Shown here: piece by piece, positions 1-64,000 of the stretch
How the letters are laid out: each line of letters opens with the position of its first letter
Position numbering within the stretch: position 1 is the stretch's first letter
Assembly (NCBI GenBank): GCA_963705305.1
Contig: OY970067.1
Coordinates: forward strand, 2,560,001 to 2,624,000
Direction: 5' to 3'
Source: an uncultured Methylomirabilota bacterium
Lineage (GTDB): Bacteria > Methylomirabilota > Methylomirabilia > Methylomirabilales > 2-02-FULL-66-22
Length of the DNA: 64,000 nt
The notes under the pieces: model-generated
What the model saw: the letters and a program-made list of their open reading frames with translations, nothing else
Database searches by the model: none
What the model was told of the DNA's origin: nothing
Made by a program: the position numbers and the translations under genes

Positions 1-589
1 CCACCTGGCCGTTGCGCAACCGCCGGAGCAGGAGGTAGCCCAGGGCCGCCAGGATGAGGAGATCGGACACGTAGAGGTCGGGCGTGCTGATCTGGAAGAA
101 GGCGTCAACGCTCGCCAGGTGGGTGACGAGGGACGGGATCGGCTCCAGGAAGAACCGGAGGTGACGGAGGAAGATGACCAGGAAGGTCCAGTGGAAGACA
201 AGGGCGGCCAGCCACAAGAGCTTGTCCTCGCCGTAGGTCAGCCGGACGCCCTCCCGGAGCTGCACCCGGATATTGCGGAAGAGCGATCGGAACAGCCCGA
301 TCTCCAAAGCCATGCGGGCAGCCACGCCGGCGCCGGAATACGGGCTCTCCAGCCAGCCGGCCTTGATCCAGGGAAGGGATTTCTGCTGTCCACAGGTGGT
401 GGGGATGCGAAAGGGGACCGGCGCGCGGGACCAGACCAGGACCCGGTAGGTCAGGCCCGCCAGCAGGGTCAGGAGGGCCGCGTACGGCACGACGATCCCG
501 AAGAGGACACGCAGCCCCTCCGTCTGCCCGCTCAGAAAGGCCAGGGCCGCCAGAAGGACTACCGCGACAAGTGCCGTCAGTGCGCGCAC
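1..589 (-). CDS. dsrM: DsrM, cytochrome b subunit of DsrMKJOP (3' end runs off the window)
   Basis: Not in the ORF track; manual translation from GTG at 589 gives MRALTALVAVVLL...WSRAPVPFRIPTTCGQQKSLPWIK..., the conserved DsrM motif. Directly downstream of dsrT. Confidence 0.9.
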   Translation of the reverse strand, partial: MRALTALVAVVLLAALAFLSGQTEGLRVLFGIVVPYAALLTLLAGLTYRVLVWSRAPVPFRIPTTCGQQKSLPWIKAGWLESPYSGAGVAARMALEIGLFRSLFRNIRVQLREGVRLTYGEDKLLWLAALVFHWTFLVIFLRHLRFFLEPIPSLVTHLASVDAFFQISTPDLYVSDLLILAALGYLLLRRLRNGQV

Positions 590-595
590 CGCCGC

Positions 596-1171
596 TCACC
601 CCGCCCGGCGCCGCTCGTCCCCAGTGGGACGGGCGGCGCCGGGGGCCGTGGCGACCGGCGGCCGCTCGTCTGAATTGATCCGCGCCAGGCCGGACAAGCT
701 CCGCCTGGCCTCGTTCACCCTGAGCATATAGATGCGCTCCCGGTACCGGACGAAGCAATCGAAGGCCAGCAGCATGAGGTCGTCGATCCGCGCCTCCAGG
801 ATCGTCAGGGCCTGCTCCCCGGGCGACGGCTGGCCGGCGACCGTCTCCCGGATGACTTTCTTCAGCAGCGGGAGGAAGGCCAGGGCCTGGCCGGGGGTGA
901 AATCCTGCACGGCCCTGATTTGGACGATCGGGTCCAGCACTCCGGCCAGCCGGGCCGGGTCCATCCCTGCGACGAGTTCATCGAAGAGGGCGGGGAGGCC
1001 GTGCCGCAGGGCGTCCCCGACGGGATTTCGGAAGGGATCCTTTTCGCGCCCGAAGAAATGCGCCGTCTGCGGGGCATACGTGTCCAGGGTTCGCGCGAGC
1101 CAGGCCCCGACGATCCGGCTCCGGCTCGTCGCGAACATCTCCGCCAGCGAAGGCACGTCACCCCCGTTCAT
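596..1171 (-). CDS. dsrT: DsrT (RsbRD N-terminal-domain protein)
   Basis: Motifs KDPFRNPVG and IVQIRAVQDFTPGQAL; typical position between dsrC and dsrM. Confidence 0.85.
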   Translation of the reverse strand: MNGGDVPSLAEMFATSRSRIVGAWLARTLDTYAPQTAHFFGREKDPFRNPVGDALRHGLPALFDELVAGMDPARLAGVLDPIVQIRAVQDFTPGQALAFLPLLKKVIRETVAGQPSPGEQALTILEARIDDLMLLAFDCFVRYRERIYMLRVNEARRSLSGLARINSDERPPVATAPGAARPTGDERRRAG

Positions 1172-1183
1172 GGACCTGCCTTG

Positions 1184-1504
1184 CTAGACGCAGCCGGTCG
1201 GCTTGGGAAGACCGGCTACCTTGCAGGCCCCCTTCGCCGGCCCCGAGGGGAACAGCGCGTAGATCTCTTTCAGGTCGAACCCGGTTTCCTTGCACACCTT
1301 GCGGACCATGGGGGCAATCTTGAACTTCGTGTAATAGTCGCGGAGGTACTTGACCACCTTCCAGTGGGCCTCCGTCATCTCCTGGATGCCCTCTTGATCC
1401 CTGGCCAGCTCGGCCGCCAGGCTTTCATCCCACACATCTGGGTCCTGGATGAACCCATCCTCGTCCACCTCTATTTGCCTGCCGGCATAGACGACGGTTG
1501 CCAT
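1184..1504 (-). CDS. dsrC: DsrC sulfur carrier
   Basis: 106 aa; C-terminal ACKVAGLPKPTGCV has both conserved cysteines, so it is a true DsrC rather than TusE. Confidence 0.96.
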   Translation of the reverse strand: MATVVYAGRQIEVDEDGFIQDPDVWDESLAAELARDQEGIQEMTEAHWKVVKYLRDYYTKFKIAPMVRKVCKETGFDLKEIYALFPSGPAKGACKVAGLPKPTGCV

Positions 1505-1579
1505 AGTCTATCCTCTCCTCTCCTGCGCGTGATCGTCCTGCCGCCGGCCTCGCAGGCCGCGGCGTTGGTTGGGGAAGGC

Positions 1580-3076
1580 TCACACGGGAGCCGACATTCC
1601 TAATCCCTTTCCGGCCAGGGCCGTCTCCACGGGCCTGGCGGCCTTTGTCTGCAGCCCTCCGGCGGCCGCCAGGCGCCTGGCCGCGTGCTGGCGGGCTTGC
1701 CGGATCAATGCGGGTGCCCACTCGGGGGTGCCGGCGGCATGAAAATGCACGAAGGAGGCCAGGACATTTCGATGGGTCAGGCCGTCGTGCGCGCCATCGA
1801 ATCCGGTGCCCCGCTCCACCCGGAAGGCCAAGCGCAGATCCTCCGACCGGGCGGACCGGACATACGAGTAGCGGAACTCGTGCCCCCGAAGCTTCGTCCC
1901 GCAGGGGAAGAAGGGGTTGGGTCCGCTCACCTCGATCACCGCATAGCCGTGGCCCCAGGGCCGCCTGCCGAGCTCGAAGGTGACGGGGAACACGCCCACC
2001 ATGGGATAGGCGGTCCCGTTGATCTGTATCGCCTCGCCGAGATAGATCAGCCCGCCGCACTCGGCGATTACGGGCAGCCCCGCCCCGATCTCCCGACGCA
2101 GCGCATCCCGGAAGCTGCGGTTGGCGGCCAGGGCGGCCGCGTGCGTTTCCGGATAGCCGCCGCCGATATAGAGGGCGTCGACGGGGGGCAGATCGGGGTC
2201 GCCGAGCGCGTTGACCTCCACGATCTCTGCGCCCAGCCGTTGCAGCTGTTCCAGGTTCTCGGGATAGTAAAACGTAAAGGCGCTGTCCCGGACCACGCCG
2301 ATCCGTACGCCGCCCGCCACCGCCTGCGACTCGCTCTCCCCTGACCAGTGGAGCGGGGGGGCGGACGCCGCCAGCCGGAGGATCCCGTCCAGGTCGACGT
2401 GCTCCCCCACCACCCGACGGGCGATGCGGATGGGCTCCGCCACCGAGGGGTGCTCCGCCGGGGTGAGCAGGCCCAGATGCCGCTCGGGGAATTCCAGGTC
2501 GGCAAGCCGTGGCAGGCTGCCCAGGATGGGCAAACCGCAGACTTGTTCCACGGCGGATCGGATCGCCCGCTCCTGGCGGGGCGTGGCCACGCGGTTCAGC
2601 AGGACCCCGGCCAGACGCAGCTCCGGATCCATGTGCTGGCAGCCCAGCACCATGGCGGCCACGGTCCGAGTCGTCTTGGTGCAATCGACGATCAGGACGG
2701 CCGGCGCCTGGAGAAGCTTGGCCAGCTCCGCCGAGCTGGCCGCCGCCTCGGCCCCCACCCCATCGAACAGGCCATGATTGGCCTCGAGGAGGGTCACGTC
2801 GGCCAGGTGCCCATGCTCACCGACCGAGCGGCGAATGTGCTCCTCGCTCATCAGGAACGTATCCAGGTTGCGGCAGGGGCGCCCGCCCGCCCGCGTGTGC
2901 CAGGCGGCGTCGATGTAGTCCGGCCCTTTCTTGAACGGCGCGACGGCGAGCCCCCGCGCCTCCCAGGCGCCGATCAGCCCCAGGGCGATCAGGGTCTTGC
3001 CGGTGCTCCCGCGAAGGCCGCAGAGCATCACCCGGGGGCACGCCGCACTCATCATGCCTTCTGGGTCTCCCATCAT
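1580..3076 (-). CDS. dsrN: DsrN siroheme amidase (cobyrinate a,c-diamide synthase family)
   Basis: GKT, FKKGPDYID, ERHLGL, FTFYY, AECGGL motifs; inside the dsr operon. The start may be at 3055. Confidence 0.9.
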   Translation of the reverse strand: MMGDPEGMMSAACPRVMLCGLRGSTGKTLIALGLIGAWEARGLAVAPFKKGPDYIDAAWHTRAGGRPCRNLDTFLMSEEHIRRSVGEHGHLADVTLLEANHGLFDGVGAEAAASSAELAKLLQAPAVLIVDCTKTTRTVAAMVLGCQHMDPELRLAGVLLNRVATPRQERAIRSAVEQVCGLPILGSLPRLADLEFPERHLGLLTPAEHPSVAEPIRIARRVVGEHVDLDGILRLAASAPPLHWSGESESQAVAGGVRIGVVRDSAFTFYYPENLEQLQRLGAEIVEVNALGDPDLPPVDALYIGGGYPETHAAALAANRSFRDALRREIGAGLPVIAECGGLIYLGEAIQINGTAYPMVGVFPVTFELGRRPWGHGYAVIEVSGPNPFFPCGTKLRGHEFRYSYVRSARSEDLRLAFRVERGTGFDGAHDGLTHRNVLASFVHFHAAGTPEWAPALIRQARQHAARRLAAAGGLQTKAARPVETALAGKGLGMSAPV

Positions 3077-3092
3077 CCCTCTCGCGAATCCC

Positions 3093-3350
3093 TCAATCGC
3101 CCGAGCCCTTGTCCTGCTGCGAGGGAAGCTCGACGTAGCTCCCGTCGTAGAAGGTGTAGACGCAGCGGCCCGCGTCCGTCAGATGACGCAGCGCCTCCTT
3201 GCAGGCGTCCCGGTTGCAGCGGTCTGCGCCGAAGCGCTCGATCATCGCCTTGGTCAGCTCCGTCGGGCGCAACCGGCGGCTCCCGGTGCTTTCCTTGACC
3301 ATCTGATACATTGCTTCAGCCAGCTCGTCGACGGTCACTGGGTCGGCCAT
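3093..3350 (-). CDS. dsrD: DsrD
   Basis: 85-aa ORF (MADPVTVDELAEAMY...CKEALRHLTDAGRCVYTFYDGSYVELP) right after dsrB, with a GGAGG RBS. Confidence 0.82.
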   Translation of the reverse strand: MADPVTVDELAEAMYQMVKESTGSRRLRPTELTKAMIERFGADRCNRDACKEALRHLTDAGRCVYTFYDGSYVELPSQQDKGSGD

Positions 3351-3360
3351 GGAAGCCTCC

Positions 3361-4443
3361 TCACCCCTTGAAGTACAGGGAGCGCTGAAAACTCGTCTCG
3401 GCGTGGCGGTAGTCGTCGATGTGCTGCTTGGTGAACGGGATGCCCGTCTTCTGGAAGAAGCGGGGCCAGCCGATGCGCTCGATCCATTCGCCGATCCGCT
3501 CGTACTTCCGGGCGTCCGCCGCCCAGACATCCACGATGTTCTTCACGGCGGCCACGACCTCGGGCCAGCGCGGCGGATTGTTGGGCAGATAGGGCACGGC
3601 CAGTTTCGAGAACATGGGGGCATGCCGCGCGTGGCTGACCTTGCCCCCCACCCAGATGGAAACGCCGTCGTTCAGCGCGTTGTTGATGGGGAGCGCCGGA
3701 CACACCGTGTAGCAGTTTGCGCAGAACATGCACTTCTCTTCGAGGATCTCCACCGTCTCCTTGCCGTCGATCCGGGTGGGACGGATGGCCGCGGTCGGGC
3801 AGGAGGCGACCACGTTGGGAATCTCGCAGACCTTGGGGAGCCGCTCGTGATCGACCTTCGGCGGTCGACGGTGAACGCCCAGGATGGCGATGTCGGAGCA
3901 GTGGACGGCGCCGCACATGTTCAGGCAGCAGGCCAGCGCCAGGCGAATCTTGGCCGGCAGCGTGAGCGTCGTGAAGTGCTCGATCAGCTCGTCCATCACG
4001 GCCTTCACGATGCCGGAGGCGTCGGTGGCCGCGGTGTGGCAGTGGATCCAGCCCTGCGTGTGGACGATGCTGGAGATGCTGTTGCCCATCCCGCCCACCG
4101 GGAAGCCCTTCGTCTTGAGATCGGCAATCAGGGGCTCGATCCGGCCGGGATCCGTGAGGAGAAACTCGATGTTGTGCCGGCTGGTGAAGCGGACGTAGCC
4201 GCCGCTATACGTGTCGGCCAAGTCGCACAGCTCCCGGATCGTCTGGATGCTCAGAAGGCGGGGCGTCCCCGCCCGCACGGTGTACAGCTTGTCGCCCGAG
4301 GCTGCCACGTGCACCATGACGCCGGGCTTGAGGATCTCGTGGCACTGCCATTGTCCATAGTTCTTCTTGATGATGGGGGGCAGATACTTCTGATAATGCG
4401 GGGGCCCGATATCGGTCTTCCGCTGGACAGTGGTCTCGGCCAT
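3361..4443 (-). CDS. dsrB: Dissimilatory sulfite reductase beta subunit
   Basis: [52 protein letters not shown]. Confidence 0.98.
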
Positions 4444-4500
4444 GGGTGGATTCTCCCCTGTGAGGGCGCCGCGTCCGCCGGGGGGGGCGCCGGATCATGC

Positions 4501-5706
4501 CTAGGCCTGGGTCGGCTCCTCTTCCAAATATTCCTCGTAGAAGACGTACGGATTCTCGCGCGGATGGGCCACCATCTCGGGCTGGGGCTCGACCCCGATG
4601 GCCTCCAGGAAGTTCCCCAGGCCGACCCGCTGGATGAACTCGCCCACGCGCTCGCGGTTCTTGCCCTCCTCGGACCACACATCGATGATCTTGTCCGCCA
4701 GTTTCTTGATCTCGGTGTAGGGGGGCTCCATCTTCATGAAGGGCACCAGGACGGACGAGAGCATGGCGCCCTGCAGGATCGGCGCCTTGGCGCCGATGAG
4801 CAGGGTGGCGCCGCGCTCCGGACCCGGGCGCAGGGCCTTGGGCATCACGTTGATGCAGTGCATACACTTGACACACCACTCGTTGTCGATGAACAGTTCT
4901 TTGCCGTCCCAGGCCATGCACTTGCTGGGGCACTGCGCGATCACCTCGGCCTGGATGTCGATCCCGTCGGTGGCGTACTGCCGGACGGCTGCCGGATCGA
5001 TCTGGATGGGCCCGCGCCAAGTGCCGATGATGCTCATGTCGGCGCGGGCGATGGCCGCCACGCAGTCGTTGGCGCAGCCGGAGGCCTTGAACTTGAACTT
5101 GTAGGGGAACGAGGGGCGGTGCATCGAGTCCTGGTAGTACATGGTCAGGTCATAGATGCATTGCAGCGTGTCGAAGCAGGCCCATTCGCAGCGAGCCGGC
5201 CCCACACAGCAGCTGGGGGTTCGGACCACCGAGCCGGACCCTCCCAGGTCGAACCCGTTCTGGGTGAGATCGCTGAATGTCGGCTCCAGCTCTTCCGTGC
5301 GCGTCCCCAGCAGGATGATGTCGCCCGTGGACCCGTGCATATTGGTGAGGCCGGAGCCGTGCCGCTCCCACAGGTCGCAGACGGCGCGCAACGCCTCCGT
5401 CGTGTAAAACCAGGCGGCCGGATGGTTCACCCGCAGGGTGTGGAAGTGCGCCACGTGGGGAAACTGCTCGGGGAGATCGCAGTACCGCCCGATGACCCCG
5501 CCGCCATATCCGCGAACCCCGACGATCCCGCCGTGCTTCCAATGCCCGATCTTCTGAGCGTAGGAGAGTTCCAGCAGGCCGAGGACGTCGCGGGACATGG
5601 CGTTGCTTTCGGCGGCGCGCTTGATCTCCTTGACGAAACTGGGCCAGGGCCCCGATTCCAACTGATCCAGCTGTGGTGTCTTGGGCAGCGACGTGTCATC
5701 GGCCAT
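4501..5706 (-). CDS. dsrA: Dissimilatory sulfite reductase alpha subunit
   Basis: [59 protein letters not shown]. Confidence 0.98.
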
Positions 5707-5745
5707 GAGTCAGCACCTCCCTCGTTGGTGACCCGAACCTGGCGT

Positions 5746-7398
5746 TCAGCGCATCTCGATGTACCCGCAGGGACACTGCTCCGCGCACTTCTTGCAACCC
5801 GTGCAGAACTCCAGCTTGATCCGGTAGGGCTGGCCGGCCTCCGCCGGCTTTTGGATGGCCCGCTCCTGGCAGTACTGCCAGCAGGTATCGCACTCGAAGC
5901 ACATGCCGCAGCTCAGGCAGCGCTTGGCCTCGGCCAGCGCCTGGTCCTCGGCGAGGCCGATGGTCACCTCGCGGTCCGGATCGGCGAACCGCTCCTCCAC
6001 CGGGATCGTCGCCGCGACGGACCGCGGCGCCTTGGGGTAGAATTCCGGTCGCAGCGTCTCCTTGGTGGCCACGGGCGGGGGTGCCGGCTCGGGCTCTTGG
6101 ATGCCGCGGAGCCGCCGATGAATGGTCTCGGCGACGCGACGACCCCGGAAGACGGCCGTGCTCACGATCCCCAGATCCAGGTCGTCCGGCGCGGCGAACG
6201 TGCCGGGGACGGCCGTCTCCCCGTGCGCGTCGGTGGAGACAGATCCTCCCTCGCCCCGTAGGGACTCCAGGCCGACCGTGTCCCGCTCGGCCTTGCCCGC
6301 CACGATGATCGTGCTGGCCGGCAGGAAGAGCTCTGCTTCGGCCCCCCGGGGCTGTCCCGCGTCGGCAACGCGTCGGCAGGTAAGGCCGGTTGCTCGCCCT
6401 GCTTCCATGCGAACGGCCGAAGGAACCGCCTGGCCCTGGATGGCGACCCCCTCGCGCTTGGCCTCTTCGATCTCCTGCTTGCCGGCGGGCATGTCCTCCG
6501 CCTTGCGGCGCGATACGATCGTGACGTGCGCCCCCAGGCGGCGTGCCACGCGGGCCGCATCCAGGGCCGTATCGCCCCCCCCGACCACCAGAACCTCTGT
6601 TCCCACCTCCAGGGGCTCGCCGCCGTTCATGCGGTGCAGGAGCTCGGCCGCGGACAGGACGTTGGGGGCGTCCCCGCCGGGCAGATCCAGGACGACCCCG
6701 CGGTGCGCCCGGATGCCGACGAAAATTGCGGCGTACTCCTGGCGGAGGGCATCCAGTGTGATGTCCTTGCCGAGGGCGCTGTTGCATTGAAAGGCCACCC
6801 CGAGGGTTTCCAGGCGGGCAATCTCTCCGTCCAGCACCGGGCGGGGCAGGCGGAAGGCTGGGATCCCGTACCGCAGCATGCCGCCGAGCTTGGGGAAGGC
6901 CTCGAACACCGTGACCGGATAGCCGCGCCGCGCCAACTGGTAGGCACAGGAGAGGCCTGCAGGTCCGGAACCGATGACCGCGATTCGCTCGGTCTGTCGT
7001 TCCTCGGTGATCGAGCGCAGGGGGAGCTGCCGCTGGAGGGCGTAGTCCCCGACGGCCCGTTCGAGGCAGTTGATCGCGACCGGCTCGTCGACCTGTAGGC
7101 GGCTGCATTGCAACTCGCACTGGTGAGGGCAGGCGCGGCCGCAGCTCGCCGGCAGCGGGTTCTTGTCGGCGAGGAGATAGAACGCCTCCTCCATCGCCTG
7201 GGAGAGAGATTTTCCGTGCTTCTCCGCCAGGGCCAGCGTCATGATGACCGAGCGAATGTCCTGATGGTTGGGGCAGGCCTTGGAGCAGGCCGGGGTCCTC
7301 TCGCTGAAGTACGGGCGCATGGGCGAACCGCCCCGGTCGCTTGGTGGCTGGCCTCCCCCGGATCCGAGTTTGCGCACCTTCTTGACGACAACGGCCAC
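5746..7398 (-). CDS. dsrL: DsrL iron-sulfur flavoprotein, NAD(P)H:acceptor oxidoreductase
   Basis: GTG start at 7398 with AAAGGAG RBS; N-terminal Fe-S cysteines, GSGPAG (FAD), GGGDTA (NAD(P)H), two C-terminal 4Fe-4S motifs; 550 aa; directly upstream of dsrA. Confidence 0.88.
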   Translation of the reverse strand: MAVVVKKVRKLGSGGGQPPSDRGGSPMRPYFSERTPACSKACPNHQDIRSVIMTLALAEKHGKSLSQAMEEAFYLLADKNPLPASCGRACPHQCELQCSRLQVDEPVAINCLERAVGDYALQRQLPLRSITEERQTERIAVIGSGPAGLSCAYQLARRGYPVTVFEAFPKLGGMLRYGIPAFRLPRPVLDGEIARLETLGVAFQCNSALGKDITLDALRQEYAAIFVGIRAHRGVVLDLPGGDAPNVLSAAELLHRMNGGEPLEVGTEVLVVGGGDTALDAARVARRLGAHVTIVSRRKAEDMPAGKQEIEEAKREGVAIQGQAVPSAVRMEAGRATGLTCRRVADAGQPRGAEAELFLPASTIIVAGKAERDTVGLESLRGEGGSVSTDAHGETAVPGTFAAPDDLDLGIVSTAVFRGRRVAETIHRRLRGIQEPEPAPPPVATKETLRPEFYPKAPRSVAATIPVEERFADPDREVTIGLAEDQALAEAKRCLSCGMCFECDTCWQYCQERAIQKPAEAGQPYRIKLEFCTGCKKCAEQCPCGYIEMR

Positions 7399-7478
7399 GC
7401 GTGGAGTCTCCTTTCCCCAGCTTTTCGCGTCCTTCCGTGGACGCGTAGAATACGGCTTTCCGCCATCAAGGATGGCAG

Positions 7479-7494
7479 GCAAGGCATTTGCCAG
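7479..7494 (-). promoter_or_regulatory. Sigma-54 (-24/-12) promoter of the dsr operon
   Basis: Minus strand CTGGCAAATGCCTTGC = GG-N10-GC with TGGCA/TTGC context, about 80 bp upstream of dsrL. Confidence 0.75.
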
Positions 7495-7558
7495 GTCCGC
7501 CGAGGGCTGCAAAAGCTTGCGAAATGGACCTTGGGGGAAAGAAGCACAGACGGGGCAC

Positions 7559-7605
7559 GTTACCGAAAGGTAACGGGCGAGGCTGGCACGTTACCTTCCG
7601 GTAAC
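7559..7605. promoter_or_regulatory. Twin palindromic upstream activator sites GTTACC-N4-GGTAAC
   Basis: GTTACCgaaaGGTAAC (7559-7574) and GTTACCttccGGTAAC (7590-7605), starts 31 bp apart. Confidence 0.75.
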
Positions 7606-7797
7606 ATGGACCGGCCAAGTAAGCCCGAGACGCTTCAACTTCTTCCACAGGGTCTTTCGGCTGATCCCTAGAATCTGTGCCGCCCGAGCCCGGTTCCCCT
7701 CGGTCAGTTGGAGCACAGAAACGATGTGCTCACGTTCTGCCTGTTCCCGCACCTTCTGGAGAGGCCGGCCCATTATCTCATGAACAACAGGCACCAC
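7591..7797 (-). CDS. Stand-alone Fis-type helix-turn-helix protein (HTH_8)
   Basis: [46 protein letters not shown] upstream of the GTG start. Confidence 0.75.
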
Positions 7798-8108
7798 CCG
7801 AACACTCCTACATTCATCCCAGAGAAGACGCTATGCGGCGAGCCCTCGCACATCAATACCGGGCAGCCCCCGGCACGCCCCCCGGTCCGTGCCTCGCAGG
7901 GACAGACAAACCCACCACCCTCGAGGCTGCCGCCTCGATGCCTCAAAATGTGGGCGGCGCACCTCCTATCCGATATGCCAGGAGCGGACAACCAAGATCC
8001 GCCAGGACCCGCCTGCCTCCTCCCTACGGGGGTTCCGGCCGGATCCCCGGGCTCGCTCCACGGCGCGAACTCGGGAATCCGGCCTGGGCGGTTATCGGAC
8101 CCGGCGGG

Positions 8109-8282
8109 CTAGCCGGGGAAGATGGCGGTGCCGATAATCACGAGCACCACCAAGAGCACCAACCCGAGAACCAGGCTCCACGTGACCAGCTTGCGTTCGA
8201 CCGGCAAGAATGGCTCGTAGGAGATTTTTGCCATCTCTTCCGCGAGCTTTTCTCCCGTCGGAGCGGCGTGTGGTTGCGCCAT
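8109..8282 (-). CDS. Small single-TM membrane protein, likely partner of the upstream transporter
   Basis: 57 aa MAQPHAAPTGEKLAEEMAKISYEPFLPVERKLVTWSLVLGLVLLVVLVII...; GGAGG RBS. Confidence 0.75.
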   Translation of the reverse strand: MAQPHAAPTGEKLAEEMAKISYEPFLPVERKLVTWSLVLGLVLLVVLVIIGTAIFPG

Positions 8283-8349
8283 GGTGTTCCCTCCTGTCGT
8301 TGCTGAGAACCGCTCACGCCCCCGATCGTGCAGGGACGCCCTTGTCACG

Positions 8350-9792
8350 TCAGACGGTCGGCGGCACGATCCCGTGGAAGAAGACCCACGAGATCACCAG
8401 CCCGATCCAGATGATGAACCCGAACAGGCACACCAGGTACACGAGCGCCAGCTTGCCGATGCCCTCCTCCCACAGCTTCTTGAAGTTCGAGACGAGCCCG
8501 ATGGTGAAGAAGGTCATGGCGAAGAAGAGCACGCGGAACACGTTGCTCTCTCCGGTCGCCAGCTTGGCCGCACCCAGGATGCTCGGCACATTGAGGACCA
8601 GAAAGAGCATCACCAGGAACGTCAGGGCGTACCCGATCACGAACTTGGGGAAGCGCTCCCAGATCTGCCCCGCCGAGACGGTCTCGCCCGGCTTCTTGTC
8701 GATGGCGTAGCACCAGATCAGGGCCAGCACGAAGGCCCAGACGCCGATGAAGATGTCGATGAAGATCTTGATCGTGGTAGCCGTCATCAGGATCCAGCCT
8801 TCCTTGTAGTTCACCCCTGACGCGGCCAGAGCCTTGGCCCGGATCAGGGCATCCACGATCGCCCCGCTGGCCACCGCGGCGCCGTCCGTCTTGACGGCCA
8901 GACCCATCCAGGCCCCTGCGACCATGGGCTGATGGTACAGGAACGTCTCTGCGATGAACGGCAGGAACAGCAGTTCGACCACCGCGAAGAGGACCACCAG
9001 CGACGAGACCATTACGGGAATCATCGGGCGGGACTTGACCGCCGCGCCGGTGGCGATGGCTGCCGAGACGCCGCAGATGGAGATGCCGGACGCCAGGGGG
9101 ACGGCCCATTCCCGACTGAACCCGAAGGCCTTGCGGGCGATGAGATACACCAGGGACCAGAAGATCAGGTAGGCGACGACGATGGCCGAGAACCCGAGAA
9201 ATATGATCGCCTTGGCGAGGCCGGTGGCGCCCGCGGCGCTGACGCCCAGGGACGCCCCCAGGATCACGATGGCGGTCTTGATGTACCACTCGGGTCGGGT
9301 GGCCTCCTTGAGGGCCGCCGTGATTCCGGGAAAGAAGTTGCTCAGGATCAGGCCCACCAGGAGGGCCACGACATATCCGGACTCACCGGTCAACCCCAGG
9401 GCCCAGGAGATGTGGAAGGCCTTGAGCTGGTTGGGGGTGGCCGCAATGTAGGCCCAGCTGCCGACCAGCCAGCACAGATAGCTGACCCAGAAGATGACCG
9501 TGAAGCCGAGGGCGAATTCCCCGAAGTTGAACTTCAGCGCCTTGGCCCCCACCCCCATGATGACCAGCATGAAGATGTAAGTGCACACCAGGGAAAGGAT
9601 CCCCGGCATCCCGGCGTAGTTCTTCGACAGCGGGGCTATGGACTTGGTGATATCGGTCCACGTGTTGGTGGCCACGCTCCAGCCGAGGAGATCCACCCCC
9701 GCAAGAACACCCAGGCCCACCAGGAAGACGAAGAGCCCAATCCACAAGGACCACCAGTCTTCGTTGTTTCGGATGAACTTTGTCCTCTCCAT
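8350..9792 (-). CDS. Putative sulfate exporter family transporter (YeiH/UPF0324)
   Basis: NEDWWSLWIG, EWYIKTAIVILGA, ASGISICGVSAAIAT, WERFPKFVIGY; many TM helices. Confidence 0.85.
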   Translation of the reverse strand: MERTKFIRNNEDWWSLWIGLFVFLVGLGVLAGVDLLGWSVATNTWTDITKSIAPLSKNYAGMPGILSLVCTYIFMLVIMGVGAKALKFNFGEFALGFTVIFWVSYLCWLVGSWAYIAATPNQLKAFHISWALGLTGESGYVVALLVGLILSNFFPGITAALKEATRPEWYIKTAIVILGASLGVSAAGATGLAKAIIFLGFSAIVVAYLIFWSLVYLIARKAFGFSREWAVPLASGISICGVSAAIATGAAVKSRPMIPVMVSSLVVLFAVVELLFLPFIAETFLYHQPMVAGAWMGLAVKTDGAAVASGAIVDALIRAKALAASGVNYKEGWILMTATTIKIFIDIFIGVWAFVLALIWCYAIDKKPGETVSAGQIWERFPKFVIGYALTFLVMLFLVLNVPSILGAAKLATGESNVFRVLFFAMTFFTIGLVSNFKKLWEEGIGKLALVYLVCLFGFIIWIGLVISWVFFHGIVPPTV

Positions 9793-9872
9793 TTTTCTAC
9801 CCCCCACTCGAGATGAACGAGTACGTCCGTTACGCAGAGGACCGCGCCCTTCCATTGTAAATGGAAAGAGGT

Positions 9873-9888
9873 AGCAAGGACCTTGCCG
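9873..9888 (-). promoter_or_regulatory. Sigma-54 promoter of the transporter operon
   Basis: Minus strand CGGCAAGGTCCTTGCT = GG-N10-GC. Confidence 0.7.
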
Positions 9889-9951
9889 GGCCGGAGAGCC
9901 GAGGAAAATTGTATGGAAATCGTATGTTGCGAAAAAAGGGGGAAGGCCCGG

Positions 9952-9999
9952 GTTACCGCTTTGAAACGTCAGCGGGGATCGGCGTTACCGATCGGTAAC
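9952..9999. promoter_or_regulatory. Twin upstream activator sites (GTTACC-N4-GGTAAC; one imperfect)
   Basis: GTTACCgcttTGAAAC (9952-9967) and GTTACCgatcGGTAAC (9984-9999), starts 32 bp apart. Confidence 0.72.
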
Positions 10000-10013
10000 G
10001 CCGGGAGGGTTCA

Positions 10014-11114
10014 TCACAAGCCGTACAGTTTGTAACAGGTGCGGCAGGGTTCGGGGGGTGCCGTTCCAGGCTCGGATGCATCCCCGGAGAGGGCCGAAAG
10101 CCCCAGGGCACGCGTCCTTGCCTCGGAGAGGCGCGCCGCGAACTGCTGCCGGAACTGCTGATAGGCGGGACTGCTCCAGATCGCCATCAGGTCCCGATCC
10201 TTGATGTTGCCGAACCGGACCCGGGGCACGCTGAGGGATCGGCCTCCGAAATACCGCGGGATCTCGCTCTGGCCGGCCAGCCCCATGTACGTGCAGGGCG
10301 AGACCCATCCGTCGCAGGATACAAAGAGGATATCCAGGGGGTCGGCCTCGCACATTGCCGCCTCGTCGGGCTCCAGCGGGTATGACCGGAATGCCAGACC
10401 GGCCCGCTCCGCCCTCCTGCCGGCGAGCTCCACGCTCTGCGAGAAGGCCTCGCAGAGCGGCGGCGGACAATTGAAAGCCTTCAGGGCATCCTGCTCGGGG
10501 GTCACAACGTAATCGAGGTTGGTTGCGTACAGCTCGTCCGCGCCGAGGGATGCGGCTAACTCCACCGCCTGGGGCAATTCTTCCATGTTGGTTCTGGTCA
10601 TGAGATAGGAGAGTTCCACCTTGGGCGCGTCCCGCCCGTGGTCGCTGCGCAGGGCCAGGAGGCGGCGGATGTTCTCGAGGATCAGCGGGAGATCAGAGCC
10701 CACCCGAAGGCTCTCGTGCGTGCGCGGCGTGGCGCCGGCGATGGAGACCGCCAAGAGATCCAAGCGCAGGTCCACAAGTCGCCTCGCCGCGTCCGGGGTC
10801 AGCCGCATGCCGTTCGTGGTGAAGCCCACCCGGCACCCGGCGTCCTTGGCCACGGCGATCATGTCGAAGAGGCGGGGGTGGAGCAGCGGCTCGCCCCACC
10901 CCTGCAGGTGGACGTGCTTCACCCGGTCGAAGGCCCGAGCGATGCGCTGGAAAGCCTCCCACGGCAGATCCATCTCCCGCCACCGGTCCGCCAGGCCGAC
11001 CCGCGGGCACATCACGCAGCGGAGGTTGCAGCGGGAAGTTACCTCGACCTGGAAGGCCTTAAGGGTCCGCCCGCCCGTGCGATGCCGGAACCACTCGACG
11101 ACGCGCTTGACCAT
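10014..11114 (-). CDS. Radical SAM protein with SPASM/twitch-like C-terminus
   Basis: CNLRCVMC, LQGWGEPLLHP, GFTTNG, C-terminal VSPC and CRTC. Probable start MVKRVV at 11114. Confidence 0.85.
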   Translation of the reverse strand: MVKRVVEWFRHRTGGRTLKAFQVEVTSRCNLRCVMCPRVGLADRWREMDLPWEAFQRIARAFDRVKHVHLQGWGEPLLHPRLFDMIAVAKDAGCRVGFTTNGMRLTPDAARRLVDLRLDLLAVSIAGATPRTHESLRVGSDLPLILENIRRLLALRSDHGRDAPKVELSYLMTRTNMEELPQAVELAASLGADELYATNLDYVVTPEQDALKAFNCPPPLCEAFSQSVELAGRRAERAGLAFRSYPLEPDEAAMCEADPLDILFVSCDGWVSPCTYMGLAGQSEIPRYFGGRSLSVPRVRFGNIKDRDLMAIWSSPAYQQFRQQFAARLSEARTRALGLSALSGDASEPGTAPPEPCRTCYKLYGL

Positions 11115-11244
11115 CCGCCACTCGTCCCTCGGCCCGCCATGCGCCCATGAAACGTGCACAGGATCGAGGGGTCTGCCGTTCGCCTTCCTGGACGTCCACG
11201 CGCGGGGGAGAAATGCTCGATCCCCTCCCGCCCCCATAGGCAAT

Positions 11245-12255
11245 TCAAGTGGCGTGCCAGTCCGGCGGGGTCTGGCGGAACCACGCGGCGGTCTCGGCCA
11301 CGCCGGTGGGGAAATCCACCGGGGGGACATATCCCAGCTCGTTCCGGATCCGGCTGATGTCCGGCTCGCTGTCCCGATACAGGGCGCACAGGCGCATCAG
11401 CGCCGCGCGCGATGGTCGAAAGTGGCCTTCGGAAGGCTCTGCCTCGGGGACGGCCATCAGGGCCAGGAGCGGCGCCACCAAGGCCTTGGGAATGCGGAGC
11501 CAGGGAACCGGCAAGTTCAGCGCCGTGGCCAGGGCCGTCAGGAACTTCCGGCAGACGACGCCGAACCCGTCGGCGACATTGTAGATCCGCCCCGTTGCCT
11601 CGGGGCGCGTCGCGGCCAGCCAGAGGGCGTACGCGACGTTGCGCGCATAGCTCAGATCCAGGGTGTTCCGGCCGTTGCCCACCATGAAGAAAAGGGGGGA
11701 TGCCAGGCGATGAATGAGGTGCGGGAGCAGCACGCGCTCGCCCGGTCCCCATCCCATGCCCGGCCGCAGGATGACCGTGGGCAGTCCGGTCTCGCGGGCG
11801 CGCTCCTCGACCAGCTCTTCGGCCTTGACCTTGCTCTCTTCGTAGGGGACGACGAACGCCGCGGCGCGCGGGGCGTCCTCGGTGAGGCCGCGGTGGTCAC
11901 GCTCGACCCCGTACACGACCGTGCTGCTCACGTACACGAATCGCTCGACGTGAGCCGCCAGACAGGCCTCGAGCACGGTGTGGGTCCCGCCGACATTGAT
12001 GTCCAGATGTCTCTCGCGGGGGGCGAACGGGGCCACGAGACCGGCCAGGTGAAAGACGGTGGCGGCGCCGGCACAGGCCTCGCGGACTGCCGTCAGATCG
12101 CGGATATCGCCCACCCGGTGTTCCACATCCGGCAGCGACACGCCGGGCGATGTGCCCGGCCGGAGGAGGACCCGGACCTCCATCCCGCGCTCGCGCAGCA
12201 TCTGCACCAGGTGCGATCCCAGAAACCCCGTTCCTCCCGTCACAAGCGCCACCAT
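11245..12255 (-). CDS. NAD-dependent epimerase/dehydratase (extended SDR)
   Basis: VTGGTGFLG, FHLAG, YEESK catalytic YxxxK. Confidence 0.9.
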   Translation of the reverse strand: MVALVTGGTGFLGSHLVQMLRERGMEVRVLLRPGTSPGVSLPDVEHRVGDIRDLTAVREACAGAATVFHLAGLVAPFAPRERHLDINVGGTHTVLEACLAAHVERFVYVSSTVVYGVERDHRGLTEDAPRAAAFVVPYEESKVKAEELVEERARETGLPTVILRPGMGWGPGERVLLPHLIHRLASPLFFMVGNGRNTLDLSYARNVAYALWLAATRPEATGRIYNVADGFGVVCRKFLTALATALNLPVPWLRIPKALVAPLLALMAVPEAEPSEGHFRPSRAALMRLCALYRDSEPDISRIRNELGYVPPVDFPTGVAETAAWFRQTPPDWHAT

Positions 12256-12321
12256 GGTCCACCTCGTGGCTTTCAGCGGCCGGCCGCCGGCAGCTAAACC
12301 TCGAACCGAAAAAACTGCTTA

Positions 12322-12469
12322 ACCGCCATGACGCCAAGGCATCGCGGTCTATAGAGTCCGGCGGTTTTGATTCGAGGGTAGTGGAACGCCCCCCAGGGGG
12401 CGTGGTGCGGTTCCAATCCTTTTGGCATGTTGCCTATTCCAGCCAGGGCATTCTTGGCGCCTTGGCGGT
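12322..12469. repeat. Intergenic element bounded by imperfect 17-bp inverted repeats (REP/MITE-like)
   Basis: ACCGCCATGACGCCAAG (12322-12338) versus CTTGGCGCCTTGGCGGT (12453-12469), 15/17 complementary. Confidence 0.5.
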
Positions 12470-12496
12470 GAGAGTTCTTCGGAATGGGGCTAAACG

Positions 12497-13840
12497 CTAG
12501 TCAAGGCCGAGCTGCTTCATCTTCTTCCAGAGTGTCTTCCGGCTGATGCCCAGGATCTCTGCCGCCTTCTGTCGCTGCCCGCCGACGCTGTGGAGGACCT
12601 CTTGAAGGTAGCGGCGCTCCGTCTCCCGGACGGCGCCTATCAGGGGCTGGGCTGCGAGGCTCCCCAGCTCCGCGGACACCGGAGCGGCCTCCGGGAAGAT
12701 ATCCTCTGCCGTGAGCACCGGGTTCTTGGTCAGCGTGACGGCGCGCTGGATGCTGGCCTCCAGCTCCCGGACGTTTCCGGGCCAGGCATAGGCGAGCAAC
12801 TGCCGGGAGGCCTCGGGAGCGATGCCATGGATGGTCTTGCCCAGCGGCCGCGCGTACTTTTCGAGAAAATGCTCTGCCAGGGGCAGGACGTCGTCTTTCC
12901 GTTCCCGCAAAGGCGGGAGCAGGATGGGGATCACCTTGAGGCGATAGAACAGATCTTCCCGCAGGCGCCCCGCCAGCACCTCGTCCTCCAGCCGCTTCCG
13001 CGTAGCCGAGAGCAGCCGGACATCCACCTTGATCGTCTGACTCCCGCCGATCCGCTCGAACTCCTTCTCCTGCAGGACCCGCAGGAGCTTGGCCTGGACG
13101 GCGGGCCCGAGATCCGCGACCTCGTCCAGGAACAGGGTGCCCCGATGGGCCAGCTCGAACCGCCCCTTCCGCTCCCGAATGGCGCCGGTGAAAGCGCCCT
13201 TCTCGTGCCCCAAGAGCTCCGCCTCGAGGAGTGTCTCCGGGATGGCGGCGCACGCCACCGACACCAGCGGGTAGGCCCGGCGCATACTGTGCTGATGGAT
13301 GGCCCGGGCGACGAGCTCTTTCCCCGTTCCCGTCTCGCCCTGGATGAGGACGGTGGCGTCACTCTTGGCCACGGTGGCGATGAGCTCGCAGATCCGCGCC
13401 ATCGCCTCGCTGACGTAGATGAGGTCGGCGAACCGCTGAACCTGTCCGGCCCCCGTCCGCTCGCGCGGAGCCCGGCCGGATTGGACCAGCAGGCCCCGCA
13501 GCAGCGTGAGCAGCTCCTCCGAAGGAAACGGCTTCAGCAGGTAATCCGTGGCTCCGGCTTTCATCGCCGCCACGGCCGACTGGATCGTGCCGAAGGCCGT
13601 CATCATAATGGCAAGGCCCTGGGGGTTCGCCGCCTTGAAGGTCTGCAGCAGCGTCAGGCCGTCCACCTTGGGGAGCTTGAGGTCAAAGAGCGCCACGTCG
13701 AAGCTCCGGGCCTGGATGAGGCGAAGGCCCTCCGCCCCATCGGAGCCGCTGGTGACCTCGAACCCTTCCTCGCCAAGGTCGTTCGCCAGTGTCAACCGGA
13801 GGATCGGCTCGTCCTCTACCAGCAGGATGGTCGGTCGCAT
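12497..13840 (-). CDS. Sigma-54-dependent response regulator (NtrC/AtoC family)
   Basis: Receiver domain, GETGTGKE, GAFTGA, WPGNVREL, C-terminal Fis HTH. Confidence 0.95.
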   Translation of the reverse strand: MRPTILLVEDEPILRLTLANDLGEEGFEVTSGSDGAEGLRLIQARSFDVALFDLKLPKVDGLTLLQTFKAANPQGLAIMMTAFGTIQSAVAAMKAGATDYLLKPFPSEELLTLLRGLLVQSGRAPRERTGAGQVQRFADLIYVSEAMARICELIATVAKSDATVLIQGETGTGKELVARAIHQHSMRRAYPLVSVACAAIPETLLEAELLGHEKGAFTGAIRERKGRFELAHRGTLFLDEVADLGPAVQAKLLRVLQEKEFERIGGSQTIKVDVRLLSATRKRLEDEVLAGRLREDLFYRLKVIPILLPPLRERKDDVLPLAEHFLEKYARPLGKTIHGIAPEASRQLLAYAWPGNVRELEASIQRAVTLTKNPVLTAEDIFPEAAPVSAELGSLAAQPLIGAVRETERRYLQEVLHSVGGQRQKAAEILGISRKTLWKKMKQLGLD

Positions 13841-13847
13841 GGCTGCC

Positions 13848-15303
13848 TCAGTCTCCGCTGGCGGGGAGGGCCACGGTCACGGTGGTCCCCCTGCCGACTT
13901 CACTGTCCACGGCAATGGAGCCCCCGTGAGCCCTGACGATTCCGTAGGTTACGGAGAGGCCCAGCCCCGTTCCCTTCCCGACCTCCTTGGTGGTGAAGAA
14001 CGGATCGAAGATGCGCGGAAGGTTGTCGGGAGGGATGCCGATGCCGGTGTCGGCGACGCGGACCTCGACGAACGGTTTGATCGCCCTCCGGCAGAGGCTG
14101 CCGTCGATTGTGAGCGTTCCCCCCTCGGGCATGGCCTCGATGGCGTTCATCAGGATGTTGAGGAAGACCTGCTCGAGCTGGTGCGGATCCGCCAAAAGAC
14201 CGGGAGCCGCCCTCTCCATGGCCAGGGAGAAGGTGATCCGCCTGGCCGTGAGCTCGTGCTCGAGGAGGGTCAGGCAGCGCTGGAGCAGGGGGGTCAATTC
14301 CACGGGGAGAAGCCGCGGCTTGGCCTCCCGGGCGAAATTCAGGAGCTGCCCGACGGTCCGGCCGATCCGGTCCAATCCCTCCCGCAGCATCTCCAGGTAT
14401 TGCACCCGCTGCGCCTCGTCCCGCGCCCCTTTCAGGAGCGTCCGCACGCAGTTCTGCATCCCGGCGATGGGGTTGTTGATCTCATGGGCGATGCCCGCGG
14501 CCATCGTGCCCAGGGACGCCAGGCCCTGGGCCCGCCGGATCTCGTCCGCATGGCGGTCTTCCAGCTGTCGTCGGGCCTCCGCCAATCGAGCCACCATGGC
14601 GTTGAGGCTCTTGGCCAGAACGTCCCAGCTCGTCCCGGCTGTCGTCGGGAACGCGGGCGGTGAGATCGCCGGCCTCCACCAGGCTCATCGTCCGTGACAG
14701 GGTATGAATCCGCTGCCCGGCCACCAGGGAGAAGAACAGCCAGATCATTCCGCCGGCGGCGATGAGTCCCGCGACGCCGATGACGATCATGTACATCCAG
14801 TGGGGATCGGCCCACAAATCCGCCGAGGGAACATACACCTGCGCATTCAAGTAGCCGAGGACCGCGGTCTTGCGCTGGTGGCAGCGGGCGCAGCTAGGAC
14901 GATTCGGGATGGGGAGGAACACTCCCACGGTTCGCTCCCGGAGGTTCCAGACCGGCTCCGAGAAGGTTGCATCCTTGGGCAATTCTTCCGGCGAAAGAAC
15001 CTGCCCCTCCTCTTCCGGCTTGCTCGCGCGGAGGATGGTGCCGTCGGCGGCCACGATCCGAATGCCGGCCAGGACCGGCTGGCGCCCGATCCGGGTGAGA
15101 ATTGCCTGGACGACGTGCGTCTCTCCGCGCTCCATCGCCCGGGCCAGCGCCCGGACTGATACCTCGGCAATCAGATCGGCCTCTTGCCTGGCCATCAGCA
15201 TCAGACGATTCACCTGGATGCTCGAGGCGAGGATGGTGTAGACGAGGATGACCAGCAGGAGGACGGCCCCGATGCCGAGGATCATCTTCATCCGCAGCGA
15301 CAT
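13848..15303 (-). CDS. Sensor histidine kinase with periplasmic CxxCH domain and HAMP; +1 frameshift near 14619, probably a sequence error
   Basis: Split across ORFs 14482..15303 and 13848..14597; removing one base restores [22 protein letters not shown]-box, N and G boxes; CARCH between two TM helices. Confidence 0.85.
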
Positions 15304-15357
15304 GCATCAATCCTCATGCAGGCCTGCCGCCTCGCCGGTCACGGGGTCGGCAGGCGA

Positions 15358-15930
15358 CTAGCGAGCGGATGGTTCCCGGGATTCAATGTGCTCCTTGATG
15401 GCCTGCAGCCATGTCTCGAGCTCTCGCTGCATCCGGAATCGCAGGGAATCCGCGCGCTCGCGTGCGATGACCTCCCACGTCCCCTGGGCCATCTCCGGGA
15501 CGACGAAATGGAGGAGCTTGATGAACCTCCAGGCGCGCTCTGCGCGGGGGGTGGCGGGGAGGCCCTCCAGCATCTCTGGGCTCGCCTCGCACTGCTCGGA
15601 CTGCTTGAGGCGACTGCCGGTCGGCGTCTGCTCCACTTCCAGCCGGACCGTGAAGAGGATGGGAAGCTCGGCTCGGCTCTCGATCAGTCGATCCGGCTCG
15701 AAATGAGTGCACCGCATGCAGTACTCGAAGATCCGGGTTCCGTGCTGCATCCGGTAGAAGGTCACGCTGCCGACGCCGAGGGGTCCCGGCGTCTCCCGTT
15801 CGATCCGGATGACCTGGACCGAGCGGTTGAGACGTGCCTTGGCCTCGGCGTCGCTGATCAGTGCAAACACCCTGGCGGGGGGCGCCCCGATATCCACGCA
15901 TGCGGCGATCCGGATCGTGATGGCGTCCAT
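15358..15930 (-). CDS. SRPBCC (polyketide cyclase/START-like) family protein
   Basis: VDIGAPPARVFALISD...FEPDRLIE pattern. Confidence 0.7.
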   Translation of the reverse strand: MDAITIRIAACVDIGAPPARVFALISDAEAKARLNRSVQVIRIERETPGPLGVGSVTFYRMQHGTRIFEYCMRCTHFEPDRLIESRAELPILFTVRLEVEQTPTGSRLKQSEQCEASPEMLEGLPATPRAERAWRFIKLLHFVVPEMAQGTWEVIARERADSLRFRMQRELETWLQAIKEHIESREPSAR

Positions 15931-16475
15931 AGCGTTCGCTCATGCTTTCAGACCTTCGGGGGATGCCACGCAACCGGAAGGCCCGCCCCTGCGCCAACCG
16001 GCGGACCCACCGCGGCCGGGGGGGTCGCCGTCCGGGCCGGGCTGTAGGCAGGCGAGACGATTCATCAGACGGGTCCCACACTGTGAGAGCGTGAAGCAGG
16101 TTCCGCGGGCCGGGCAGGTTGGAAGGGGGGCGCCGGACGAATCTCGGGTTCCGACCGGGGGCGATCTGGTTCCTTTCTGCCAGGCTGGCTGGCGGGAGCC
16201 TCATGCCATTGGCGAGAACAGCAACGGGTATGCTCCCGATCACGAGCACCTCCAGCATCAGCGTTTCTGGTTTCCGCTCGATTCCGGGAATGTGTACCCT
16301 TGGGATGGCGGTGTCAAGTGGAATGCAAAGCCTGTTCCACACCTTCCCGAATGATGATCTTTGCCTGGGCCGTTCCGCAGTCGGAGGCAGGCAGTCGGAT
16401 CAGGGGACGGGGTCGATTGCGGGGGGGATGTGCTGGGAGATACCTGGGCAGAAATACATCCGACCCATGGCGGGG

Positions 16476-16515
16476 AAAGACAAACCCGGACCGCCCCACC
16501 AGGGCGGTCCGGGTT
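16476..16515 (-). terminator. Intrinsic terminator after the malic enzyme-hemerythrin genes
   Basis: Stem AACCCGGACCGCCC/GGGCGGTCCGGGTT followed by TGTCTTT on the minus strand. Confidence 0.7.
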
Positions 16516-16535
16516 GCGTATCCGCGTCCTGCCGA

Positions 16536-17045
16536 TCAATCCACTGCGGCGGGCTCTTCCAGTTCTTTCCCGGCCTCGCGGAGCAGGAGAACGTGGGCGC
16601 CCGCCTGCTCGAGGTGGGCCCGGCCCAGGCGGGTTTCGACCAGGGTGAAGCACACCTCCTCCTCCAGGAACATGTGATGGAGGAACTCCTTCACCAGGCC
16701 GATCCCCTTTTCCCGCACCAGAGGCGCGATCTCATCGGTGATGGGGCAGCGCGTGAGGGCCTTGAACTCGGCCAGCCGGGCCTCCAGGTCGCGGTGCTCC
16801 CGCGCCAGCTCGGCAGCGACGCCGGCTCCGTCCGGGCCGGTCTCCGCCAGCGGGGCGAAGAGCCAACGCTCCTCCGACCCGAGATACTCTCGGAGCTGGA
16901 TATCGAGGTAGGTGGCCACGTTCTTGGCCACGATGGCCCACTGGGAGGTCTGCATCAACAGGGCCTTGTCCAGGGCCACCAGGGCCTTCCGGATGATGTT
17001 ATGGTCCCTCTGGATGATCTCGGTTGCGGTCACCGTGCGCTGCAT
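16536..17045 (-). CDS. Hemerythrin/HHE cation-binding domain protein
   Basis: RDH, EERWLF, REH, HMFLEEEVCF. Confidence 0.75.
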   Translation of the reverse strand: MQRTVTATEIIQRDHNIIRKALVALDKALLMQTSQWAIVAKNVATYLDIQLREYLGSEERWLFAPLAETGPDGAGVAAELAREHRDLEARLAEFKALTRCPITDEIAPLVREKGIGLVKEFLHHMFLEEEVCFTLVETRLGRAHLEQAGAHVLLLREAGKELEEPAAVD

Positions 17046-17077
17046 GCCCCCTCCTGACCCGGTCTCAGCCGGCTGCG

Positions 17078-19591
17078 TCAGGCCACCAGTCCCAGCTTTC
17101 CCTCGTAGATGAACGTCCGGGCGTTCTCGGCGATCACCTCGGGATCAACCTGCAGCCGGGCCACACCGGTCTCCATGGCGGCCGTGGCCACCGCCTTGGC
17201 GACGGCCACCGGCACGCGGAAGTCCAGCATGTAGGGCAGGATGTACTCCGGCTTCAGCTCCTTCGCGCTCACCAGGTTCGCGATGGCGTGGGCCGCCGCG
17301 ATCTTCATGGCGTCGTTGATCTCGCGGGCGCGGACATCCAGGGCGCCGCGGAAGATGCCCGGGAAGCCCAGGGAGTTGTTCACCTGGTTCTCGAAGTCCG
17401 ACCGGCCGGTGGCCACCACGGCGGCCCCGCCGGCCTTGGCCTCCTCCGGAAAGATCTCGGGGACGGGGTTCGCCATGGCGAAAATGATGGGGTCCTTCGC
17501 CATCGTCCGCACCATCTCCGGGGTCACCGCCTTGGCCACCGAGAGCCCGACGAACACGTCGGCCCCCACCAGGGCGTCGGCCAGCGCGCCGCTGCGGCGC
17601 TCCTTGTTCGTGATGCAGGCCATCTCGGCCTTGACCGGGTTCATCCCCTTGGGCCGCCCTTCGACCACGATCCCCTGGCTGTCGCACAGGATCAGGTCCT
17701 TCACGCCGACCTTCAGGAACAGCCGGGCCACGGCGATGGAGGCGGCCCCGGCCCCGTTCAGGACCACGCGGGCGTCGGCCACGCTCCGCCCGGTGATCTT
17801 CAGGGCGTTCAGGAGCGCTGCCAGCACGATGACCGCCGTCCCGTGCTGGTCGTCGTGCATGACCGGGATATCCAGCTCTTTCTTGAGCCGGTCCTCGACC
17901 GCGAAGCAGCGCGGTGCGGCAATGTCCTCCAGATTGATGCCGCCGAAGACCGGGGAGATGGCCTTGACCACCGCCACGATCTCCTCGACGTCCTGGGTGG
18001 CGATGCAGACCGGGAAGGCCTCCACGCCGCCGAAGGTCTTGAAGAGCACGGCCTTGCCCTCCATGACGGGCATGGCGGCCCGGGCGCCAATGTTGCCGAG
18101 ACCAAGGACCGCGCTCCCGTCCGAGACCACCGCCACCAGGTTCCCCTTGGCGGTGAGGTCGTAGACCTTGGCCGGGTCCTTCAGGATGGCCTCGGCGGGC
18201 AGCGTCGAGCCGGGGGGCAGGTACAGCAGGCTCAAGATGTTGGCGTCCCGGATGGGCACTTTGCTCACCACCTGGAGCTTCCCGCGGAAGCGGCGATGCA
18301 GGTCCAGGGCTTCCTCTTTTTGCGTGAGCGGCTTTCCGGCGGCTCGGGGCTCGACCGGGAAGCTGCCCTCGTAGATAAAGCGGCGCGTCCGCTCGGCAAT
18401 GCGCTCGGGGTCCATCTCTTTGCGGGCTTCTCCCGTGGCCATGGCAACCCGGGCCACCGCCGCGGCCAAGGTCGGCGCCACGCGAAAGTCGAACACCGCC
18501 GGCACGATCCGCTCGGCGGAGCATTCCGACTGGGGCACCAGCCCCGCCAGAGCGTCCGCGGCCGCCAGCAGCATCTGGGTGGTGACGTTGCGGGCCTGGA
18601 CGTCCAGCAGCCCGCGCAGCACCCCCGGGAAGACCAGCGCGATATCGAGCTGGTTCGGGTAGTCGCAGAGCGCCGTGGCCACGATCTTGGCGCCGGCCCG
18701 CTTGGCCTCAGCCGGCGAGATCTCCGGTGTGGGGACGGCGAGGGCGAAGAGGATGGGATCGGCCGCCATGCGCGACACCATCTCGGGCGTGAGAATCTGG
18801 GGGGCCGAGAGGCCGATGAAGACGTCCGCGCCTATGATCGCCTTGGCCAGCGGTCCATCCACGTTCTCCGGGTTGGTCTGGCGGGCGATCTCGGCCTTGA
18901 CCCAGTTCATATCGCTCGGCCGGTAGGTGTGGACGGCCCCCGCCCGGTCACAGACGACAATGTGGCGAGCCCCTGCCGCGAGCAGGAGTCGCACCACACC
19001 GACGCCAGCCGCACCCGCCCCGCAGACGACGATTCGCGCGTCCTCCAATCGCTTGCCCACCTGGGGCAGGGCATTCTTCAGACCGGCCAGGACCATGATG
19101 CCGGCCCCATGAGCATGATTGTGAAAGACGGGAACGTTCACGGCGCGCTGGAGGTGGTCCTCCAAGGAGAAACAGCGAGGAGAGACGATGTCCTCCAGGC
19201 AGAAGGCGCCGAAGGTCGGAGCCAGCATGGTGACGGCCTGGATCATGTCGTAGAGGGACTCGGCCTTCAGACACATGGGCAGGGCATCGATGCCGGCGAA
19301 CGTCTTGAAAATGACCGACTTTCCCTCCATGGCAGGGAGCGCGGCCTCGGGTCCGGCCTGCCCCAGGCCGAAGAGGGCCGAGCCATCGGTGATCAGCCCC
19401 ACGGTGTTGCCCCGGCAGGTGTACTCGAACGAGTTCTTGGGATCCCGGAAGATCTCCATGCAGGGCTCGGCGACTCCGGGTGTGTACACCAGACTGAGTG
19501 TGCCCCGGTCCTTGACAGGCACCTTGCTCTCCACCCCAATCAGGCCACGGTGTCGACGGCGGTACTCCAGCGCATCATTTTCTACGGTCAT
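17078..19591 (-). CDS. Tandem-duplicated NAD(P)-dependent malic enzyme (two ME units fused)
   Basis: 837 aa; two consecutive ~410-aa malic enzyme units, each with MEGK, LEDI, GAGAA and ADVFxGLS motifs. Confidence 0.92.
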   Translation of the reverse strand: MTVENDALEYRRRHRGLIGVESKVPVKDRGTLSLVYTPGVAEPCMEIFRDPKNSFEYTCRGNTVGLITDGSALFGLGQAGPEAALPAMEGKSVIFKTFAGIDALPMCLKAESLYDMIQAVTMLAPTFGAFCLEDIVSPRCFSLEDHLQRAVNVPVFHNHAHGAGIMVLAGLKNALPQVGKRLEDARIVVCGAGAAGVGVVRLLLAAGARHIVVCDRAGAVHTYRPSDMNWVKAEIARQTNPENVDGPLAKAIIGADVFIGLSAPQILTPEMVSRMAADPILFALAVPTPEISPAEAKRAGAKIVATALCDYPNQLDIALVFPGVLRGLLDVQARNVTTQMLLAAADALAGLVPQSECSAERIVPAVFDFRVAPTLAAAVARVAMATGEARKEMDPERIAERTRRFIYEGSFPVEPRAAGKPLTQKEEALDLHRRFRGKLQVVSKVPIRDANILSLLYLPPGSTLPAEAILKDPAKVYDLTAKGNLVAVVSDGSAVLGLGNIGARAAMPVMEGKAVLFKTFGGVEAFPVCIATQDVEEIVAVVKAISPVFGGINLEDIAAPRCFAVEDRLKKELDIPVMHDDQHGTAVIVLAALLNALKITGRSVADARVVLNGAGAASIAVARLFLKVGVKDLILCDSQGIVVEGRPKGMNPVKAEMACITNKERRSGALADALVGADVFVGLSVAKAVTPEMVRTMAKDPIIFAMANPVPEIFPEEAKAGGAAVVATGRSDFENQVNNSLGFPGIFRGALDVRAREINDAMKIAAAHAIANLVSAKELKPEYILPYMLDFRVPVAVAKAVATAAMETGVARLQVDPEVIAENARTFIYEGKLGLVA

Positions 19592-20117
19592 CTTCGGCTC
19601 CTCCTGAGGAGGACGGCTCTTCCTGTGTCCTCCGCGATTCCATGGATCTCGGCTCCGCGGTGTATGGGCGAGACGGTCCCGCCCATTCTCCTGCCCGCGG
19701 TGACCACTGTCGGCCTTCTCCTATATGAAAAAAAGCAATCTCCCATCCTGCAGTATCTTATTCCCAGGTGAGAGAGGTGGGATACGCCAAACACGGCCAG
19801 TGGGAAATCGAACACACACGCATCCCCGATTGAAAATACCCGCAATTCCGATACCAAGGGGTTCGATGCTCCTCCAGAGATTTCGAGAGGGGGCGAAAGG
19901 GCCATCTGCAACCTTCATCTATCGAGACTTGCGAGCCCAGAAGGGAATCCGCCCCCGCGCGCGGGCGGGTTCGATCTGGATGAATTCTCCCGGGAGGACC
20001 CGCTGGCTGAGGCAAATTGGTCCAAATTTGGGCCACAACGCCTCGCAGAGCGCGGCCGGCCCCTGGCGATGCCCTGCAGATTCTGCTGACGACGGAGGGA
20101 GGAGAGGGAAGCGGACG

Positions 20118-20447
20118 TTATTTCTCCGCTTCCTGATCCGACGATTCGTCCAATGTGTCCGCCGTGTCTCGCGGCGTGTCACCGGACGGAGCAGCATCCG
20201 GGGGATCCGTATACGGGAGGAGCAGGAGCCCTTCCTGCAACTTTCGCAGGAGCTCGTCCGCCTCGGCTTGGGTGAAGGTGCTCTCCTGGACCGCCAGAAC
20301 AGCAATCTGATCCCAGGCCGGAGCGCTGCCCGACGAGTCGGCCTGTCCGGACATCCGGCGCCGGTCCTCCACCAATCGCTGGTACACCAGGTCTGCCAGC
20401 GAATCGGAGGCACGCTCGATGAGCTGTTTCAACAAGGCATCCGGCAT
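20118..20447 (-). CDS. Hypothetical protein
   Basis: Helical protein-like ORF MPDALLKQLIERASDSLADLVYQRL...; upstream TTGACT-N16-TACATT promoter-like sequence (20657-20630). Confidence 0.5.
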   Translation of the reverse strand: MPDALLKQLIERASDSLADLVYQRLVEDRRRMSGQADSSGSAPAWDQIAVLAVQESTFTQAEADELLRKLQEGLLLLPYTDPPDAAPSGDTPRDTADTLDESSDQEAEK

Positions 20448-20768
20448 GGTCGCCCATTTCATGGAATGCGAATGCCGCGGTCCCCTAAAAACACAAACGC
20501 CTCAGCAACGGTCGCTGGCGACCGTCCTGAGGCCGCTGCCTCCTTCCGGAGGAGGCGACGTTAGGGGTCCGGCCCGGGGCCTCCCGACTGCCTCGCACAT
20601 GGGGAATCCTCGCTCAGCTCTCATACAGTAATGTAGGCTTCAGCGCCCCACAGTCAAGGCATACCGGCTCCCCGGCAGGGGGTCCACGGGATACGGGTGT
20701 GAGGGGGCCGGCGCCGCGGACGGGAAGGGGACAGCGTGCCCGCGGTGGCGGCCCTGCGGACCCGGGAC

Positions 20769-22133
20769 TCAGTCCTCGCCCAGCTTGATATGGTACCGGC
20801 GGATCTTGCGGTAGAGGGTCCGGCGGTCGATCCCCAGGATGGAGGCGGCGCGGATCTGATGCCCCTTGGTGCGCCGGAGAATCATGGCGATGTAATCCCT
20901 CTCCAGATCCTCCAGCGTGGCCTCTTTGGCCAGGGCGCGCTCCAGCGGATCGGTGCCGCCGGCCAGGTGGGGGGGGAGGTCGCCCGGCTGGATGGCGGGG
21001 TCGCGTCCCAGGGTCACCGCCCGCTCGATGATATTCTCCAGCTCGCGGACGTTGCCGGGCCAGCCGTAGCTCAGGAGGATGGCCATGGCCTCCTTGGAGA
21101 TCTCCCGGATATTGGGGTTGGATTCCTGCGAGAACTTCTGCATGAAGTGATTGGCCAGCAGCGGGATGTCCTCCTGCCGATCCTTGAGATCCGGCAGGGT
21201 GATGGGCACGACATTCAGCCGGTAGTACAGATCCTCCCGGAAGCTCCCCTCCTCCACGGCCTTCTTCAGGTCCCGGTTGGTGGCGGCGATGACCCGGACG
21301 TCGATCTTGATGGTCCGGGTCCCCCCCACCCGCTCGATCTCCCGCTCCTGGAGGGCGCGGAGGATCTTCGCCTGGAGGTCCAGGCGCATGGAGCCCACCT
21401 CGTCCAGGAACAGGCTCCCCCCGGTGGCGAGCTCGAACTTCCCCACCTTGGTGGCGATGGCCCCGGTGAAGGCCCCCTTCTCATGGCCGAACAGCTCCGA
21501 CTCCAGGAGCTCGGAGGGGATGGCGGCGCAGTTGACGGCGACGAAGGCCTTGGAAACCCGCGGGCTGTTGTAGTGGACGGCCTTGGCCACCAGCTCCTTT
21601 CCCGTCCCGCTCTTGCCGTAGACCATCACGGTGCTGCGGCTGCCCGCCACCTGCTCGATCAGGCCGAACACCTCCTGCATGGCGCGGCTCTTCCCGATCA
21701 GGTTCTCGAAATGGTAGCGCGTGCGGAGCTCCTGCCGCAGGCTGCTCACCTCGTGCCGCAGCCGCCGCTCCTCCAGGGCCTTGTCGATGGTCAGGAGCAT
21801 CTCGTCGATCTTGAAGGGCTTGTTGATGTAGTCGTATGCTCCTTCCTTCACGGCCTGCACCGCCTGGTCGATGGACCCGAAGGCCGTCATGATGATGACA
21901 ACGGTGTCCGGATTCAGCTCCTTGATGGCCTTCAGCGCGTCCATGCCGCTCATCCCCGGCATGCGGACGTCCGTCACGACCAGATCCATGGGCTCTTTCT
22001 CGAGCACGGCCAGGGCTTCCGCCCCGTCCCCGCAGGCCGCGACCTGATAGCCGCTCTTGTCCAGGACCTTGGCCAGCAGGCCCCGCATCTGCTCTTCGTC
22101 GTCCACAACCAGGATGCGCGCTTTCGTCGTCAT
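20769..22133 (-). CDS. Sigma-54-dependent response regulator (NtrC/AtoC family)
   Basis: Start MTTKARILVVDDEE; GKSGTGKE, GAFTGA, WPGNVREL, HTH GIDRRTLYRK. Confidence 0.95.
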   Translation of the reverse strand: MTTKARILVVDDEEQMRGLLAKVLDKSGYQVAACGDGAEALAVLEKEPMDLVVTDVRMPGMSGMDALKAIKELNPDTVVIIMTAFGSIDQAVQAVKEGAYDYINKPFKIDEMLLTIDKALEERRLRHEVSSLRQELRTRYHFENLIGKSRAMQEVFGLIEQVAGSRSTVMVYGKSGTGKELVAKAVHYNSPRVSKAFVAVNCAAIPSELLESELFGHEKGAFTGAIATKVGKFELATGGSLFLDEVGSMRLDLQAKILRALQEREIERVGGTRTIKIDVRVIAATNRDLKKAVEEGSFREDLYYRLNVVPITLPDLKDRQEDIPLLANHFMQKFSQESNPNIREISKEAMAILLSYGWPGNVRELENIIERAVTLGRDPAIQPGDLPPHLAGGTDPLERALAKEATLEDLERDYIAMILRRTKGHQIRAASILGIDRRTLYRKIRRYHIKLGED

Positions 22134-23959
22134 GCGATCTGTCCCTCGGCAGGCAGCCAAATAGTGAAGGTGGTCCCCCGACCGACCTGGCTGGACACCT
22201 CGACGCTCCCGTGGTGATCCTCCACGATGCGCCGGCTGATGGCCAGCCCCAGGCCGGTTCCCTTGCCGACCCCCTTGGTGCTGAAGAACGGGTCGAAGAT
22301 CCGCGGCAGGTGCTCGGCGGGAATGCCGGTGCCGGTATCGGCGATACTGATCTCCACGCCTCGCGGCGCGGGGCGGCCTCCGCGTCGGGGTCGATCTCCC
22401 GGGGGCGTGGCGCGGGTCGCCAGGGCCAGGCTGCCGCCGTCCGGCATGGCATGCCAGGCGTTGATGATGATGTTGAGAAACGCCTGCTCCAGCTGGTTGG
22501 TGTCGCCGATGATGGCGGGGAGATCGGACTGGAAATCGGTGCGGACCGCGATGTGGCCTTTGGCGATCTGGTGCTCGGTGAGGCCGAGGACCTCGTGAAG
22601 CAGGTCGTTCAACTTGACCGGCTCCAGCTCCATCCGCGCCGGGCGCGCGAAGTTGAGCAGCTGCTGGATCAGCTTGGTGATTCGGTCCGTCTGGGCAATG
22701 ATGATCTCCAGTTCCTGCGGGCGAGGCCGCTCGGCTCCCCACTCCATCATCAGGTACTCGGCGGAGCCGGAGATCACGTTCAACGGGGTGCCGATCTGGT
22801 GGGCGATCCCCGCCGCCAACTGCCCAACCACGGCCAGCTTCTCCGCCTGCTGCACCTCCTGGGCCAGCGATACGCGATCGGTCACGTCCTCGATGGCCAG
22901 CACGGCGCCGTCCGTCTCGCCTGCGGGACTCCGTAGGGCGCTGCCGCGGATGTTCAGGACCACCCGTCCGCGATGGAGTGTCTCGTGGTCGAAGTAACGC
23001 AGGGTGAACTCCCGAGTCTCGCCCCGCAAGAGCCGGTCGAGCTCCGCCCGGAGGCCCTCCCGCTCCAGGGCGGGGAAGGCCTCAAACAGGCCGCGGCCCA
23101 TCACGGCGGGCTCGGCGATGCCGTACCGCTCGGTCATGGCCCGATTCCAGGTTCGGATGCGGCAGTGGCGGTCCACACCGATGATGCCATCGGTGATGCC
23201 CTGGATCACGTTGTAGGCGTTGGCGCTCTCCTGGACCAGCCGCTGGCGCGCCTCTTCCAGGTGGACGGCGAGGAGGTTGAATTCTCTGGCCAGCCGCGCG
23301 ACCTCGTCCTGTCCCGGCACCTCGACTTCGGCGGGCACCTGGCCCCGGCCGAGGGTGGCCACGCGCTCCATCAGTCTTGCCAGCGGCGCCGTGACCGTGC
23401 GCCGGATGGTGAGGGTGATGAGCACGATCAGGGCTACGGAGATCACCGCCAGCAGGCCCAAAAAGTAGTTCCGCTCGCGGGCGAGACTGTCCTGGATCTC
23501 CTCGAGACTCACCGACACCTTGAGGCCGCCCAGGACGGCGCCATCGGCCGTCAAGGCCACCAGCTGGCTGCGAAGCGGGACGCCCCCCAGCTGCTCCACC
23601 ACGCCGGCCCCCCGGGGGACGCCGCTCACGGTGGTCAGCTCCCCGCGGCTGACGGGTGGGGCGTCGGCACTCAGTCCCCAGCGCAGGATGGGGCGGCCGG
23701 ACGCGTCGTAAACGACCAGGCCGAACCGGCCGGGCGCCAGGCTGGAGCGCTCGACGATGGTCAGGAAATCGGCCGCATTCTGACGGCGGAGGGCATCGGC
23801 GACGGGGATCGCCATGGTGTTGGCGATGCGCTCGGCCTCGCCCCAGATCTCCTGCTGCTGGAGGTGCTGAACGCGCTTCAAAGTGATAACCGAGAAGACG
23901 GCCAGGACCAGGAGGATCGGGATCAGGACCCAGAGCGTGACCTTGGCGCCGAGGCTCAT
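22130..23959 (-). CDS. Sensor histidine kinase (TM, HAMP, PAS, HisKA, HATPase)
   Basis: Start MSLGAKVTLW; AHQIGTPL H-box; DTGTGI and [15 protein letters not shown]. Confidence 0.92.
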   Translation of the reverse strand: MSLGAKVTLWVLIPILLVLAVFSVITLKRVQHLQQQEIWGEAERIANTMAIPVADALRRQNAADFLTIVERSSLAPGRFGLVVYDASGRPILRWGLSADAPPVSRGELTTVSGVPRGAGVVEQLGGVPLRSQLVALTADGAVLGGLKVSVSLEEIQDSLARERNYFLGLLAVISVALIVLITLTIRRTVTAPLARLMERVATLGRGQVPAEVEVPGQDEVARLAREFNLLAVHLEEARQRLVQESANAYNVIQGITDGIIGVDRHCRIRTWNRAMTERYGIAEPAVMGRGLFEAFPALEREGLRAELDRLLRGETREFTLRYFDHETLHRGRVVLNIRGSALRSPAGETDGAVLAIEDVTDRVSLAQEVQQAEKLAVVGQLAAGIAHQIGTPLNVISGSAEYLMMEWGAERPRPQELEIIIAQTDRITKLIQQLLNFARPARMELEPVKLNDLLHEVLGLTEHQIAKGHIAVRTDFQSDLPAIIGDTNQLEQAFLNIIINAWHAMPDGGSLALATRATPPGDRPRRGGRPAPRGVEISIADTGTGIPAEHLPRIFDPFFSTKGVGKGTGLGLAISRRIVEDHHGSVEVSSQVGRGTTFTIWLPAEGQIA

Positions 23960-24742
23960 GCCTGCCCTCCGGGGTCGGGGAGACCGAAGGCGCGGCAGGC
24001 GTTCCTGGCCGTGAGCTGTCCGACACGCTCCGGGCTCCATCCCCACGCGGCGGCCAAGGCCTCCGCGACGAGACGGAGAAAGGCGGGCTCGTTCCGCCGG
24101 CCGCGATGCGGGACCGGCGGCAGGTAGGGCGCGTCGGTTTCTATGAGGATCCGGTCTTTGGGCGCCTCTGCGGCCAACTGCCGCAGACCGTTGGCGGACG
24201 GGTAGGTGAGGGGGCCGGCCAGCGACGTGTAATAGCCCCGGGCCCACGCCTCGTGCGCGACGGCATGGTCTCCCTGGAAGCAATGCAGGATCACGGCGGG
24301 CAGCCCCGTTGCTTCCTGGCCGAGGAGCCGCAGGTTGTCCACGTGGGCGTCGCGCGTGTGGACCACCAGGGGGCGGCCCAGCTCCTTGGCCAGGCGGACC
24401 TGGGCCCGGAAGGCGGCTGCTTGCCTCTCGCGGGGCGCCAGGTCCCGGAAATAGTCCAAACCCGTCTCGCCGATGCCGACGACGCGGGGATGCGCCGCCA
24501 AGGTCTCCAGGACCTGCATGGCGTCCGGCTCGAACGTCCTGCGCGTGGTGCGGGTGGATGCCGACGCAGGCGAGAATCCCATCCTCCTGTTCGGCCAGCG
24601 AAACGGCCTGCCGGCTGGAGGCCAGATCATATCCGACGGCGATCACGCAAGAGACGCCGGCCGCCCTGGCCCGCGCCAGGACTTCCGGTCTGTCCCGGTC
24701 GAAGTCGGACATATAGGGGTGAGAATGTGAGTCAAAAAACAC
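23956..24742 (-). CDS. tatD: TatD family hydrolase; +1 frameshift near 24533, probably a sequence error
   Basis: FDSHSH and GIHPH in one frame; IGETGLDY, HTRDAH, LHCF and ETDAPYL in the next; removing one base joins them. Confidence 0.88.
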
Positions 24743-25196
24743 CGCAGGACCCCCCTTCATCTCGGAGCACTATAGCCGATGTGTCCCACCGTCGCAACCG
24801 GCGGTGCAGGCGTGTCTCAAATTGGACATGATGCCCCATTCCCGGGCGGATGCCGGCCGAAGGATGCTGCGGGAATCTGGTGCAGAAGGGCGGCTGGTTT
24901 CGGAGGGAAATGCGGAGTGCAACGGGAGACGGCAAGACCGTGTCCGCGTCGGTTCGGGTTCGCGCTGGCGGGTGAGACCTGCTATACTCCCGCCGCACAC
25001 GCACTCGGACGGAGGCGCCCATGGGCGGTTGCCGCGGCTGTCGGTCGTGCCCGTGCCCACGGATCGGGCGCCTGATCGGAACGCTGGGCGGCCTGGCCTG
25101 AGGCCGATGGCGGGCAGGCCGGCGGCGCCCGGCGGGTCCGCTCCTGATCAATGGGCGGGCGAGCAGCACTCCGTCCGAAACCCCTGAAACCGGAGG

Positions 25197-26606
25197 ATGC
25201 AGGCAATGCAGGCGATTACCATGTCCGAGCTGGTCAGCGATCTGAAGACCCTGGGCCTGACACAGGGGAAATCCCCGCGCCTGCCGGAGGGCGCCCGGCC
25301 CCCCGCCGCCATGCTGGACGGCTGGGCGCAGGCCGCGGCCCTGGCCGAGCCGGAGGTCCGCCAAGCGGCCATCTGGGCCATCCGCGAGGCCGCGCACGCG
25401 GCCGGCGTGGTGCCCGCCTCGATCCAGGACCTGTACCGCGCGCGGGGACAGGGGCGGTGGGGGGACCGCACCGTGCCGGCCATGAATCTGCGCGGGTGGA
25501 CCTACCAGACCTGCCGAGCCGCCTTTCGGGCGGCGCGCAAAATGGACGCGTCCCTCCTGGTCTTCGAGCAGGCTCTGGCCGAGGCGATCTATGCGGCGCA
25601 GCCGCCTGCAGAGTACACCGCCGGCGTGCTAGCCGCCGCGCTCCGCGAGGGACACCAGGGGCCGGTCTTCCTTCAGGCGGACCACGACCAGGTCAACGCC
25701 ACACGCTACGCGCAGGACCCTCGGGCGGAGACGCAGCGCCTGGCGGATGTGATTCGGGAGCAAGTTGCCGCCAGTTTTTTCAACATCGACGTCGACGCCT
25801 CCACCGTGGTGGACCTCGCCTTGCCGACGTTGGTGGAGCAGCAGCGGCTGAACGCCGAGCTCACGGCGCGGTTCACCCGGCTGGTGCGCGAGCTGGAGCC
25901 GCCGGGAGTGACGATCTCCGTGGGGGCCGAGATCGGCGAGGTGGGGGCGCACAACACCACGCCGGACGAGCTGAGGGCCTTCATGGCCACCTACCCGACG
26001 GCGCTGGCGGCCGCCGGCGGCGGGGCCGGGATCACCAAGGTCAGCGTGAACTCGGGCACCCACCACGGCGGCAAGGTCCTGCCGGACGGGAGCCTAGCCC
26101 GGGTAAACGTGGCCTTCGACACCCTCCGTGAGATCTCCCGGGTCGGTCGGGAGGAGTTCGGCTTGGCCGGGGCGGTGCAGCACGGGGCCTCGACCCTTCC
26201 CATGGAGACCTTCAGCAAATTCCCGGAGACCGGGACGGTGGAGATCCACCTGGCGCTAGGCTTCAACAACCTGATCTTCGATCATCCGCGGCTGCCCCAA
26301 GAGGTCAAGGATGAGATCCGGGCCTACATCTTCGCCCGCCACGCGGGGGAGCGGTCGCCCGGCCAGACCGAAGCCCAGTTCATCTACACGACCCGGAAGA
26401 AAGCCTGGGCGGGGATGAGGGCGCGCTTCTGGGGCTTGCCGGCCGATATCCAGGAGGCCATCATGGCCTCCCTGGAAGCGATGTTCGGCGAGATGTTTCA
26501 GCGGATGAAGGTCGGGGGGACCAACGAGTTGGTCGGGCGGCTCACGCCGGCGGTGCCGGTGCCCGTCCCCGTCCCACCGGCACTGGCCCAGGCGCTGGGC
26601 CGGTGA
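25197..26606 (+). CDS. Class II fructose-bisphosphate aldolase family protein
   Basis: PAMNLRG, FLQADH, FFNIDVDAS, GAEIGEVG, GTHHGG, GAVQHGASTLP. Confidence 0.85.
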   Translation: MQAMQAITMSELVSDLKTLGLTQGKSPRLPEGARPPAAMLDGWAQAAALAEPEVRQAAIWAIREAAHAAGVVPASIQDLYRARGQGRWGDRTVPAMNLRGWTYQTCRAAFRAARKMDASLLVFEQALAEAIYAAQPPAEYTAGVLAAALREGHQGPVFLQADHDQVNATRYAQDPRAETQRLADVIREQVAASFFNIDVDASTVVDLALPTLVEQQRLNAELTARFTRLVRELEPPGVTISVGAEIGEVGAHNTTPDELRAFMATYPTALAAAGGGAGITKVSVNSGTHHGGKVLPDGSLARVNVAFDTLREISRVGREEFGLAGAVQHGASTLPMETFSKFPETGTVEIHLALGFNNLIFDHPRLPQEVKDEIRAYIFARHAGERSPGQTEAQFIYTTRKKAWAGMRARFWGLPADIQEAIMASLEAMFGEMFQRMKVGGTNELVGRLTPAVPVPVPVPPALAQALGR

Positions 26607-26783
26607 ACGCCCTCCGGGTGCGGCCGCCGGCATCTCTTTCCATGCGTTCCGAGGCCGAAGTTCGGGTACGCCCCCGCCCGAGGCGGCGAATATGCCTCTG
26701 ATCCGGCCTGCCGTGAGCGCCGGGCACGTCCGCCGCGCGGGGGGGCACATCGACCAAGGCAAAACGGGCACGCTGGGGGATCC

Positions 26784-27020
26784 GGCCTGTACACGTTCCT
26801 GCTGGCCTGGAACGAGCTCCTGTTCGCGGTGGTGCTGATCGAATCCTGGGAGAAGCGGGTCATCACCATGGCGATTTACAGCCTGCTGGCGGAGTTCGTC
26901 ACGGAATGGAATGTGATGATGGCGTTCTCCGTCCTCGCCAGCGCCCTGCTGGTCGTTGCCTTCATCTTCCTCCAGCGGTACGTGGTCGCCGGCATGACGG
27001 CCGGAGCGATCAAGGCATGA
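26784..27020 (+). pseudogene. 3' remnant of a carbohydrate ABC transporter permease (MalG-like)
   Basis: GLYTFLLAWNELLFA...FLQRYVVAGMTAGAIKA with no N-terminal two-thirds. Confidence 0.7.
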
Positions 27021-27967
27021 CCCCGGTCGATCCGCACCCCCGGCCCTTCGACGTGGTCGGACTGGGCACCAACGCCCTGGATCTCATCGCCATCATCGAG
27101 GGCTACCCGCAGCCCGACACCAAGGCGCAGTTCCGGGAGTTTGACGTGCAGGGAGGCGGGGTAGTGGCCACGGCCATGGCGGCCTGCGCGCGCTTGGGCC
27201 TCCGCGCCCGCTACGTCGGCAAGGTGGGAACCGACTTCTGGTCGCGGGCGTCGCTCAAGACGCTCACCCGCGAGGGGATCGACGTCCGCCACGTCATCCG
27301 GGCGAAGGGCAGCCCCGGCCATGTCAGTCTGGTGCTGGCGGATCGGGCCACCGGCGCGCGCACGCTCTTCTTCCGGCGGCCGCCGGCCTACGCCATCCGG
27401 CCGGAGGAACTGAGCCGAGAGGCGATCACGGCCGGTCGCCTCCTGCACGTGGACGGGATCGACGCGGCGGCGGCCCTCCAGGCCGTCCGCTGGGCCCGCG
27501 AGGCCGGCATGCTCGTGACCATGGATGGCGAGCGGATCGTTCCCGGCATCGAGGAGGTCTGGCCCCGGACGGATCTGTTGGTCTGCAATCCGCGCTTTCT
27601 GGGAGCGGTCACCCGGGAAGGCGGGCTGGAGGACGGCCTCCGTTCTCTGACCGATCGCGGCCCCTCCCGCGTGGCGGTCACCCTGGCGGCGGACGGGGTG
27701 ATGGGCTACAGCGAAGGGCGGGTCGTGCGTGTCCCTGGATTTCCGGTCAAGCCGGTGGACAGCAACGGCGCCGGGGACGTCTTTCACGGGGCCTGTGCGG
27801 TGGGAGAGCTCAGGGCGTGGCCGCTGGAATGGACGCTCGCGTTCGCCAACGCCGTGGCTGCCATGAAGTGCCGGTTTCTGGGGGGCCGGCGCGGCATCCC
27901 CCGCCTGCCCGAGGTGGCGGAGTTCCTGCGCGCGCACGGTCGGCCGGACATCGCCGCCGCCATCTAG
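27017..27967 (+). CDS. PfkB family carbohydrate kinase
   Basis: GGGVVATAMAACARLG and DSNGAGDVFHG signatures; ATG overlaps the permease stop. Confidence 0.9.
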   Translation: MTPVDPHPRPFDVVGLGTNALDLIAIIEGYPQPDTKAQFREFDVQGGGVVATAMAACARLGLRARYVGKVGTDFWSRASLKTLTREGIDVRHVIRAKGSPGHVSLVLADRATGARTLFFRRPPAYAIRPEELSREAITAGRLLHVDGIDAAAALQAVRWAREAGMLVTMDGERIVPGIEEVWPRTDLLVCNPRFLGAVTREGGLEDGLRSLTDRGPSRVAVTLAADGVMGYSEGRVVRVPGFPVKPVDSNGAGDVFHGACAVGELRAWPLEWTLAFANAVAAMKCRFLGGRRGIPRLPEVAEFLRAHGRPDIAAAI

Positions 27968-27987
27968 CGTCCCTCCGCCTCCGGGGC

Positions 27988-29607
27988 TCACACGGTCACG
28001 GTGACCGACTGATACCCGGTGGCGCCGTCCGGGTACGGATCGTGGAGGGTCTCGACCTGAAGGGCGCCCGTGCCGTCCGTGGCCCGCACCCGGAAGGTGT
28101 GTCGGCCGGGGAGCTTGGGCCAATCATAGCGCCACTGGACCCAGGCGAGCGGACTCAGGGGCGGCGTCCGCAAGACCGCCTCGATCCACGGGCCGCCGTT
28201 CACCTGGATCTCCACCTTGCGAATGCCCCGATCGCCCGCCCAGGCGATGCCCCCCACCGGGATCCGGTCGTCGCGCAGGTCGCCGACGGCGACTGTGTCG
28301 ATCACCGAGATGACTTGCGGGATGGCCTGCTTGCTCCAGTCCCGGTCCTCCCAGTACCCGCCCTCGGTGCGGTCGATGGCCTTGATGGAGGCGATCCACT
28401 TGGGTTGCTTCATTCCGTACCGGTTCGGAATGTAAATCCGGAGGGGGAACCCGTGTGCCGGGGGAAGCGTCTCCCCGTTCATCCCGTAGACCAGGAGCGT
28501 GCGGGGGTCGGACATGTCCTGCAGCGTCACGCGCTCGAAGAACCCGTCGACGGCATCCACTTGGAGGGCTCGGGCCTCGGGGCGCAGCCCCAGATGCTGG
28601 AGAAGGTCGCGCAGCCGGACCCCGGTGTAGTAGGTGGTGCCGACGAGGTCCCCGCCCACGGGATTGGAGATGCAGCACAGCGTGATGGCCTGGGTGACGG
28701 CGGGAAACGCCTGCAGGTCCGCCAGGCGGAGCGGTCGGGGCCTCTCGAACAGGCCGCCCACCCTGAGAACCCAGTTGGCTTCGTCGATGACCGGCGAACG
28801 GGCGTCGATGTCGACCCGGTAGAAGCGGGCCGTGGGCGTGACCTCCGGCCGCGTCCCCGGGGCCGGTGGGATCCGGCCGCGCAGGGCGGCCGCGGTCTCA
28901 CCGCCGGCCGATCTCATGAGGGACTCCGAATTACCCGCCGGTCGCAGAAGCGGCCGGCCTGCCCCCGTGATCGAAGCGGACCCGCCGATCAGGCGGCCGA
29001 TCCCCCACGCCGCCAAGGCCAGACCGATCGAGCCGCCGGCCAGCTTGGCCAACAGGGTGCGGCGGGAGACGCGCGGCGCCTCGGAGGCTCTGGACACGGC
29101 ACCGTCTGCCCCCAGGGCGGCCAGCCCCATCCCCAGCACAATCGGCCAGCTCAGGATCAGCATCGCCAGCCACAGCACCGCCCCCACCGGACGGCTGCCC
29201 AGGGAAGTCCCCAGAGCGGCCTCCACCGACACCACCAGAGCGAAGAGCACCAGGCCGACACGCGTGCCCACGCGGACTCCCGACAGGCTGGTGTGCCGCA
29301 GGCTGAGGGCCTGGATGGCCCCCACGACCATGGTGCCCGCCACCACCAGCAAAATCGCCAGGAATTGTTCGATCTGCTTGGCCGCGATGCTGGTGGGCCC
29401 CAGGTGAAGGACGGTGACGAGCCGCACGATGAGATCGATGGTCGTTCGCAGGATGACGCCTGGGAGGACGCGGGCCAGCCAATCGAAGATGTCGAACGGG
29501 ACGAAGGGGAGTCCCGCCCACTGCCCGCCCAGGTAGGACAGGGCGATAAGGGGGAGGCCGGTCAGCCCGCCCAGCAGCGCGCCGAGCAGCAGCCATGATC
29601 GTCGCAT
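27988..29607 (-). CDS. Membrane-anchored sulfite-oxidase-family molybdopterin oxidoreductase
   Basis: FYRVD, LCCISNPVGG, HGFPLR, YGMKQPKW, GYWEDRDW, VRATDG; N-terminal TM helices. Confidence 0.88.
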   Translation of the reverse strand: MRRSWLLLGALLGGLTGLPLIALSYLGGQWAGLPFVPFDIFDWLARVLPGVILRTTIDLIVRLVTVLHLGPTSIAAKQIEQFLAILLVVAGTMVVGAIQALSLRHTSLSGVRVGTRVGLVLFALVVSVEAALGTSLGSRPVGAVLWLAMLILSWPIVLGMGLAALGADGAVSRASEAPRVSRRTLLAKLAGGSIGLALAAWGIGRLIGGSASITGAGRPLLRPAGNSESLMRSAGGETAAALRGRIPPAPGTRPEVTPTARFYRVDIDARSPVIDEANWVLRVGGLFERPRPLRLADLQAFPAVTQAITLCCISNPVGGDLVGTTYYTGVRLRDLLQHLGLRPEARALQVDAVDGFFERVTLQDMSDPRTLLVYGMNGETLPPAHGFPLRIYIPNRYGMKQPKWIASIKAIDRTEGGYWEDRDWSKQAIPQVISVIDTVAVGDLRDDRIPVGGIAWAGDRGIRKVEIQVNGGPWIEAVLRTPPLSPLAWVQWRYDWPKLPGRHTFRVRATDGTGALQVETLHDPYPDGATGYQSVTVTV

Positions 29608-29870
29608 GCTCGAGTCCGACCCTCTAGCCGGTCACGCATCGGGTGCGCAGCCGCTTCCGTATCTATGGGAGGCCCTGCGGGAATCATAACCGTTCAAGGC
29701 GTTCCTGGCGAGGGAGTGCGGGTCCCCCTCGGTCGGCCTCCCGGACCGGGGACGGGGTTGTCCGATCGAGCGCCAATGATCCATCGACCGGCTTGCCTGG
29801 AGGTCGGTCTTCGGCTATCATGCCAACCGCCTTTGCCGCCGATTCGACCCGAACGAACAGGGAGCGGTCC

Positions 29871-30527
29871 ATGACACGCGCGATTGCGTTCTACCAGAGC
29901 CTCGTCGGGAAAAAGATCCTGATGGCCGTCACCGGCCTCATGCTGTTCGGGTTCGTCGTCGTGCACCTCCTGGGGAACCTGCAGATCTTCCTCGGCCCCG
30001 ACCAGCTGAACGCTTACGCGGCCTTCCTGAAGCGCACGGCGGAGCTGCTCTGGCCCGCGCGGGTGGTCCTGCTGGCCGCACTGGTGCTGCATCTGCTGAC
30101 CGCCTACCAGGTGACGGTGGCCAGCTGGCGGGCCCGGCCGGTGAACTACACGGTGCGCCAGGACGAGGCCACCAACTATGCCGCGCGCACCATGATCGTC
30201 ACCGGTCCGCTGATCTTCCTGTACGTGATCTACCACCTGATGATGTTCACCTTTCTCAGCACCGGGCCCGGGTACAGCCAGACGGATGTCTATCGCAACG
30301 TGGTGTCGGCCTTCCAGGTTCCGGCTATCGCCGGGGTGTACATTCTGGCCATGCTGGTCCTGGGCATCCATCTCTACCATGCCGCATGGAGCATGCTCCA
30401 GACGCTGGGCATCACCTACCCCACCCGGGAAGGCCTGCGCCGCCTCCTGATCCCCGTGGTGGCCGTGCTCATCGCGGGGGGTTACATCCTCATTCCCGTG
30501 GCGGTCCTCACCGGCATCGTCCGGTGA
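29871..30527 (+). CDS. sdhC: Succinate dehydrogenase/fumarate reductase cytochrome b subunit
   Basis: [32 protein letters not shown]. Confidence 0.92.
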
Positions 30528-30544
30528 CCGCCGAGGTCCGCGCC

Positions 30545-32457
<1,913 letters not shown>

Positions 32458-32461
<4 letters not shown>

Positions 32462-33225
32462 AGCTGACCCTGAAGATCTGGCGGCAGGCCGGTCCCACCG
32501 CGAAAGGGAAGCTGGTGGCGTACGCCGTGGACGACGTCCAGCCCGACATGTCGTTCCTGGAGGTGCTGGATGTCCTGAACCAGCGGCTCACGAGGCAGGG
32601 TGAGGTCCCTATTGCCTTCGACCACGACTGCCGGGAGGGCATCTGCGGCTCCTGCGGCGTCGTGATCGGCGGGATCGCTCACGGCCCGAGGAAGCTGACC
32701 ACCGCCTGCCAGCTCTTCCTGCGCCATTTCAAGGATGGGGACACCATCGTGGTAGAGCCGTTCCGGGTCCGGGCCTTCCCCATCATCAAGGACCTGGTGG
32801 TGGATCGGAGCGCCCTGGACCAGGTCATCTACGCGGGCGGCTTCATCTCGGCCCGGACGGGCAGCGCGCCGGAGGCGAACGCGATCCCGGTTCCCAAGAA
32901 GGCGGCTGATCTGGCCATGGATGCGGCCGCCTGCATCGGCTGCGGCGCCTGCGTGGCCGCCTGCCCCAACGGGTCGGCCATGCTGTTCACGGCGGCCAAG
33001 ATCTCCCACCTGGGACTCCTGCCCCAGGGGCAGCCCGAGCGCTACCAGCGCGCCCTCCGGATGGTGACCCGGATGCAGGAGATGGGCTTCGGCAGCTGCT
33101 CCAACCACGGGGAGTGCGAGGCAGTGTGTCCGAAGGGGGTCAGCCTGGATTTCATTGCGCGGCTGAATCGGGATTTCCTGCGAGCCAGCGTGCTCGAGGC
33201 AATGCGGCCCGTCATGGAGGTCTAG
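32458..33225 (+). CDS. sdhB: Succinate dehydrogenase/fumarate reductase Fe-S subunit
   Basis: [34 protein letters not shown]. Confidence 0.95.
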
Positions 33226-33382
33226 CTGTCACGCCGGGGTTCGCCGCCGAGGCCAGACGGGCGGCGAGTGACAAATTTCGGAGCTTGACGAGGAGGGCTT
33301 AGGGAAGTAGCAAAAGACAGGTACTGGACAGGCGAAGCCGGCTGGCGTTTCGGCAGGAGGCTAAGAATGAGGGCAAAGGGTG

Positions 33383-33425
33383 CCCCGTTGGAGGATGCGT
33401 GATCCTCCGGCGGGGTTTCTTGTTT
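33383..33425 (+). terminator. Intrinsic terminator hairpin
   Basis: 14-bp stem CCCCGTTGGAGGAT/ATCCTCCGGCGGGG (2 G-U pairs), 5-nt loop, then TTTCTTGTTT. Confidence 0.7.
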
Positions 33426-33587
33426 ATGGGGCTGAGAGGCGCGTCGGGATGACCATGTTCGAGCCGGAGAATCTTCAGGGCGGGTCGCCGGCGGGGCCGG
33501 GGCGAGTGATCGAAGAGAGCGGGAGGAGGCGACGGGGGCAAGAGACGGAGCCGAGGAACGCGCGCTCCGCTGAAGGAGGTTCGCGAG

Positions 33588-33938
33588 ATGCGAAACGGGA
33601 CGCCCGGAGAGCTGCTGGAAATGCGCACCCGCTTCGCCATAGAGCGGGCGAGTGACAGGTGGTGGCGGCGGTTCTGGCGGCGGCACCGCCTGCGGGACTT
33701 GTTCGTGTGCCTGACGGGGGCCGCGGCCCTGGTCGCCTCGGCCTTGGCATCGGTATCTCTGTATTATGCCACGGTCACGTACACGGAGTCGGTTCGCCGC
33801 GCGACGCTGGCCGATCAGCTGCGCATTGCCCAGATCCGGCATTCCATGGAGTGGCGGATGTGTCGGCAGTATCCGAAGTGGTGCGAGGCGCAGGGTCTGC
33901 CCGTGCCCCCGCGGCCCGGCCTGGTCCTGGTGAGGTGA
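33588..33938 (+). CDS. Hypothetical single-TM protein
   Basis: AAGGAGGT RBS; hydrophobic segment LFVCLTGAAALVASALASVSLYY. Confidence 0.55.
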   Translation: MRNGTPGELLEMRTRFAIERASDRWWRRFWRRHRLRDLFVCLTGAAALVASALASVSLYYATVTYTESVRRATLADQLRIAQIRHSMEWRMCRQYPKWCEAQGLPVPPRPGLVLVR

Positions 33939-34079
33939 GCACCGCAGGCCGCCGCCTGATGGCGGGGCGTGACGCGTCCGTATGGGGCCGCGCCCCGGCG
34001 GCGCGCGGTCAGGATTGAAGGAGTTGCAGATGTCTCCGGACGGGCTGAACCGCCCTGGAAGGAAATAGGGGGGATTTCG

Positions 34080-34256
34080 ATGGCGAGATCGCCAGTTTCC
34101 CAGTGCTCCAGGCACGCATCGCGGTCGTACCGGAACTGCCTCAGGTGCGACAAGAAGATTCCAAAGAGCCCCGGAAAGTTTTTGTGTGCGACCTGCCGGG
34201 CGCACAACCAGCGGATGCACGAGGCTGAATACTTCTGCGTCCTGAGCGCGCACTAG
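34080..34256 (+). CDS. Small zinc-ribbon-like protein
   Basis: 58 aa with CLRC...CATC; G-rich RBS upstream. Confidence 0.5.
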   Translation: MARSPVSQCSRHASRSYRNCLRCDKKIPKSPGKFLCATCRAHNQRMHEAEYFCVLSAH

Positions 34257-34400
34257 TTCCAACGCGAGGAAAGCCACCTCACGCAGAAACGCCGAGGGAG
34301 ACAGGGGGGAGGGGGGACACAGGCGGACGAGGGTACAACCGTACGAGGGCACAGGCGGATTGCGGTCCGGTCGGACGCTCGTACGCTGCAACGCCTTTAT

Positions 34401-35543
34401 TTACGGGAGAAACATCCGGCAGATCTCGTCGCATACGAGATATCCCCGCCGCGTGAGGCAGAGCACATCCCGGTCACGAGATGCCAGCCCCCCGGCCAGC
34501 AGTGGCTGCAGCGTCGCCCCGCACCGCGCCGCCAGGTCGTCCCCGAATTCCATGCGGAGGCGGGCCAGGTTCAGCCCGCCGCTCCGCAGTCCCAGGAAGA
34601 TCCGCTCGCGCAGCATAGTGGGCACGTCGACTCGCTCTTCACCCCCCATCGGCAGCTTGCCCCCCTGAAGCGCCGTTCGGTACGTCGCCGCATCCGCCAG
34701 GTTCCACCATCGCCGCCCGCCCGCCCCGTCCGCGTCTTTCCAGAAGGAGTGTGCCGAGGGGCCCAAGCCCAGGTAGTTCTGGTGGGACCAGTAGGCGCGG
34801 TTGTGGCGGCAGGCAAAGCTCGGCCGCGCATAGTTGCTGACCTCATAGTGCTCGAAGCCATCCGCCTCGAGGATCTCCATGGCCCGCTCGTACAGCTCCG
34901 CCTCCAGGTCCGCCGGCGCCGGCCGGACGTTCCCGGTCTCGACCAGGCGCGCCAGCGGCGTCCCGTTTTCCAGGGTGAGCGCGTAGGCGGCGATGTGCTG
35001 CGGCGCGAGAGCCGTGCCGGTCCGCAGGGTTTCCTCCCAGCGGTCCCGCGTCTGGCCGGGAATGGCATAGATGAGGTCGAGGCCGAGATTGTCGAAGCCG
35101 GCGGCGCGGGCGAGCCGGACAGCGCGGAGGGCCTCCGCCCGGTCGTGGATCCGGCCCAGGGCCTTCAGCTCGGAGTCGTGAAACGACTGGACGCCGAGGC
35201 TCAGGCGGGTGACCCCCTGCGAGCGGTAGGCCCGCAGGCTCTCCCCGGTCACCGTGCCGGGATTGGCCTCCAGCGTGATCTCCGCGTCCGGGGCGATGGC
35301 AAACGTGGCGTGAAGCCGGCGCAGGATGGCGTCGAGCTGCCGGGGGGTGAGGAGCGAGGGGGTGCCGCCGCCGAAGAAGATGGTCCCGAACGCATCCCCC
35401 GTGGCGAACTCCTCCCGGAGGGCGATCTCGCGACAGAGCGCCGCCACGAATTCCTCCGGCACCCGGCCGGCCTCGACCGAGAAGAAGTCGCAGTAGAGGC
35501 ACTTCCGCTCGCAGAAGGGGATGTGGATATACAGGGAAGCCAG
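34401..35543 (-). CDS. hemW: Radical SAM heme chaperone HemW (HemN-like)
   Basis: SLYIHIPFCERKCLYCDF upstream of the tracked ORF; FFGGGTPS, EANP, YEVSNYA, HNRAYW (HemW HNxxYW). Apparent CTG start. Confidence 0.88.
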   Translation of the reverse strand: MASLYIHIPFCERKCLYCDFFSVEAGRVPEEFVAALCREIALREEFATGDAFGTIFFGGGTPSLLTPRQLDAILRRLHATFAIAPDAEITLEANPGTVTGESLRAYRSQGVTRLSLGVQSFHDSELKALGRIHDRAEALRAVRLARAAGFDNLGLDLIYAIPGQTRDRWEETLRTGTALAPQHIAAYALTLENGTPLARLVETGNVRPAPADLEAELYERAMEILEADGFEHYEVSNYARPSFACRHNRAYWSHQNYLGLGPSAHSFWKDADGAGGRRWWNLADAATYRTALQGGKLPMGGEERVDVPTMLRERIFLGLRSGGLNLARLRMEFGDDLAARCGATLQPLLAGGLASRDRDVLCLTRRGYLVCDEICRMFLP

Positions 35544-35589
35544 GAGTCACCTCATGCGATCGGCGGTATGCGAGATCCGACCGCGGACC

Positions 35590-36291
35590 CTATAACCAAG
35601 GACCCTCTAAGAGGAGCCGGGTTTCCTCGACGGCAACCTTCCATATCGCCTCCATCTCGGCGTCTGCGCGCTGGTAATGCCCGCCGTAATTCCCATCGCC
35701 AATCAGGCTGCGCAGGGCTGCCGGATCGCACAGCCGCACGCGATCTAGGTCCACCGTGGACTTCCGCTCGGCCGGCACCGCGACGCCGGCGAGGCGGGTC
35801 CATGGGAAGTTCTCCATCCAGGAACCGTGCGAGGCCACCGAATCGACCTCCACCGCCTTGGCCCGGGTGCGCGGGGCGTTCCGCCAGTTGTGGAGGCGCA
35901 CGCGCACTCCCGAATGATCGGCCATCCACTCGCGGGCGAGCCCCTGCACGGGCGCATTCCCGCCATGGCCGTTCACCAGCAGGATGCGCCGGAAGCCGCT
36001 GCCGGCCAGGCTGTCCAGCAGGTCGCGCACGACCGCGAGGTAAGTCTCGACCCGCAGCGACACGGAGCCCGGGTAGGCCCGGAAGTAGGGGCTGATGCCG
36101 AAGGGCAGCGCGGGGTAGACGGGCACCCCCAGCGGCTCGGCCGCCTCGACCGAGACCCGCTCGGCCAGGATGGCGTCTGTGCCCAGGCTGAGAAAGGCGT
36201 GCTGCTCGGTGCTGCCGAGGGGCAGCACGGCGCGATCCTCGCGCCGGAGACTCGCCTCGATTTGCATCCAGTTCTGTTCGTAGATTCGCAT
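35590..36291 (-). CDS. Creatininase family protein
   Basis: LPLGSTEQH, LGTD, VNGHGGN, HGSWME. Confidence 0.88.
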   Translation of the reverse strand: MRIYEQNWMQIEASLRREDRAVLPLGSTEQHAFLSLGTDAILAERVSVEAAEPLGVPVYPALPFGISPYFRAYPGSVSLRVETYLAVVRDLLDSLAGSGFRRILLVNGHGGNAPVQGLAREWMADHSGVRVRLHNWRNAPRTRAKAVEVDSVASHGSWMENFPWTRLAGVAVPAERKSTVDLDRVRLCDPAALRSLIGDGNYGGHYQRADAEMEAIWKVAVEETRLLLEGPWL

Positions 36292-36436
36292 GGACTGCCT
36301 CGTGTCAGGGTGTGACGGGAAAGTCGCCGAGACGGAAAGAGGGGGATGCCCGCTTTGCTGCGAGCTCGTCCCGGCGAAATCTCAGACGGAGAAAGCATGT
36401 CCCGCCGAGGAATTCTTGTCAAGGAGGGACAGGTGA

Positions 36437-37956
36437 CCCTAATCTCCGGCTAAGCGGTGGCCAGCCGGGCGATCTTGCGCCGCGCCCGGACGAGCAAGGC
36501 ATGCTGCAGGGCGGCCGAGAGCCGCAAGAGGGTCTGCCGGGCATGCGCGACGACCTTCCCGACGGTGTTGAACAGCAGGAACCGGAGACGCTTCGGCCGG
36601 GCGGTCCGGAGATCTCCGGGTAAGGTCAACCGCTTGAGCGCGGTGAGCAGGTTGTAGGTGAGCACGTTCAGCCGGAACCAGGCGGCGTTCGCCCCGAACT
36701 TCCCACTGGGCAGCGCGGCGGCCGCCAGCTCGGTCTTGAGGACGTGATGGGTGTGCTCGATGGTCCCTGCTTTCTCCCGGTGCCACCGGAGGATCGTGAG
36801 CCCATCCTCCGGCCGATTGGTGACCACGGCGAAGTACTGCACGCTACTCCCGTCGGCGAAGAGGCTCCCCTGGCGTCGCTGGATACGCACCGCGAGGTAG
36901 CGGCGAACGCACGGCCGCGCCTTCCGGTGATCGCCATCCTCGGGGACGTAGGGGACTTCGGCCCAGGCCCGGATCGCCTCGGGCTCCTCCCGCTCGAGCT
37001 GCCAGGCGGCCGCGGGGAGGCGCCGGATCTCGGCCTGGAGCTGCGCGGACATATCGGCGCTAATCGCGTAGGCGATTTTCTTCTCCTCGCACCAGCGGAG
37101 GACCTCCGTCTCGTAGAGGGCGCTGTCGGCCCGCAGGGAGATGCGGTCCACGCCCTGGGGCAAGTTGGCCACCGCCTGTTCGAGGACGCGCACGTTGCCG
37201 CACCCGGCGGGCACCTGGCCATCGCGGAACTGGTCGTGCACGATGACATCGTGCTCGGCCCAGAGGACCACGACGGGCTGGTAGCCCCGGGTCCCGTCGT
37301 AGGCCACGGTCGCCGCGTCCTTGTGGCTCTCGACGAGCGTCGCGTCCACATCCAGGGTGGCCGTCGCCGCCCGGGCCCCGCGCTGGACGCCCGCGACCAG
37401 CGTCCGGTTCGCCTGTCCGAGGCCCGCCAAGGGGGCGGACTCCAGGGGGACCGTGGCCGCGGGCCCGGCCACCCAGAGCGGCCCGTCCTCCACGTGGAAG
37501 GCCTCGAGGAAGTCCCGGACCGTGGTCGCGGCCGGCAGGGGGTAGCCGAGCAGCGTGGCCAGGGCCTGATCCTCCCGGAGCGTCGTGAGGTCCTGGCAGC
37601 GGTCCCCGCCGCTCGTCCACAACGCGACGAGACTCTCCACGAGCTGCGAGGGGGGTAATCCGCGCTGCCGCTGCTTGACCGCAACGTGGGTGTCGACGGC
37701 CTGGGCCACCCCGAGCTGGCGGAACAGCTCGATCACGAGCGGGACCCCGGCCCGGCCCGTGACCAGCGTGGGGTCGATCGCGTCATCGATCTCGAACGGC
37801 AACCGGGGCGAGGTGTCGGGCATCGCTCTCCTCCTTGTGGTGTTTGCACCCACTGGGTGAAACCAAGCAAGGCCGATGCCAACCCCGCGGGCCGCGCGCA
37901 CTGCGGGCCGCTGCGTGATTCGCGATCCCCCTCAACTTCTTAGCCGGAGATTAGGG
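36437..37956 (-). mobile_element. IS1380-family insertion sequence, 1520 bp
   Basis: Perfect 18-bp TIRs CCCTAATCTCCGGCTAAG (36437-36454) and CTTAGCCGGAGATTAGGG (37939-37956); 5-bp direct repeat GGTGA (36432-36436 and 37957-37961). Confidence 0.92.
36450..37823 (-). CDS. IS1380-family DDE transposase
   Basis: TLDVDAT, GYQP, LRADSA, HREKAGTIE, LPSGKFGANAAW; AAGGAGGAG RBS; stop codon inside the TIR. Confidence 0.92.
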   Translation of the reverse strand: MPDTSPRLPFEIDDAIDPTLVTGRAGVPLVIELFRQLGVAQAVDTHVAVKQRQRGLPPSQLVESLVALWTSGGDRCQDLTTLREDQALATLLGYPLPAATTVRDFLEAFHVEDGPLWVAGPAATVPLESAPLAGLGQANRTLVAGVQRGARAATATLDVDATLVESHKDAATVAYDGTRGYQPVVVLWAEHDVIVHDQFRDGQVPAGCGNVRVLEQAVANLPQGVDRISLRADSALYETEVLRWCEEKKIAYAISADMSAQLQAEIRRLPAAAWQLEREEPEAIRAWAEVPYVPEDGDHRKARPCVRRYLAVRIQRRQGSLFADGSSVQYFAVVTNRPEDGLTILRWHREKAGTIEHTHHVLKTELAAAALPSGKFGANAAWFRLNVLTYNLLTALKRLTLPGDLRTARPKRLRFLLFNTVGKVVAHARQTLLRLSAALQHALLVRARRKIARLATA

Positions 37957-37961
37957 GGTGA

Positions 37962-38111
37962 CCTTAATCTCCGGATAACGTCGCAGGGCAGTAACGCACC
38001 CGTGTGGCGCCCGCAATCATGGCCGCGGGGCTGGCTGCCCGCATCGGACCTGGCTGCACCCGATGGGCGGCGCCCCGCAGAGGCGATGGACGCGTTAGCC
38101 GGAGATTTGGG
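37962..38111. mobile_element. 150-bp MITE with IS1380-like ends
   Basis: Ends CCTTAATCTCCGGATAACG and CGTTAGCCGGAGATTTGGG resemble the adjacent IS TIRs; flanked by GGTGA on both sides (37957-37961, 38112-38116). Confidence 0.8.
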
Positions 38112-38400
38112 GGTGAGGCCACTCCTTCCGCCTTTACCTTTCCCGTCTCGCGGGAGCAAGCGTTCCAGCAAGATGGTCAGGGAACGCCGCCGGCCGATAG
38201 CCTTCCGGAAATGGGTGACCTCCGGGGGGGTCATCCTGTCTGCGGAGCTTTCGCGGGAATGGGGCGGTTCCGGAAGGCGCCGATTATCCGCGGTCCCGAG
38301 CAAGGAGAATAAAGAAGCAACGCTTTCCTCGGAAAGGGGGGCCGCGCGGGCCGCTGCTCCGGCCGCGGTCGCGCGGCCTCCCCTGTGAAGGACTCAAAGG

Positions 38401-38829
38401 TCACGATTCGGGGGTGTGCTTCCCGCACATGGCGCGGCCCAGCGACGCCTTGCCCGAGCCTAGCAGCAGCAGAGCCACGTTGGCCGCCAAGAGGGTCAGA
38501 GCGAACTCGAACCCCCTGGGCAGGAAGAATCCGTTCGGCAGGTGGACCGTGAGGATGGCCACCAGCATGTCCACGGCCAGCAGGGCAGCGGCCCAGCGCG
38601 TGAACAGGCCGAAGACCAGCGCCAGGCCGCCCAGGAACTCGACGAGCGTGACGACGACCCCCGACAGCATGGGTAGCGGGATGCCGACGCTTGCCATGAA
38701 GGCGGCCACCCCGGCGAACCCCCGAAAGAAAAGCTTCTGCCCGCCGTGCATGAGGAAGACCACCCCGATCACCACGCGCAGCACGGTGATCCCCCAATCC
38801 TGCCACCGGTTCGACATATCCGTCCTCAT
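38401..38829 (-). CDS. DoxX family membrane protein
   Basis: LRVVIGVVFLMHGGQKL, EFLGGL, GFEFAL. Confidence 0.9.
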   Translation of the reverse strand: MRTDMSNRWQDWGITVLRVVIGVVFLMHGGQKLFFRGFAGVAAFMASVGIPLPMLSGVVVTLVEFLGGLALVFGLFTRWAAALLAVDMLVAILTVHLPNGFFLPRGFEFALTLLAANVALLLLGSGKASLGRAMCGKHTPES

Positions 38830-38904
38830 GGAGACTCCTTTCCTCTGCTCAAAACCCCTCACGGATCCGGGGATCCGCCGGGGGCGGCCGCTCCGGGCCT
38901 CGGT

Positions 38905-39603
38905 TCAGGGAAGATCCAGCAGGAGCACCTCGCTATCCTCCGCGGCCTCCAGGGTCAGCGTCCGCTCGTCGGCAATGCGCGCCTGGTCGCCGGCCGCGAG
39001 CGGCATTCCGTTCAGTCGCAGGCCGCCCGCGATCACAAAGAGGTAGGCGCGGCGGCCCTCGCCGCCGGCGTGCGTCGTAGTTTGGCCGGCCCGGAGGGAT
39101 GACACGTACATCGCGGCATCCTGGTCGATGGCCAGCGTCCCCGGGACGTCGCCCGACGACACGACCGGCAGCAGCCTCCCGGCTTTCTCCGGCGCCGTGA
39201 AGGCCCGCTGCTCCCAGCGGGGCGTCCGGCCTTTGGTGCGAGGCATGATCCAGAGCTGGAGCAGATGGACCGGGCGCTCCTTCGAATGGTTGTACTCGGA
39301 GTGGACGATGCCCGTCCCGGCCACCATGACCTGCACCTCTCCCGGCCGGATGACGCCCACGTTGCCGCGATTATCGCGATGTTCCAGCTCTCCGTCTAGG
39401 AGGTAGGTGATGATCTCCATGTCCCGGTGCGGGTGAAAGCCGAAGCCCTGGCCGGGCTGGATCACGTCATCGTTGAAGACCCGGAGGGGACCCCACTGCA
39501 TGTTGGCGGGGTCGTAGTACTCCGAGAAGGAGAAATGCCAGAACGTCGACAGCCATCCCATGTCCGCGTGATATCGCTCTCCTGATTTGATCACCTTGAT
39601 CAT
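38905..39603 (-). CDS. Pirin family protein (YhhW-like)
   Basis: WHFSF, LRVFNDD, GFGFHPHRDMEI, HSEYN, LQLWI. Confidence 0.92.
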   Translation of the reverse strand: MIKVIKSGERYHADMGWLSTFWHFSFSEYYDPANMQWGPLRVFNDDVIQPGQGFGFHPHRDMEIITYLLDGELEHRDNRGNVGVIRPGEVQVMVAGTGIVHSEYNHSKERPVHLLQLWIMPRTKGRTPRWEQRAFTAPEKAGRLLPVVSSGDVPGTLAIDQDAAMYVSSLRAGQTTTHAGGEGRRAYLFVIAGGLRLNGMPLAAGDQARIADERTLTLEAAEDSEVLLLDLP

Positions 39604-39730
39604 CGGTTCCCCCTCCCATTCCCCTTTCTTGCGAAGCCGAACACCGCCGCCGGCGGTGCCTCTCGGCGGAGGCGCGTTGCCTTCGCGGGCCCCGCCGCAT
39701 GAGGGGTCGGATCCTAAAACAGGCACGTAG

Positions 39731-39750
39731 GTAGTCGTTGCAACAAGTAT
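39731..39750. promoter_or_regulatory. Probable second MarR operator, upstream of pirin
   Basis: GTAGTCGTTGCAACAAGTAT matches the 40246-40265 palindrome at 15/20 positions. Confidence 0.55.
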
Positions 39751-39763
39751 CCGGCGAAAAAAA

Positions 39764-40235
39764 TCAGCCCGCCCGGCTGCGCGCCGTCTCCAGAATCTCC
39801 AAGAGTCCCCGGAGCCTGGGCTCCCCGAGATGGCTCAACTGCCGGACATGAACATCGGCAATGGGCTGGTCCAGATCACCCAGGATGCGCAATCCCTCGT
39901 CGGTGATGCGAGTGGTGATGACCCGCCGGTCCTCCCGTTCTCTGGTTCGCGCCACCAAGCCGCGCTTTTCCAGCCGATCCAGCAGCCGGGTGACGTTCCG
40001 GGTCTCGCGTTATCATCCGCTCGCCGATCTCCCGGCAGGCCAGCCCGCCGGGTCCTGCCCCGCGGAGGATCCGCAGGACGTTGTACTGGGTCGGGGAGAG
40101 GCCCGCGGGCTTGAGGGCTTCTGCGACCCCCTGAAACAGGAGGTCCGACATACGAGCGATGCTGACAAAAGCCTCTTCCTCCAGTCGCCGAATCGGCCTC
40201 GACTGCTTGATCTGCGACTGCAGCTTCCGTGTCAT
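39764..40235 (-). CDS. MarR family regulator; +1 frameshift near 39996, probably a sequence error
   Basis: GLSPTQYNVLRILRG...MITRDP, then DVTRLLDRLEKRGLV...DRRV after removing one base. Confidence 0.88.
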
Positions 40236-40242
40236 GAAAAGT

Positions 40243-40271
40243 AATATAGTCGTTATAACGACTATTGTCAA
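40243..40271 (-). promoter_or_regulatory. Sigma-70 promoter with an embedded 20-bp palindromic operator; leaderless marR
   Basis: TTGACA-N17-TATATT-N7-ATG; perfect palindrome ATAGTCGTTATAACGACTAT at 40246-40265. Confidence 0.75.
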
Positions 40272-40352
40272 GAGGTATGCCTTCTTCGTCGAATCCCCGG
40301 GGAATGGAGTCGGCGGGGGGGTGAACGCGGGACGGGCCCGGGCTCCCGGAGC

Positions 40353-40763
40353 TTAGGGCTGCATCTGGTTCGCCCGATCCAGGATGGTCGCGACGCGCTT
40401 CTCCAGGACGTCCAGATCGACCGGCTTTTCCAGGAAGTCGCTCACCGGCAGCCAATCATCGTCGATGTCTTTGGCGCTGAACCCGAGAGGGAACTTGGTG
40501 TTGACGGCGGTCAACATCAGGATGGGGATCTGCTTGAGGCCCTCGTGCTTCTTGCGCATGGCGCGGGCCAAGTCGAAGCCGGCGGTGCTGCTCTCGGGAA
40601 ACATCACATCCAGGACGACCAGGTCCGGGTGTCGCCCCTCCATGCCGCGAACGGCAGAGGGAATGTCCAGCGCCATTTCCACCTCGTGTCCGGCGCCGCG
40701 CAACACGGTCGCAGCGGCCGTGGCAAAATCCTCGTCGTCGTCCACCACCAAGATGTAGGCCAT
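40353..40763 (-). CDS. Single-domain response regulator
   Basis: MAYILVVDDDEDF, LVVLDVMFP, FLEKP. Confidence 0.88.
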   Translation of the reverse strand: MAYILVVDDDEDFATAAATVLRGAGHEVEMALDIPSAVRGMEGRHPDLVVLDVMFPESSTAGFDLARAMRKKHEGLKQIPILMLTAVNTKFPLGFSAKDIDDDWLPVSDFLEKPVDLDVLEKRVATILDRANQMQP

Positions 40764-40792
40764 CGCATCTGCTCCTTTCCTGTGTCCCCGCC

Positions 40793-42277
40793 TCAGGCCG
40801 GCGGCGGGAAGCGGAGGGTGAATCTCGTCCCGCGACCGGCCTCGCTCTCGACCCGGATGTGAATCCCGTGGGCATTGGCGATATGGCGCACGATGGCAAG
40901 CCCCAGGCCGGTCGAATCCTTGTTGTGCCGCGCAGCCTCGTCGGTGCGGTAATAGTCGTCGAAGATCCGGGGGAGCTTGTCGGGGGGAATACCGATTCCC
41001 TCGTCCTCGACGACGATGACGCCGGTCCGCGGCGGCTCCTCGGCGCAGGTCACGCGCACCCTGCCCCCGTTGTGGGAGTACACCACCGCATTGGACACGA
41101 TATTGGTCACCAGCATCTTCAGGTGGTCCGCAGGGGCCCGGACGCGCGCAGGGGCCAGCTGCGTTTCGATGGTGACGCGGCGCTCTTCCGCCCGCGCCCC
41201 CACGTTGGCGATGGCCCACCGAACGACGTCGGCCAGATCCAGCTCGACCGAGAGGGGCCGCTCGTTCTCCGATTGCAGGTTGGCCAGCTGGAGCATCTGC
41301 TGGATCTCGTGGGCCAGCCTGCGGCACCTGGCCGCGATCCGGCGCACCACCTCGGCGGCCTCGTCGGGGAGGATGCCGCAGCTCCCCTTGAGCAGCAGCT
41401 GCGCGTTGGCCGCGATGGCGGCGAAGGGCGCCTTGAGCTCGTGCGTGGTCCGCAGCATGTGGCGCGCCTTCTCCGCCTGGACGATGGTGAGGCGCCGGTT
41501 GGCCTCTGCCAGCCTGCGGTCGCGGCCCCGCACCATCGCCGCGAGGTGGGACGCCAGGTACCAGACGACGAAGAAGATGGCCAAGGCTGCCAGGACCGTG
41601 ACCCACGGAAGGGCGAGGTGCGCCTCCATAACGTTCCGGAGCGTCCGGTCGGCGTAGATGCCGGGCGCGCGGATGACGCCCAGCAGCTCCAGCGCGACAC
41701 AGCCGGTGTACAGCCCGCTGGAGATGAGGACCACGACCAGGCTTCGCCGGCGCGGAAAGAAGATGCACGCCAGCACGACGTGGCCCAAGTACATGAAGGG
41801 AGCCGGGGATTGCAGGCTTCCCAAGAAGTAGACGACCATGGTGAGGACGACCAGGTCGACGATGATCTGGCTCCACAGATTGAGCGCGGCGCCCTGGCCG
41901 GGAGGCTGCCGGACGAGCAGCTCGGCGTGCCAGAGGAAGCCGACATTCGCCGCGAGCAGGATGCCGGCGGCGACGAACGGCCAGACATTCGGCGGCCGCA
42001 GGCCGAGCGGAGTGAACAGGGTGTGGGCGAGGACGCCCAAGGCGCCGAACCCAACCAGGCAGGAGATGGCCACCCAGCGGAGGCGGATGAACCAGAGGAC
42101 GTTTCCGATCAGGAGGGTTTCCGGTAGGGCTTCGGATGATGCGTTGTCGGCCGGCAGCGCACCGCCGGGCTTGGCCGGCGTCGGAAGCAGCTCGAAGGAA
42201 GCGCGGAGCGTGGAATCGGCCAATGTCGCCATGGCGCCGCCGAAGAGAGATTGCCGGCCTCTGTTCTGGGTTTCCAA
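40793..42277 (-). CDS. Membrane sensor histidine kinase
   Basis: About 5 TM helices, THELKAP H-box, NAVVYS, DEGIGI, TGLGLAI. The start may be 42232. Confidence 0.9.
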   Translation of the reverse strand: METQNRGRQSLFGGAMATLADSTLRASFELLPTPAKPGGALPADNASSEALPETLLIGNVLWFIRLRWVAISCLVGFGALGVLAHTLFTPLGLRPPNVWPFVAAGILLAANVGFLWHAELLVRQPPGQGAALNLWSQIIVDLVVLTMVVYFLGSLQSPAPFMYLGHVVLACIFFPRRRSLVVVLISSGLYTGCVALELLGVIRAPGIYADRTLRNVMEAHLALPWVTVLAALAIFFVVWYLASHLAAMVRGRDRRLAEANRRLTIVQAEKARHMLRTTHELKAPFAAIAANAQLLLKGSCGILPDEAAEVVRRIAARCRRLAHEIQQMLQLANLQSENERPLSVELDLADVVRWAIANVGARAEERRVTIETQLAPARVRAPADHLKMLVTNIVSNAVVYSHNGGRVRVTCAEEPPRTGVIVVEDEGIGIPPDKLPRIFDDYYRTDEAARHNKDSTGLGLAIVRHIANAHGIHIRVESEAGRGTRFTLRFPPPA

Positions 42278-42646
42278 GGCCTCGCGCTTCAGCTGCAGAG
42301 CGCCCGCCCCGAGCCGTTCGACACGCCGGCCCTGGTTGCAGGAGATAGCGGGATGAGACCCGCGCGGGTCATTCGGTTCGGACGAGACGAGCCCGCAGAC
42401 GACAGCAGCAGCGGTTGGCGCCCGTGCGGCCAGCCCGGAAGATCTTCGGATCGCTCCGGCAGCTCCGGCTTCGCCCGCGACGCCCGACGAGGCCTCCCGT
42501 CAAAAGCATCCCACCGCGTTATCCGGGTGTCAAGGGGGAATCGCCGGCGGAATCCCCGAGAGGGCCGCGGCCCCGGACGACTTGACAGCAGCCGTTGTTT
42601 GGCTTTCAATTAGCCGGCGAGGGGGGGCCTGATCGCAGGGGGGATT

Positions 42647-43825
42647 GTGCAGAAGACGCGAGAGACACAGGATCTGGCCCAGGCCCTGTATGTGGCGGCC
42701 GTGGCTCTGGGACGCACCGGCGAGGCCGAGGAAGTGGTCCGGGTGGCGATCGAGGAGATCCAGCGGGCGACCGGCGTGGAGGCCGTGTCGCTTCACCTCC
42801 TGGACTCCTCGCAGTCGATCCTGGTCCTGCGAGAGTTCGCCGGCACCACATCCGGCTTCCGCGAGCAGATGACCCATCTGCCGCTGGACAAAGCGCTGCT
42901 GGCGGCCCGGGCGATCCGGGAGCGCCGCGTCGTTTCCTGCGCCGTTGACGCGCACCCGACGCCCGTGCTACGCGCCCTGTATGTGGCCGAAGGCTTCCGC
43001 CACATGACCGCCGTGCCGGTGTCCGGGCGCCAGGAGGTCCTGGGTGTCCTGCTGGTGGCGGGTCGCGCCCCGACGCCGCTGACCCCGCAGGATCTGGCCC
43101 TCGTCGAGGCCATCGGCGGGCTGGTAGGGATAGCGCTGGGCGATACCACCCTGCGCGAGCTGATGCTGGCGCAGCAAGACCGGTTGCGCGCCCTGGCCGA
43201 AGGGACATTCCGGGCCCGCGAAGAGGAGGCCAGGCGAATCGCGCGCGAGCTGCATGACGAGGCCGGCCAGCTGCTGGCCTCGGTGCATATCGCGCTGGAC
43301 GACCTAGCCCAGCGGATGCCCGCGGGGGCAGGGACAGTCTGCAAGGTTCATGACCTGCTGGACCGGGTGGAGGAACAACTCCGCCGGCTGTCCCGGGAGC
43401 TGCGCCCCACCATCCTGGACGACCTGGGGCTGGCGCCCGCCCTGGAATGGCTGGCGCAAGGAGTGGCGGAGCGGACGGGGATCAGCGTGGCCGTCCAGGC
43501 GCCGGTCGGCCGGCTGCCTTCCGGAATCGAGACCGTCCTGTACCGCGTTGTCCAGGAGGCGCTCAACAATACCGCCAGACACGCGCAGGCCATGTCCGCG
43601 GCGATCGAGGTCTGGCTAGGGAACGGCACGGTCCGTGCGGTTGTGCGGGATGATGGCCAGGGGTTCGACGTTGAGACCGCGCTGGCGCGCCGGGGGGACC
43701 GCGGCCTGGGCCTGATCGGGATGCGCGAGCGTGTGGACGCGGTGGGGGGGCGCCTGTCGATCACCTCGGCCGCCGGCAGGGGAACGGAGGTGATCGCGAC
43801 GATTCCCGTGGATGGGCAGCCGTGA
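42647..43825 (+). CDS. GAF-domain HisKA_3 sensor kinase
   Basis: GAF region, RIARELHDEAGQ, QEALNN, DDGQGF, GLGLIGMRER; TTGACA-N17-TTCAAT promoter upstream. Confidence 0.9.
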   Translation: MQKTRETQDLAQALYVAAVALGRTGEAEEVVRVAIEEIQRATGVEAVSLHLLDSSQSILVLREFAGTTSGFREQMTHLPLDKALLAARAIRERRVVSCAVDAHPTPVLRALYVAEGFRHMTAVPVSGRQEVLGVLLVAGRAPTPLTPQDLALVEAIGGLVGIALGDTTLRELMLAQQDRLRALAEGTFRAREEEARRIARELHDEAGQLLASVHIALDDLAQRMPAGAGTVCKVHDLLDRVEEQLRRLSRELRPTILDDLGLAPALEWLAQGVAERTGISVAVQAPVGRLPSGIETVLYRVVQEALNNTARHAQAMSAAIEVWLGNGTVRAVVRDDGQGFDVETALARRGDRGLGLIGMRERVDAVGGRLSITSAAGRGTEVIATIPVDGQP

Positions 43826-44457
43826 TCCGTGTGCTGCTGGCCGATGACCACGCCATCGTGCGCGAAGGGTTGCGCGCGCTGCTCACGCGGGAGCCGGACC
43901 TAGAGGTTGTGGCGGAGGCGGCCGACGGCCACGAGGCTCTCCGGCGGGCCCGCGAAACCAAGCCGGATGTGGCCGCCATGGACCTCAGTATGCCTTTGCT
44001 GAACGGCCTGGAGGCGAGCCGCCAGATGATTGACTGGGAGCGGGGGCCGCGGCCTATCCTGCTGACCATGCACGCCGAGGATCAATACGTTCTGGAGGCG
44101 ATGCGGATCGGGATCCGGGGATACGTCCTGAAGACGCAGGCGGGTGCGGATCTGGTGCAGGCCATCCGCGAGGTGTCGGCCGGCGGAGTGTACTTGAGCC
44201 CGGGCGTCTCCGCGACGCTGGTCGGTGCCCTGCGGGACCCCAGGCCCCCCGGGGGAGAGGCGGTCCTCACCCCACGCGAACGGGAGGTGCTCCAGCTCGT
44301 GGCGGAGGGGAAAACGACAAAGGAGATCGGCGCGATCCTCCATGTCAGCACCAAGACCGCCGATGCGCACCGGACACGTTTGATGCAGAAGCTGAATATT
44401 CATGATATTGCAGGTCTAACCCGATATGCCATTCGCCGGGGCGTGATTCAGCCCTGA
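43822..44457 (+). CDS. NarL/LuxR family response regulator
   Basis: LADDHAIVREG; LTPREREVLQLVAEGKTTKEI. Confidence 0.93.
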   Translation: MIRVLLADDHAIVREGLRALLTREPDLEVVAEAADGHEALRRARETKPDVAAMDLSMPLLNGLEASRQMIDWERGPRPILLTMHAEDQYVLEAMRIGIRGYVLKTQAGADLVQAIREVSAGGVYLSPGVSATLVGALRDPRPPGGEAVLTPREREVLQLVAEGKTTKEIGAILHVSTKTADAHRTRLMQKLNIHDIAGLTRYAIRRGVIQP

Positions 44458-44534
44458 GTCCTCGGCCGGTCGCCGGAGTCCAGCGGCGGCCCCCACGGCC
44501 AACGCACCGTACCGACGCACCCCGAGAGGCATCC

Positions 44535-45113
44535 ATGCAGAAAATCCTGGTGGCTTTCGTTGCGCTCTTTGTGGCGGTAGATATCCTGGGGGTCCTCCCG
44601 TTGTACCTGAGCCTCACCCACCAGATGTCTCCCGAGGACCGCCGGAGGCTCTCGTGGCAGTCCACGCTGACGGCGACTGCCGTCGGGCTCGGGTTCCTCA
44701 TCCTGGGAAATCTGATTTTCCGGGTGATGGGGGTGACGGTGGGAGACTTTCAAGTGGCCGGGGGCATCTTGCTCCTGGTTCTATCGATTCACGACCTGCT
44801 CAATCCTGGCAGGGTCATCCGACGGCCCACCCCCGGCATCGGCGTCGTCCCCCTGGGCACGCCTTTGATCGTGGGACCGGCCGTACTCACCGCCCTGGTC
44901 GTCCTGACACAGAACTACGGCCACGCGGTCACCCTGATCGCTTTCGGGGCGAACATGGGCTTGGCGCTCATCGTTCTCCGCTATGCCCAGCGGATCGGGC
45001 GGGTCCTCGGCGAGAACGGCTCCGAGGCCGTGGCCAAGGTGGCGAACCTGTTCCTGGCCGCATTCGGGATCAGCCTGGTGCGGCGAGGCTTGCCAGACTT
45101 TGTCGGGCGATGA
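44535..45113 (+). CDS. MarC family membrane protein
   Basis: LFVAVD, FQVAGGILL, VVPLGTPLIVGP. Confidence 0.88.
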   Translation: MQKILVAFVALFVAVDILGVLPLYLSLTHQMSPEDRRRLSWQSTLTATAVGLGFLILGNLIFRVMGVTVGDFQVAGGILLLVLSIHDLLNPGRVIRRPTPGIGVVPLGTPLIVGPAVLTALVVLTQNYGHAVTLIAFGANMGLALIVLRYAQRIGRVLGENGSEAVAKVANLFLAAFGISLVRRGLPDFVGR

Positions 45114-45327
45114 CCTCCTGACACGCGCGACGCGGAGCGGGGAGCAGCAGGGGCGAGTCAGGCATAAGAACCTCGATTTGTCCTGATATTCCTTGACATT
45201 TTTTCAGGCGTCAACTAGTCATGCTCATAGGAGTCGGGTCCCTAAAGAGGCCCCCGGGTGCCGAAGGATCCCGGTGGGGTCTGCCGGTCAAGGGGGAGAG
45301 GGGTCGAACCACCTACGGGGGAAAACG

Positions 45328-46251
45328 GTGGTCGTCCTGATCGTCGATGACGACGCGGGCGTGGCGGAGACACTGTCCGAGGTTTTGGGTGCCAGTGGGC
45401 ACGAGGCCGTGGTGGCCGGGGATGCCCAGGGTGGCCTGGATATCCTGCGCAGTCGATCCGTCGACCTGATCCTCCTCGATGTCATCCTCCCCGGCGGGCT
45501 CTCCGGATATGCGGCGTGCGAGACCTACAAGAGCCTGCGGCCCAATCTGCCGGTCGTCATCATCACGGGAACGTTCACAAGCGACGCCGACGCCCGACTG
45601 GCCACCCAGGTGGGAGCGCTGGGCTTCCTGCGCAAGCCATTTGCGGTGGACCAGCTTCTCGGGCTGGTCCGCCGGGCCACGGAGGTGCGCCAGTCCGCCT
45701 CCATGTTCCTGTTTGCCTTCCGATGCCAGGAGTGTGGCGCCGAAAGCCGGACCCGGCACTGGGCAGGCGAGGCGCGCCGGGTACGCTGTCCGAATTGCGG
45801 CAACCTCCGCGTGGTCGGGCCGGAAGAGCTGACGCCGATCTCCGAACCGTCCGCCCGCGTGCCCATGCCGGGAGGGCGACGGCGGATCCTGGTGGTGGAC
45901 AGCACCGAGCATTTCCGGCTCTACCTGCTGGACCTGTTGACGGAGGTTGGCCATTACGTGGTCACCGCCCGTGACGGGCAGGAGGCGCTGCGTCTGGCCC
46001 AGGAATGGGTTCCAGATCTGGTGATCACGGACATCCTGCTGCCCGGCATGGATGGCATCGCCCTCTGCCAGCAGATCAAAGCCCATCCGCGTCTCCGGCA
46101 GACGCCGGTCCTCACCATCACCAGCTTGAAAGACGACGAGTACCGGCGGCACGGTCAGCGCGCGGGCATTGACGTGTTCATGACCAAGCCCATCCGGGCC
46201 GAGGAGCTCTTCGAGCACGTGCAGACCCTGACCGCTCCATCCGGTCACTAA
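45328..46251 (+). CDS. Double-receiver response regulator with a central zinc ribbon
   Basis: REC - CQEC...CPNC - REC; probable GTG start at 45328. Confidence 0.82.
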   Translation: MVVLIVDDDAGVAETLSEVLGASGHEAVVAGDAQGGLDILRSRSVDLILLDVILPGGLSGYAACETYKSLRPNLPVVIITGTFTSDADARLATQVGALGFLRKPFAVDQLLGLVRRATEVRQSASMFLFAFRCQECGAESRTRHWAGEARRVRCPNCGNLRVVGPEELTPISEPSARVPMPGGRRRILVVDSTEHFRLYLLDLLTEVGHYVVTARDGQEALRLAQEWVPDLVITDILLPGMDGIALCQQIKAHPRLRQTPVLTITSLKDDEYRRHGQRAGIDVFMTKPIRAEELFEHVQTLTAPSGH

Positions 46252-46508
46252 TTCCTTCCCAATGCCGCCCCGGTGCCGGCCGCCCAGGCACGCCACTGCT
46301 GGGGGATTTCCCTTCAGGAATTCGGGTACCTTCCTTATTCCGCCTTTCCCCGCGTGTGCTATCGTGGGCCTGGAACCAGGCTGGAGCCAGTGAGTTCGGC
46401 GGGGGGACCGCTTTCCTCCGGGTCTGCCCGGCCGCTCCATCGAGGTGTCGGCATGATGCCGGTCCCGCGGGGCGCGGCTCCGGGGATCGGTTGTGAACGA
46501 GGAACCGC

Positions 46509-46940
46509 ATGAGCGTTCGACAGAAACCTATGAAGGAATCCGGGCAGCGTCGCGGCTCCGGCTCGAAGGATCGCTTTGTGGCCCTCCGCCACCTGCTGGA
46601 GGTGGAACGCCAGCAGGTCCGGACGGAACTGGAGTCAATGACCCGCGCGCTGCGCGAAGTGGGCCGGCCGGAGGTGGGCGACGAGAGCGACCGGGCGGCA
46701 TATGGGTTCACCCAAGAGCTGAGCTCGGCCGGTGTGGATCGGCTGGCACAGACCCTGAGCCGCATCGAGGATGCCCTGGCCCGACATGCCGAGGGGCGGT
46801 ACGGGTACTGCGCCAGGTGCGAGGAGGAGATCCCGATCGCCCGCCTCCGGTCCCTGCCGTTTGCCGACTATTGCACCCGCTGTCAGGAAGAGGTGGAGCG
46901 CACGACGAGCGGGTCCGGGGAGATCGGCCTGGTGGCGTGA
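46509..46940 (+). CDS. TraR/DksA C4 zinc-finger protein
   Basis: DESDRA (DxxDxA), YGYCARCEEEIPIARL...CTRC. Confidence 0.88.
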   Translation: MSVRQKPMKESGQRRGSGSKDRFVALRHLLEVERQQVRTELESMTRALREVGRPEVGDESDRAAYGFTQELSSAGVDRLAQTLSRIEDALARHAEGRYGYCARCEEEIPIARLRSLPFADYCTRCQEEVERTTSGSGEIGLVA

Positions 46941-47203
46941 AGAACCCGCCTGGTCCCGCCGGAGGCATCCTGTTGAGGACGGCTGCGCTCGCGACGAGCC
47001 CTGCGCGCGGCGGCCGGGAGTCCTCGACGATGGATGTGTGCCTGCCGGCAAGGGAGCAGGTGCCCGCGACGGGCGGAGGAGATTCCGGCCCCTGCGGGAG
47101 ATCTCCCGGATCCGAGGACCGGGCGAATGCGCCTTCCGTTACTGTACCCGTGGGTCCATTCTGCGAAGGCCGGGCGTTACGCGTGCTTCTGCCGGGATCG
47201 GAC

Positions 47204-47581
47204 ATGCGGCTCCTGTTGGTGGATGATGATCCCGAATTCCGCGATACCCTGCGGCAGCTCCTCGTCCAGCGAAGGCAGGTAGCGATCGTCGGGGAGGCTG
47301 CCGACGGCGAGGAGGCGCTCCGGCTGGCAGGCGCGGTCTGCCCGGACGTCGTCCTCCTGGACCTGGTCATGCCGCGGATGAACGGCCTGGAGGCAGCGCG
47401 CCATTTTAAGGCGCGCTGGCCGGGAATGGTCGTGGTGATCCTGACGGTCCACGACGATGAGGCATACCGGCGGACTGCCCTGGCAGCCGGCGCCAAGGCC
47501 TTTCTGGTCAAGAAGACCCTGGGCGTCGATCTGTGGCCCACGTTGCTCCGGTTCGGCCCGAGAACCTTGCGCCAGGAATGA
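47204..47581 (+). CDS. Single-domain response regulator (NarL-type receiver)
   Basis: MRLLLVDDD, VGEAADGEEA, VLLDLVMP. Confidence 0.85.
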   Translation: MRLLLVDDDPEFRDTLRQLLVQRRQVAIVGEAADGEEALRLAGAVCPDVVLLDLVMPRMNGLEAARHFKARWPGMVVVILTVHDDEAYRRTALAAGAKAFLVKKTLGVDLWPTLLRFGPRTLRQE

Positions 47582-47769
47582 CAGTGGGGGGATTTTTAGT
47601 ATCTTCCGTCGGATAGATCGGGTATAGTCCGCACTTGCGTCATTCGACCCGCGCATGATGGAAGAATCCGGCAGCGGCACCGCCGGAACGTATGAGGCCC
47701 ATTCCATAAGACACGGGCTCGGGGTCCCGGGCCCTCTTGCCCCCCAGGGGTGCATGCAGGAGGTCATCA

Positions 47770-49035
47770 ATGGCTCTGGATGTCGTCCAGTCGGCACGGG
47801 AGGTCTTTGACGCAGGCCGGGGCGGGTCCCCGCGCTGGTTCCGCGGGTGCGCCACGTTCCTGGCAGCGATCGTGCTCCTCGCCGCCCCCCTAATTGCCGG
47901 GGCAGCGGAAGGCCAGGCTGCGCAGGACCATCGACCCGAGCGCGGCATCGGCCTCTACACGGAATACTCCGCGGTCGTGGTGCCCGTTGGAGAGTCGGTG
48001 CGGATGGATCTTACAGTGGAGAACAAAGGCAAGCGGGACGAGACGGTCGCCCTGAAATTCAAGTCCGTCCCCAAAGGCTGGCAGGCAAAGCTTATCGGAG
48101 GGAACTTCACGGTCACCGGGGTGTCCGTTCCTGCCGGAAAGACGCGCACCTTGACCTTCACCGCGGACCCGGACAAGAACGTGGGGCCGGGGACCTACGC
48201 CTTCGACCTGGAGGGGATCACGGCCGACGGCCAGCTCACGGCTTCGCAGACGCTCACGATCACCGCCCGGGAGCGAAGCCGCATGGGCGCGCAGGACATT
48301 CAGATTACCACCTCCTACCCGGTCCTGAAGGGACAGACGGATGCCACCTTTGAGTTCTCGCTGGACGTGGCCAACAAGAGCGAGAACGACCGGACGTTCA
48401 ACCTGAGCGCCCAGGTGCCCGAGAAGTGGGATGTGAACTTCAAACCGGCCTACGAGAGCAAGCAGATCTCCAGCCTGCGTATCCGCGGGGGGAGCAGCCA
48501 GACCGTGGCCGTGCAGATCACCCCTCAGCGCGACACCCAGGCGGGCCAGTATCCGATCCTCGTTCGGATCAACTCGGGCGAGTCGCAGGCCGAGGCGAAG
48601 TTGATGGTGGTTCTCACCGGGATCTACAGGCTGGATGCGGGAACCCCGACCGGCCTGCTGTCGCTGGATGCGGTCCGCGGGAAGGCCGCGACGATGTCGC
48701 TGGTGATCAAGAACACCGGCTCGGCGGTCAATCACAATATCAGCCTGTCGGCCTTCAATCCCGAGAACTGGAAGGTCGCATTCAAGCCCGACAAGATCGA
48801 GTCCCTGGATCCGGGGGCGATCAAGCAGGTGGAAGTGACCATCACCCCCTCGACGGAGGCGCTGGTCGGCGACTACTCGGTGGCGCTCTCGGTCGATGGG
48901 GAGAAGGCCAGCAAGACGGTGGAGATGCGGGTCACGGTGAAAGCGCCGACCGCCTGGGGCTGGATCGGGGTCGGCCTGATTGTTGCGGTGATCGCCGGGA
49001 TGGGCGGCCTGTTCGCCTGGTTTGGCCGGCGGTAG
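47770..49035 (+). CDS. NEW3-domain surface/periplasmic protein with a C-terminal anchor
   Basis: Repeated Ig-like V.N.G / P.GW / G.Y motifs, N-terminal hydrophobic signal, C-terminal TM; GGAGG RBS. Confidence 0.8.
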   Translation: MALDVVQSAREVFDAGRGGSPRWFRGCATFLAAIVLLAAPLIAGAAEGQAAQDHRPERGIGLYTEYSAVVVPVGESVRMDLTVENKGKRDETVALKFKSVPKGWQAKLIGGNFTVTGVSVPAGKTRTLTFTADPDKNVGPGTYAFDLEGITADGQLTASQTLTITARERSRMGAQDIQITTSYPVLKGQTDATFEFSLDVANKSENDRTFNLSAQVPEKWDVNFKPAYESKQISSLRIRGGSSQTVAVQITPQRDTQAGQYPILVRINSGESQAEAKLMVVLTGIYRLDAGTPTGLLSLDAVRGKAATMSLVIKNTGSAVNHNISLSAFNPENWKVAFKPDKIESLDPGAIKQVEVTITPSTEALVGDYSVALSVDGEKASKTVEMRVTVKAPTAWGWIGVGLIVAVIAGMGGLFAWFGRR

Positions 49036-49139
49036 GCGCCAACCGGGCCACCGGCCCCTGGTACGCTTGGAGGTCCGGGCTTCCGAGTTGCCGGATGGCC
49101 AAGTTCCCTGGCAGGCAGACAGGAGAGGCGGACGAGATC

Positions 49140-49901
49140 ATGGAGAGTATCATCGAGACCCACCAGCTCACCAAGCGCTACGGCGCCCAAGTGGCGGTGA
49201 ACGCCCTGACCCTGGAGGTCGCCGCCGGCGAGATCTTCGGGTTCCTGGGGCCCAACGGGGCCGGGAAGACGACCACGCTCTTGATGCTCTTGGGGCTGAG
49301 TGAGCCCACCTCCGGGAGCGCGCGAGTCTGCGGATTCGATCCGACCCGGCAGCCCTTGCAGGTCAAGAAGATCGTGGGCTACCTGCCGGAAAACGTGGGC
49401 TTCTACGAGGACATGACCGCCGTCCAGAACCTGGAGTTCGTGGGCCGGCTGAACGGCCTGCGGGACGGCGGTCTGCAGGGAAAGATCGAGACCGTGCTGG
49501 CCCAGGTCGACCTCTTGGGCGAGGGAAAGAAACGCGTGGGGGCCTACTCGCGCGGGATGCGGCAGCGCCTGGGCATTGCCGAAGTGCTGCTGAAGGAGCC
49601 CCGGGTGGTGTTCCTGGACGAGCCGACGCTGGGATTGGATCCGGATGGCACCCAGAAGATGCTGGAGTTCATCCAGCGGCTCAGCCGGGAGAAGGGGATG
49701 ACCGTCTTCTTCTCTTCCCATCTCCTGGACCAAGTCCAGCGCATCAGCGATCGAGTGGGGATCATGCTCAAGGGCAGCCTGGTGGCGGTGGGGCCCATCC
49801 AGGAGCTGGCCAAGCGGAAGCTGGGCATCGACCAGCAGCACTACACGCTGGAAGAGATCTACATGCGGTATTTCCGGGAGGGCGTTCCGGTCGGCTCGTG
49901 A
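49140..49901 (+). CDS. ABC transporter ATP-binding protein
   Basis: GPNGAGKT, YSRGMRQR, FLDEPT, SSH. Confidence 0.93.
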   Translation: MESIIETHQLTKRYGAQVAVNALTLEVAAGEIFGFLGPNGAGKTTTLLMLLGLSEPTSGSARVCGFDPTRQPLQVKKIVGYLPENVGFYEDMTAVQNLEFVGRLNGLRDGGLQGKIETVLAQVDLLGEGKKRVGAYSRGMRQRLGIAEVLLKEPRVVFLDEPTLGLDPDGTQKMLEFIQRLSREKGMTVFFSSHLLDQVQRISDRVGIMLKGSLVAVGPIQELAKRKLGIDQQHYTLEEIYMRYFREGVPVGS

Positions 49902-49928
49902 GGGCGCGGCTTGCCTGGAGGCGTTGCC

Positions 49929-50891
49929 ATGCACGGACTCGCAGCGATCTATCGCAAGGAGCTGGAGGATCATTTCAGCAGCACCCGGTTCATCCTGCTC
50001 CTCACCGTGATCCTGATGATCAGCCTCATCACGGGCTACATGGTCGGCAGCGGGCTCAGGAAGGAGTTGGAGGGGATCGCCAAGCCCTCCCTGGTGTTCC
50101 TGATGCTGTTCACCTCCACGGGGGCGTTCTTCTCGCTGGCCCAGTTCATCGCCTTCTTCGGACCGCTCATCGGGATGGTCCTGGGCTTCGACGCCATCAA
50201 CCGGGAGCGGACCGCGCGGACCCTCAGCAAGCTCCTGGCCCAGCCGATCTACCGGGATGCGGTCATCAACGGGAAATTCCTGGCCGGCCTGACCACCATC
50301 GGCTTGATGCTCTTGTCCATCGCCCTGCTCATCTCCGGCATGGGCCTGGTGGTCCTGGGGGTGGTGCCGGGGTGGGAGGAGGTCGGGCGGCTGGCCCTCT
50401 ACCTGGTGGTGAGCATCGTCTACGTCGGGTTCTGGCTGGGGGTGGCGATCCTCTGCTCGGTGCTGTTCCGCAGCATGGCGACCTCGGCGCTGGCCTCTCT
50501 GGCTCTCTGGATCTTCTTCGCCTTCTTCGTGCCGATGGGGGCCAACCTGGCGGCGGACGTGATCGCCCCGAGCCCGGGAGAGAATTCGGCCGAGGTCGAG
50601 GTCGTGCTCCAGCACGAGCACATCCGCGAATTCGTCTCCACGTTCTCGCCCATTACGCTGTACAGCCAGGGGACGTCGGTCGTCTTGGATCCGATGCGCA
50701 GCACGACGCGCTCGCTGGTCCTGATGGGCCCCATGGAGCGGCTGTCCCTCAGCCGCTTCCAGAGCCCGCTGTCGCTGCTGCAAAGCATGCTGATCGTGGC
50801 CCCCTACCTGATCTCGCTGCTGGCCATCACGGCGGTGTGCTTTGCCGTCTGCTATATCGCCTTCATGCGACAGGAGATTCGCGCAACCTAG
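49929..50891 (+). CDS. ABC-2 type transporter permease
   Basis: GFDAINRER, LLAQPIYRDAVINGKF, about 6 TM helices. Confidence 0.88.
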   Translation: MHGLAAIYRKELEDHFSSTRFILLLTVILMISLITGYMVGSGLRKELEGIAKPSLVFLMLFTSTGAFFSLAQFIAFFGPLIGMVLGFDAINRERTARTLSKLLAQPIYRDAVINGKFLAGLTTIGLMLLSIALLISGMGLVVLGVVPGWEEVGRLALYLVVSIVYVGFWLGVAILCSVLFRSMATSALASLALWIFFAFFVPMGANLAADVIAPSPGENSAEVEVVLQHEHIREFVSTFSPITLYSQGTSVVLDPMRSTTRSLVLMGPMERLSLSRFQSPLSLLQSMLIVAPYLISLLAITAVCFAVCYIAFMRQEIRAT

Positions 50892-50908
50892 GTTGGTGCC
50901 TGGTACTG

Positions 50909-51049
50909 AATTTCCTCCGGCAGTTCGAGCTGCCGGATGGGGTGGAGAGCGAGCGCATCTCGGCTGAACTCAAGCACGGCGTCCTGACGCTGCGCCTGCC
51001 CAAGAAGGAGCAGGCCAAGCCTTGGAAGATCGAGGTCAACGTCTCCTAG
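50909..51049 (+). pseudogene. 3' fragment of an Hsp20/alpha-crystallin gene
   Basis: FLRQFELPDGVESERISAELKHGVLTLRLPK with no start codon or N-terminal half. Confidence 0.7.
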
Positions 51050-51327
51050 TCGGGGGCGCCAACCGAGCTCGTCCGGCGGCGGGGCGGGATGCCTGAGAAC
51101 ATGCTCGCTCCGCCGCCGTGCATTCTCATCTTCCCTGTCCCACCGCGCTCCCCTGCTGATCTGCGGTCGTCCGGTCCTCTCCAATCCTTTGCTTGACACC
51201 GTCGCGACGGTCAGGCTATGTATCAACGGTTTGGGTTGCGTTGGCGACGTTGAGCGCACTGCGCTTGAGGGGAGGGCGTCGGGATTCCCGGACATTCGGA
51301 ACGCCGCGTGCGGCGGTTGAGGGACCA

Positions 51328-52578
51328 ATGGGAAGCGAGCAGAGCAGGGGAGGCGAGACCATCCTGGTAGTGGACGACGACCGGTTCATCCGCCAGCTGT
51401 GCCAGGACGTGCTGGAGCCGGCCGGCTATCGAACGGTGAGCCTCGAGGACGGCGAGGAACTGCTGGAGACCGTGGCCTCGGAACGGCCGTCGCTGATTCT
51501 CCTGGACATCATGCTGCCCGGGACGGATGGGCTGACACTTTGCCGGCGCCTCCGGAACAATCCCGATCCCTACCGCGGCCCCATCATCATCTTCTCGGCC
51601 AAGCACTACAAGGCGGACAAGCAGATGGCCCGGGAGGTGGGGGCCAGCGCCTTCCTGGAGAAGCCGTTCATCCCGGAGCGACTCCTCAACGTGGTCCGGG
51701 ACTTCCTGGCCCGCAAGATCAGCATCCGCTTCTGGGGAGTACGGGGCTCGATCCCCATCGCCTCCCGGGACGCCGTCGGGTACGGCGGAAACACGCCCTG
51801 TGTGGAAGTCCGCCTCTCTGGGGTCGAGGATATCTTCATCTGGGACGGAGGCACCGGTCTGCGCGAGTTGGGGCGAACCATGCGGCGCCCGGCCGGATCG
51901 GTCCGGGGATTTCTCTGCTTCTCCCACTACCACTGGGACCACATCCAGGGCTTGCCGTTCTTCGCGCCCGTCTACGCCCCGGGCAATGCGTTCACGCTGG
52001 TGGGACCCGCCCAGCCCACGGCCGACCTCCTCCAGATCCTGGGGGGGCAGATGGCCTCGGTCTATTTCCCCGTGAGCCTGGACCAGTTCGGCGCCAACCT
52101 CTCTTATAAGGAGATCGGGGAGGGGACGTTCACGCTGGGCGGAGTCCCCTTCGAGACCCTGTCATCGTTTCACCCTGGACGAGCCCTCATCTACGCCCTG
52201 TCCCACGCGGGCAAGCGCGTGGTCTACGCCACCGACAACGAGCTGCCGGCGGGGTGGAAGAGCGCCGGTGGCGCCGTGGCCCACGAGGTGGACCGCTTCG
52301 TCCGCTTCTTTGCGGACGCCGACCTTCTGATCCACGACGCCCAGTTCACGCCGGAGCAGCTCACGCGACGACGGGGCTGGGGGCACTCGGCCTGGACGGA
52401 CGTTCTGGACATTGCGGTGACGGCCGGTGTGAAGCAGCTGCTCCTATTTCATCACGATCCGGATCACTCCGACAGCGTTCTGGACGGGATTCGCAATGCC
52501 GTCCAGCAGCGGGTCGCGGCCAGCGGGCTCTCCATCGCGTGCGACCTGGCGCGGGAGGGCGATCTCCTCATCATCTGA
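51328..52578 (+). CDS. Response regulator receiver fused to an MBL-fold metallohydrolase
   Basis: REC domain, then FWGVRGSIP, GGNTPC, SHYHWDHIQG, WGHS, FHHDP. Confidence 0.88.
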   Translation: MGSEQSRGGETILVVDDDRFIRQLCQDVLEPAGYRTVSLEDGEELLETVASERPSLILLDIMLPGTDGLTLCRRLRNNPDPYRGPIIIFSAKHYKADKQMAREVGASAFLEKPFIPERLLNVVRDFLARKISIRFWGVRGSIPIASRDAVGYGGNTPCVEVRLSGVEDIFIWDGGTGLRELGRTMRRPAGSVRGFLCFSHYHWDHIQGLPFFAPVYAPGNAFTLVGPAQPTADLLQILGGQMASVYFPVSLDQFGANLSYKEIGEGTFTLGGVPFETLSSFHPGRALIYALSHAGKRVVYATDNELPAGWKSAGGAVAHEVDRFVRFFADADLLIHDAQFTPEQLTRRRGWGHSAWTDVLDIAVTAGVKQLLLFHHDPDHSDSVLDGIRNAVQQRVAASGLSIACDLAREGDLLII

Positions 52579-52708
52579 CCTCCCCCCTTTTTTGACTCGC
52601 CCAGATTCCCGGTGCACGGGCACACCCTCGCCGTACGGGCGGTGATGTGGTGGGGGTTGCACGCGGCGAGGTGGCGCGGTAGGCTCTACGGGAGAAGGGA
52701 GCGTCGCC

Positions 52709-53062
52709 ATGGCAAACGTGTGCACGCGAGCGGAGTCTGCCGCACCACCGGCAATACGCGGTCCGGTCATTTCGGTCGGTGCGTCCAGCGGACGGGTCGT
52801 TCCCGAGGAAGAGACCGCGACCCGCTCGGGAGGGGGCGAGGGCAGCAAGGTTTTCCTTTTCAACTGCGAGTGTCACACCTTCGACGAGGTGATCAGCCAG
52901 CTGCTGAAGGCCGTGCCTGGAATGACACGGCCGCTTGCCGAGGAGCTGGCGTGGCGCGTCCATACCCAGGGCCTGGCGGAGGTCTATCGGGGAGGCGCCG
53001 CCGATTGCGAGCGCGTGGCTGCCATCCTCGGAGAAACGGGTCTCATCGTGCAAGTTCTGTGA
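52709..53062 (+). CDS. clpS: ClpS-like adaptor protein
   Basis: KVFLFN..HTFDEVISQL...AWRVHTQGLAEV matches the ClpS core. Confidence 0.7.
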   Translation: MANVCTRAESAAPPAIRGPVISVGASSGRVVPEEETATRSGGGEGSKVFLFNCECHTFDEVISQLLKAVPGMTRPLAEELAWRVHTQGLAEVYRGGAADCERVAAILGETGLIVQVL

Positions 53063-53105
53063 GCGTTGGTCCCCGCGAGGATCGACGACAGGAAAGGAGG
53101 GCGTC

Positions 53106-53504
53106 ATGGCGGCAACCATCCCTCAAGGATTCCGCGACTTACTGGAGAAAAAGGCGTTCGCACATCTGGCGACGATCATGCCCGACGGCAGCCCCCAGGT
53201 CACGCCGGTTTGGTTTGACTACTCCGGAGGATCCGTTCGCATCAACTCGGCCAAGGGGCGGGTCAAGGATCGAAACATGCGGCGCACCCGGCGGGTCGCC
53301 CTGGCAATCCAGGACCCCGAGAATCCCTACCGCTATCTCGGCATCCGCGGCAGGGTGGAGGAGATCACGGAGGAGGGGGCGGACGCCCATATCGATGCGC
53401 TGGCCCGAAAATATCTCGGGCAGGACCGGTATCCCTACCGGCAGGCAGGGGAGGTTCGCGTGATTTATCGCGTCCAGCCGGAGCGGGTCTGGACGATGGG
53501 ATGA
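53106..53504 (+). CDS. PPOX-class putative F420-dependent oxidoreductase
   Basis: HLATIMPDGSPQVTPVWFD, DPENPYRY, HIDALARKYLG. Confidence 0.88.
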   Translation: MAATIPQGFRDLLEKKAFAHLATIMPDGSPQVTPVWFDYSGGSVRINSAKGRVKDRNMRRTRRVALAIQDPENPYRYLGIRGRVEEITEEGADAHIDALARKYLGQDRYPYRQAGEVRVIYRVQPERVWTMG

Positions 53505-53610
53505 GACGGATCGGTCGCGGAGCGCCGAGGGGCGAAATTGACGGGTGGCTCGTTCGGTGCTATCTTTTCCCGAAGCGTGGCTGAACTCCGGGAGGTTCCT
53601 CGAGGCACGG

Positions 53611-54507
53611 ATGCCTTTGCGGCTCTTCGGCGGCGGGAGTAGCGGACGAACGCGGACATGCCCGGCGTGCGAGCAAACGGTCGCCGCCGAAGCAACGTTC
53701 TGTCCCGCCTGCTACATGGTTTTTCGACCCGAGGGCGCGGCGGATCTCCGAGAGCACCTCCGCGGCGGTCGAGTTCCGGGGGACGTGTACCTGCTGCGCA
53801 GGATGCAGGTGGAGGACCCCAACACGGGGCCGGTCGTGCGCGGGTCCGAGGCCGAGAAGCCCGCGCGGGACGCCGCAGCCGAGACCTCGCCGCCGATTGC
53901 CCCGAAGGCCGCGCCGCCGGCCGACGCCTCGCCCCCCGATGACGCCCAGCCCGCGCGACCGACGATGGCCGCCGAGCCGCCCCCTCCATCGCAAGAGGCT
54001 CCGCGCAAGCCCTCCCAGCCAACGGTCCGAATGGGCGTCGAGGCTTTCCTGGTTTTCGAGTCCCCCTTGCCACCTCCCGCCCAGTCACCCCAGGAGATCC
54101 CGGCGCTGCTGGCCTGGATGCTGGAGCAGGACCCCATCATTCCCAACAACATGCCCCGCCTGGAGGCCATCCACGCCCGGGTGTTCCGTGAACAGGCAGC
54201 GGCGCGCCTCGGATATGAGCAACACCTCCTTCTGCAGATCGCCGACGACCTCTGGCTGAACGGGAGCCGCGAATCGCTGGACAGCCACCTCATCCGTCTG
54301 GTCGCCGCGTACCGCCGCGCCGCGGAGGCCTACCACCGGGGAGAGAATGGCCCGACCGAGGAGGCCAGCCTGGCGCTCTGGCAGATGGCCAGTCTGGCCA
54401 GCCGCCTGCGCATCGAGGGGTGGGTGTTCCTGAGCCGCCACCGCATTTCCCCGCGCGCGGCCGGAGCGGACCGCCGGGTTGGGAGTTCGACCAACCCCAA
54501 AGGCTAG
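53611..54507 (+). CDS. Hypothetical protein with an N-terminal zinc ribbon and Pro/Ala-rich linker
   Basis: CPAC...FCPAC; promoter-like TTGACG-N17-TATCTT upstream. Confidence 0.65.
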   Translation: MPLRLFGGGSSGRTRTCPACEQTVAAEATFCPACYMVFRPEGAADLREHLRGGRVPGDVYLLRRMQVEDPNTGPVVRGSEAEKPARDAAAETSPPIAPKAAPPADASPPDDAQPARPTMAAEPPPPSQEAPRKPSQPTVRMGVEAFLVFESPLPPPAQSPQEIPALLAWMLEQDPIIPNNMPRLEAIHARVFREQAAARLGYEQHLLLQIADDLWLNGSRESLDSHLIRLVAAYRRAAEAYHRGENGPTEEASLALWQMASLASRLRIEGWVFLSRHRISPRAAGADRRVGSSTNPKG

Positions 54508-54514
54508 CAGGCTG

Positions 54515-55696
54515 CTAGGCGGCCGGCTCCTCGTGGGTCCAGGGCGGCAGCAGCTTCACCAGGACCCACAGGATGACAAAGGGCAGGATCAGCAGGATGA
54601 TGGCCGGCAACAGCCCTTCCCGGGTGGCGAAGCCCAGCTTGTAGGTCGTGTACCCCAGGAAGCTCTTGGAGAAGAGCTGCCCTCCGATGACCACGTTCCA
54701 CCGCATCGCGAAGATGCCGACGAGCGTAAGCAGGCCCGAGACCGCGTAGGCGGCCTTGCGCGAGTTTTCGCGCAGCCGCACCAACTGCACCAGACCCAGA
54801 ATGGCGATGGGCAAGAGGGTCCCCAGGAGGATCTGGATGACGATGTGAGGGATGTACAGCTTGGTGTGGACCATGAAGTCGAGACTGCGGAAGGATTCAT
54901 CGGCCTCGTAGATCCGGTGGACCAGATCGAGCATCTCCAGGGAGAAATCGATGATGAAGGCATAGAGCAGGTAGCGCGCGATGGTATCCAGGCACCGCAT
55001 ATCGAGGGGGGTGCGGCGCAGGCGGCTGGCGATCATGTAGAGCACCATGACCAGCGCGATGCCCGAGACCATGGCGGAAAAGAGAAAGACCACCGGCATG
55101 AGGGGGGATGACCACCAGGGGTTGGCCTTGACCGAGCCGAAGATGAACCCGACGTAGCCGTGCAGCAGGAATGCCGAGGGTATCCCCACGATGGTGATGA
55201 AGCGCCCCACCTTGTCATCGATCTCGAGCGAGCGGGGGCTGATGTTGTCCGACCAGAGCGCCATGGCCCGGTAGAGCTGGCGGGCAAGGCCGCTCCTCTG
55301 CCGGGCCATGAGGACGATGTCCCTGCGGAAATCCAGCCAGATCTCTAAGAGCAGCACCGCCATCAGGTACCAGAGATACACGAAGCCGAACATGGCCATG
55401 GCGGAGGTGGTGTGCGGGGTCAGGAACATCTCGAAGGAGCGCTCGGGATGGCCCAGGTGGAGCTGGAGGGGAAGGGGGGCCACGAGCAGAAAGGCCATCG
55501 CCGTCAGCAGCGCCAGGCGATAGGTGGGCCGCACCTCTTCCACGTTGAACACGCGCTCCAGGGAGGCCAGGATGAAGGCGCCGGCCACCAGGCCGGTGAT
55601 GTAGGGGTAGAGCACGATGAGAATGCTCCATTGCAGCTCGATCTCGTTCGGATACATGAACCCTTGGACGCCGTGCAGCAACGTCTCCATCGCCAC
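54515..55696 (-). CDS. NrfD/PsrC-type quinol-interacting membrane anchor
   Basis: YPYITGLVAGAF, HLGHPER, TSAM, MRWNVVIGGQ. Confidence 0.9.
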   Translation of the reverse strand: MAMETLLHGVQGFMYPNEIELQWSILIVLYPYITGLVAGAFILASLERVFNVEEVRPTYRLALLTAMAFLLVAPLPLQLHLGHPERSFEMFLTPHTTSAMAMFGFVYLWYLMAVLLLEIWLDFRRDIVLMARQRSGLARQLYRAMALWSDNISPRSLEIDDKVGRFITIVGIPSAFLLHGYVGFIFGSVKANPWWSSPLMPVVFLFSAMVSGIALVMVLYMIASRLRRTPLDMRCLDTIARYLLYAFIIDFSLEMLDLVHRIYEADESFRSLDFMVHTKLYIPHIVIQILLGTLLPIAILGLVQLVRLRENSRKAAYAVSGLLTLVGIFAMRWNVVIGGQLFSKSFLGYTTYKLGFATREGLLPAIILLILPFVILWVLVKLLPPWTHEEPAA

Positions 55697-55699
55697 CCC

Positions 55700-56464
55700 C
55701 TATCGCACCGAGCCGTCCAGCCCGTTGTAATACGCCTTTGCCCCGGTTGCCAGCTGCGGCTTCAGCACATGAATCGTGTGGGTCCGGATGAAGTCGTGGA
55801 TGGGATCGTTGGGATTCTTCAGATCTCCCAGCCGGCGCGCGCCCGTGGGGCAGGTCTCGCAGCAGGCGGTGGTGAGCCCCTTCGTGATCCGATGGTAGCA
55901 GAGCGTGCACTTGTCCGCCGTCATCGTCCTCGGATCGACGAACCGGCAGCCGTAGGGGCAGGCCTGCACGCAGTACCGGCAGCCCAGGCAGTAAGTCTTG
56001 TCTATCAGGACGACCCCGTCGGGACTCTCGAAGGTGGCCCCCACGGGACAGACCTGCACGCAGGGGGAGTGGGCGCAGTGGTTGCAGAGCTTGGGCACGA
56101 AGAAGTTCTTGGAGCCGTCCCCCGCGCGGTACCGCGCGGGGGACCCGTCATAGCCGCCGTTGGGCGAGTCCACCTCGGGGTGCTCGATGTCCCCCTCGGG
56201 AACATGGTAGCGCTCCACCCAGGTGCGGAAATAGTATGGCTCCAGGAGGACGTTATTCTCGGCCTTGCAGGCACGAACGCAGTTTCCACAGCCGATGCAC
56301 TTCTCGATGTCAATGGCCATCCCCCACCAGTGGTCGCGGAGCCGATAGGTGCTGGCCGCCTCGGGCGTCCCGGCCCACACGGCATCCCAGGCCGTTGCGG
56401 CGGCGGAGGTCAGCATAAGGAACTTACCCGTACGCTTGAGGAACTCCCGGCGATCGGTTTGCAT
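55700..56464 (-). CDS. Tat-exported 4x[4Fe-4S] protein (NrfC/PsrB-like)
   Basis: DRREFLK twin-arginine signal; CIGCGNCVRAC, CNHC, CLGCRYCVQACP, CTLC. Confidence 0.92.
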   Translation of the reverse strand: MQTDRREFLKRTGKFLMLTSAAATAWDAVWAGTPEAASTYRLRDHWWGMAIDIEKCIGCGNCVRACKAENNVLLEPYYFRTWVERYHVPEGDIEHPEVDSPNGGYDGSPARYRAGDGSKNFFVPKLCNHCAHSPCVQVCPVGATFESPDGVVLIDKTYCLGCRYCVQACPYGCRFVDPRTMTADKCTLCYHRITKGLTTACCETCPTGARRLGDLKNPNDPIHDFIRTHTIHVLKPQLATGAKAYYNGLDGSVR

Positions 56465-56474
56465 ACCAGGCCTC

Positions 56475-56936
56475 CTAGGCGATCTCGGGATGGTGAGGCT
56501 TGTGACACGAGATGCAGGGCGCGGAGCCGCCGTGCTCCTGCGGATTCACCTGCGGGAACGTCTTGGGCTTGGTCACATCCTGGCGGTGGCAGACGAGACA
56601 GATCGTCCGGGCGTCGGGGAGCGTTGGCGTGAGGCTGCCGGGGTCCTCCGCGTGCTTGGCCAGGGGCCCGTGGCAGGCCTCACACCCGATGATCTCGTGG
56701 TGGCTGCCCTTGCGCTCGTCCACCACGTCGGGATGGCAGGATGCGCAGGCCTGCCGTCCGGCGAACGCCATTGGCCGGGAGGCGTTGTCTGCCAGCGCCC
56801 CGGACCGGAAGTGGCCGTATTCGTAGAAACCCTTCGGGACCAGCAGGGCCCGCACGATCATGAAAAGCACCAGTCCCGCCAGAAAGAGCGCCGCCATCCG
56901 GACGAGGTGCTCCATATCCTTCGGGAATTTCCCCAT
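56475..56936 (-). CDS. Tetraheme cytochrome c, membrane-anchored
   Basis: CASCH, CEACH, CLVCH, CISCH after an N-terminal hydrophobic helix; GGAGG RBS. Confidence 0.88.
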   Translation of the reverse strand: MGKFPKDMEHLVRMAALFLAGLVLFMIVRALLVPKGFYEYGHFRSGALADNASRPMAFAGRQACASCHPDVVDERKGSHHEIIGCEACHGPLAKHAEDPGSLTPTLPDARTICLVCHRQDVTKPKTFPQVNPQEHGGSAPCISCHKPHHPEIA

Positions 56937-57522
56937 CCGTGTCCTCCCTCCCACACTGCGGGCCGTTTGCGTCCCACAGGATTCCACTCTTCCGGATTTC
57001 CGCTGAGGCGCGAACCTTTCGGCGGCCCATCGAGGGTAGCGCTTCCCACCCTGATCCGTGTGGTGGCAAAGATGACCGCCGACCGGGAGCCGTGTCGACA
57101 GTGCGGCCTGCGGCGGCGGGCGGAAGCTGCGTCGCAGGGGCCGCCATGCGGGCGTGGCCCGCTTTCCATTCTCTGGCAGCTCGAGCGTTGGGTAAGGCTG
57201 AGGAGGAGTCTTCAAGAAACCGCACACGATAGTCCGCGGGCGCTAGAACGCCAGGAACCCGCGAACCCCCAGCAGACGCCGCCCCTCCTCGGCGAGCCAA
57301 AGATCCCCCACGACCCGGAGCCCTGTCAAGAGGAAATCGGCTATGCTCGGTCGATGAAACAAGCCACCGACCGATCGCCGGTCCGTGGCTCGTTTGCGCG
57401 GAGGGCGGGGTGCAACCCGCCCTTGCGCCGACTGGGGATGTTGGATATGATGCTGCGGCCCAGTGTCCGAACAACGGTGACGTGAACGCCCGGGAGGGCA
57501 CCTCTGGGGAGGGCGGGTTCGA

Positions 57523-59595
57523 ATGCCGATTACCCTGCGCCGGCTGTTTCGGAACTACATCAGCCTGATCGGCGGCGTCCTCGCGGCCCTGAGCTTCGCC
57601 ACCAACGTCTTCCTCCTGTTCGTGGATTTCCTCTCGTCGACCCACAATCCCTACCTCGGCATCGTCACATATATGATCCTTCCCGGCGTCACGTTGGCCG
57701 GCCTGGGGCTGGCCATGGGGGGAGCTGTCCTCCAGTTCTATCGACTGCGGCATGGGGTCCAGGTGGTTGAGCTTCCCCGGCTGGACCTGAACAACCGGCG
57801 GCACCGCCTGGCCCTGTTCGGCTCTTTCCTCACGATCATTCTCTTTCTCGGGTTGTCCGCCGTGGGGGGCTACGAGAGCTACAACTACACCGACTCGGTG
57901 GCCTTCTGCGGGCAGACCTGTCACACCGTGATGCAGCCCCAGTACGTGGCCTACCTGCACTCGCCCCACGCGCGTGTCGCGTGCGTGAGCTGTCATATCG
58001 GGCCGGGGGCGGAATGGTTCGTTCGCTCCAAGATTTCCGGCGCGTACCAGGTCTACTCGGTCCTCTTCCACAAGTATTCCCGACCGATCCCGACGCCGAT
58101 CAGCAACCTGCGTCCCGCCCAGGAGACCTGCGAGCAGTGCCACTGGCCGGCCAAGTTCTGGGGGGAGCAGCTCTCCGTCCAGGTGTACTACGGCGCGGAT
58201 GAGAAGAACACGCGACGGGAGGTGGACCTGCTGGTCAAGACTGGGGGCGGGGGCGTGCGGGGCCTGAGCGAGGGGATCCACTGGCACATGAACATCGCCA
58301 ACAAGATCTGGTACATCGCCGCCGACGAGAAGCGCCAGGTCATCCCCTGGGTGCGCATCCAGGACATGCACGGTCGCGTGACCGAATACGAATCGACGGA
58401 CCATCCGCTCACGCCCGAGCAGCGCACGCAGGGGGAGATGCGCCGGATGGACTGCATCGACTGCCATAACCAGCCGAGTCACCGGTTCCTGCCCCCCACC
58501 CGTGCTGTGAACCTCGCCATGGAGAGCGGGCAGATCTCCCCCGACCTCCCCTCCATCAAGAAAGTGGCGGTCGAGGCGCTGGTGCAGCCCTACGCCACCA
58601 CCGCGGAGGCCGAGAAGGGGATCGACCAGCACATCCGGAGCTTCTACGAGAAGAACTACCCGGGCATCGCCAAGGCATCCGATCAGCGGCTGCGCTCGGC
58701 GGTCGAGGGGGTGCAGCAGATCTACCGGCTGAATTTCTTTCCCTACATGCGCGTGAGCTGGCAGGCCTATCCGGACAACATCGGGCACCGGGAGTGGCCG
58801 GGGTGCTTCCGCTGCCACGATGGAAAGCACGTGAGCAAGGACGGGAAGGTGATCAGCCGAAATTGCAACGCCTGCCACGACTTCCTGGAAAGGCGGCCGA
58901 CCGGCTTTGTCCGGGTGGCGGCCACGCCGGGCTTCGCCCACCCCTGGAAGCTCGCCGGCAAGCACGCCGAGATTCTCTGCGACCGATGCCACACGGGGGG
59001 ACCGGCCAAACCGGCAACCTGCGCCGGGTGCCATAACATTCCCACGTCGGGCGCGCCGATGACCTCTCTGGGATGTCAGAGCTGCCACCAGAAGGAGCAG
59101 CAGCTTCAGCCGATCGCGGCCTGCACGACCTGCCATTCGGGTCTGGGCGGCCTGCACACGGCCGGCATGCACCCCTCGGTGGGATGCACCGCCTGCCACA
59201 AACCCCACACCTGGCTGCCCGTGAGCCGAGAGACCTGTCTGACGTGCCACGGAGACAAGACCCAGCACTATCCCGGCCAGCCCTGCGCCGCGTGCCATTC
59301 TTTCCGCCCCCCCGCGAAGGGGGCCAAGACGGCTGCACCTACCGGTCCGCCTGCCGTCACCTTGCCGGCCGAGCCGGGATCGCCCGGACCCGTGACATTC
59401 GTCCACACGGTGCACTTGGCCAAGGGGTTGAGCTGCAGCGCCTGCCATCCCGCGCTCTTCAAGATGCAGCAGGGGGGGCTCAAGCTGACCATGGATGGGA
59501 TGGCGGCGGGGAAGTACTGCGGCGCCTGCCACAACGGCAAGCGGGCCTTCAGCGTGATGGACGGGGACAAGTGCTTCACCTGCCATAAATCCTGA
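57523..59595 (+). CDS. NapC/NirT-type membrane multiheme cytochrome c (~16 hemes)
   Basis: 3 N-terminal TM helices; 15 CxxCH plus CGQTCH; C-terminal c7-like triheme unit. Confidence 0.9.
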   Translation: MPITLRRLFRNYISLIGGVLAALSFATNVFLLFVDFLSSTHNPYLGIVTYMILPGVTLAGLGLAMGGAVLQFYRLRHGVQVVELPRLDLNNRRHRLALFGSFLTIILFLGLSAVGGYESYNYTDSVAFCGQTCHTVMQPQYVAYLHSPHARVACVSCHIGPGAEWFVRSKISGAYQVYSVLFHKYSRPIPTPISNLRPAQETCEQCHWPAKFWGEQLSVQVYYGADEKNTRREVDLLVKTGGGGVRGLSEGIHWHMNIANKIWYIAADEKRQVIPWVRIQDMHGRVTEYESTDHPLTPEQRTQGEMRRMDCIDCHNQPSHRFLPPTRAVNLAMESGQISPDLPSIKKVAVEALVQPYATTAEAEKGIDQHIRSFYEKNYPGIAKASDQRLRSAVEGVQQIYRLNFFPYMRVSWQAYPDNIGHREWPGCFRCHDGKHVSKDGKVISRNCNACHDFLERRPTGFVRVAATPGFAHPWKLAGKHAEILCDRCHTGGPAKPATCAGCHNIPTSGAPMTSLGCQSCHQKEQQLQPIAACTTCHSGLGGLHTAGMHPSVGCTACHKPHTWLPVSRETCLTCHGDKTQHYPGQPCAACHSFRPPAKGAKTAAPTGPPAVTLPAEPGSPGPVTFVHTVHLAKGLSCSACHPALFKMQQGGLKLTMDGMAAGKYCGACHNGKRAFSVMDGDKCFTCHKS

Positions 59596-59811
59596 TCGCC
59601 CATCCCGATCGTGCCCATCGCGGCCGCGTCGAGGGCTTCAGCGCCCGGCGGGTTCCAGGGTGTGCAGCCGCGCCCGACCTCGAGATTCTCTCCAGCCCCT
59701 GGGAGGAACCTCCCAGGGGCTGGAGGTCAACGGCGCCCTGAGAGACGAGGCCGCTCTCTCGTCCCGCGGATCCCTCGGCGGCGGTTCGCCCGGTAGGAGG
59801 ATGCGATCCGC

Positions 59812-61056
59812 ATGCGAATCTTCTACGGCTGGATCGTCGCAGGGGCGATCCTCACGGCGTGGGGCATCTCCGTGGGCCCGCGACAATCCTTCTCCATCTT
59901 CCTGCTGCCCCTCATGGAGGAGTTCGGGTCGAGCCGCAGCGCGGCCGCTGCGGCCTTCTCCGTCCACATGGCGTGTTACGCGCTGGGCGGGTGGGCGCTG
60001 GGCATCCTGGTGGACCGCTGGGGGCCGAAGCGCGTGATCGCCTGGTGCACGGGCTGCTGGGCGCTGGTGCTGTTCCTGTCCAGCCGGGCGCACAGCCTGT
60101 GGCAATTCTATCTGGTCTACGGGCTGCTGGGCGGCGTGACCACAAGCGGGGTCAGCTACGTGCCCAACAATTCCCTGCTTTCACGCTGGTTCGTGCGCTA
60201 CCGCGGGTTCGCCATCGGAATTGCCCAGGCGGGAATCCCGCTGGGGGCGGCGGTCTTCGGGCCGCTGGCCCAGCTCGGCATCACGGCCGTGGGTTGGCGG
60301 TCCACCAACGCCCTCTTCGGTCTGGTCGTGGCCGGGACCGCCCTTCCTTTGGTTCTGGGCATCCTGCGCGACACTCCCGAGGAGATGGGGCTCACGCCGG
60401 ACGGCATCCCGGTGGTCACGCCGGACTCCGCCGGGCACGCCACCCGGCGGCCGCCACCGGAGGGAGCGCCGTCGAGCGGCCTGCCGCGGGGATATTGGCC
60501 CATCTTCGGAGCCAACATCCTGCGCGGAATGGCCATGTACGCCCTGCTGGTGCACGAAGTGGCCTACCTGGTAGACGCCGGCTTCAGCCGGATGGCCGCC
60601 GCGTCCTACTTCTCCGCAAGCGCCCTGTTGGCCGTTCCCGGCGGCCTGGCTGCCGGAGCCATTTCCGACCGGTTGGGGCGCCTCAAGACCTATGCGGGAG
60701 TGGCCGGGCTCTATGTGGTCGCCTACGGGGCGCTCCTTCTCGTCCGCGCTCCCTCCCAGGTGGCGACCCTCCTTTTGTTCGTTGTCGCTGCCGGGCTGGC
60801 CTTGGGCGGGGCGACTCCCGTGTACGCGGCACTTCTCACCGACCGCTTGCAGGGCCCGCGACTGGGGTTCCTGCTGGGCCTGCAAAACATCGGCTTCGGG
60901 CTCGGCGCCACCGTGGGTCCGCTCCTGGGGGGCGTCATCTTCGATCTGCTGGGAAGCTACACCCTCGCCTTCCTCCTCATGGCCGCATGCATGGCGCTCT
61001 CCTCCTTGATCCTGTCGACGACGACGCATCGGGCCGCTCCGGTCTCTGTGGCCTGA
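59812..61056 (+). CDS. MFS transporter (OFA/MCT-like)
   Basis: FYGWIV, GILVDRWGPK, SRWFVRYRG, GAISDRLGR; about 12 TM helices. Confidence 0.9.
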   Translation: MRIFYGWIVAGAILTAWGISVGPRQSFSIFLLPLMEEFGSSRSAAAAAFSVHMACYALGGWALGILVDRWGPKRVIAWCTGCWALVLFLSSRAHSLWQFYLVYGLLGGVTTSGVSYVPNNSLLSRWFVRYRGFAIGIAQAGIPLGAAVFGPLAQLGITAVGWRSTNALFGLVVAGTALPLVLGILRDTPEEMGLTPDGIPVVTPDSAGHATRRPPPEGAPSSGLPRGYWPIFGANILRGMAMYALLVHEVAYLVDAGFSRMAAASYFSASALLAVPGGLAAGAISDRLGRLKTYAGVAGLYVVAYGALLLVRAPSQVATLLLFVVAAGLALGGATPVYAALLTDRLQGPRLGFLLGLQNIGFGLGATVGPLLGGVIFDLLGSYTLAFLLMAACMALSSLILSTTTHRAAPVSVA

Positions 61057-61377
61057 GAAACCTGCCGGCCCGAAGGCCGGTGCAAGCGCCGCCCCCGCAA
61101 ATGTGCGGGGGGGTCCCCCTGTCTCGTCAACTGGGCCTGGGACCGGTACCGTCCGTCCGGGTCGGCAATTCCGCGCCTGGACGGCGCCGGCTGGCGGGAA
61201 CCGTTCACGGGGGAGCGGGGTGGACTCATTCCTCTGGTGGATCCCGGCTTGATCCCATATTCTCGTCAGGAGACCCGCGCCATGCAGCAGATGCGAGCCG
61301 AGGCGGCGCGGAAGCGGCCGCCTCGGTAGCCGGTCCGCCCGGGGCCGGCGTGAGGCGCACGGGAAGAGGAGGACGGC

Positions 61378-62184
61378 ATGTCGACGCAGCCGTTACGTGG
61401 GCAGAAAGCGCTGGTGACGGGGGCCAATTCCGGCATCGGGGAGGGCGTGGCGCTGGCTCTGGGCGCCGCCGGGGCGGCGGTCGCGGTCAATTACGTGACC
61501 GGCCCCGAGACGGCGCAGGCCGTGGTGGACGAGATCAAGGCGGGCGGCAGCGACGCCCTGGCGATCCGGGCCGATGTCTCCAAGGAGGACGAGGTTCAGG
61601 CCATGTTCCGGGAGATGATCGCGTCCTGGGGAACGATCGATATCCTGGTGAACAATGCCGGGCTCCAGCGCGACGCCCCGGTCACCCAGATGACCCTGGC
61701 CCAGTGGAACACGGTGCTGAGCGTCAACCTGACCGGGATGTTCCTGTGCACGCGGGAGGCTGCGCGCGAGATGATCCGCCGGGGCGTCCGGCCCGAGATC
61801 TCCCGGGCGGCGGGGAAGATCATCTGCATCTCGTCTGTTCACGAGATCATCCCCTGGGCCGGACACGCCAACTACGCTTCCTCCAAGGGCGGGGTGATGC
61901 TCTTGGTGAAGACGCTGGCACAGGAGCTGGCGCCCCAACGGATTCGGGTCAACGCCATCGCCCCGGGCGCCATCCAGACTCCCATCAACCGGGCCGCCTG
62001 GGAGACCCCGGAGGCGCTGCAGCAGCTCTTGCGGCTCATCCCCTCCGGCCGGATCGGCCAGCCGGAGGACATCGGGAAGGCGGCCGTGTGGCTGGCGTCG
62101 GACGAGTCGGACTACGTCCAGGGGCACAGCCTGGTGGTGGACGGCGGCATGACGCTCTATCCCGCGTTCGCGCACGGAGGCTAG
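61378..62184 (+). CDS. Glucose 1-dehydrogenase-like SDR
   Basis: TGANSGIG, NNAG, SSVHEIIPW, YASSKGG. Confidence 0.88.
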   Translation: MSTQPLRGQKALVTGANSGIGEGVALALGAAGAAVAVNYVTGPETAQAVVDEIKAGGSDALAIRADVSKEDEVQAMFREMIASWGTIDILVNNAGLQRDAPVTQMTLAQWNTVLSVNLTGMFLCTREAAREMIRRGVRPEISRAAGKIICISSVHEIIPWAGHANYASSKGGVMLLVKTLAQELAPQRIRVNAIAPGAIQTPINRAAWETPEALQQLLRLIPSGRIGQPEDIGKAAVWLASDESDYVQGHSLVVDGGMTLYPAFAHGG

Positions 62185-62190
62185 CAAAGT

Positions 62191-64000
62191 ATGGAGAGGC
62201 CGCTGACGGCGGAGGAGGAGCGGCTGGCCGCCGCCGAGGCGCGGACCGCCCACTGGCGGCGCTGGGGTCCCTACCTGGCGGAGCGCCAGTGGGGAACGGT
62301 CCGCGAGGACTACTCGGCGTATGGAGCGGCGTGGGAGTATTTCCCCCACGACCATGCCCGGTCGAGGGCCTACCGCTGGGGCGAGGACGGCCTGCTGGGG
62401 ATCTGCGACAACCACCAGCGGCTGTGTCTCGCCCTGGCCCTCTGGAACGAGCGGGATCCGATCCTGAAGGAGCGGCTCTTCGGCCTGACCGGCCCCCAGG
62501 GGAACCACGGCGAGGACGTCAAGGAGTACTACTTCTATCTGGACTCCACGCCGACCCACTCCTACCTGCGGGGGCTCTACAAGTTTCCTCAGGCCGCATT
62601 CCCCTACGACCGGCTGGTGGAGGAGAACGCCAGGCGCGGCCGGAGGGCGCCGGAATTCGAGCTGTTGGACACCGGGGTCTTCGACGGGGACCGCTACTTC
62701 GATGTCTTCGTCGAGTACGCCAAGGCCAACGTCAACGACCTGCTCATCCGGATCACGGTGTGGAACCGGGGGCCCGAGCCTGCGCCCCTTCATCTGCTGC
62801 CCACGCTGTGGTTCCGTAACACCTGGAGCTGGGATGCCGGCGCGCCGCGGCCCGCGCTCCGCCGTGAGGATTCCCCGGACGGACGGACGGCCATCCTGGC
62901 GGAGCACTCCAGCCTGGGACGTTTTCGTTTGGTCTGCGGAGGAACGCCGGAGCTTCTCTTCACCGAGAACGAGACGAATTTCGGCCGCCTGTTTCACCTC
63001 GAGGGCGGGCAGCCTTTCACCAAGGACGCCTTCCACGCCTACGTGGTGGAGGGACGCCGGGACGCCGTGAATCCGGCCCAGCAGGGGACCAAGGCCGCGG
63101 CCTATTATGCCCGCATGGTCGAGCCCGGCCACCCGGCCGAGTGGCGCCTGCGGTTGACCGGAGCCCTGCCAGCCGGAGATCCGCTGGGAGAAGGCTTCGA
63201 GCGCGTCTACGCCGACCGGCAGCGCGAGGCGGAGGAATTCTATGCCACCGTCGTCCCCCCGAATCTGGGCGACGACGCCAAGGCCGTCATGCGGCAGGCG
63301 TTGGCGGGCCTCCTCTGGTCGAAGCAGTGGTACCACTACGACGTCCAGCGCTGGCTCGAGGGCGACCCGACGCAGCCCCCCCCGCCGCCGGAGCGCCGCC
63401 GCGGGCGGAACGCGGAGTGGACGCACCTCTACAACGAGGACGTCCTCTCCATGCCCGACACGTGGGAATATCCCTGGTACGCCGCCTGGGATCTGGCCTT
63501 CCACGCCGTGGCGCTGGCCCTGATGGACCCCGATTTCGCCAAGGAGCAGCTGGTCCTGTTCCTGCGCGAGTGGTACATGCACCCCAATGGGCAGATCCCC
63601 GCCTATGAATGGGGGCTGGGGGACGTGAACCCCTGCGTGCATGCCTGGGCGGCATGGCGGGTCTACAAGATCGAGCGGCGCATCCGCGGCAGTGCCGACC
63701 GCCTGTTTCTGGAACGGGTCTTTCACAAGCTGCTCCTGAACTTCACCTGGTGGGTCAACCGCAAGGACCCCGAGGGACACAACGTCTTCCAGGGCGGCTT
63801 CCTGGGACTCGACAACATCGGGGTCTTCGATCGAAGCGCGCCCCTGCCCACCGGCGGCCACATCGACCAGTCCGACGGCACGGCCTGGATGGGCATGTTC
63901 TGCCTGAACATGCTGGCCATCGCCCTCGAGCTGGCCCGGAAGGATCCGGCCTATGAGGACGTGGCCTCCAAGTTCTTCGAGCACTTCGTGTACATCGCCC
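62191..64000 (+). CDS. GH63/MGH1-like glucosidase (runs off the window)
   Basis: Manual translation from ATG 62191: [65 protein letters not shown]. Confidence 0.88.

Follow-up and report, generated by a model that had tools for sequence, protein, structure and literature searches.

Twin palindromic sites and sigma-54 boxes before the dsr and exporter operons of a Methylomirabilales genus suggest a switch operated by a heme-c kinase and its NtrC-type activator

In the analyzed DNA, a window of 64,000 nucleotides from a Candidatus Methylomirabilales genome, a sigma-54 -24/-12 box and two tandem palindromes precede the operon for dissimilatory sulfite reduction (dsr), and the same arrangement is present before an operon for a putative sulfate exporter. 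The best explanation, which we regard as highly probable, is that a heme-c kinase acts through an activator on a twin-site sigma-54 switch serving the exporter and dsr operons. Judged from sequence, the sigma-54 regulon is real, is limited to certain lineages and serves anaerobic respiration, dsr included; the design is of a known type, and its dsr-linked variant is new. The claim extends no further than a single genus of Methylomirabilales and a small number of differently labelled MAGs. The features are as follows.

1..5706, minus strand: dsrA, dsrB, putative dsrD, dsrN, dsrC, dsrT-like gene and the start of dsrM
5746..7398, minus strand: dsrL, first gene of the operon (by flavoprotein/Fe-S domains and synteny; GTG at 7398)
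7478..7494, minus strand: predicted sigma-54 -24/-12 box of the dsrL operon, CTGGCAAATGCCTTGCC (GG 7492-7491, GC 7480-7479)
7510..7522, minus strand: weak, presumably IHF-like element in the enhancer-promoter spacer, TCGCAAGCTTTTG
7559..7574, no strand: proximal putative enhancer palindrome, dsrL side, perfect GTTACC-N4-GGTAAC
7590..7605, no strand: distal putative enhancer palindrome, dsrL side, perfect; the small HTH gene has its stop codon inside it
7591..7797, minus strand: 68-aa Fis-type HTH gene, here called mini-HTH (PF02954, E 1.6e-15; AGGAG 7 nt before GTG)
8109..8282, minus strand: 57-aa membrane protein, 3' of the exporter gene, kept (56-86%) after exporter orthologues
8350..9792, minus strand: YeiH/putative sulfate exporter family protein (PF03601; ATG at 9792)
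9873..9889, minus strand: predicted sigma-54 box of the exporter operon, CCGGCAAGGTCCTTGCT (GG 9887-9886, GC 9875-9874)
9952..9967, no strand: proximal putative enhancer site, exporter side, two mismatches, GTTACCGCTTTGAAAC
9984..9999, no strand: distal putative enhancer palindrome, exporter side, perfect GTTACC-N4-GGTAAC
10014..12255, minus strand: NAD-dependent epimerase-family and radical SAM/SPASM genes, separating the exporter gene from that of the activator, in the same order in relatives
12497..13840, minus strand: NtrC-type response regulator, probable cognate activator (receiver, AAA+ with GAFTGA, HTH_8)
13848..15303, minus strand: sensor histidine kinase (periplasmic heme-c Cache with CxxCH, HAMP, HisKA, HATPase)

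The products of dsrA, dsrB, dsrC and the CobB-like dsrN score above NCBIfam cut-offs, the gaps between genes from dsrL to dsrT are 10-75 bp, and dsrMKJOP runs on past the window edge, dsrKJOP lying outside it. The putative DsrD gave no PF08679 match and matches, at 0.97-0.98, Atlas clusters that bear the name "putative DsrD". For dsrE, sat and aprA, no match to TIGR03012 or TIGR00339 and none above cut-off to TIGR02061 was found in this 98.9% complete genome. The gene set, with dsrAB, dsrC, dsrMKJOP and (by Atlas) dsrD and with neither dsrE nor sat/aprA, is that of a reductive bacterial-type Dsr pathway for sulfite, not sulfate. A YRR motif is described as marking DsrL-2 (PMC7596348, in the part available); DsrL here has SRR at the candidate position.

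All features of the two promoters lie on the minus strand, which is the gene strand, and their geometry is nearly identical, as had been claimed in a preliminary description of this DNA. The distances between palindromes given there (31-32 bp) are exact, being 31 and 32 bp. The gap from proximal site to GG, put at about 65-67 bp, measures 66 bp at dsrL and falls slightly below that range, at 64 bp, at the exporter. The sites at 7559, 7590 and 9984 are perfect palindromes as stated; the second pair does not consist of two perfect sites, because 9952 carries two mismatches, and in relatives, too, the proximal site of the exporter promoter is degenerate. In both boxes GG-N10-GC stands in TGGCA/TTGC context, on the coding strand and 5' of a gene. 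In the 7478 box GGCA-N6-TTGC is also readable on the plus strand; relatives retain the minus reading only. The dsrL transcript is predicted to start near 7467, about 69 nt ahead of the GTG at 7398, and that of the exporter operon at about 9862. The genome encodes rpoN (TIGR02395 above cut-off) and four HU/IHF genes, and no sigma-70-like site was found across 7300-15600. For the presumed IHF-like element, a pattern defined post hoc, CAA(G/C)-N3-TT, occurs in 16 of 60 promoter spacers and in 1.1% of shuffled ones.

Bare GG-N10-GC is uninformative here because the genome holds 133,742 copies; the fuller GGCA-N6-TTGC has 199, about 4e-4 per 25-bp slot. Within the window the palindrome is matched four times at up to two mismatches; shuffled sequence gives a mean of 0.42, and none of 100 shuffles reached four. 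The 5.65-Mb genome contains three perfect sites (0.013 expected from hexamer frequencies), no one-mismatch site and 53 two-mismatch sites. Close pairs number two in the whole genome, at the dsrL and exporter promoters, and a matrix built without the host genome retrieves only these pairs from it.

A scan of the genome and dsr-carrying relatives, suggested in the preliminary description, found the pairs upstream of sigma-54 boxes before dsrL in 9/9 dsr-carrying genomes of the genus, the relatives being kin and the matrices applied to them partly built from them. In a phylum sample of 251 genomes, 13 have a perfect site; these include all nine with canonical dsrA, all 12 with the mini-HTH (E<1e-28) and 11 of the 14 with an orthologue of the kinase sensor (E<1e-40). 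Over 61 distinct promoters the site spacing is 30-33 bp within an allowed range of 18-45, and the site-to-box gap (42-121 allowed) is 63-67 bp in 35, 73-77 in 21, 86-87 in four and 54 in one. The three clusters, which take in 60/61 promoters, lie one helical turn apart (best period 10.5 bp, R 0.73). The 9/9 conservation, the helical phasing, rpoN, the absence of a sigma-70-like site in the searched region and an activator with GAFTGA support the sigma-54/enhancer architecture proposed before dsrL and the exporter gene. Exceptions are present among 24 metagenome loci chosen by the mini-HTH: seven lack both the twin site and a clear sigma-54 box, yet dsrL is next (a single site is kept in six and none in L134), and in a further three the twin sites are accompanied by a poor box. 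G008 (76% complete) has sites and no kinase match, G062 a single orphan perfect site, and G255 the exporter promoter and a dsr contig with no site. Five of 24 contigs found by the pattern GTDB-wide (L056, L062, L064, L067, L078) were dismissed as chance because their palindromes are poor.

Two candidate activators, 12497-13840 and 20769-22133, had been named for the two promoters; the recognition helix and linked orthologues point to 12497-13840 as the likely one. Its GAFTGA loop is intact, and among 29 AAA+ activator-like ORFs of the genome the helix SRKTLWKK occurs only in it and otherwise only in the mini-HTH. Its orthologues (69-81%) adjoin sites, form a supported clade of eight tree rows, and stand immediately upstream of the sites in L055, L065, L073, L080, L081, L116 and L196. 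The kinase frame is split in the assembly by one extra base at 14619. The kinase is a single frame in 3/3 aligned relatives, and the sole support for an assembly error is one short-read contig (depth 4.8) in which the base is missing. In the sensor domain, CxxCH and a Met are invariant in 18/18 members, PF21563 matches weakly in 5/18, and the single-sequence fold of the kinase is poor (pLDDT 61). The heme-c sensor was overlooked in the preliminary description. A PF10604 protein and a hemerythrin are encoded next to the kinase.

The mini-HTH, likewise overlooked earlier, has the recognition helix ISRKTLWKK, the same as that of the activator, and its gene ends within the distal palindrome. Its homologue clusters number 127 (37-119 aa). 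The position of its start codon varies, from 44 to 56 codons ahead of the helix. No mini-HTH was found in 301 Terriglobia-class genomes (18 candidates scored per genome). The mini-HTH is probably a duplicate of the activator HTH without the ATPase and would most likely occupy the same sites. We give an even chance to its being a competitor there that damps or thresholds activation, which would represent a simple form of enhancer-level control; a literature search, judged by titles and listings, found no HTH-only competitor of this type.

In the proposed mechanism, both regions would be sigma-54 promoters with two tandem activator sites each (GTTAC-N6-GTAAC core) on one helix face. The periplasmic heme-c Cache kinase would phosphorylate the NtrC-type activator, whose dimers on the twin sites would assemble an AAA+ ring and loop to RNA polymerase-sigma-54, probably aided by IHF. 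The exporter operon and dsrL-A-B-D-N-C-T-MKJOP would then be switched on. Sulfur species, NO or the heme redox state may serve as signal, and the suggestion that dsr is inducible derives from the sigma-54 mechanism.

The palindromes could instead serve chiefly the mini-HTH as its operator, the small protein being a Fis-like repressor or an architectural factor; the sigma-54 promoter would then be activated from elsewhere or by a different activator. This would agree with the distance of 59-63 bp between the mini-HTH helix and the distal site in 16/16 copies and with the retention of the mini-HTH beside one remaining site at loci that have lost the sigma-54 box. However, 27/61 promoters (exporter, epimerase, fdh) have twin sites and a box without an adjacent mini-HTH, G004 and G018 hold activator and sites with no mini-HTH match above the activator's own HTH, and the site-box phasing suits enhancer looping; we consider this reading distinctly unlikely. 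That the mini-HTH is a functionless relic, the 3' end of an activator gene copied with its downstream promoter, or that the cognate activator is 20769-22133, appears highly improbable. The homology to the activator HTH, the unconserved N-terminus and the early stop in two copies fit a relic, but pN<pS holds in 120/120 pairs, dN/dS is 0.19 over 16 copies (0.09 in the helix region, 0.17 in the activator's own HTH), and the mini-HTHs of several lineages group together, separately from the HTHs of activators (100/100). As for 20769-22133, its helix differs (DRRTLYRK) and it has no linked orthologue, no match above 53% identity being found in related loci.

The preliminary description held that the motif defines a dsr regulon with its own operator, which would make the switch dsr-specific and sulfite-induced. 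In the host genome the pair indeed occurs only at the dsr and exporter promoters, and across loci the targets are mostly dsrL (22), PF03601 exporters (18) and TauE-family genes, while ttr and phs are sulfur-oxyanion pathways too; a sulfur signal therefore remains plausible. Yet orthologous kinase-activator pairs and the same site precede ArrA-, TtrBA-, PhsA- and formate dehydrogenase-N-like operons, some of them in genomes with no dsrA match (G253, G254, G053, G004 and G018), and the sites fit the broad AioR consensus. As far as sequence can tell, dsr-specificity of the operator is already contradicted. The sensor class, moreover, is reported to behave like NO sensors (PMC12889525, in the part available), and an operator reserved for sulfite-induced dsr seems improbable. 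The kinase-activator-operator switch preferred here would be a portable device for anaerobic respiration, wired to dsr in the host lineage and to ArrA-, Ttr-, Phs- and FdhN-like operons in others. In other genomes, nrfHA and hcp have related sites in front of them. An extension to classical sulfate reducers was rejected: among 401 Desulfobacterota genomes (the phylum of L057) the twin pattern occurs in three, ahead of nrfHA, of hcp and of a multiheme cytochrome gene, and in none at dsr genes. A wider and only tentative view is that heme-c kinase, activator, twin operator and competing HTH copy form a portable, self-damping cassette that moved between phyla and was placed before varied anaerobic respiratory chains, dissimilatory sulfite reduction then being an option switched by redox state or by a gas, for example NO, rather than housekeeping.

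A facultative way of life is presumed for many of the recently discovered dsr carriers. The switching of dsr is poorly defined; Desulfovibrio dsrABD is a predicted target of the repressor Rex and was not induced in a rex mutant, that is, visible control is lacking (PMC4045070, in the part available). For a complete dsr operon, the present locus supplies a predicted sensor, activator and operator and a probable modulator, all of which could be reconstructed in E. coli with no need to grow the host. The locus may also serve to mark facultative, activator-gated sulfite respirers in metagenomes.

Among known systems, AioXSR/ArxXSR is similar in its two-component NtrC/AtoC-type activator, RpoN promoter and respiratory oxidoreductase target. 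The broad AioR consensus, GTT-N10-AAC (PMC5335332, in the part available), is fitted by 35/42 sites here and the refined motif by 10/42, 7559 and 7590 among them. The helices are alike (AioR-like SRTTLWEK, here SRKTLWKK), whereas the inner bases of the sites are AC/GT here and CG/CG for AioR. The activator is 31% identical to an AioR-like protein encoded before an AioB-like gene (L166), orthology being judged by pairwise identity only because the AioR-like row was dropped from the tree; the L166 site scores -15 on the matrix of sites here. The genome has no TIGR02693 (arsenite oxidase) match at 1e-30, and neither an AioR-orthologous regulator nor an arsenite oxidase target places the system within AioR/ArxR. 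In place of AioX plus AioS, sensing here would fall to a heme-c Cache kinase, and twin sites and a mini-HTH are not mentioned for AioR in the available part of PMC5335332.

Small sigma-54 regulons with palindromic sites are likewise those of Desulfovibrio vulgaris DVU0539/0946, DVU2956 and DVU0621/NrfR, which control transport operons and nrfHA (PMC4641369 and PMC3333781, in the parts available). None of the EMSA substrates in the available Table S6 of PMC3333781 has the GTTACC-N4-GGTAAC palindrome, the regulome paper contains neither "dsr" nor "sulfite" in its main text, and motif-string matches in the available supplements of both papers belong to PhoB, DVU1949, DVU0744 or DVU0539/0946 sites. 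No paper with the motif was found in the searchable text of openly accessible articles, and none describing sigma-54 control of dsr by title or start of abstract.

A coupling of sCache_heme sensors to a sigma-54 dsr regulon was not found in the available part of PMC12889525. The sensor domain here resembles these proteins (GSU0935/GSU0582, Tll0287/DUF3365) in its predicted periplasmic Cache-like fold, invariant CxxCH and TM-sensor-TM-HAMP-kinase layout, and matches 3B42 by profile (E 8e-4), with a Foldseek match at rank 2 (E 7e-5). It has an invariant Met and no Cys at the conserved distal position of sCache_heme. Fis, a global nucleoid protein, and isolated NtrC C-terminal domains resemble the mini-HTH as stand-alone HTH_8 derived from the DNA-binding domain of an enhancer-binding protein. 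Unlike Fis, the mini-HTH keeps the exact helix of its partner; each genome has one or two copies, and the gene overlaps the putative site of its own product.

Every gene of the region is carried on the minus strand, and upstream of both dsrL and the PF03601 exporter gene (8350-9792) a sigma-54 -24/-12 box is accompanied by two GTTACC-N4-GGTAAC palindromes. The elements are as follows.

GG 7492, GC 7480, minus strand: sigma-54 box GGCA-N6-TTGC of dsrL (GTG 7398), correctly oriented
7559/7590: palindrome pair upstream of the dsrL box, both perfect, spacing 31 bp, 66 bp to GG
GG 9887, GC 9875, minus strand: sigma-54 box GGCA-N6-TTGC of the exporter (ATG 9792), correctly oriented
9952/9984: palindrome pair upstream of the exporter box, 9952 with two mismatches and 9984 perfect, spacing 32 bp, 64 bp to GG
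7591-7797, minus strand: mini-HTH, a 68-codon open reading frame for an HTH_8 domain alone, missed by the preliminary description

The geometry which that description regarded as shared is retained, as both promoters have a box and a pair, but the mismatched site at 9952 makes the match incomplete. The host genome (5.65 Mb, one contig, 66% GC), which encodes rpoN, holds three perfect palindromes against 0.013 expected, none with one mismatch and 53 with two; its only close pairs are 7559/7590 and 9952/9984, and just these two are recovered by a matrix built without it. With 133,742 copies, bare GG-N10-GC is commonplace, while the fuller GGCA-N6-TTGC is rare (199). The dsrL and exporter promoters are probably real sigma-54 promoters with twin enhancers.

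Eight of the 20 genus-mates have a dsrL orthologue; all eight, and none of the other 12, contain a perfect site, and a pair with a box lies upstream of dsrL in each (8/8). Of the phylum's 251 sampled genomes, 13 contain a perfect site and nine, all within those 13, canonical dsrA. Five more genomes of this sample have a divergent dsrA below the cut-off, three of them without a perfect site; in two of the five, the site lies on other contigs, upstream of a molybdoenzyme operon. In 61 distinct pair-plus-box sequences, which are kin and from which the matrix was partly derived, the sites are 30-33 bp apart (18-45 allowed) and the site-to-box gaps (42-121 allowed; search design without bias to a 10-bp comb) measure 63-67 bp (35 sequences), 73-77 (21), 86-87 (4) and 54 (1), with a best period of 10.5 bp. 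An IHF-like element, its pattern picked post hoc, was found in 16 of 60 enhancer-box spacers, compared with 1.1% of shuffled ones. Further twin-site promoters precede TauE/SafE-like genes at loci L061 (genome G019) and L197 (genome G020); L061 also contains frames judged by eye to be AprA-like and QmoA-like.

Two activators had been considered, 12497-13840 and 20769-22133. Among 29 AAA+ activator-like open reading frames, the recognition helix SRKTLWKK is present only in the former, an NtrC-type response regulator on the minus strand, whose orthologues (69-81% identity) form one clade and sit in the same cluster as in the window or immediately upstream of twin sites. The protein encoded by 20769-22133, with a different helix and no linked orthologue, was rejected. 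From helix sharing and linkage, 12497-13840 is thus identified as the putative cognate activator.

The helix of the mini-HTH is identical to that of the activator, its distance to the distal site is 59-63 bp, and the mini-HTH stop codon lies inside the distal palindrome. At E<1e-28 the protein occurs in 12/251 genomes, exactly the perfect-site genomes minus G062, where the site is an orphan. Its 16 copies show pN<pS in 120/120 pairs (dN/dS 0.19), and mini-HTHs form a clade separate from activator HTHs (46 columns only); short homologues make up 127 clusters. A protein-based metagenome scan yielded at least 49 loci, at least 24 with a stand-alone mini-HTH. Among the matches listed, 17 of the 24 stand-alone loci have twin sites (14 of these with a good box), seven have no pair and 18 continue into dsrL, the remaining 25 loci being full-length activators or fragments. 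Since it has the same helix and no ATPase, the mini-HTH would most plausibly sit on the enhancer and dampen activation; its gene lies 3' of the activator gene or of the exporter operon predicted to be driven by the activator, a position that would close a feedback loop. In one sub-lineage (L144, L146, L148, L169, L132, L133, L134) mini-HTH and dsrL are kept, but at most one site remains and a sigma-54 box is not clearly recognisable; four of these loci have TGnTAnnnT in common, 52 bp from the site, possibly reflecting a switch to a sigma-70-type promoter. The mini-HTH and twin site are duplicated in L023 (12160-12368 and 16781-16983; G020), L140 and L141, with one copy lacking a box and the other following a transposase-like frame, and the unit looks like an insertion element beside a promoter.

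The frame of the sensor kinase (13848-15303, minus strand) is split in the window by one extra base at 14619; as the kinase is in frame in 3/3 aligned relatives and the base is absent from one short-read contig (depth 4.8), an assembly error is likely. The sensor resembles the heme-c sensors GSU0935 and GSU0582 (sequence comparison; model pLDDT 80; Foldseek), of a class named sCache_heme in a 2026 preprint, in the accessible text of which one member, linked to the membrane, is reported to behave as an NO sensor (PMC12889525). CxxCH and a Met are invariant in 18/18 kinase sequences. Sensor orthologues occur in 14/251 genomes, 11 with a perfect site; in G004 and G018, which have the orthologue, degenerate pairs and a box lie upstream of formate dehydrogenase-N. 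The twin-site targets are mostly sulfur-linked, but related sites precede nrfHA and hcp, so the signal may be a sulfur species, NO or simply the redox state. A hemerythrin-domain gene upstream of the kinase (16536-17045, minus strand), linked in L150 and L151 too (71% identity), may point to O2/NO sensing.

The proposal of a dsr regulon with its own operator was not borne out as a dsr-only arrangement, as kinase-activator-site modules also lie upstream of ArrA-like (L065, L080), TtrBA-like (L081), PhsA-like (L055) and FdhN (L073) genes, the Arr, Ttr and Phs matches falling under family cut-offs. A GTDB-wide pattern scan gave 30 stretches on 24 contigs; five are poor palindromes, and the remainder include these modules as well as MAGs outside the 251-genome sample, labelled Tectomicrobia or Chloroflexi, with both promoters upstream of dsr. 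In the phylum of L057 the twin pattern occurs in 3/401 genomes, at dsr in none. The twin-site system is a lineage-limited respiratory switch including dsr, rather than a dsr-specific operator, and comprises sigma-54 twin-enhancer promoters, the putative cognate activator, a predicted sensor of the heme-c type and a putative dedicated partner consisting of an HTH alone. Related palindromes were also seen upstream of nrfHA (L057, L170), an hcp-family gene (L188) and a multiheme cytochrome (L190); L170 encodes a PAS-type activator which shares the helix of 12497-13840 but not its clade.

The overall design is that of AioXSR/ArxXSR, as far as described in the accessible text (PMC5908839, PMC6011840, PMC5335332), and the site falls within the GTT-N10-AAC given there for AioR (PMC5335332), which 35/42 sites fit. 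However, identity between the activator and an AioR-like protein is only 31%, and no arsenite oxidase was found in the host genome; the system would work like XSR without belonging to it. None of the D. vulgaris activator sites examined matches the palindrome, and no published description of the motif or of sigma-54 control of dsr was found in a search of mainly open-access article text.

The operon runs dsrL-A-B-D-N-C-T (intergenic gaps of 10-75 bp from dsrL to dsrT), then MKJOP, then DsrK-like and Hmc/Tmc-like genes; the DsrD assignment is supported by Atlas similarity, without a Pfam match. Searches of the host genome (98.9% complete) yielded no sat, aprA or dsrE, from which we infer respiration of sulfite rather than sulfate. 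In a Methylomirabilales genus, 9/21 genomes have canonical dsrA together with dsrL and a putative dsrD; the nine are the host (window 1-7398), G002, G006, G007, G008, G016, G017, G019 and G020. The accessible text of a 2023 review describes Methylomirabilota as without dsrD and dsrL, with early-diverging DsrAB (PMC10591310). On the same strand, 3' of dsrP, the host stretch G000:C1:2547555-2555629 holds a second DsrK-like gene, HmcE/TmcC-, HmcB- and HmcC-like genes, a split-Soret cytochrome c and thiC. Elsewhere in the window lie a SorA/SoxC-like molybdoprotein (27988-29607), an IS1380 transposase (36450-37901) and an NrfD/TtrB-like membrane oxidoreductase cluster (54515-59586).

Follow-up and report, generated by a model that had tools for sequence, protein, structure and literature searches.

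A conserved HTH_8-only protein encoded on paired palindromes upstream of dsrL in Methylomirabilota, a possible competitor of its NtrC-type activator

A stand-alone gene of 68 codons, placed directly before dsrL on two copies of a palindrome, encodes an HTH_8 domain with the recognition helix of an intact NtrC-type activator from the same window (the whole stretch of 64,000 nucleotides analysed here, from an uncultured Methylomirabilota bacterium). The gene is real and conserved, evolves under purifying selection and is part of a well-defined regulatory cassette, whose geometry recurs together with the palindromes; its logic would be a variation on enhancer competition as known elsewhere. We lean, if only slightly, towards reading the small protein as an activator-induced competitor, which would restrain the dsr and transporter operons by negative feedback. 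The features of the window are listed by position.

596-7398, minus strand: target operon dsrL-dsrA-dsrB-dsrD-like-dsrN-dsrC-dsrT-like with dsrL at 5746-7398, continuing left of the window with dsrMKJOP-like genes; the labels dsrD, dsrT and dsrMKJOP are presumed from position and sequence motifs, without a family match
7479-7493, minus strand: predicted sigma-54 -24/-12 promoter of the dsr operon, preceding dsrL (pattern match)
7510-7522, minus strand: IHF-like CAA-N4-TTG element between enhancer and promoter, only partly conserved
7559-7574, no strand: proximal palindrome, 31 bp from the distal one and 80 bp before the dsr sigma-54 match
7590-7605, no strand: distal palindrome GTTACC-N4-GGTAAC, 111 bp before the dsr sigma-54 match
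7591-7797, minus strand: stand-alone HTH_8 gene (Fis/NtrC-type DNA-binding domain), 68 aa (ORF call, Pfam)
7621-7761, minus strand: conserved core of 47 codons, residues 13-59, long helix plus helix-turn-helix (alignment)
7639-7674, minus strand: codons of the 12-residue recognition helix region, identical to that of the activator (sequence comparison)
7805-7809, minus strand: Shine-Dalgarno sequence AGGAG, 7 nt 5' of the GTG (from sequence)
8039-8083, minus strand: strong GC hairpin without U-tract, 3' of the transporter genes, -32.3 kcal/mol
8109-8282, minus strand: 57-aa membrane peptide after the transporter, no Pfam match
8350-9792, minus strand: YeiH/PF03601-family transporter (PF03601, E 4.5e-21)
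9874-9888, minus strand: predicted sigma-54 promoter of the transporter operon (pattern match)
9984-9999, no strand: third palindrome, which stands alone as enhancer of the transporter promoter, 110 bp before its sigma-54 match
12497-13840, minus strand: cognate NtrC-type activator of 447 aa with receiver, AAA+ domain with GAFTGA and HTH_8 (Pfam)
13848-15303, minus strand: cognate sensor kinase, split over two frames with a break near 14620

The open reading frame runs on the minus strand from a GTG start at 7797 to a TAA stop at 7593-7591. Plausible in-frame starts were present at 34 of 34 loci examined, with ribosome-binding sites of differing strength. HTH_8 (PF02954) is the sole Pfam match of the protein (residues 17-57, E 1.6e-15) and, at 57 bits against a cut-off of 22 over model positions 2-42, assigns it to this family; the receiver domain and the AAA+ domain with GAFTGA are both absent. 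The 12 residues of the recognition helix are identical in the 447-aa activator at 12497-13840, and the activator at 20769-22136 carries ILGIDRRTLYRK in their place. Thirty HTH_8 domains are encoded in the genome, none of the other 28 has the helix of these two proteins, and the small gene is the only one of the 30 that lies within a frame of less than 200 codons. The palindrome at 7590-7605 encodes its last four codons and the stop. The first-pass annotation had described an HTH-only frame of 68 aa with its own ribosome-binding site and without receiver and AAA+ domains, a helix common to the activator at 12497-13840 and replaced in the other activator, and last codons overlapping the distal palindrome; all of this was borne out. 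Among 113 aligned stand-alone proteins, 109 carry SRKTLWKK, a figure partly owed to the motif-selected search. No identical entry for the exact 68-aa sequence was present in the protein collection searched. A decayed AAA+ sequence upstream, which had been named as the mark of a truncated pseudogene, was looked for and not found, since an in-frame stop lies 11 codons before the start and tblastn of the activator against 7301-10100 matched the HTH alone (next best E 0.028), with no AAA+ remnant. The GC3 of the small gene, 0.65 versus 0.86-0.91 for its neighbours, hints at low expression.

Within the genus, the small gene coincides with dsrA and an exact copy of the palindrome, all three being found in the same 9 of 21 genomes; the control for the palindrome search, the pattern read backwards, had matches in 3 genomes. 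A search for HTH_8-only genes upstream of dsrL in relatives and a dN/dS analysis had been proposed as checks of the first reading, and both came out in its favour. In 8 relatives the gene lies directly upstream of dsrL and its product is 62-77 % identical. Over the 47 core codons, which do not overlap the palindrome, dN/dS was 0.17 (dN 0.12, dS 0.73; 36 pairs from 9 genomes, with a second copy in genome G020 left out of the mean), and the HTH of the activator gave 0.13 (45 pairs, 10 genomes). Variable columns among the 47 of the core numbered 16, 14 and 39 at the first, second and third codon position. Thus the small gene is under purifying selection. The cores of small protein and activator are only 53-61 % identical, the recognition helix being invariant in both. 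The N-terminus and the start codon of the small gene are variable, and the tail after the core is missing in two relatives.

An AlphaFold2 model of the protein (pLDDT 72) has helices at residues 12-31, 36-43 and 47-57, a long helix followed by a helix-turn-helix as in the HTH_8 layout. Foldseek ranked Fis first (E 3.8e-3), with no match at E <= 0.001, and the closest solved sequences were Fis (E 7e-8) and then the DNA-binding domains of NtrC1, ZraR and NtrC. The alignment to Fis spans only Fis residues 54-97, leaving the N-terminal half of Fis unmatched, and the score of 37.5 bits against an equivalog cut-off of 99 places the protein outside the Fis family (PRK00430). A counterpart of the N-terminal arm and helix A of Fis was not recognized; residues 1-12 of the small protein are variable and of low confidence. 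A20, E21 and I25 are invariant. The protein is like Fis of Proteobacteria in being stand-alone and derived from an NtrC-type C-terminus, and Fis is its top match in sequence and fold; however, it has 68 aa against 98 and a score far below the Fis cut-off, and its gene is patchy in distribution and tied to one regulon and a 16-bp site. The origin of Fis from an NtrC-type C-terminus goes back to Morett and Bork 1998, as cited in the available parts of PMC7166090 and PMC11407668. With the C-terminal domains of NtrC-type proteins (NtrC1 4l5e, ZraR 1ojl, NtrC 1ntc, NtrC4 3e7l) the small protein shares the HTH_8 match and the three-helix fold, and with NtrC-type enhancer-binding proteins in general the palindromic sites upstream of a sigma-54 promoter. 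Unlike these it is encoded alone, beside an intact activator with the same helix. Isolated DNA-binding domains of activators bind specifically to their own sites; those that lack helix A are monomers when not on DNA and can have micromolar affinities, about 20 uM for the NifA domain (PMC10590331, in the part available). No conserved helix A precedes the core, and without dimerisation through its long helix the small protein would compete only weakly with a cooperative activator.

The exact palindrome GTTACC-N4-GGTAAC is present in three copies in the 5.65 Mb genome, at 7559, 7590 and 9984 of the window; in a profile scan these scored 23.7-27.6 bits and the next genomic site 12.8. The promoters and the IHF-like element were predicted with what we take to be the sigma-54 -24/-12 and IHF consensus sequences, and rpoN and four IHF/HU-family genes are present in the genome. 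A sigma-70 promoter scan returned no sites, and three terminator-like matches were weak and at chance level. Of 60 shuffled sequences, 1 was as strong as the hairpin at 8039-8083, which may limit read-through from the transporter genes into the small gene; several relatives have similar hairpins. A homologue of the transporter in locus L102 matches TIGR00698 below its cut-off. Radical SAM/SPASM and NAD-dependent epimerase genes (10014-12255 in the window) accompany the transporter in most dsr-bearing relatives, with a palindrome or sigma-54 site of their own in G017 and L099. Further on, at 17078-19591, the window encodes an 837-aa protein with two malic-enzyme-like halves (by sequence motifs) that is conserved in relatives. 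AprA and AprB, searched with the L106 proteins, had no match at E < 1e-20 in this genome (G000); together with the dsrMKJOP-like genes left of the window this makes sulfite respiration without sulfate activation likely.

An orthologue of the activator (at least 70 %) was found in 8 of the 9 dsr genomes, the exception being G008, which is 76 % complete; 3 genomes that lack a dsrA match have it too. The palindrome and a sigma-54 site come directly after the activator orthologue in G018 and G004. In these two genomes, which have no dsrA match, the single palindrome and the sigma-54 site (L088:4686 and L089:12543) lead into a formate dehydrogenase operon; the formate dehydrogenase is spread over two frames, as expected for a selenocysteine enzyme. 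The frame break of the cognate kinase near 14620 falls inside the HAMP domain, and the kinase is a single open frame in 12 of 12 relatives. If the frameshift is real and not an assembly error, signalling in this strain may differ.

Beyond the genus, a protein search limited to 35-139 aa yielded 341 matches; the 120 listed among them are all HTH_8-only and bear generic names where they are named. The length limit of this search cannot show that the proteins stand alone, this status comes from genome context. A scan of species genomes gave 55 loci, 14 of them with a stand-alone gene, under the labels Methylomirabilota, Rokubacteria, Chloroflexi, Tectomicrobia, Acidobacteriota, Deltaproteobacteria and Nitrospirae; several of these 14 loci come from genus genomes that the counts above include. 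From a metagenome scan 80 of 442 loci were kept, and 18 of these have the small gene, in two cases cut at the 5' end. Both scans were seeded by an SRKTLW-type motif and thus saw only this subfamily, and the loci are related and partly redundant, so that the counts overstate independence. Two activator tails (L152, L205) and a 56-aa frame in L167 were dropped before counting. In the class sample the small gene was found in 11 of 201 genomes searched. Four further class genomes have a divergent dsrA-like match, and only one of them, G144, has the small gene, beside its activator and on a contig other than that of the dsrA-like match.

The gene dsrL follows the small gene directly in 21 of 32 loci; the other 11, some of them short, show none. 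Other operons headed by the small gene start with genes like ArrA (L107, L108), TtrB/TtrA (L109), PhsA (L111) and DsrO/P (L110), labels that are mostly below the family cut-offs. These operons and the placement in G144 argue that the small gene belongs to the regulon of the activator and not to dsr as such. The module first noted at the dsr enhancer is also found at the head of arsenate-, tetrathionate- and thiosulfate-reductase-like operons. A dsr-specific factor was rejected in view of the 11 of 32 loci without dsrL downstream and of the four further class genomes with a divergent dsrA-like match, of which only G144 has the small gene.

The geometry of the cassette is nearly fixed. At 28 of the 32 loci the distance from the helix codons to the start of a site with at most two mismatches is 65-69 nt, and another site follows 30-32 nt later; the cassette is thus the gene with two palindromes about 31 bp apart, after which a sigma-54 site follows in most cases. 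The exceptions are L106, L110, L157 and L169. Among 87 loci of the same helix type that have a full activator only, 35 show a match to the palindrome no more than 350 nt from the stop, a poor one in 3 cases, and none shows a tandem pair downstream. Helix and site vary together: each of the 22 good sites next to an LWKK activator retains one inner C:G or both (both in 15 cases), whereas of 14 sites beside LWEK activators none has both and four have one, counts that leave out three poor matches and are inflated by kinship. The position that varies between LWKK and LWEK, residue 52 of the small protein, where the Nitrospirae type has E, is K in 110 of 113 rows of small proteins. On this indirect support from sequence, strengthened by the joint occurrence of helix and palindrome in several phyla, the recognition helix would read GTTACC-N4-GGTAAC. 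In L110 the nearest activator has SRKSLWEK, unlike the helix of the small protein.

Among loci L128-L147, mostly of Geobacteraceae, full activators with the same helix have a palindrome on or just after their stop, a second palindrome precedes the activator start in 4 of 5 mapped loci, and in L128 an NrfA-like nitrite reductase gene comes after the activator. The sigma-54 pattern was searched downstream of these activators and no site was found. As the 3' ends of full activator genes in Geobacteraceae lie on or beside a single palindrome, the small gene likely arose by copying of an activator 3' end together with its site. Small proteins of Nitrospirae are 75-83 % like the HTH of a full activator. 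An independent origin in Nitrospirae was considered and dropped, as a single origin passed the test (p-AU 0.54 over 48 columns) and most of the branching in trees of the 48-residue core was unresolved. Copying of the cassette itself was observed in G020, where a 319-bp duplication of the small gene and its two palindromes (L012:6149-6467 and 10770-11088, 96.6 % identical) lies on either side of a UxaA-family gene and two IS4-like stretches; the sigma-54 site is retained only by the copy adjacent to dsrL. L163 and L164 contain a promoter-less copy of the small gene similar to that of G020. In the same genome, L241 (G020:C1, HTH at 558929) is a frame of 160 aa that holds only the last third of another activator, with a strong sigma-54 site 100 nt upstream, and is a candidate for a second truncated regulator, or a pseudogene.

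A sigma-54 match lies within 260 nt upstream of the small gene in 12 of 34 loci, compared with 2.2 % of windows drawn at random from this genome. In four of the 12, L106, L110, L155 and L169, the gene is immediately preceded by a palindrome of its own as well as a sigma-54 site. In 10 more of the 34 loci, the window included, the small gene follows about 2 kb behind the transporter promoter with its palindrome and sigma-54 match. Three loci with at least 3 kb of upstream sequence have neither promoter type, nine have less than 1.9 kb upstream, and L160 and L179, cut at the 5' end, were left out of the count. With one or the other of these promoter types upstream of the small gene in 22 of the 34 loci, synthesis of its product is likely activator-dependent. 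No sigma-54 site was found directly before the small gene in this genome. Activator-dependent synthesis has support across the loci; co-transcription from the transporter promoter, as first suggested, would in the present genome have to get past the hairpin of -32 kcal/mol at 8039-8083.

In the reading that we favour, the kinase would phosphorylate the activator at 12497-13840, which would then assemble on two palindromes, loop to sigma-54, probably with the help of IHF, and switch on the dsr and transporter operons by opening their sigma-54 promoters. The small gene would be transcribed from an activator-dependent promoter, here that at 9874-9888 by read-through and elsewhere from its own sigma-54 promoter. 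The small protein would dimerise via the long helix and compete for the palindromes of the activator. Because it would occupy these sites and cannot open the promoter, it would act as a brake: with palindromes filled by a protein unable to drive sigma-54, output would be delayed, self-limiting, capped or shut off.

The tandem sites, present at 28 of 32 loci with the small gene and at none of the 87 with the full activator only, count against a competitor in so far as they fit co-occupancy equally well. A dimer of the small protein on one site could, in the manner of Fis, bend the DNA or stabilise the activator on the other, and the feedback would be positive. We consider such a helper unlikely, although it is the strongest of the rival readings. 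The pairs spaced by 31 bp go with the small gene, and single-site promoters have their palindrome 109-132 bp before the sigma-54 site, which is the spacing of the distal palindrome (111 bp), so that the proximal one at 80 bp appears to be the extra site. Fis is also the best structural match, and it cooperates with the NtrC homologue LuxO at sigma-54 promoters according to the available part of PMC11407668. However, the sites are identical in sequence and so are the helices, and nothing was seen that would keep the two proteins on separate sites; the spacer has an IHF-like element, and four IHF/HU genes are present in the genome. Tandem pairs (31-32 bp) without an adjacent small gene exist in L110 and L169, and a single shared origin of the cassette could explain the association of gene and paired sites.

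Mixed dimers between the small protein and the C-terminal domain of the activator could spoil ring assembly, a dominant-negative action like that of plant microProteins. Both proteins have the same fold and a long helix of the dimerisation type, in which A20, E21 and I25 are invariant in the small protein; nevertheless this action is quite improbable, as the dimerisation helix has diverged from that of the activator while the recognition helix is unchanged, so that the constraint common to both proteins would be DNA specificity. Slightly less probable still is an effect in cis, by which transcription and translation across the enhancer would matter and the protein would be secondary. The distal site lies 65-69 nt after the helix codons at 28 of 32 loci and the palindrome usually supplies the stop, but selection acts on 47 codons outside the palindrome, the stop precedes the site in L104, L105, L158 and L167, and the sites are distant in L106 and L110. 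That the product is a general nucleoid or global Fis-like protein, located here by chance, would agree with its Fis-like fold and with its being the only HTH_8 of a short frame among the 30 of the genome; its restriction to 11 of 201 class genomes, nearly always on palindromes, the mere three strong sites in the genome and the 37.5 bits against a Fis cut-off of 99 make this very improbable. A pseudogene remnant of a truncated activator, to which the variable N-terminus and start, the low GC3 and the full activators of Geobacteraceae that end on the same palindrome might point, has next to no probability and is already largely refuted by the dN/dS value, by a core intact in 9 genus genomes and 32 scan loci and by the lack of an AAA+ remnant, while activator sequence is still present 5' of the HTH in 7 of the 8 further short HTH_8 frames that were inspected in relatives; neither relaxed selection nor an upstream AAA+ remnant was seen, and the fragment was rejected. 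A split activator, in which the small gene lends its HTH to an HTH-less AAA+ protein, was likewise rejected: 8 of 9 dsr genomes encode an intact activator that has an HTH of its own, and such an activator lies directly upstream of the small gene in L107-L109, L111 and G144.

The known restraints on sigma-54 activators are their own input domains or binding partners; PspA, HrpV, NifL and FleN target the activator protein and are not known to be HTH-only DNA binders. They are like the proposed competitor in the negative control of a sigma-54 activator in trans, for PspA and HrpV according to the available part of PMC7057263 and for NifL and FleN in excerpts of the literature. Closer in site of action are PprA and TurA of Pseudomonas putida, unrelated proteins that interfere with XylR binding at the sigma-54 promoter Pu (PMC3253710, available part). 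The likeness is the interference with activator binding at a sigma-54 enhancer; PprA and TurA are, however, separate host regulators, whereas the small protein is paralogous to a domain of the activator itself, its gene lies on the enhancer, and its inducer is likely the activator. In the sulfate reducer Desulfovibrio vulgaris the two related proteins LurR and NrfR share enhancer sites (PMC6456213, in part), but both are full activators and their motif is of the GTC..GAC type, unlike GTTACC-N4-GGTAAC. Small single-domain mimics of larger regulators are known from phage lambda, whose NinH is proposed to compete with a host regulator (PMC7166090, in excerpt), and from the microProteins of plants (PMC9638782, in excerpt); NinH mimics the host Fis from a phage, and microProteins work via protein contacts in eukaryotes. 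The HcpR2 motif GTAAC-n4-GTTAC was considered as a match for the palindrome and rejected, as it has the reverse arrangement and belongs to a CRP-family protein (PMC1274295, available part). In full-text searches of main texts from a mainly open-access literature, no description was found of an HTH-only paralogue on the enhancer of its activator, nor of the palindrome GTTACC-N4-GGTAAC; the same sources on sigma-54 control of dsr in Methylomirabilota or Desulfovibrio yielded nothing that describes the module. PMC11406059, as far as its text was available, mentions dsr genes of Methylomirabilota and not their regulation by this module.

A wider proposal is more tentative, and we hold it slightly more likely to fail than to stand. 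The palindrome would be the enhancer of a sigma-54-dependent dsr operon, and the small proteins would form an undescribed class of decoy microproteins, each a free copy of the activator's DNA-binding domain that is induced by the activator and spread as a portable cassette of gene plus enhancer. In several phyla they would convert a two-component switch into a self-limiting pulse for operons of anaerobic respiration, among them those of dsr and of arsenate, tetrathionate and thiosulfate reductases. Such proteins hide behind automatic labels, e.g., 'DNA-binding NtrC family response regulator'. The parts of the circuit could be rebuilt in E. coli, and a matched pair of activator and decoy would be useful in synthetic biology. 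Kinase, activator, 16-bp site, sigma-54 promoter and small partner together make a circuit for dissimilatory sulfite reduction that is fully specified and testable, in a lineage still uncultured. If the reading is true, a copy of the DNA-binding domain induced by its own activator would be a further and easily missed layer of control.

Follow-up and report, generated by a model that had tools for sequence, protein, structure and literature searches.

A tandem malic enzyme whose two reciprocally degenerate units probably share one composite active site

A gene in a 64,000-nucleotide window of DNA from an uncultured Methylomirabilota bacterium encodes two malic enzyme (ME) units in one polypeptide, and its sequence, together with structural models, suggests that the product is quite probably a single-chain pseudo-heterodimer, its two small-type ME units forming a single functional composite site. 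The crippled N-terminal unit (unit 1) has most likely been retained as the donor of a catalytic Tyr arm to the intact C-terminal unit (unit 2). The premise of a Tyr supplied in trans, stated in the initial annotation of this DNA, is in print: the catalytic Tyr of small prokaryotic MEs is placed on the swapped helix of the opposing monomer (PMC7902834), a composite site is described in which Tyr65' of the other protomer adjoins Lys120 (Chakrabarty et al. 2025, PMC11944484), and the same arrangement appears in Harding et al.

RESULTS

Gene and two-unit anatomy

The gene, its ribosome-binding site and the parts of its product are located in the window as follows.

17078..19591, minus strand: tandem ME gene encoding 837 aa (P0001), stop codon included, recognized from its open reading frame and Pfam
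19600..19605, minus strand: ribosome-binding site AGGAGG, lying 8 nt ahead of the ATG at 19591 and identified by reading the sequence
18356..19591, minus strand: unit 1, residues 1-412 (end at about 412), a degenerate ME unit with its Tyr arm kept
18326..18355, minus strand: linker, residues 413-422, joining the units and marked by a drop in AF2 confidence (pLDDT 80 for block 411-420)
17081..18325, minus strand: unit 2, residues 423-837 (start at about 423), the catalytic body

Both units were recognized by Pfam, with two stretches each for malic (PF00390; 149.4 bits, cut-off 23.1) and Malic_M (PF03949; 156.8 bits, cut-off 23.5), and residues 1-390 of unit 1 matched HMM positions 1-387. The units are 48% identical to each other over 412 columns (E 8e-133). 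Small MEs in the PDB matched unit 2 with E values from 1e-124 to 1e-86 and unit 1 with E values from 1e-108 to 1e-69 (phmmer); PDB matches to large MEs had E values of 1e-23 or weaker. The profiles for malolactic enzyme (NF041582; 121.1 bits, cut-off 850) and for the large SfcA/eukaryote-type ME (NF010052; 197 bits, cut-off 326) both scored below their cut-offs. Within the genus, 8 further genomes have a full-length open frame with the same layout, as do 5 genomes from the order's other families, so the tandem layout is no assembly accident. A sigma-54 promoter scan returned 49 matches across the window, where 60.7 would be expected, and the single match upstream of the ME gene is therefore no evidence by itself.

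Active-site motifs are reciprocally degenerate

The arm limits given below were set by the GK..GNF description in PMC11944484.

19406..19546, minus strand: swapped arm of unit 1, residues 16-62, RG-L to R-GN, proposed to enter the active site of unit 2
19469..19498, minus strand: Tyr loop of unit 1, LSLVYTPGVA (32-41), with the Tyr36 codon at 19484..19486
19103..19123, minus strand: HNHAHGA of unit 1 (157-163) in place of HDDQHGT, both Asp lost
19004..19021, minus strand: GAGAAG of unit 1 (191-196), dinucleotide-binding motif retained
18731..18739, minus strand: A-V-P of unit 1 (285-287) in place of A-N-P, substrate-site Asn lost
18641..18676, minus strand: TALCDYPNQLDI of unit 1 (306-317; TALCD..NQLDI) in place of TGRSDFENQVNN
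18203..18235, minus strand: drifted Tyr loop of unit 2, LSLLYLPPGST (453-463), with a one-residue insertion
18053..18064, minus strand: MEGK of unit 2 (510-513), with catalytic Lys513 (K in 256/257 full two-unit proteins)
17924..17932, minus strand: L-E-D of unit 2 (554-556), metal ligands
17837..17857, minus strand: HDDQHGT of unit 2 (579-585), its Asps present in 257/257 and 256/257
17465..17473, minus strand: A-N-P of unit 2 (707-709)
17375..17410, minus strand: TGRSDFENQVNN of unit 2 (728-739)

Neither unit alone carries the complete canonical set of ME residues, which is complete only across the two. Unit 1 has Tyr36, Lys91, Glu133 and Asp134, but its DD pair is replaced by Asn158 and His159, its substrate-site Asn by Val286, and its NN pair by Asp316 and Ile317. 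Unit 2 has every residue of the body, combined with a Tyr loop that departs from the canonical form. The motif strings quoted for both units in the initial annotation all recur in the translation where it had placed them, including the catalytic Tyr loop at residues 32-41 of unit 1, the change from HDDQHGT to HNHAHGA at 157-163, and the intact HDDQHGT (579-585) and TGRSDFENQVNN (728-739) of unit 2. Two of its descriptions needed qualification. The replacement of TGRSD..NQVNN by TALCD..NQLDI in unit 1 is present at 306-317, but TALCD is peculiar to this copy, the unit-1 positions of TGRSD in 116 close relatives holding G in 68, R in 100 and S in 63. The Tyr loop of unit 2 is indeed distorted (YLPPGS, one residue being inserted after the Tyr), but the Tyr itself is kept as Tyr457. 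A further loss in unit 1, Asn to Val286 (FAMANP versus FALAVP), had been overlooked. Unit 2 also carries a dinucleotide-binding motif, GAGAAS (613-618). The key columns hardly vary in 102 near-complete single-unit relatives (Y 98, K 100, E 101, DD 98 and 99, N 95, NN 96 and 96 of 102), and because the pattern of loss recurs in hundreds of two-unit relatives as well, the losses in the tandem protein are not due to chance.

Family-wide tally and crossed conservation

Of 440 proteins in a uniform tally, 118 had one unit and 18 were two-unit fragments, while 257 were full two-unit proteins and 47 were reduced forms, with unit 1 cut to its arm-bearing N-terminal part; these relatives are non-independent samples, and the reduced forms are confined to few clades. 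The search for homologues proposed in the initial annotation thus recovered the reciprocal degeneration in hundreds of two-unit relatives. The N-terminal unit carries Y[T/S]PGV in 255/257 full and 46/47 reduced proteins and retains the first DD Asp, like the second NN Asn, in 5/257 full and 0/47 reduced proteins, these two being the near-universal losses of unit 1 across the family. The first-Asp column of the full proteins reads N in 169, T in 37, S in 19, A in 16, H in 9 and D in 5, while the three glycines of the unit 1 GxGxxG motif are present in 257/257, 257/257 and 254/257. The C-terminal body has 10/10 key residues in 255/257 full proteins and at least 9/10 in 46/47 reduced ones; the Tyr loop of the C-terminal unit is canonical in 2/257 full and 0/47 reduced proteins, with its own Tyr residue in 232/257 and 2/47, respectively.

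Conservation is crossed between arms and bodies. Among the 116 close relatives, in all of which unit 1 reads YTPGVA, the arm of unit 1 has a higher pairwise identity than that of unit 2 (0.711 versus 0.599; higher in 1389 of 1500 sampled pairs), and the body of unit 1 has a lower one (0.617 versus 0.708; lower in 1339 of 1500). The Tyr of the C-terminal unit was counted in 110/116 of these relatives by MAFFT versus 106/116 by HMM alignment, a gap caused by the one-residue insertion in the unit 2 loop.

Seven proteins in the tally are exceptions: P0122 and P0151 lack the Tyr in either unit; P0405, P0348, P0316 and P0114 retain DD in unit 1; and P0134 has its units in reversed order. P0134 was considered as an independent family with the same complementation and set aside, as it is a singleton with no close relative, its next matches being ordinary tandems at 35-38% identity.

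In a midpoint-rooted unit tree of 186/382 units with at least 300 match states, which took only every sixth of P0002-P0120, full-length degenerate units formed one clade (23/26, support 0.989), and the catalytic units of 15 mostly reduced-form or fragmentary proteins formed another (support 0.964). The deeper branches were weak (support 0.0-0.7), and we therefore claim no number of fusion origins. The layout occurs in hundreds of sequence clusters, whose sources name NC10/Methylomirabilis, Desulfobacteria, Nitrospinae, Nitrospirae, Chloroflexi, Armatimonadetes and others; the database name of these proteins is simply "NADP-dependent malic enzyme".

Predicted structures

The AF2 model of P0001 (pLDDT 94.0, pTM 0.92) accommodates a small ME on either unit, 5cee fitting residues 3-390 (Z 51.9) and 3nv9_A residues 422-833 (Z 52.2), and small-ME structures as a group matched it with VIA Z of 44-52 and rmsd of 1.3-2.3. 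Large, non-swapped MEs aligned differently: in 30/31 large-ME rows, the alignment ran from about 21-25 to about 830-833 with only about 336-385 aligned residues, as exemplified by human ME2 (1gz3_A; Z 38.9, 377 aligned), whose residues 97-560 lie on model residues 22-830. Since these alignments start in the unit 1 arm and finish near the unit 2 C-terminus, this arm and the unit 2 body together appear to correspond to one eukaryote-type monomer, a reading built on the first and last aligned residues and the aligned lengths. The model of a reduced form, P0271 (pLDDT 91.1, pTM 0.91), in which unit 1 has no Rossmann domain, gave the same picture, with 31/31 large-ME rows running from 25-30 to 710-728. 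Because swapped ME homodimers are known to AF2, its packing of the units in part reflects resemblance to solved structures. The structure prediction called for in the initial annotation thus yielded two confident models that fit a shared site, and these models, the reciprocal pattern, the crossed conservation and the reduced relatives argue strongly for its proposal of one composite site in which unit 1 provides the Tyr and unit 2 everything else.

We infer that the two units pair within one chain, that Tyr36 acts in the site of unit 2 and that the enzyme decarboxylates malate oxidatively. Small prokaryotic MEs would be the template for this arrangement, as obligate entangled dimers in which the N-terminal Tyr arm of one subunit enters the site of its partner, the partners here being presumably fused. 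In the live site (site A), the arm of unit 1 (residues ~16-62, with Tyr36) would insert into the body of unit 2, which would supply Lys513, the metal ligands Glu555, Asp556 and Asp581, and Asp580, as well as Asn708, Arg730, Ser731, Asn738, Asn739 and the NAD(P) fold. The other site (site B), formed by the arm of unit 2 and the body of unit 1, would be dead for malate decarboxylation, as both DD Asp, the NN pair and the Asn of ANP are missing from unit 1 and the Tyr loop of unit 2 has drifted.

A second tandem ME gene in the same genome

The genome encodes a second tandem ME, whose gene shares one stretch with the present gene almost letter for letter.

17094..18382, minus strand: stretch matching the DNA of the second tandem ME gene with 1 mismatch

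This stretch opens at the RFIYEG codons that close unit 1 and stops at the FIYEGKL codons that close unit 2, while the unit 1s of the two paralogues are ~75% identical and differ, for example, in ATALCD here versus ATGRSD in the paralogue. One paralogue adjoins an MFS transporter; the other adjoins a hemerythrin and a two-component sigma-54 system. Beyond donating its Tyr, unit 1 might be an exchangeable sensor half: its crippled pocket would retain binding of a dinucleotide, a metal or an acid and would govern how the shared catalytic half is regulated, the two genes then encoding isozymes with one catalytic unit 2; we hold this to be rather doubtful. If it were true, unit 2 would be kept DNA-identical by gene conversion while the sensor units differ, and two regulatory inputs would act on one catalytic engine.

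DISCUSSION

Alternative readings of the degenerate unit

Site B, composed of the unit 1 body and the Tyr457 arm, could, in line with the allosteric or sensing pocket suggested in the initial annotation, be a ligand-binding regulatory pocket that tunes site A through, for example, NAD(P)(H), a metal and a dicarboxylate, which we regard, with observations on either side, as a tentative possibility on the unlikely side. Such a pocket would extend the pseudo-heterodimer reading, with no contradiction between the two. The 16 pocket-equivalent columns of unit 1 average 0.879 in conservation against 0.723 for unit 1 overall, a mean reached by 11 of 10000 random column sets, but these columns contain fold-critical glycines, which inflate the value. 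Unit 1 keeps its GxGxxG motif (257/257), its Glu (241/257) and the first metal Asp (234/257), and it evolves only slightly faster than unit 2 (pairwise identity 0.623 versus 0.689); nevertheless, the substitutions in its pocket vary from one sub-clade to another, the first Asp having become N, T, S, A or H, the ANP Asn V, L, T or S, and the second NN Asn I, S, V, T or C, which argues against one conserved ligand. In favour of such a pocket, the Tyr of unit 2 is found in 232/257 proteins with a unit-1 body versus 2/47 without it, a correlation drawn from few clades; on the other side, the body is missing altogether from 47 reduced relatives with an intact catalytic unit. The two paralogues of this genome, with unit 2 DNA-identical but for 1 mismatch and unit 1s about 75% identical, are also consistent with a regulatory pocket.

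The persistence of Tyr457 makes the sequence by itself compatible with pairing of like units across chains, in which two copies of unit 2 would form a canonical dimer using Tyr457 in trans and two copies of unit 1 would be a dead appendage. We consider this very improbable, even though the C-terminal unit has its own Tyr in 232/257 full tandem relatives and small MEs are described in PMC11944484 as also forming tetramers. It would leave unexplained why the Tyr loop of the dead unit is the most invariant segment (255/257), while the loop of the catalytic unit is canonical in only 2/257 and its Tyr is absent from 25/257 full and 45/47 reduced proteins; both AF2 models, moreover, pack the units within one chain (pTM 0.92 and 0.91). 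Equally remote is a second catalytic site, in which the unit 1 pocket (Lys91, Glu133, Asp134, Asn158, His159 and Asp316) and Tyr457 would serve another reaction or substrate. Within the clade, five of these residues are each conserved (Lys91 0.97, Glu133 0.96, Asp134 0.95, Asn158 0.98, His159 0.85), the dinucleotide fold is kept, and the Glu, Asp and His could perhaps still hold a metal. However, the first DD Asp, whose column we take to be that of the catalytic-triad Asp278 of human ME2, is replaced in 252/257, the Lys of unit 1 is replaced in 58/257, the replacing residues differ among sub-clades, and the reduced forms have no such pocket. The composite site shared by the two units thus remains our preferred reading.

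Origin and significance

The likely origin of the tandem enzyme would be an obligate homodimer that was duplicated or fused and then lost one of its two sites; in some lineages, unit 1 may later have shrunk to an arm-bearing sub-domain. The layout is widespread, yet a literature search, with subscription journals and preprint supplements outside its reach, found no printed description of a tandem, double or fused ME. MEs are enzymes of central metabolism, and those of bacteria are described as understudied (PMC7902834). Besides the minimal and ME-PTA forms, the tandem ME would represent a third multidomain layout. It could serve as a natural experiment on the trans-tyrosine mechanism, with one site deleted and, in some lineages, nearly only the arm of one subunit left, and as a tractable case of an obligate homodimer evolving into an asymmetric single chain. 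Models that equate ME units with catalytic sites would arrive at too high a number of sites.

Comparison with known systems

The small ("minimal") prokaryotic MEs compared were those of Ca. Phytoplasma AYWB (5cee), T. maritima (TM0542; 1vl6, 2hae), P. horikoshii (PH1275; 1ww8, 2dvm), S. pyogenes (2a9f) and E. histolytica (EhME; 3nv9). They share their fold and length with each tandem unit, and their entangled trans-Tyr dimer is apparently reproduced within one chain by the tandem protein. They are, however, homodimers whose ~40-kDa subunits are identical and whose two sites are equivalent, whereas the tandem ME has fused partners that share only 48% identity and have degenerated reciprocally, with apparently one site left. 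The MaeB hybrid MEs (B. bacteriovorus 6zng, 9kru; E. coli 8jzo, 9krw) provide, through their ME domains, the best sequence matches of unit 2 (9kru, E 2.6e-125); both types are ~85-kDa multidomain proteins with the database name "NADP-dependent malic enzyme", and in both, the appended module could regulate the ME dimer. The distinction from the MaeB ME-PTA fusion drawn in the initial annotation holds, as no PTA family was among the 7 Pfam hits of the tandem ME and the MaeB profile NF009501 scored 674.3 bits, below its cut-off of 1178, with only positions 6-427 of 764 matched; the appended module here is a second, crippled ME unit on the N-terminal side.

More distant parallels concern the pairing of diverged halves. 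The alpha/beta heteromers of plant mitochondrial NAD-ME likewise join two diverged ME paralogues in one enzyme, but they are large, non-swapped, unfused MEs with a complete site per subunit. Heterodimeric ABC exporters and CFTR build composite ATP sites from two homologous halves, one site being degenerate by complementary motif loss, with CFTR as the single-chain version; the resemblance lies in design logic only, fold and chemistry being unrelated. Deoxyhypusine synthase is, after AdoMetDC, a second trypanosomatid enzyme with a dead paralogue ("prozyme") as partner. As proposed for the tandem ME, the dead paralogue is retained since the active one needs a partner; for the AdoMetDC prozyme, activation reportedly proceeds through relief of autoinhibition (PMC5201418). 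Prozymes are separate polypeptides in eukaryotic parasites, whereas fusion places the dead partner of the tandem ME in the chain of the active unit, to which it would donate a catalytic residue.

Results

The tandem malic enzyme (ME) gene and its surroundings, in window coordinates, were as follows.

17078..19591, minus strand: ME open reading frame of 837 codons (protein P0001), with AGGAGG eight bases 5' of its ATG
16536..17045, minus strand: hemerythrin-domain protein, 169 aa (PF01814, E 4e-11)
19842..19856, minus strand: GG-N10-GC sigma-54-like site TGGTATCGGAATTGC, ~250 nt 5' of the ME start
20769..24760, minus strand: NtrC-type sigma-54 activator (receiver + Sigma54_activat + HTH_8) and sensor kinase ORF, just upstream of the ME gene

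Translation of P0001 placed every motif string quoted in the initial annotation where it had been reported, and the two-unit anatomy was confirmed by a Pfam scan, in which both malic enzyme domains occur twice each, and by alignment of unit 1 (residues 1-412) with unit 2 (423-837), which share 48% identity over 412 columns with a sole gap just past the Tyr of the Tyr loop. Solved small prokaryotic MEs match each half end to end, the top match being the minimal Phytoplasma ME for unit 1 (5cee, E 1.5e-108) and the ME domains of MaeB for unit 2 (9kru, E 2.6e-125). We regard an antisense 915-aa ORF (17024..19771, plus strand) not as a gene but as a shadow frame, the G+C content of the region being ~68%. 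The hemerythrin gene has the same orientation as the ME gene and begins 32 nt beyond its stop codon, so the two are probably co-transcribed. Scanning the window for the sigma-54-like motif gave 49 matches versus 60.7 expected, no excess over chance.

The 5.65-Mb single-contig genome carries four ME loci: the window gene, a second tandem gene and two single-unit MEs, both with a canonical YTPGV loop and catalytic body behind N-terminal extensions of ~100-130 residues, which give the impression of ACT-type regulatory domains. Loci beyond the window are given by genome stretch (L001-L004).

L004:580-3141 (G000:C1 about 1065834-1068395), minus strand: second tandem ME-ME gene, 853 aa
L003 1900..3234, minus strand: MFS transporter gene, 444 aa, directly upstream of the second tandem gene
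L001 1120..2658, plus strand: single-unit ME gene, 512 aa
L002 1174..2508, plus strand: single-unit ME gene, 444 aa

Between the two tandem genes, unit 1 DNA is ~75% identical overall (67-85% per 150-nt window), with ATGRSD in the second gene versus ATALCD in the window gene, and unit 2 is identical save one base over ~1290 nt, from the RFIYEG codons closing unit 1 to the FIYEGKL codons closing unit 2. By its sequence, this tract looks like a recent gene conversion or segmental copy confined to the catalytic unit. Matches at E 1e-50 or better were present in 19 of the 31 genomes searched, this one included; the tandem frame was open over its full length in 8 further genomes from the genus and in 5 from other families within the order.

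Three word-indexed searches and one exhaustive search against 50%-identity representatives gathered 440 proteins, in which 18 key columns were read in every unit with an HMM built from 34 single-unit representatives. These columns were nearly fixed in the 102 near-complete single-unit proteins (Y 98, K 100, E 101, D 98, the DD pair of HDDQHGT 98 and 99, N 95, R 93, S 94, the NN pair 96 and 96). The set comprised 118 one-unit proteins, 257 full two-unit proteins, 47 with a reduced unit 1 (HMM positions ~9-135 plus ~130-150 residues unrecognised by the HMM) and 18 two-unit fragments, excluded from scoring. The proposed reciprocal degeneration recurred among the homologues (Table).

Table. Features of two-unit ME relatives (full two-unit; reduced unit 1)
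N-unit loop Y[T/S]PGV: 255/257; 46/47
N-unit first DD Asp retained: 5/257; 0/47
N-unit second NN Asn retained: 5/257; 0/47
C-unit body: ten of ten body residues in 255/257; at least nine of ten in 46/47
C-unit canonical Tyr loop: 2/257; 0/47
C-unit own Tyr residue: 232/257; 2/47

Seven proteins departed from the complementary pattern. Four retained DD in unit 1 but had lost other pocket residues; the two-unit P0122 (860 aa) and P0151 (727 aa) lacked Tyr at the catalytic column of both units, carried additional changes in the "catalytic" unit, and may be wholly non-catalytic or turned to other use. P0134, an 848-aa metagenome protein, shows the same complementation in reverse order, its N-unit having an intact body with the Tyr loop absent (SAAAG) and its C-unit YTPGV with a dead body; it forms a single cluster of four sequences, and no close relatives were found for it.

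The stand-alone P0147 (407 aa), with a YTPGV loop and dead body, lies within the clade of degenerate unit 1s, and is either a fragment derived from a tandem gene or one half of the enzyme in a version split over two genes. ME relatives fused to RIIa, or to EF-hand and cyclic-nucleotide-binding domains (P0366, 957 aa; P0202, 783 aa; P0255, 905 aa), point to MEs under eukaryote-style regulation among the metagenome matches.

Discussion

In small prokaryotic MEs, according to Harding et al. (PMC7902834) and Chakrabarty et al. 2025 (PMC11944484), the catalytic Tyr extends into the active site of the partner. In the latter, EhME is an entangled dimer in which a 48-residue segment, from a GK to a GNF motif, threads the other protomer, Lys120 lies 2.8 A from Tyr65' of the other chain, and one monomer supplies both Lys120 and Asp193. 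Because Tyr crosses to the partner in these enzymes, site A of the fused pair would combine the N-terminal, Tyr-bearing arm of unit 1 with the unit 2 body, and site B the unit 2 arm with the unit 1 body. A live site A and relaxed site B predict crossed conservation, and this was observed in 116 close relatives with arms delimited by the GK..GNF correspondence (RG-L16..GN62 and RG-K437..GN484 in P0001). Pairwise identity was 0.711 versus 0.599 for the unit 1 and unit 2 arms and 0.617 versus 0.708 for the bodies, the unit 1 arm being the more conserved in 1389 of 1500 sampled pairs and the unit 1 body the less conserved in 1339 of 1500.

The AF2 model of whole P0001 (92-sequence alignment; pLDDT 94.0, pTM 0.92) accepted small MEs on unit 1 or unit 2 (Z 44-52). 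Large non-swapped MEs ran across it as single chains from residue ~21-25 to ~830-833 in 30 of 31 rows, with only ~336-385 residues aligned; the odd row, 9myf_B, spans 1..425. Human ME2 (1gz3_A, 97-560) corresponds to model residues 22-830, and by offset Tyr36 falls within about one residue of its Tyr112. In the model of the reduced form P0271 (37-sequence alignment; pLDDT 91.1, pTM 0.91), unit 1 consists of an alpha/beta sub-domain with helices after it and no Rossmann fold, and large MEs span residues 25-30 to 710-728 in 31 of 31 rows. From aligned ranges and lengths, not coordinates, and with swapped ME dimers already known to AF2, we read the unit 1 arm as seated in the unit 2 body, where eukaryotic MEs put their own Tyr helix. 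Tally, crossed conservation and models together support the composite site put forward in the initial annotation, and we consider it likely that P0001 has one such site, with Tyr from unit 1 and the rest from unit 2.

The decay of unit 1 in the full-length clade (mean pairwise identity 0.623 versus 0.689 for unit 2) is not random: sixteen pocket-equivalent columns averaged 0.879 versus 0.723 over all unit 1 columns, a mean reached by 11 of 10000 random column sets, and the GxGxxG glycines are retained in 257, 257 and 254 of 257 full two-unit proteins. The initial annotation had extended the core reading to site B as an allosteric or sensing pocket. Against a general role of this kind, the replacing residues vary among sub-clades and the entire unit 1 body is missing from the reduced forms; we consider the extension possible but less likely than not. 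Among the 257, the first DD Asp, presumably of the catalytic triad (human ME2 Asp278, the second, Asp279, binding metal), was replaced by N169, T37, S19, A16 and H9; the ANP Asn column held V104, L64, N38 and T23, and the second NN Asn column I111, S61, V28, T27 and C13.

Our literature search on fused, tandem or double MEs found no description of such an enzyme. In the source records the relatives are labelled either "NADP-dependent malic enzyme" or "malate dehydrogenase (oxaloacetate-decarboxylating)". P0001 also differs, as first proposed, from the MaeB ME-PTA fusion, since the Pfam scan found no PTA domain in it and the MaeB model NF009501 scored 674 bits, below its cut-off of 1178.
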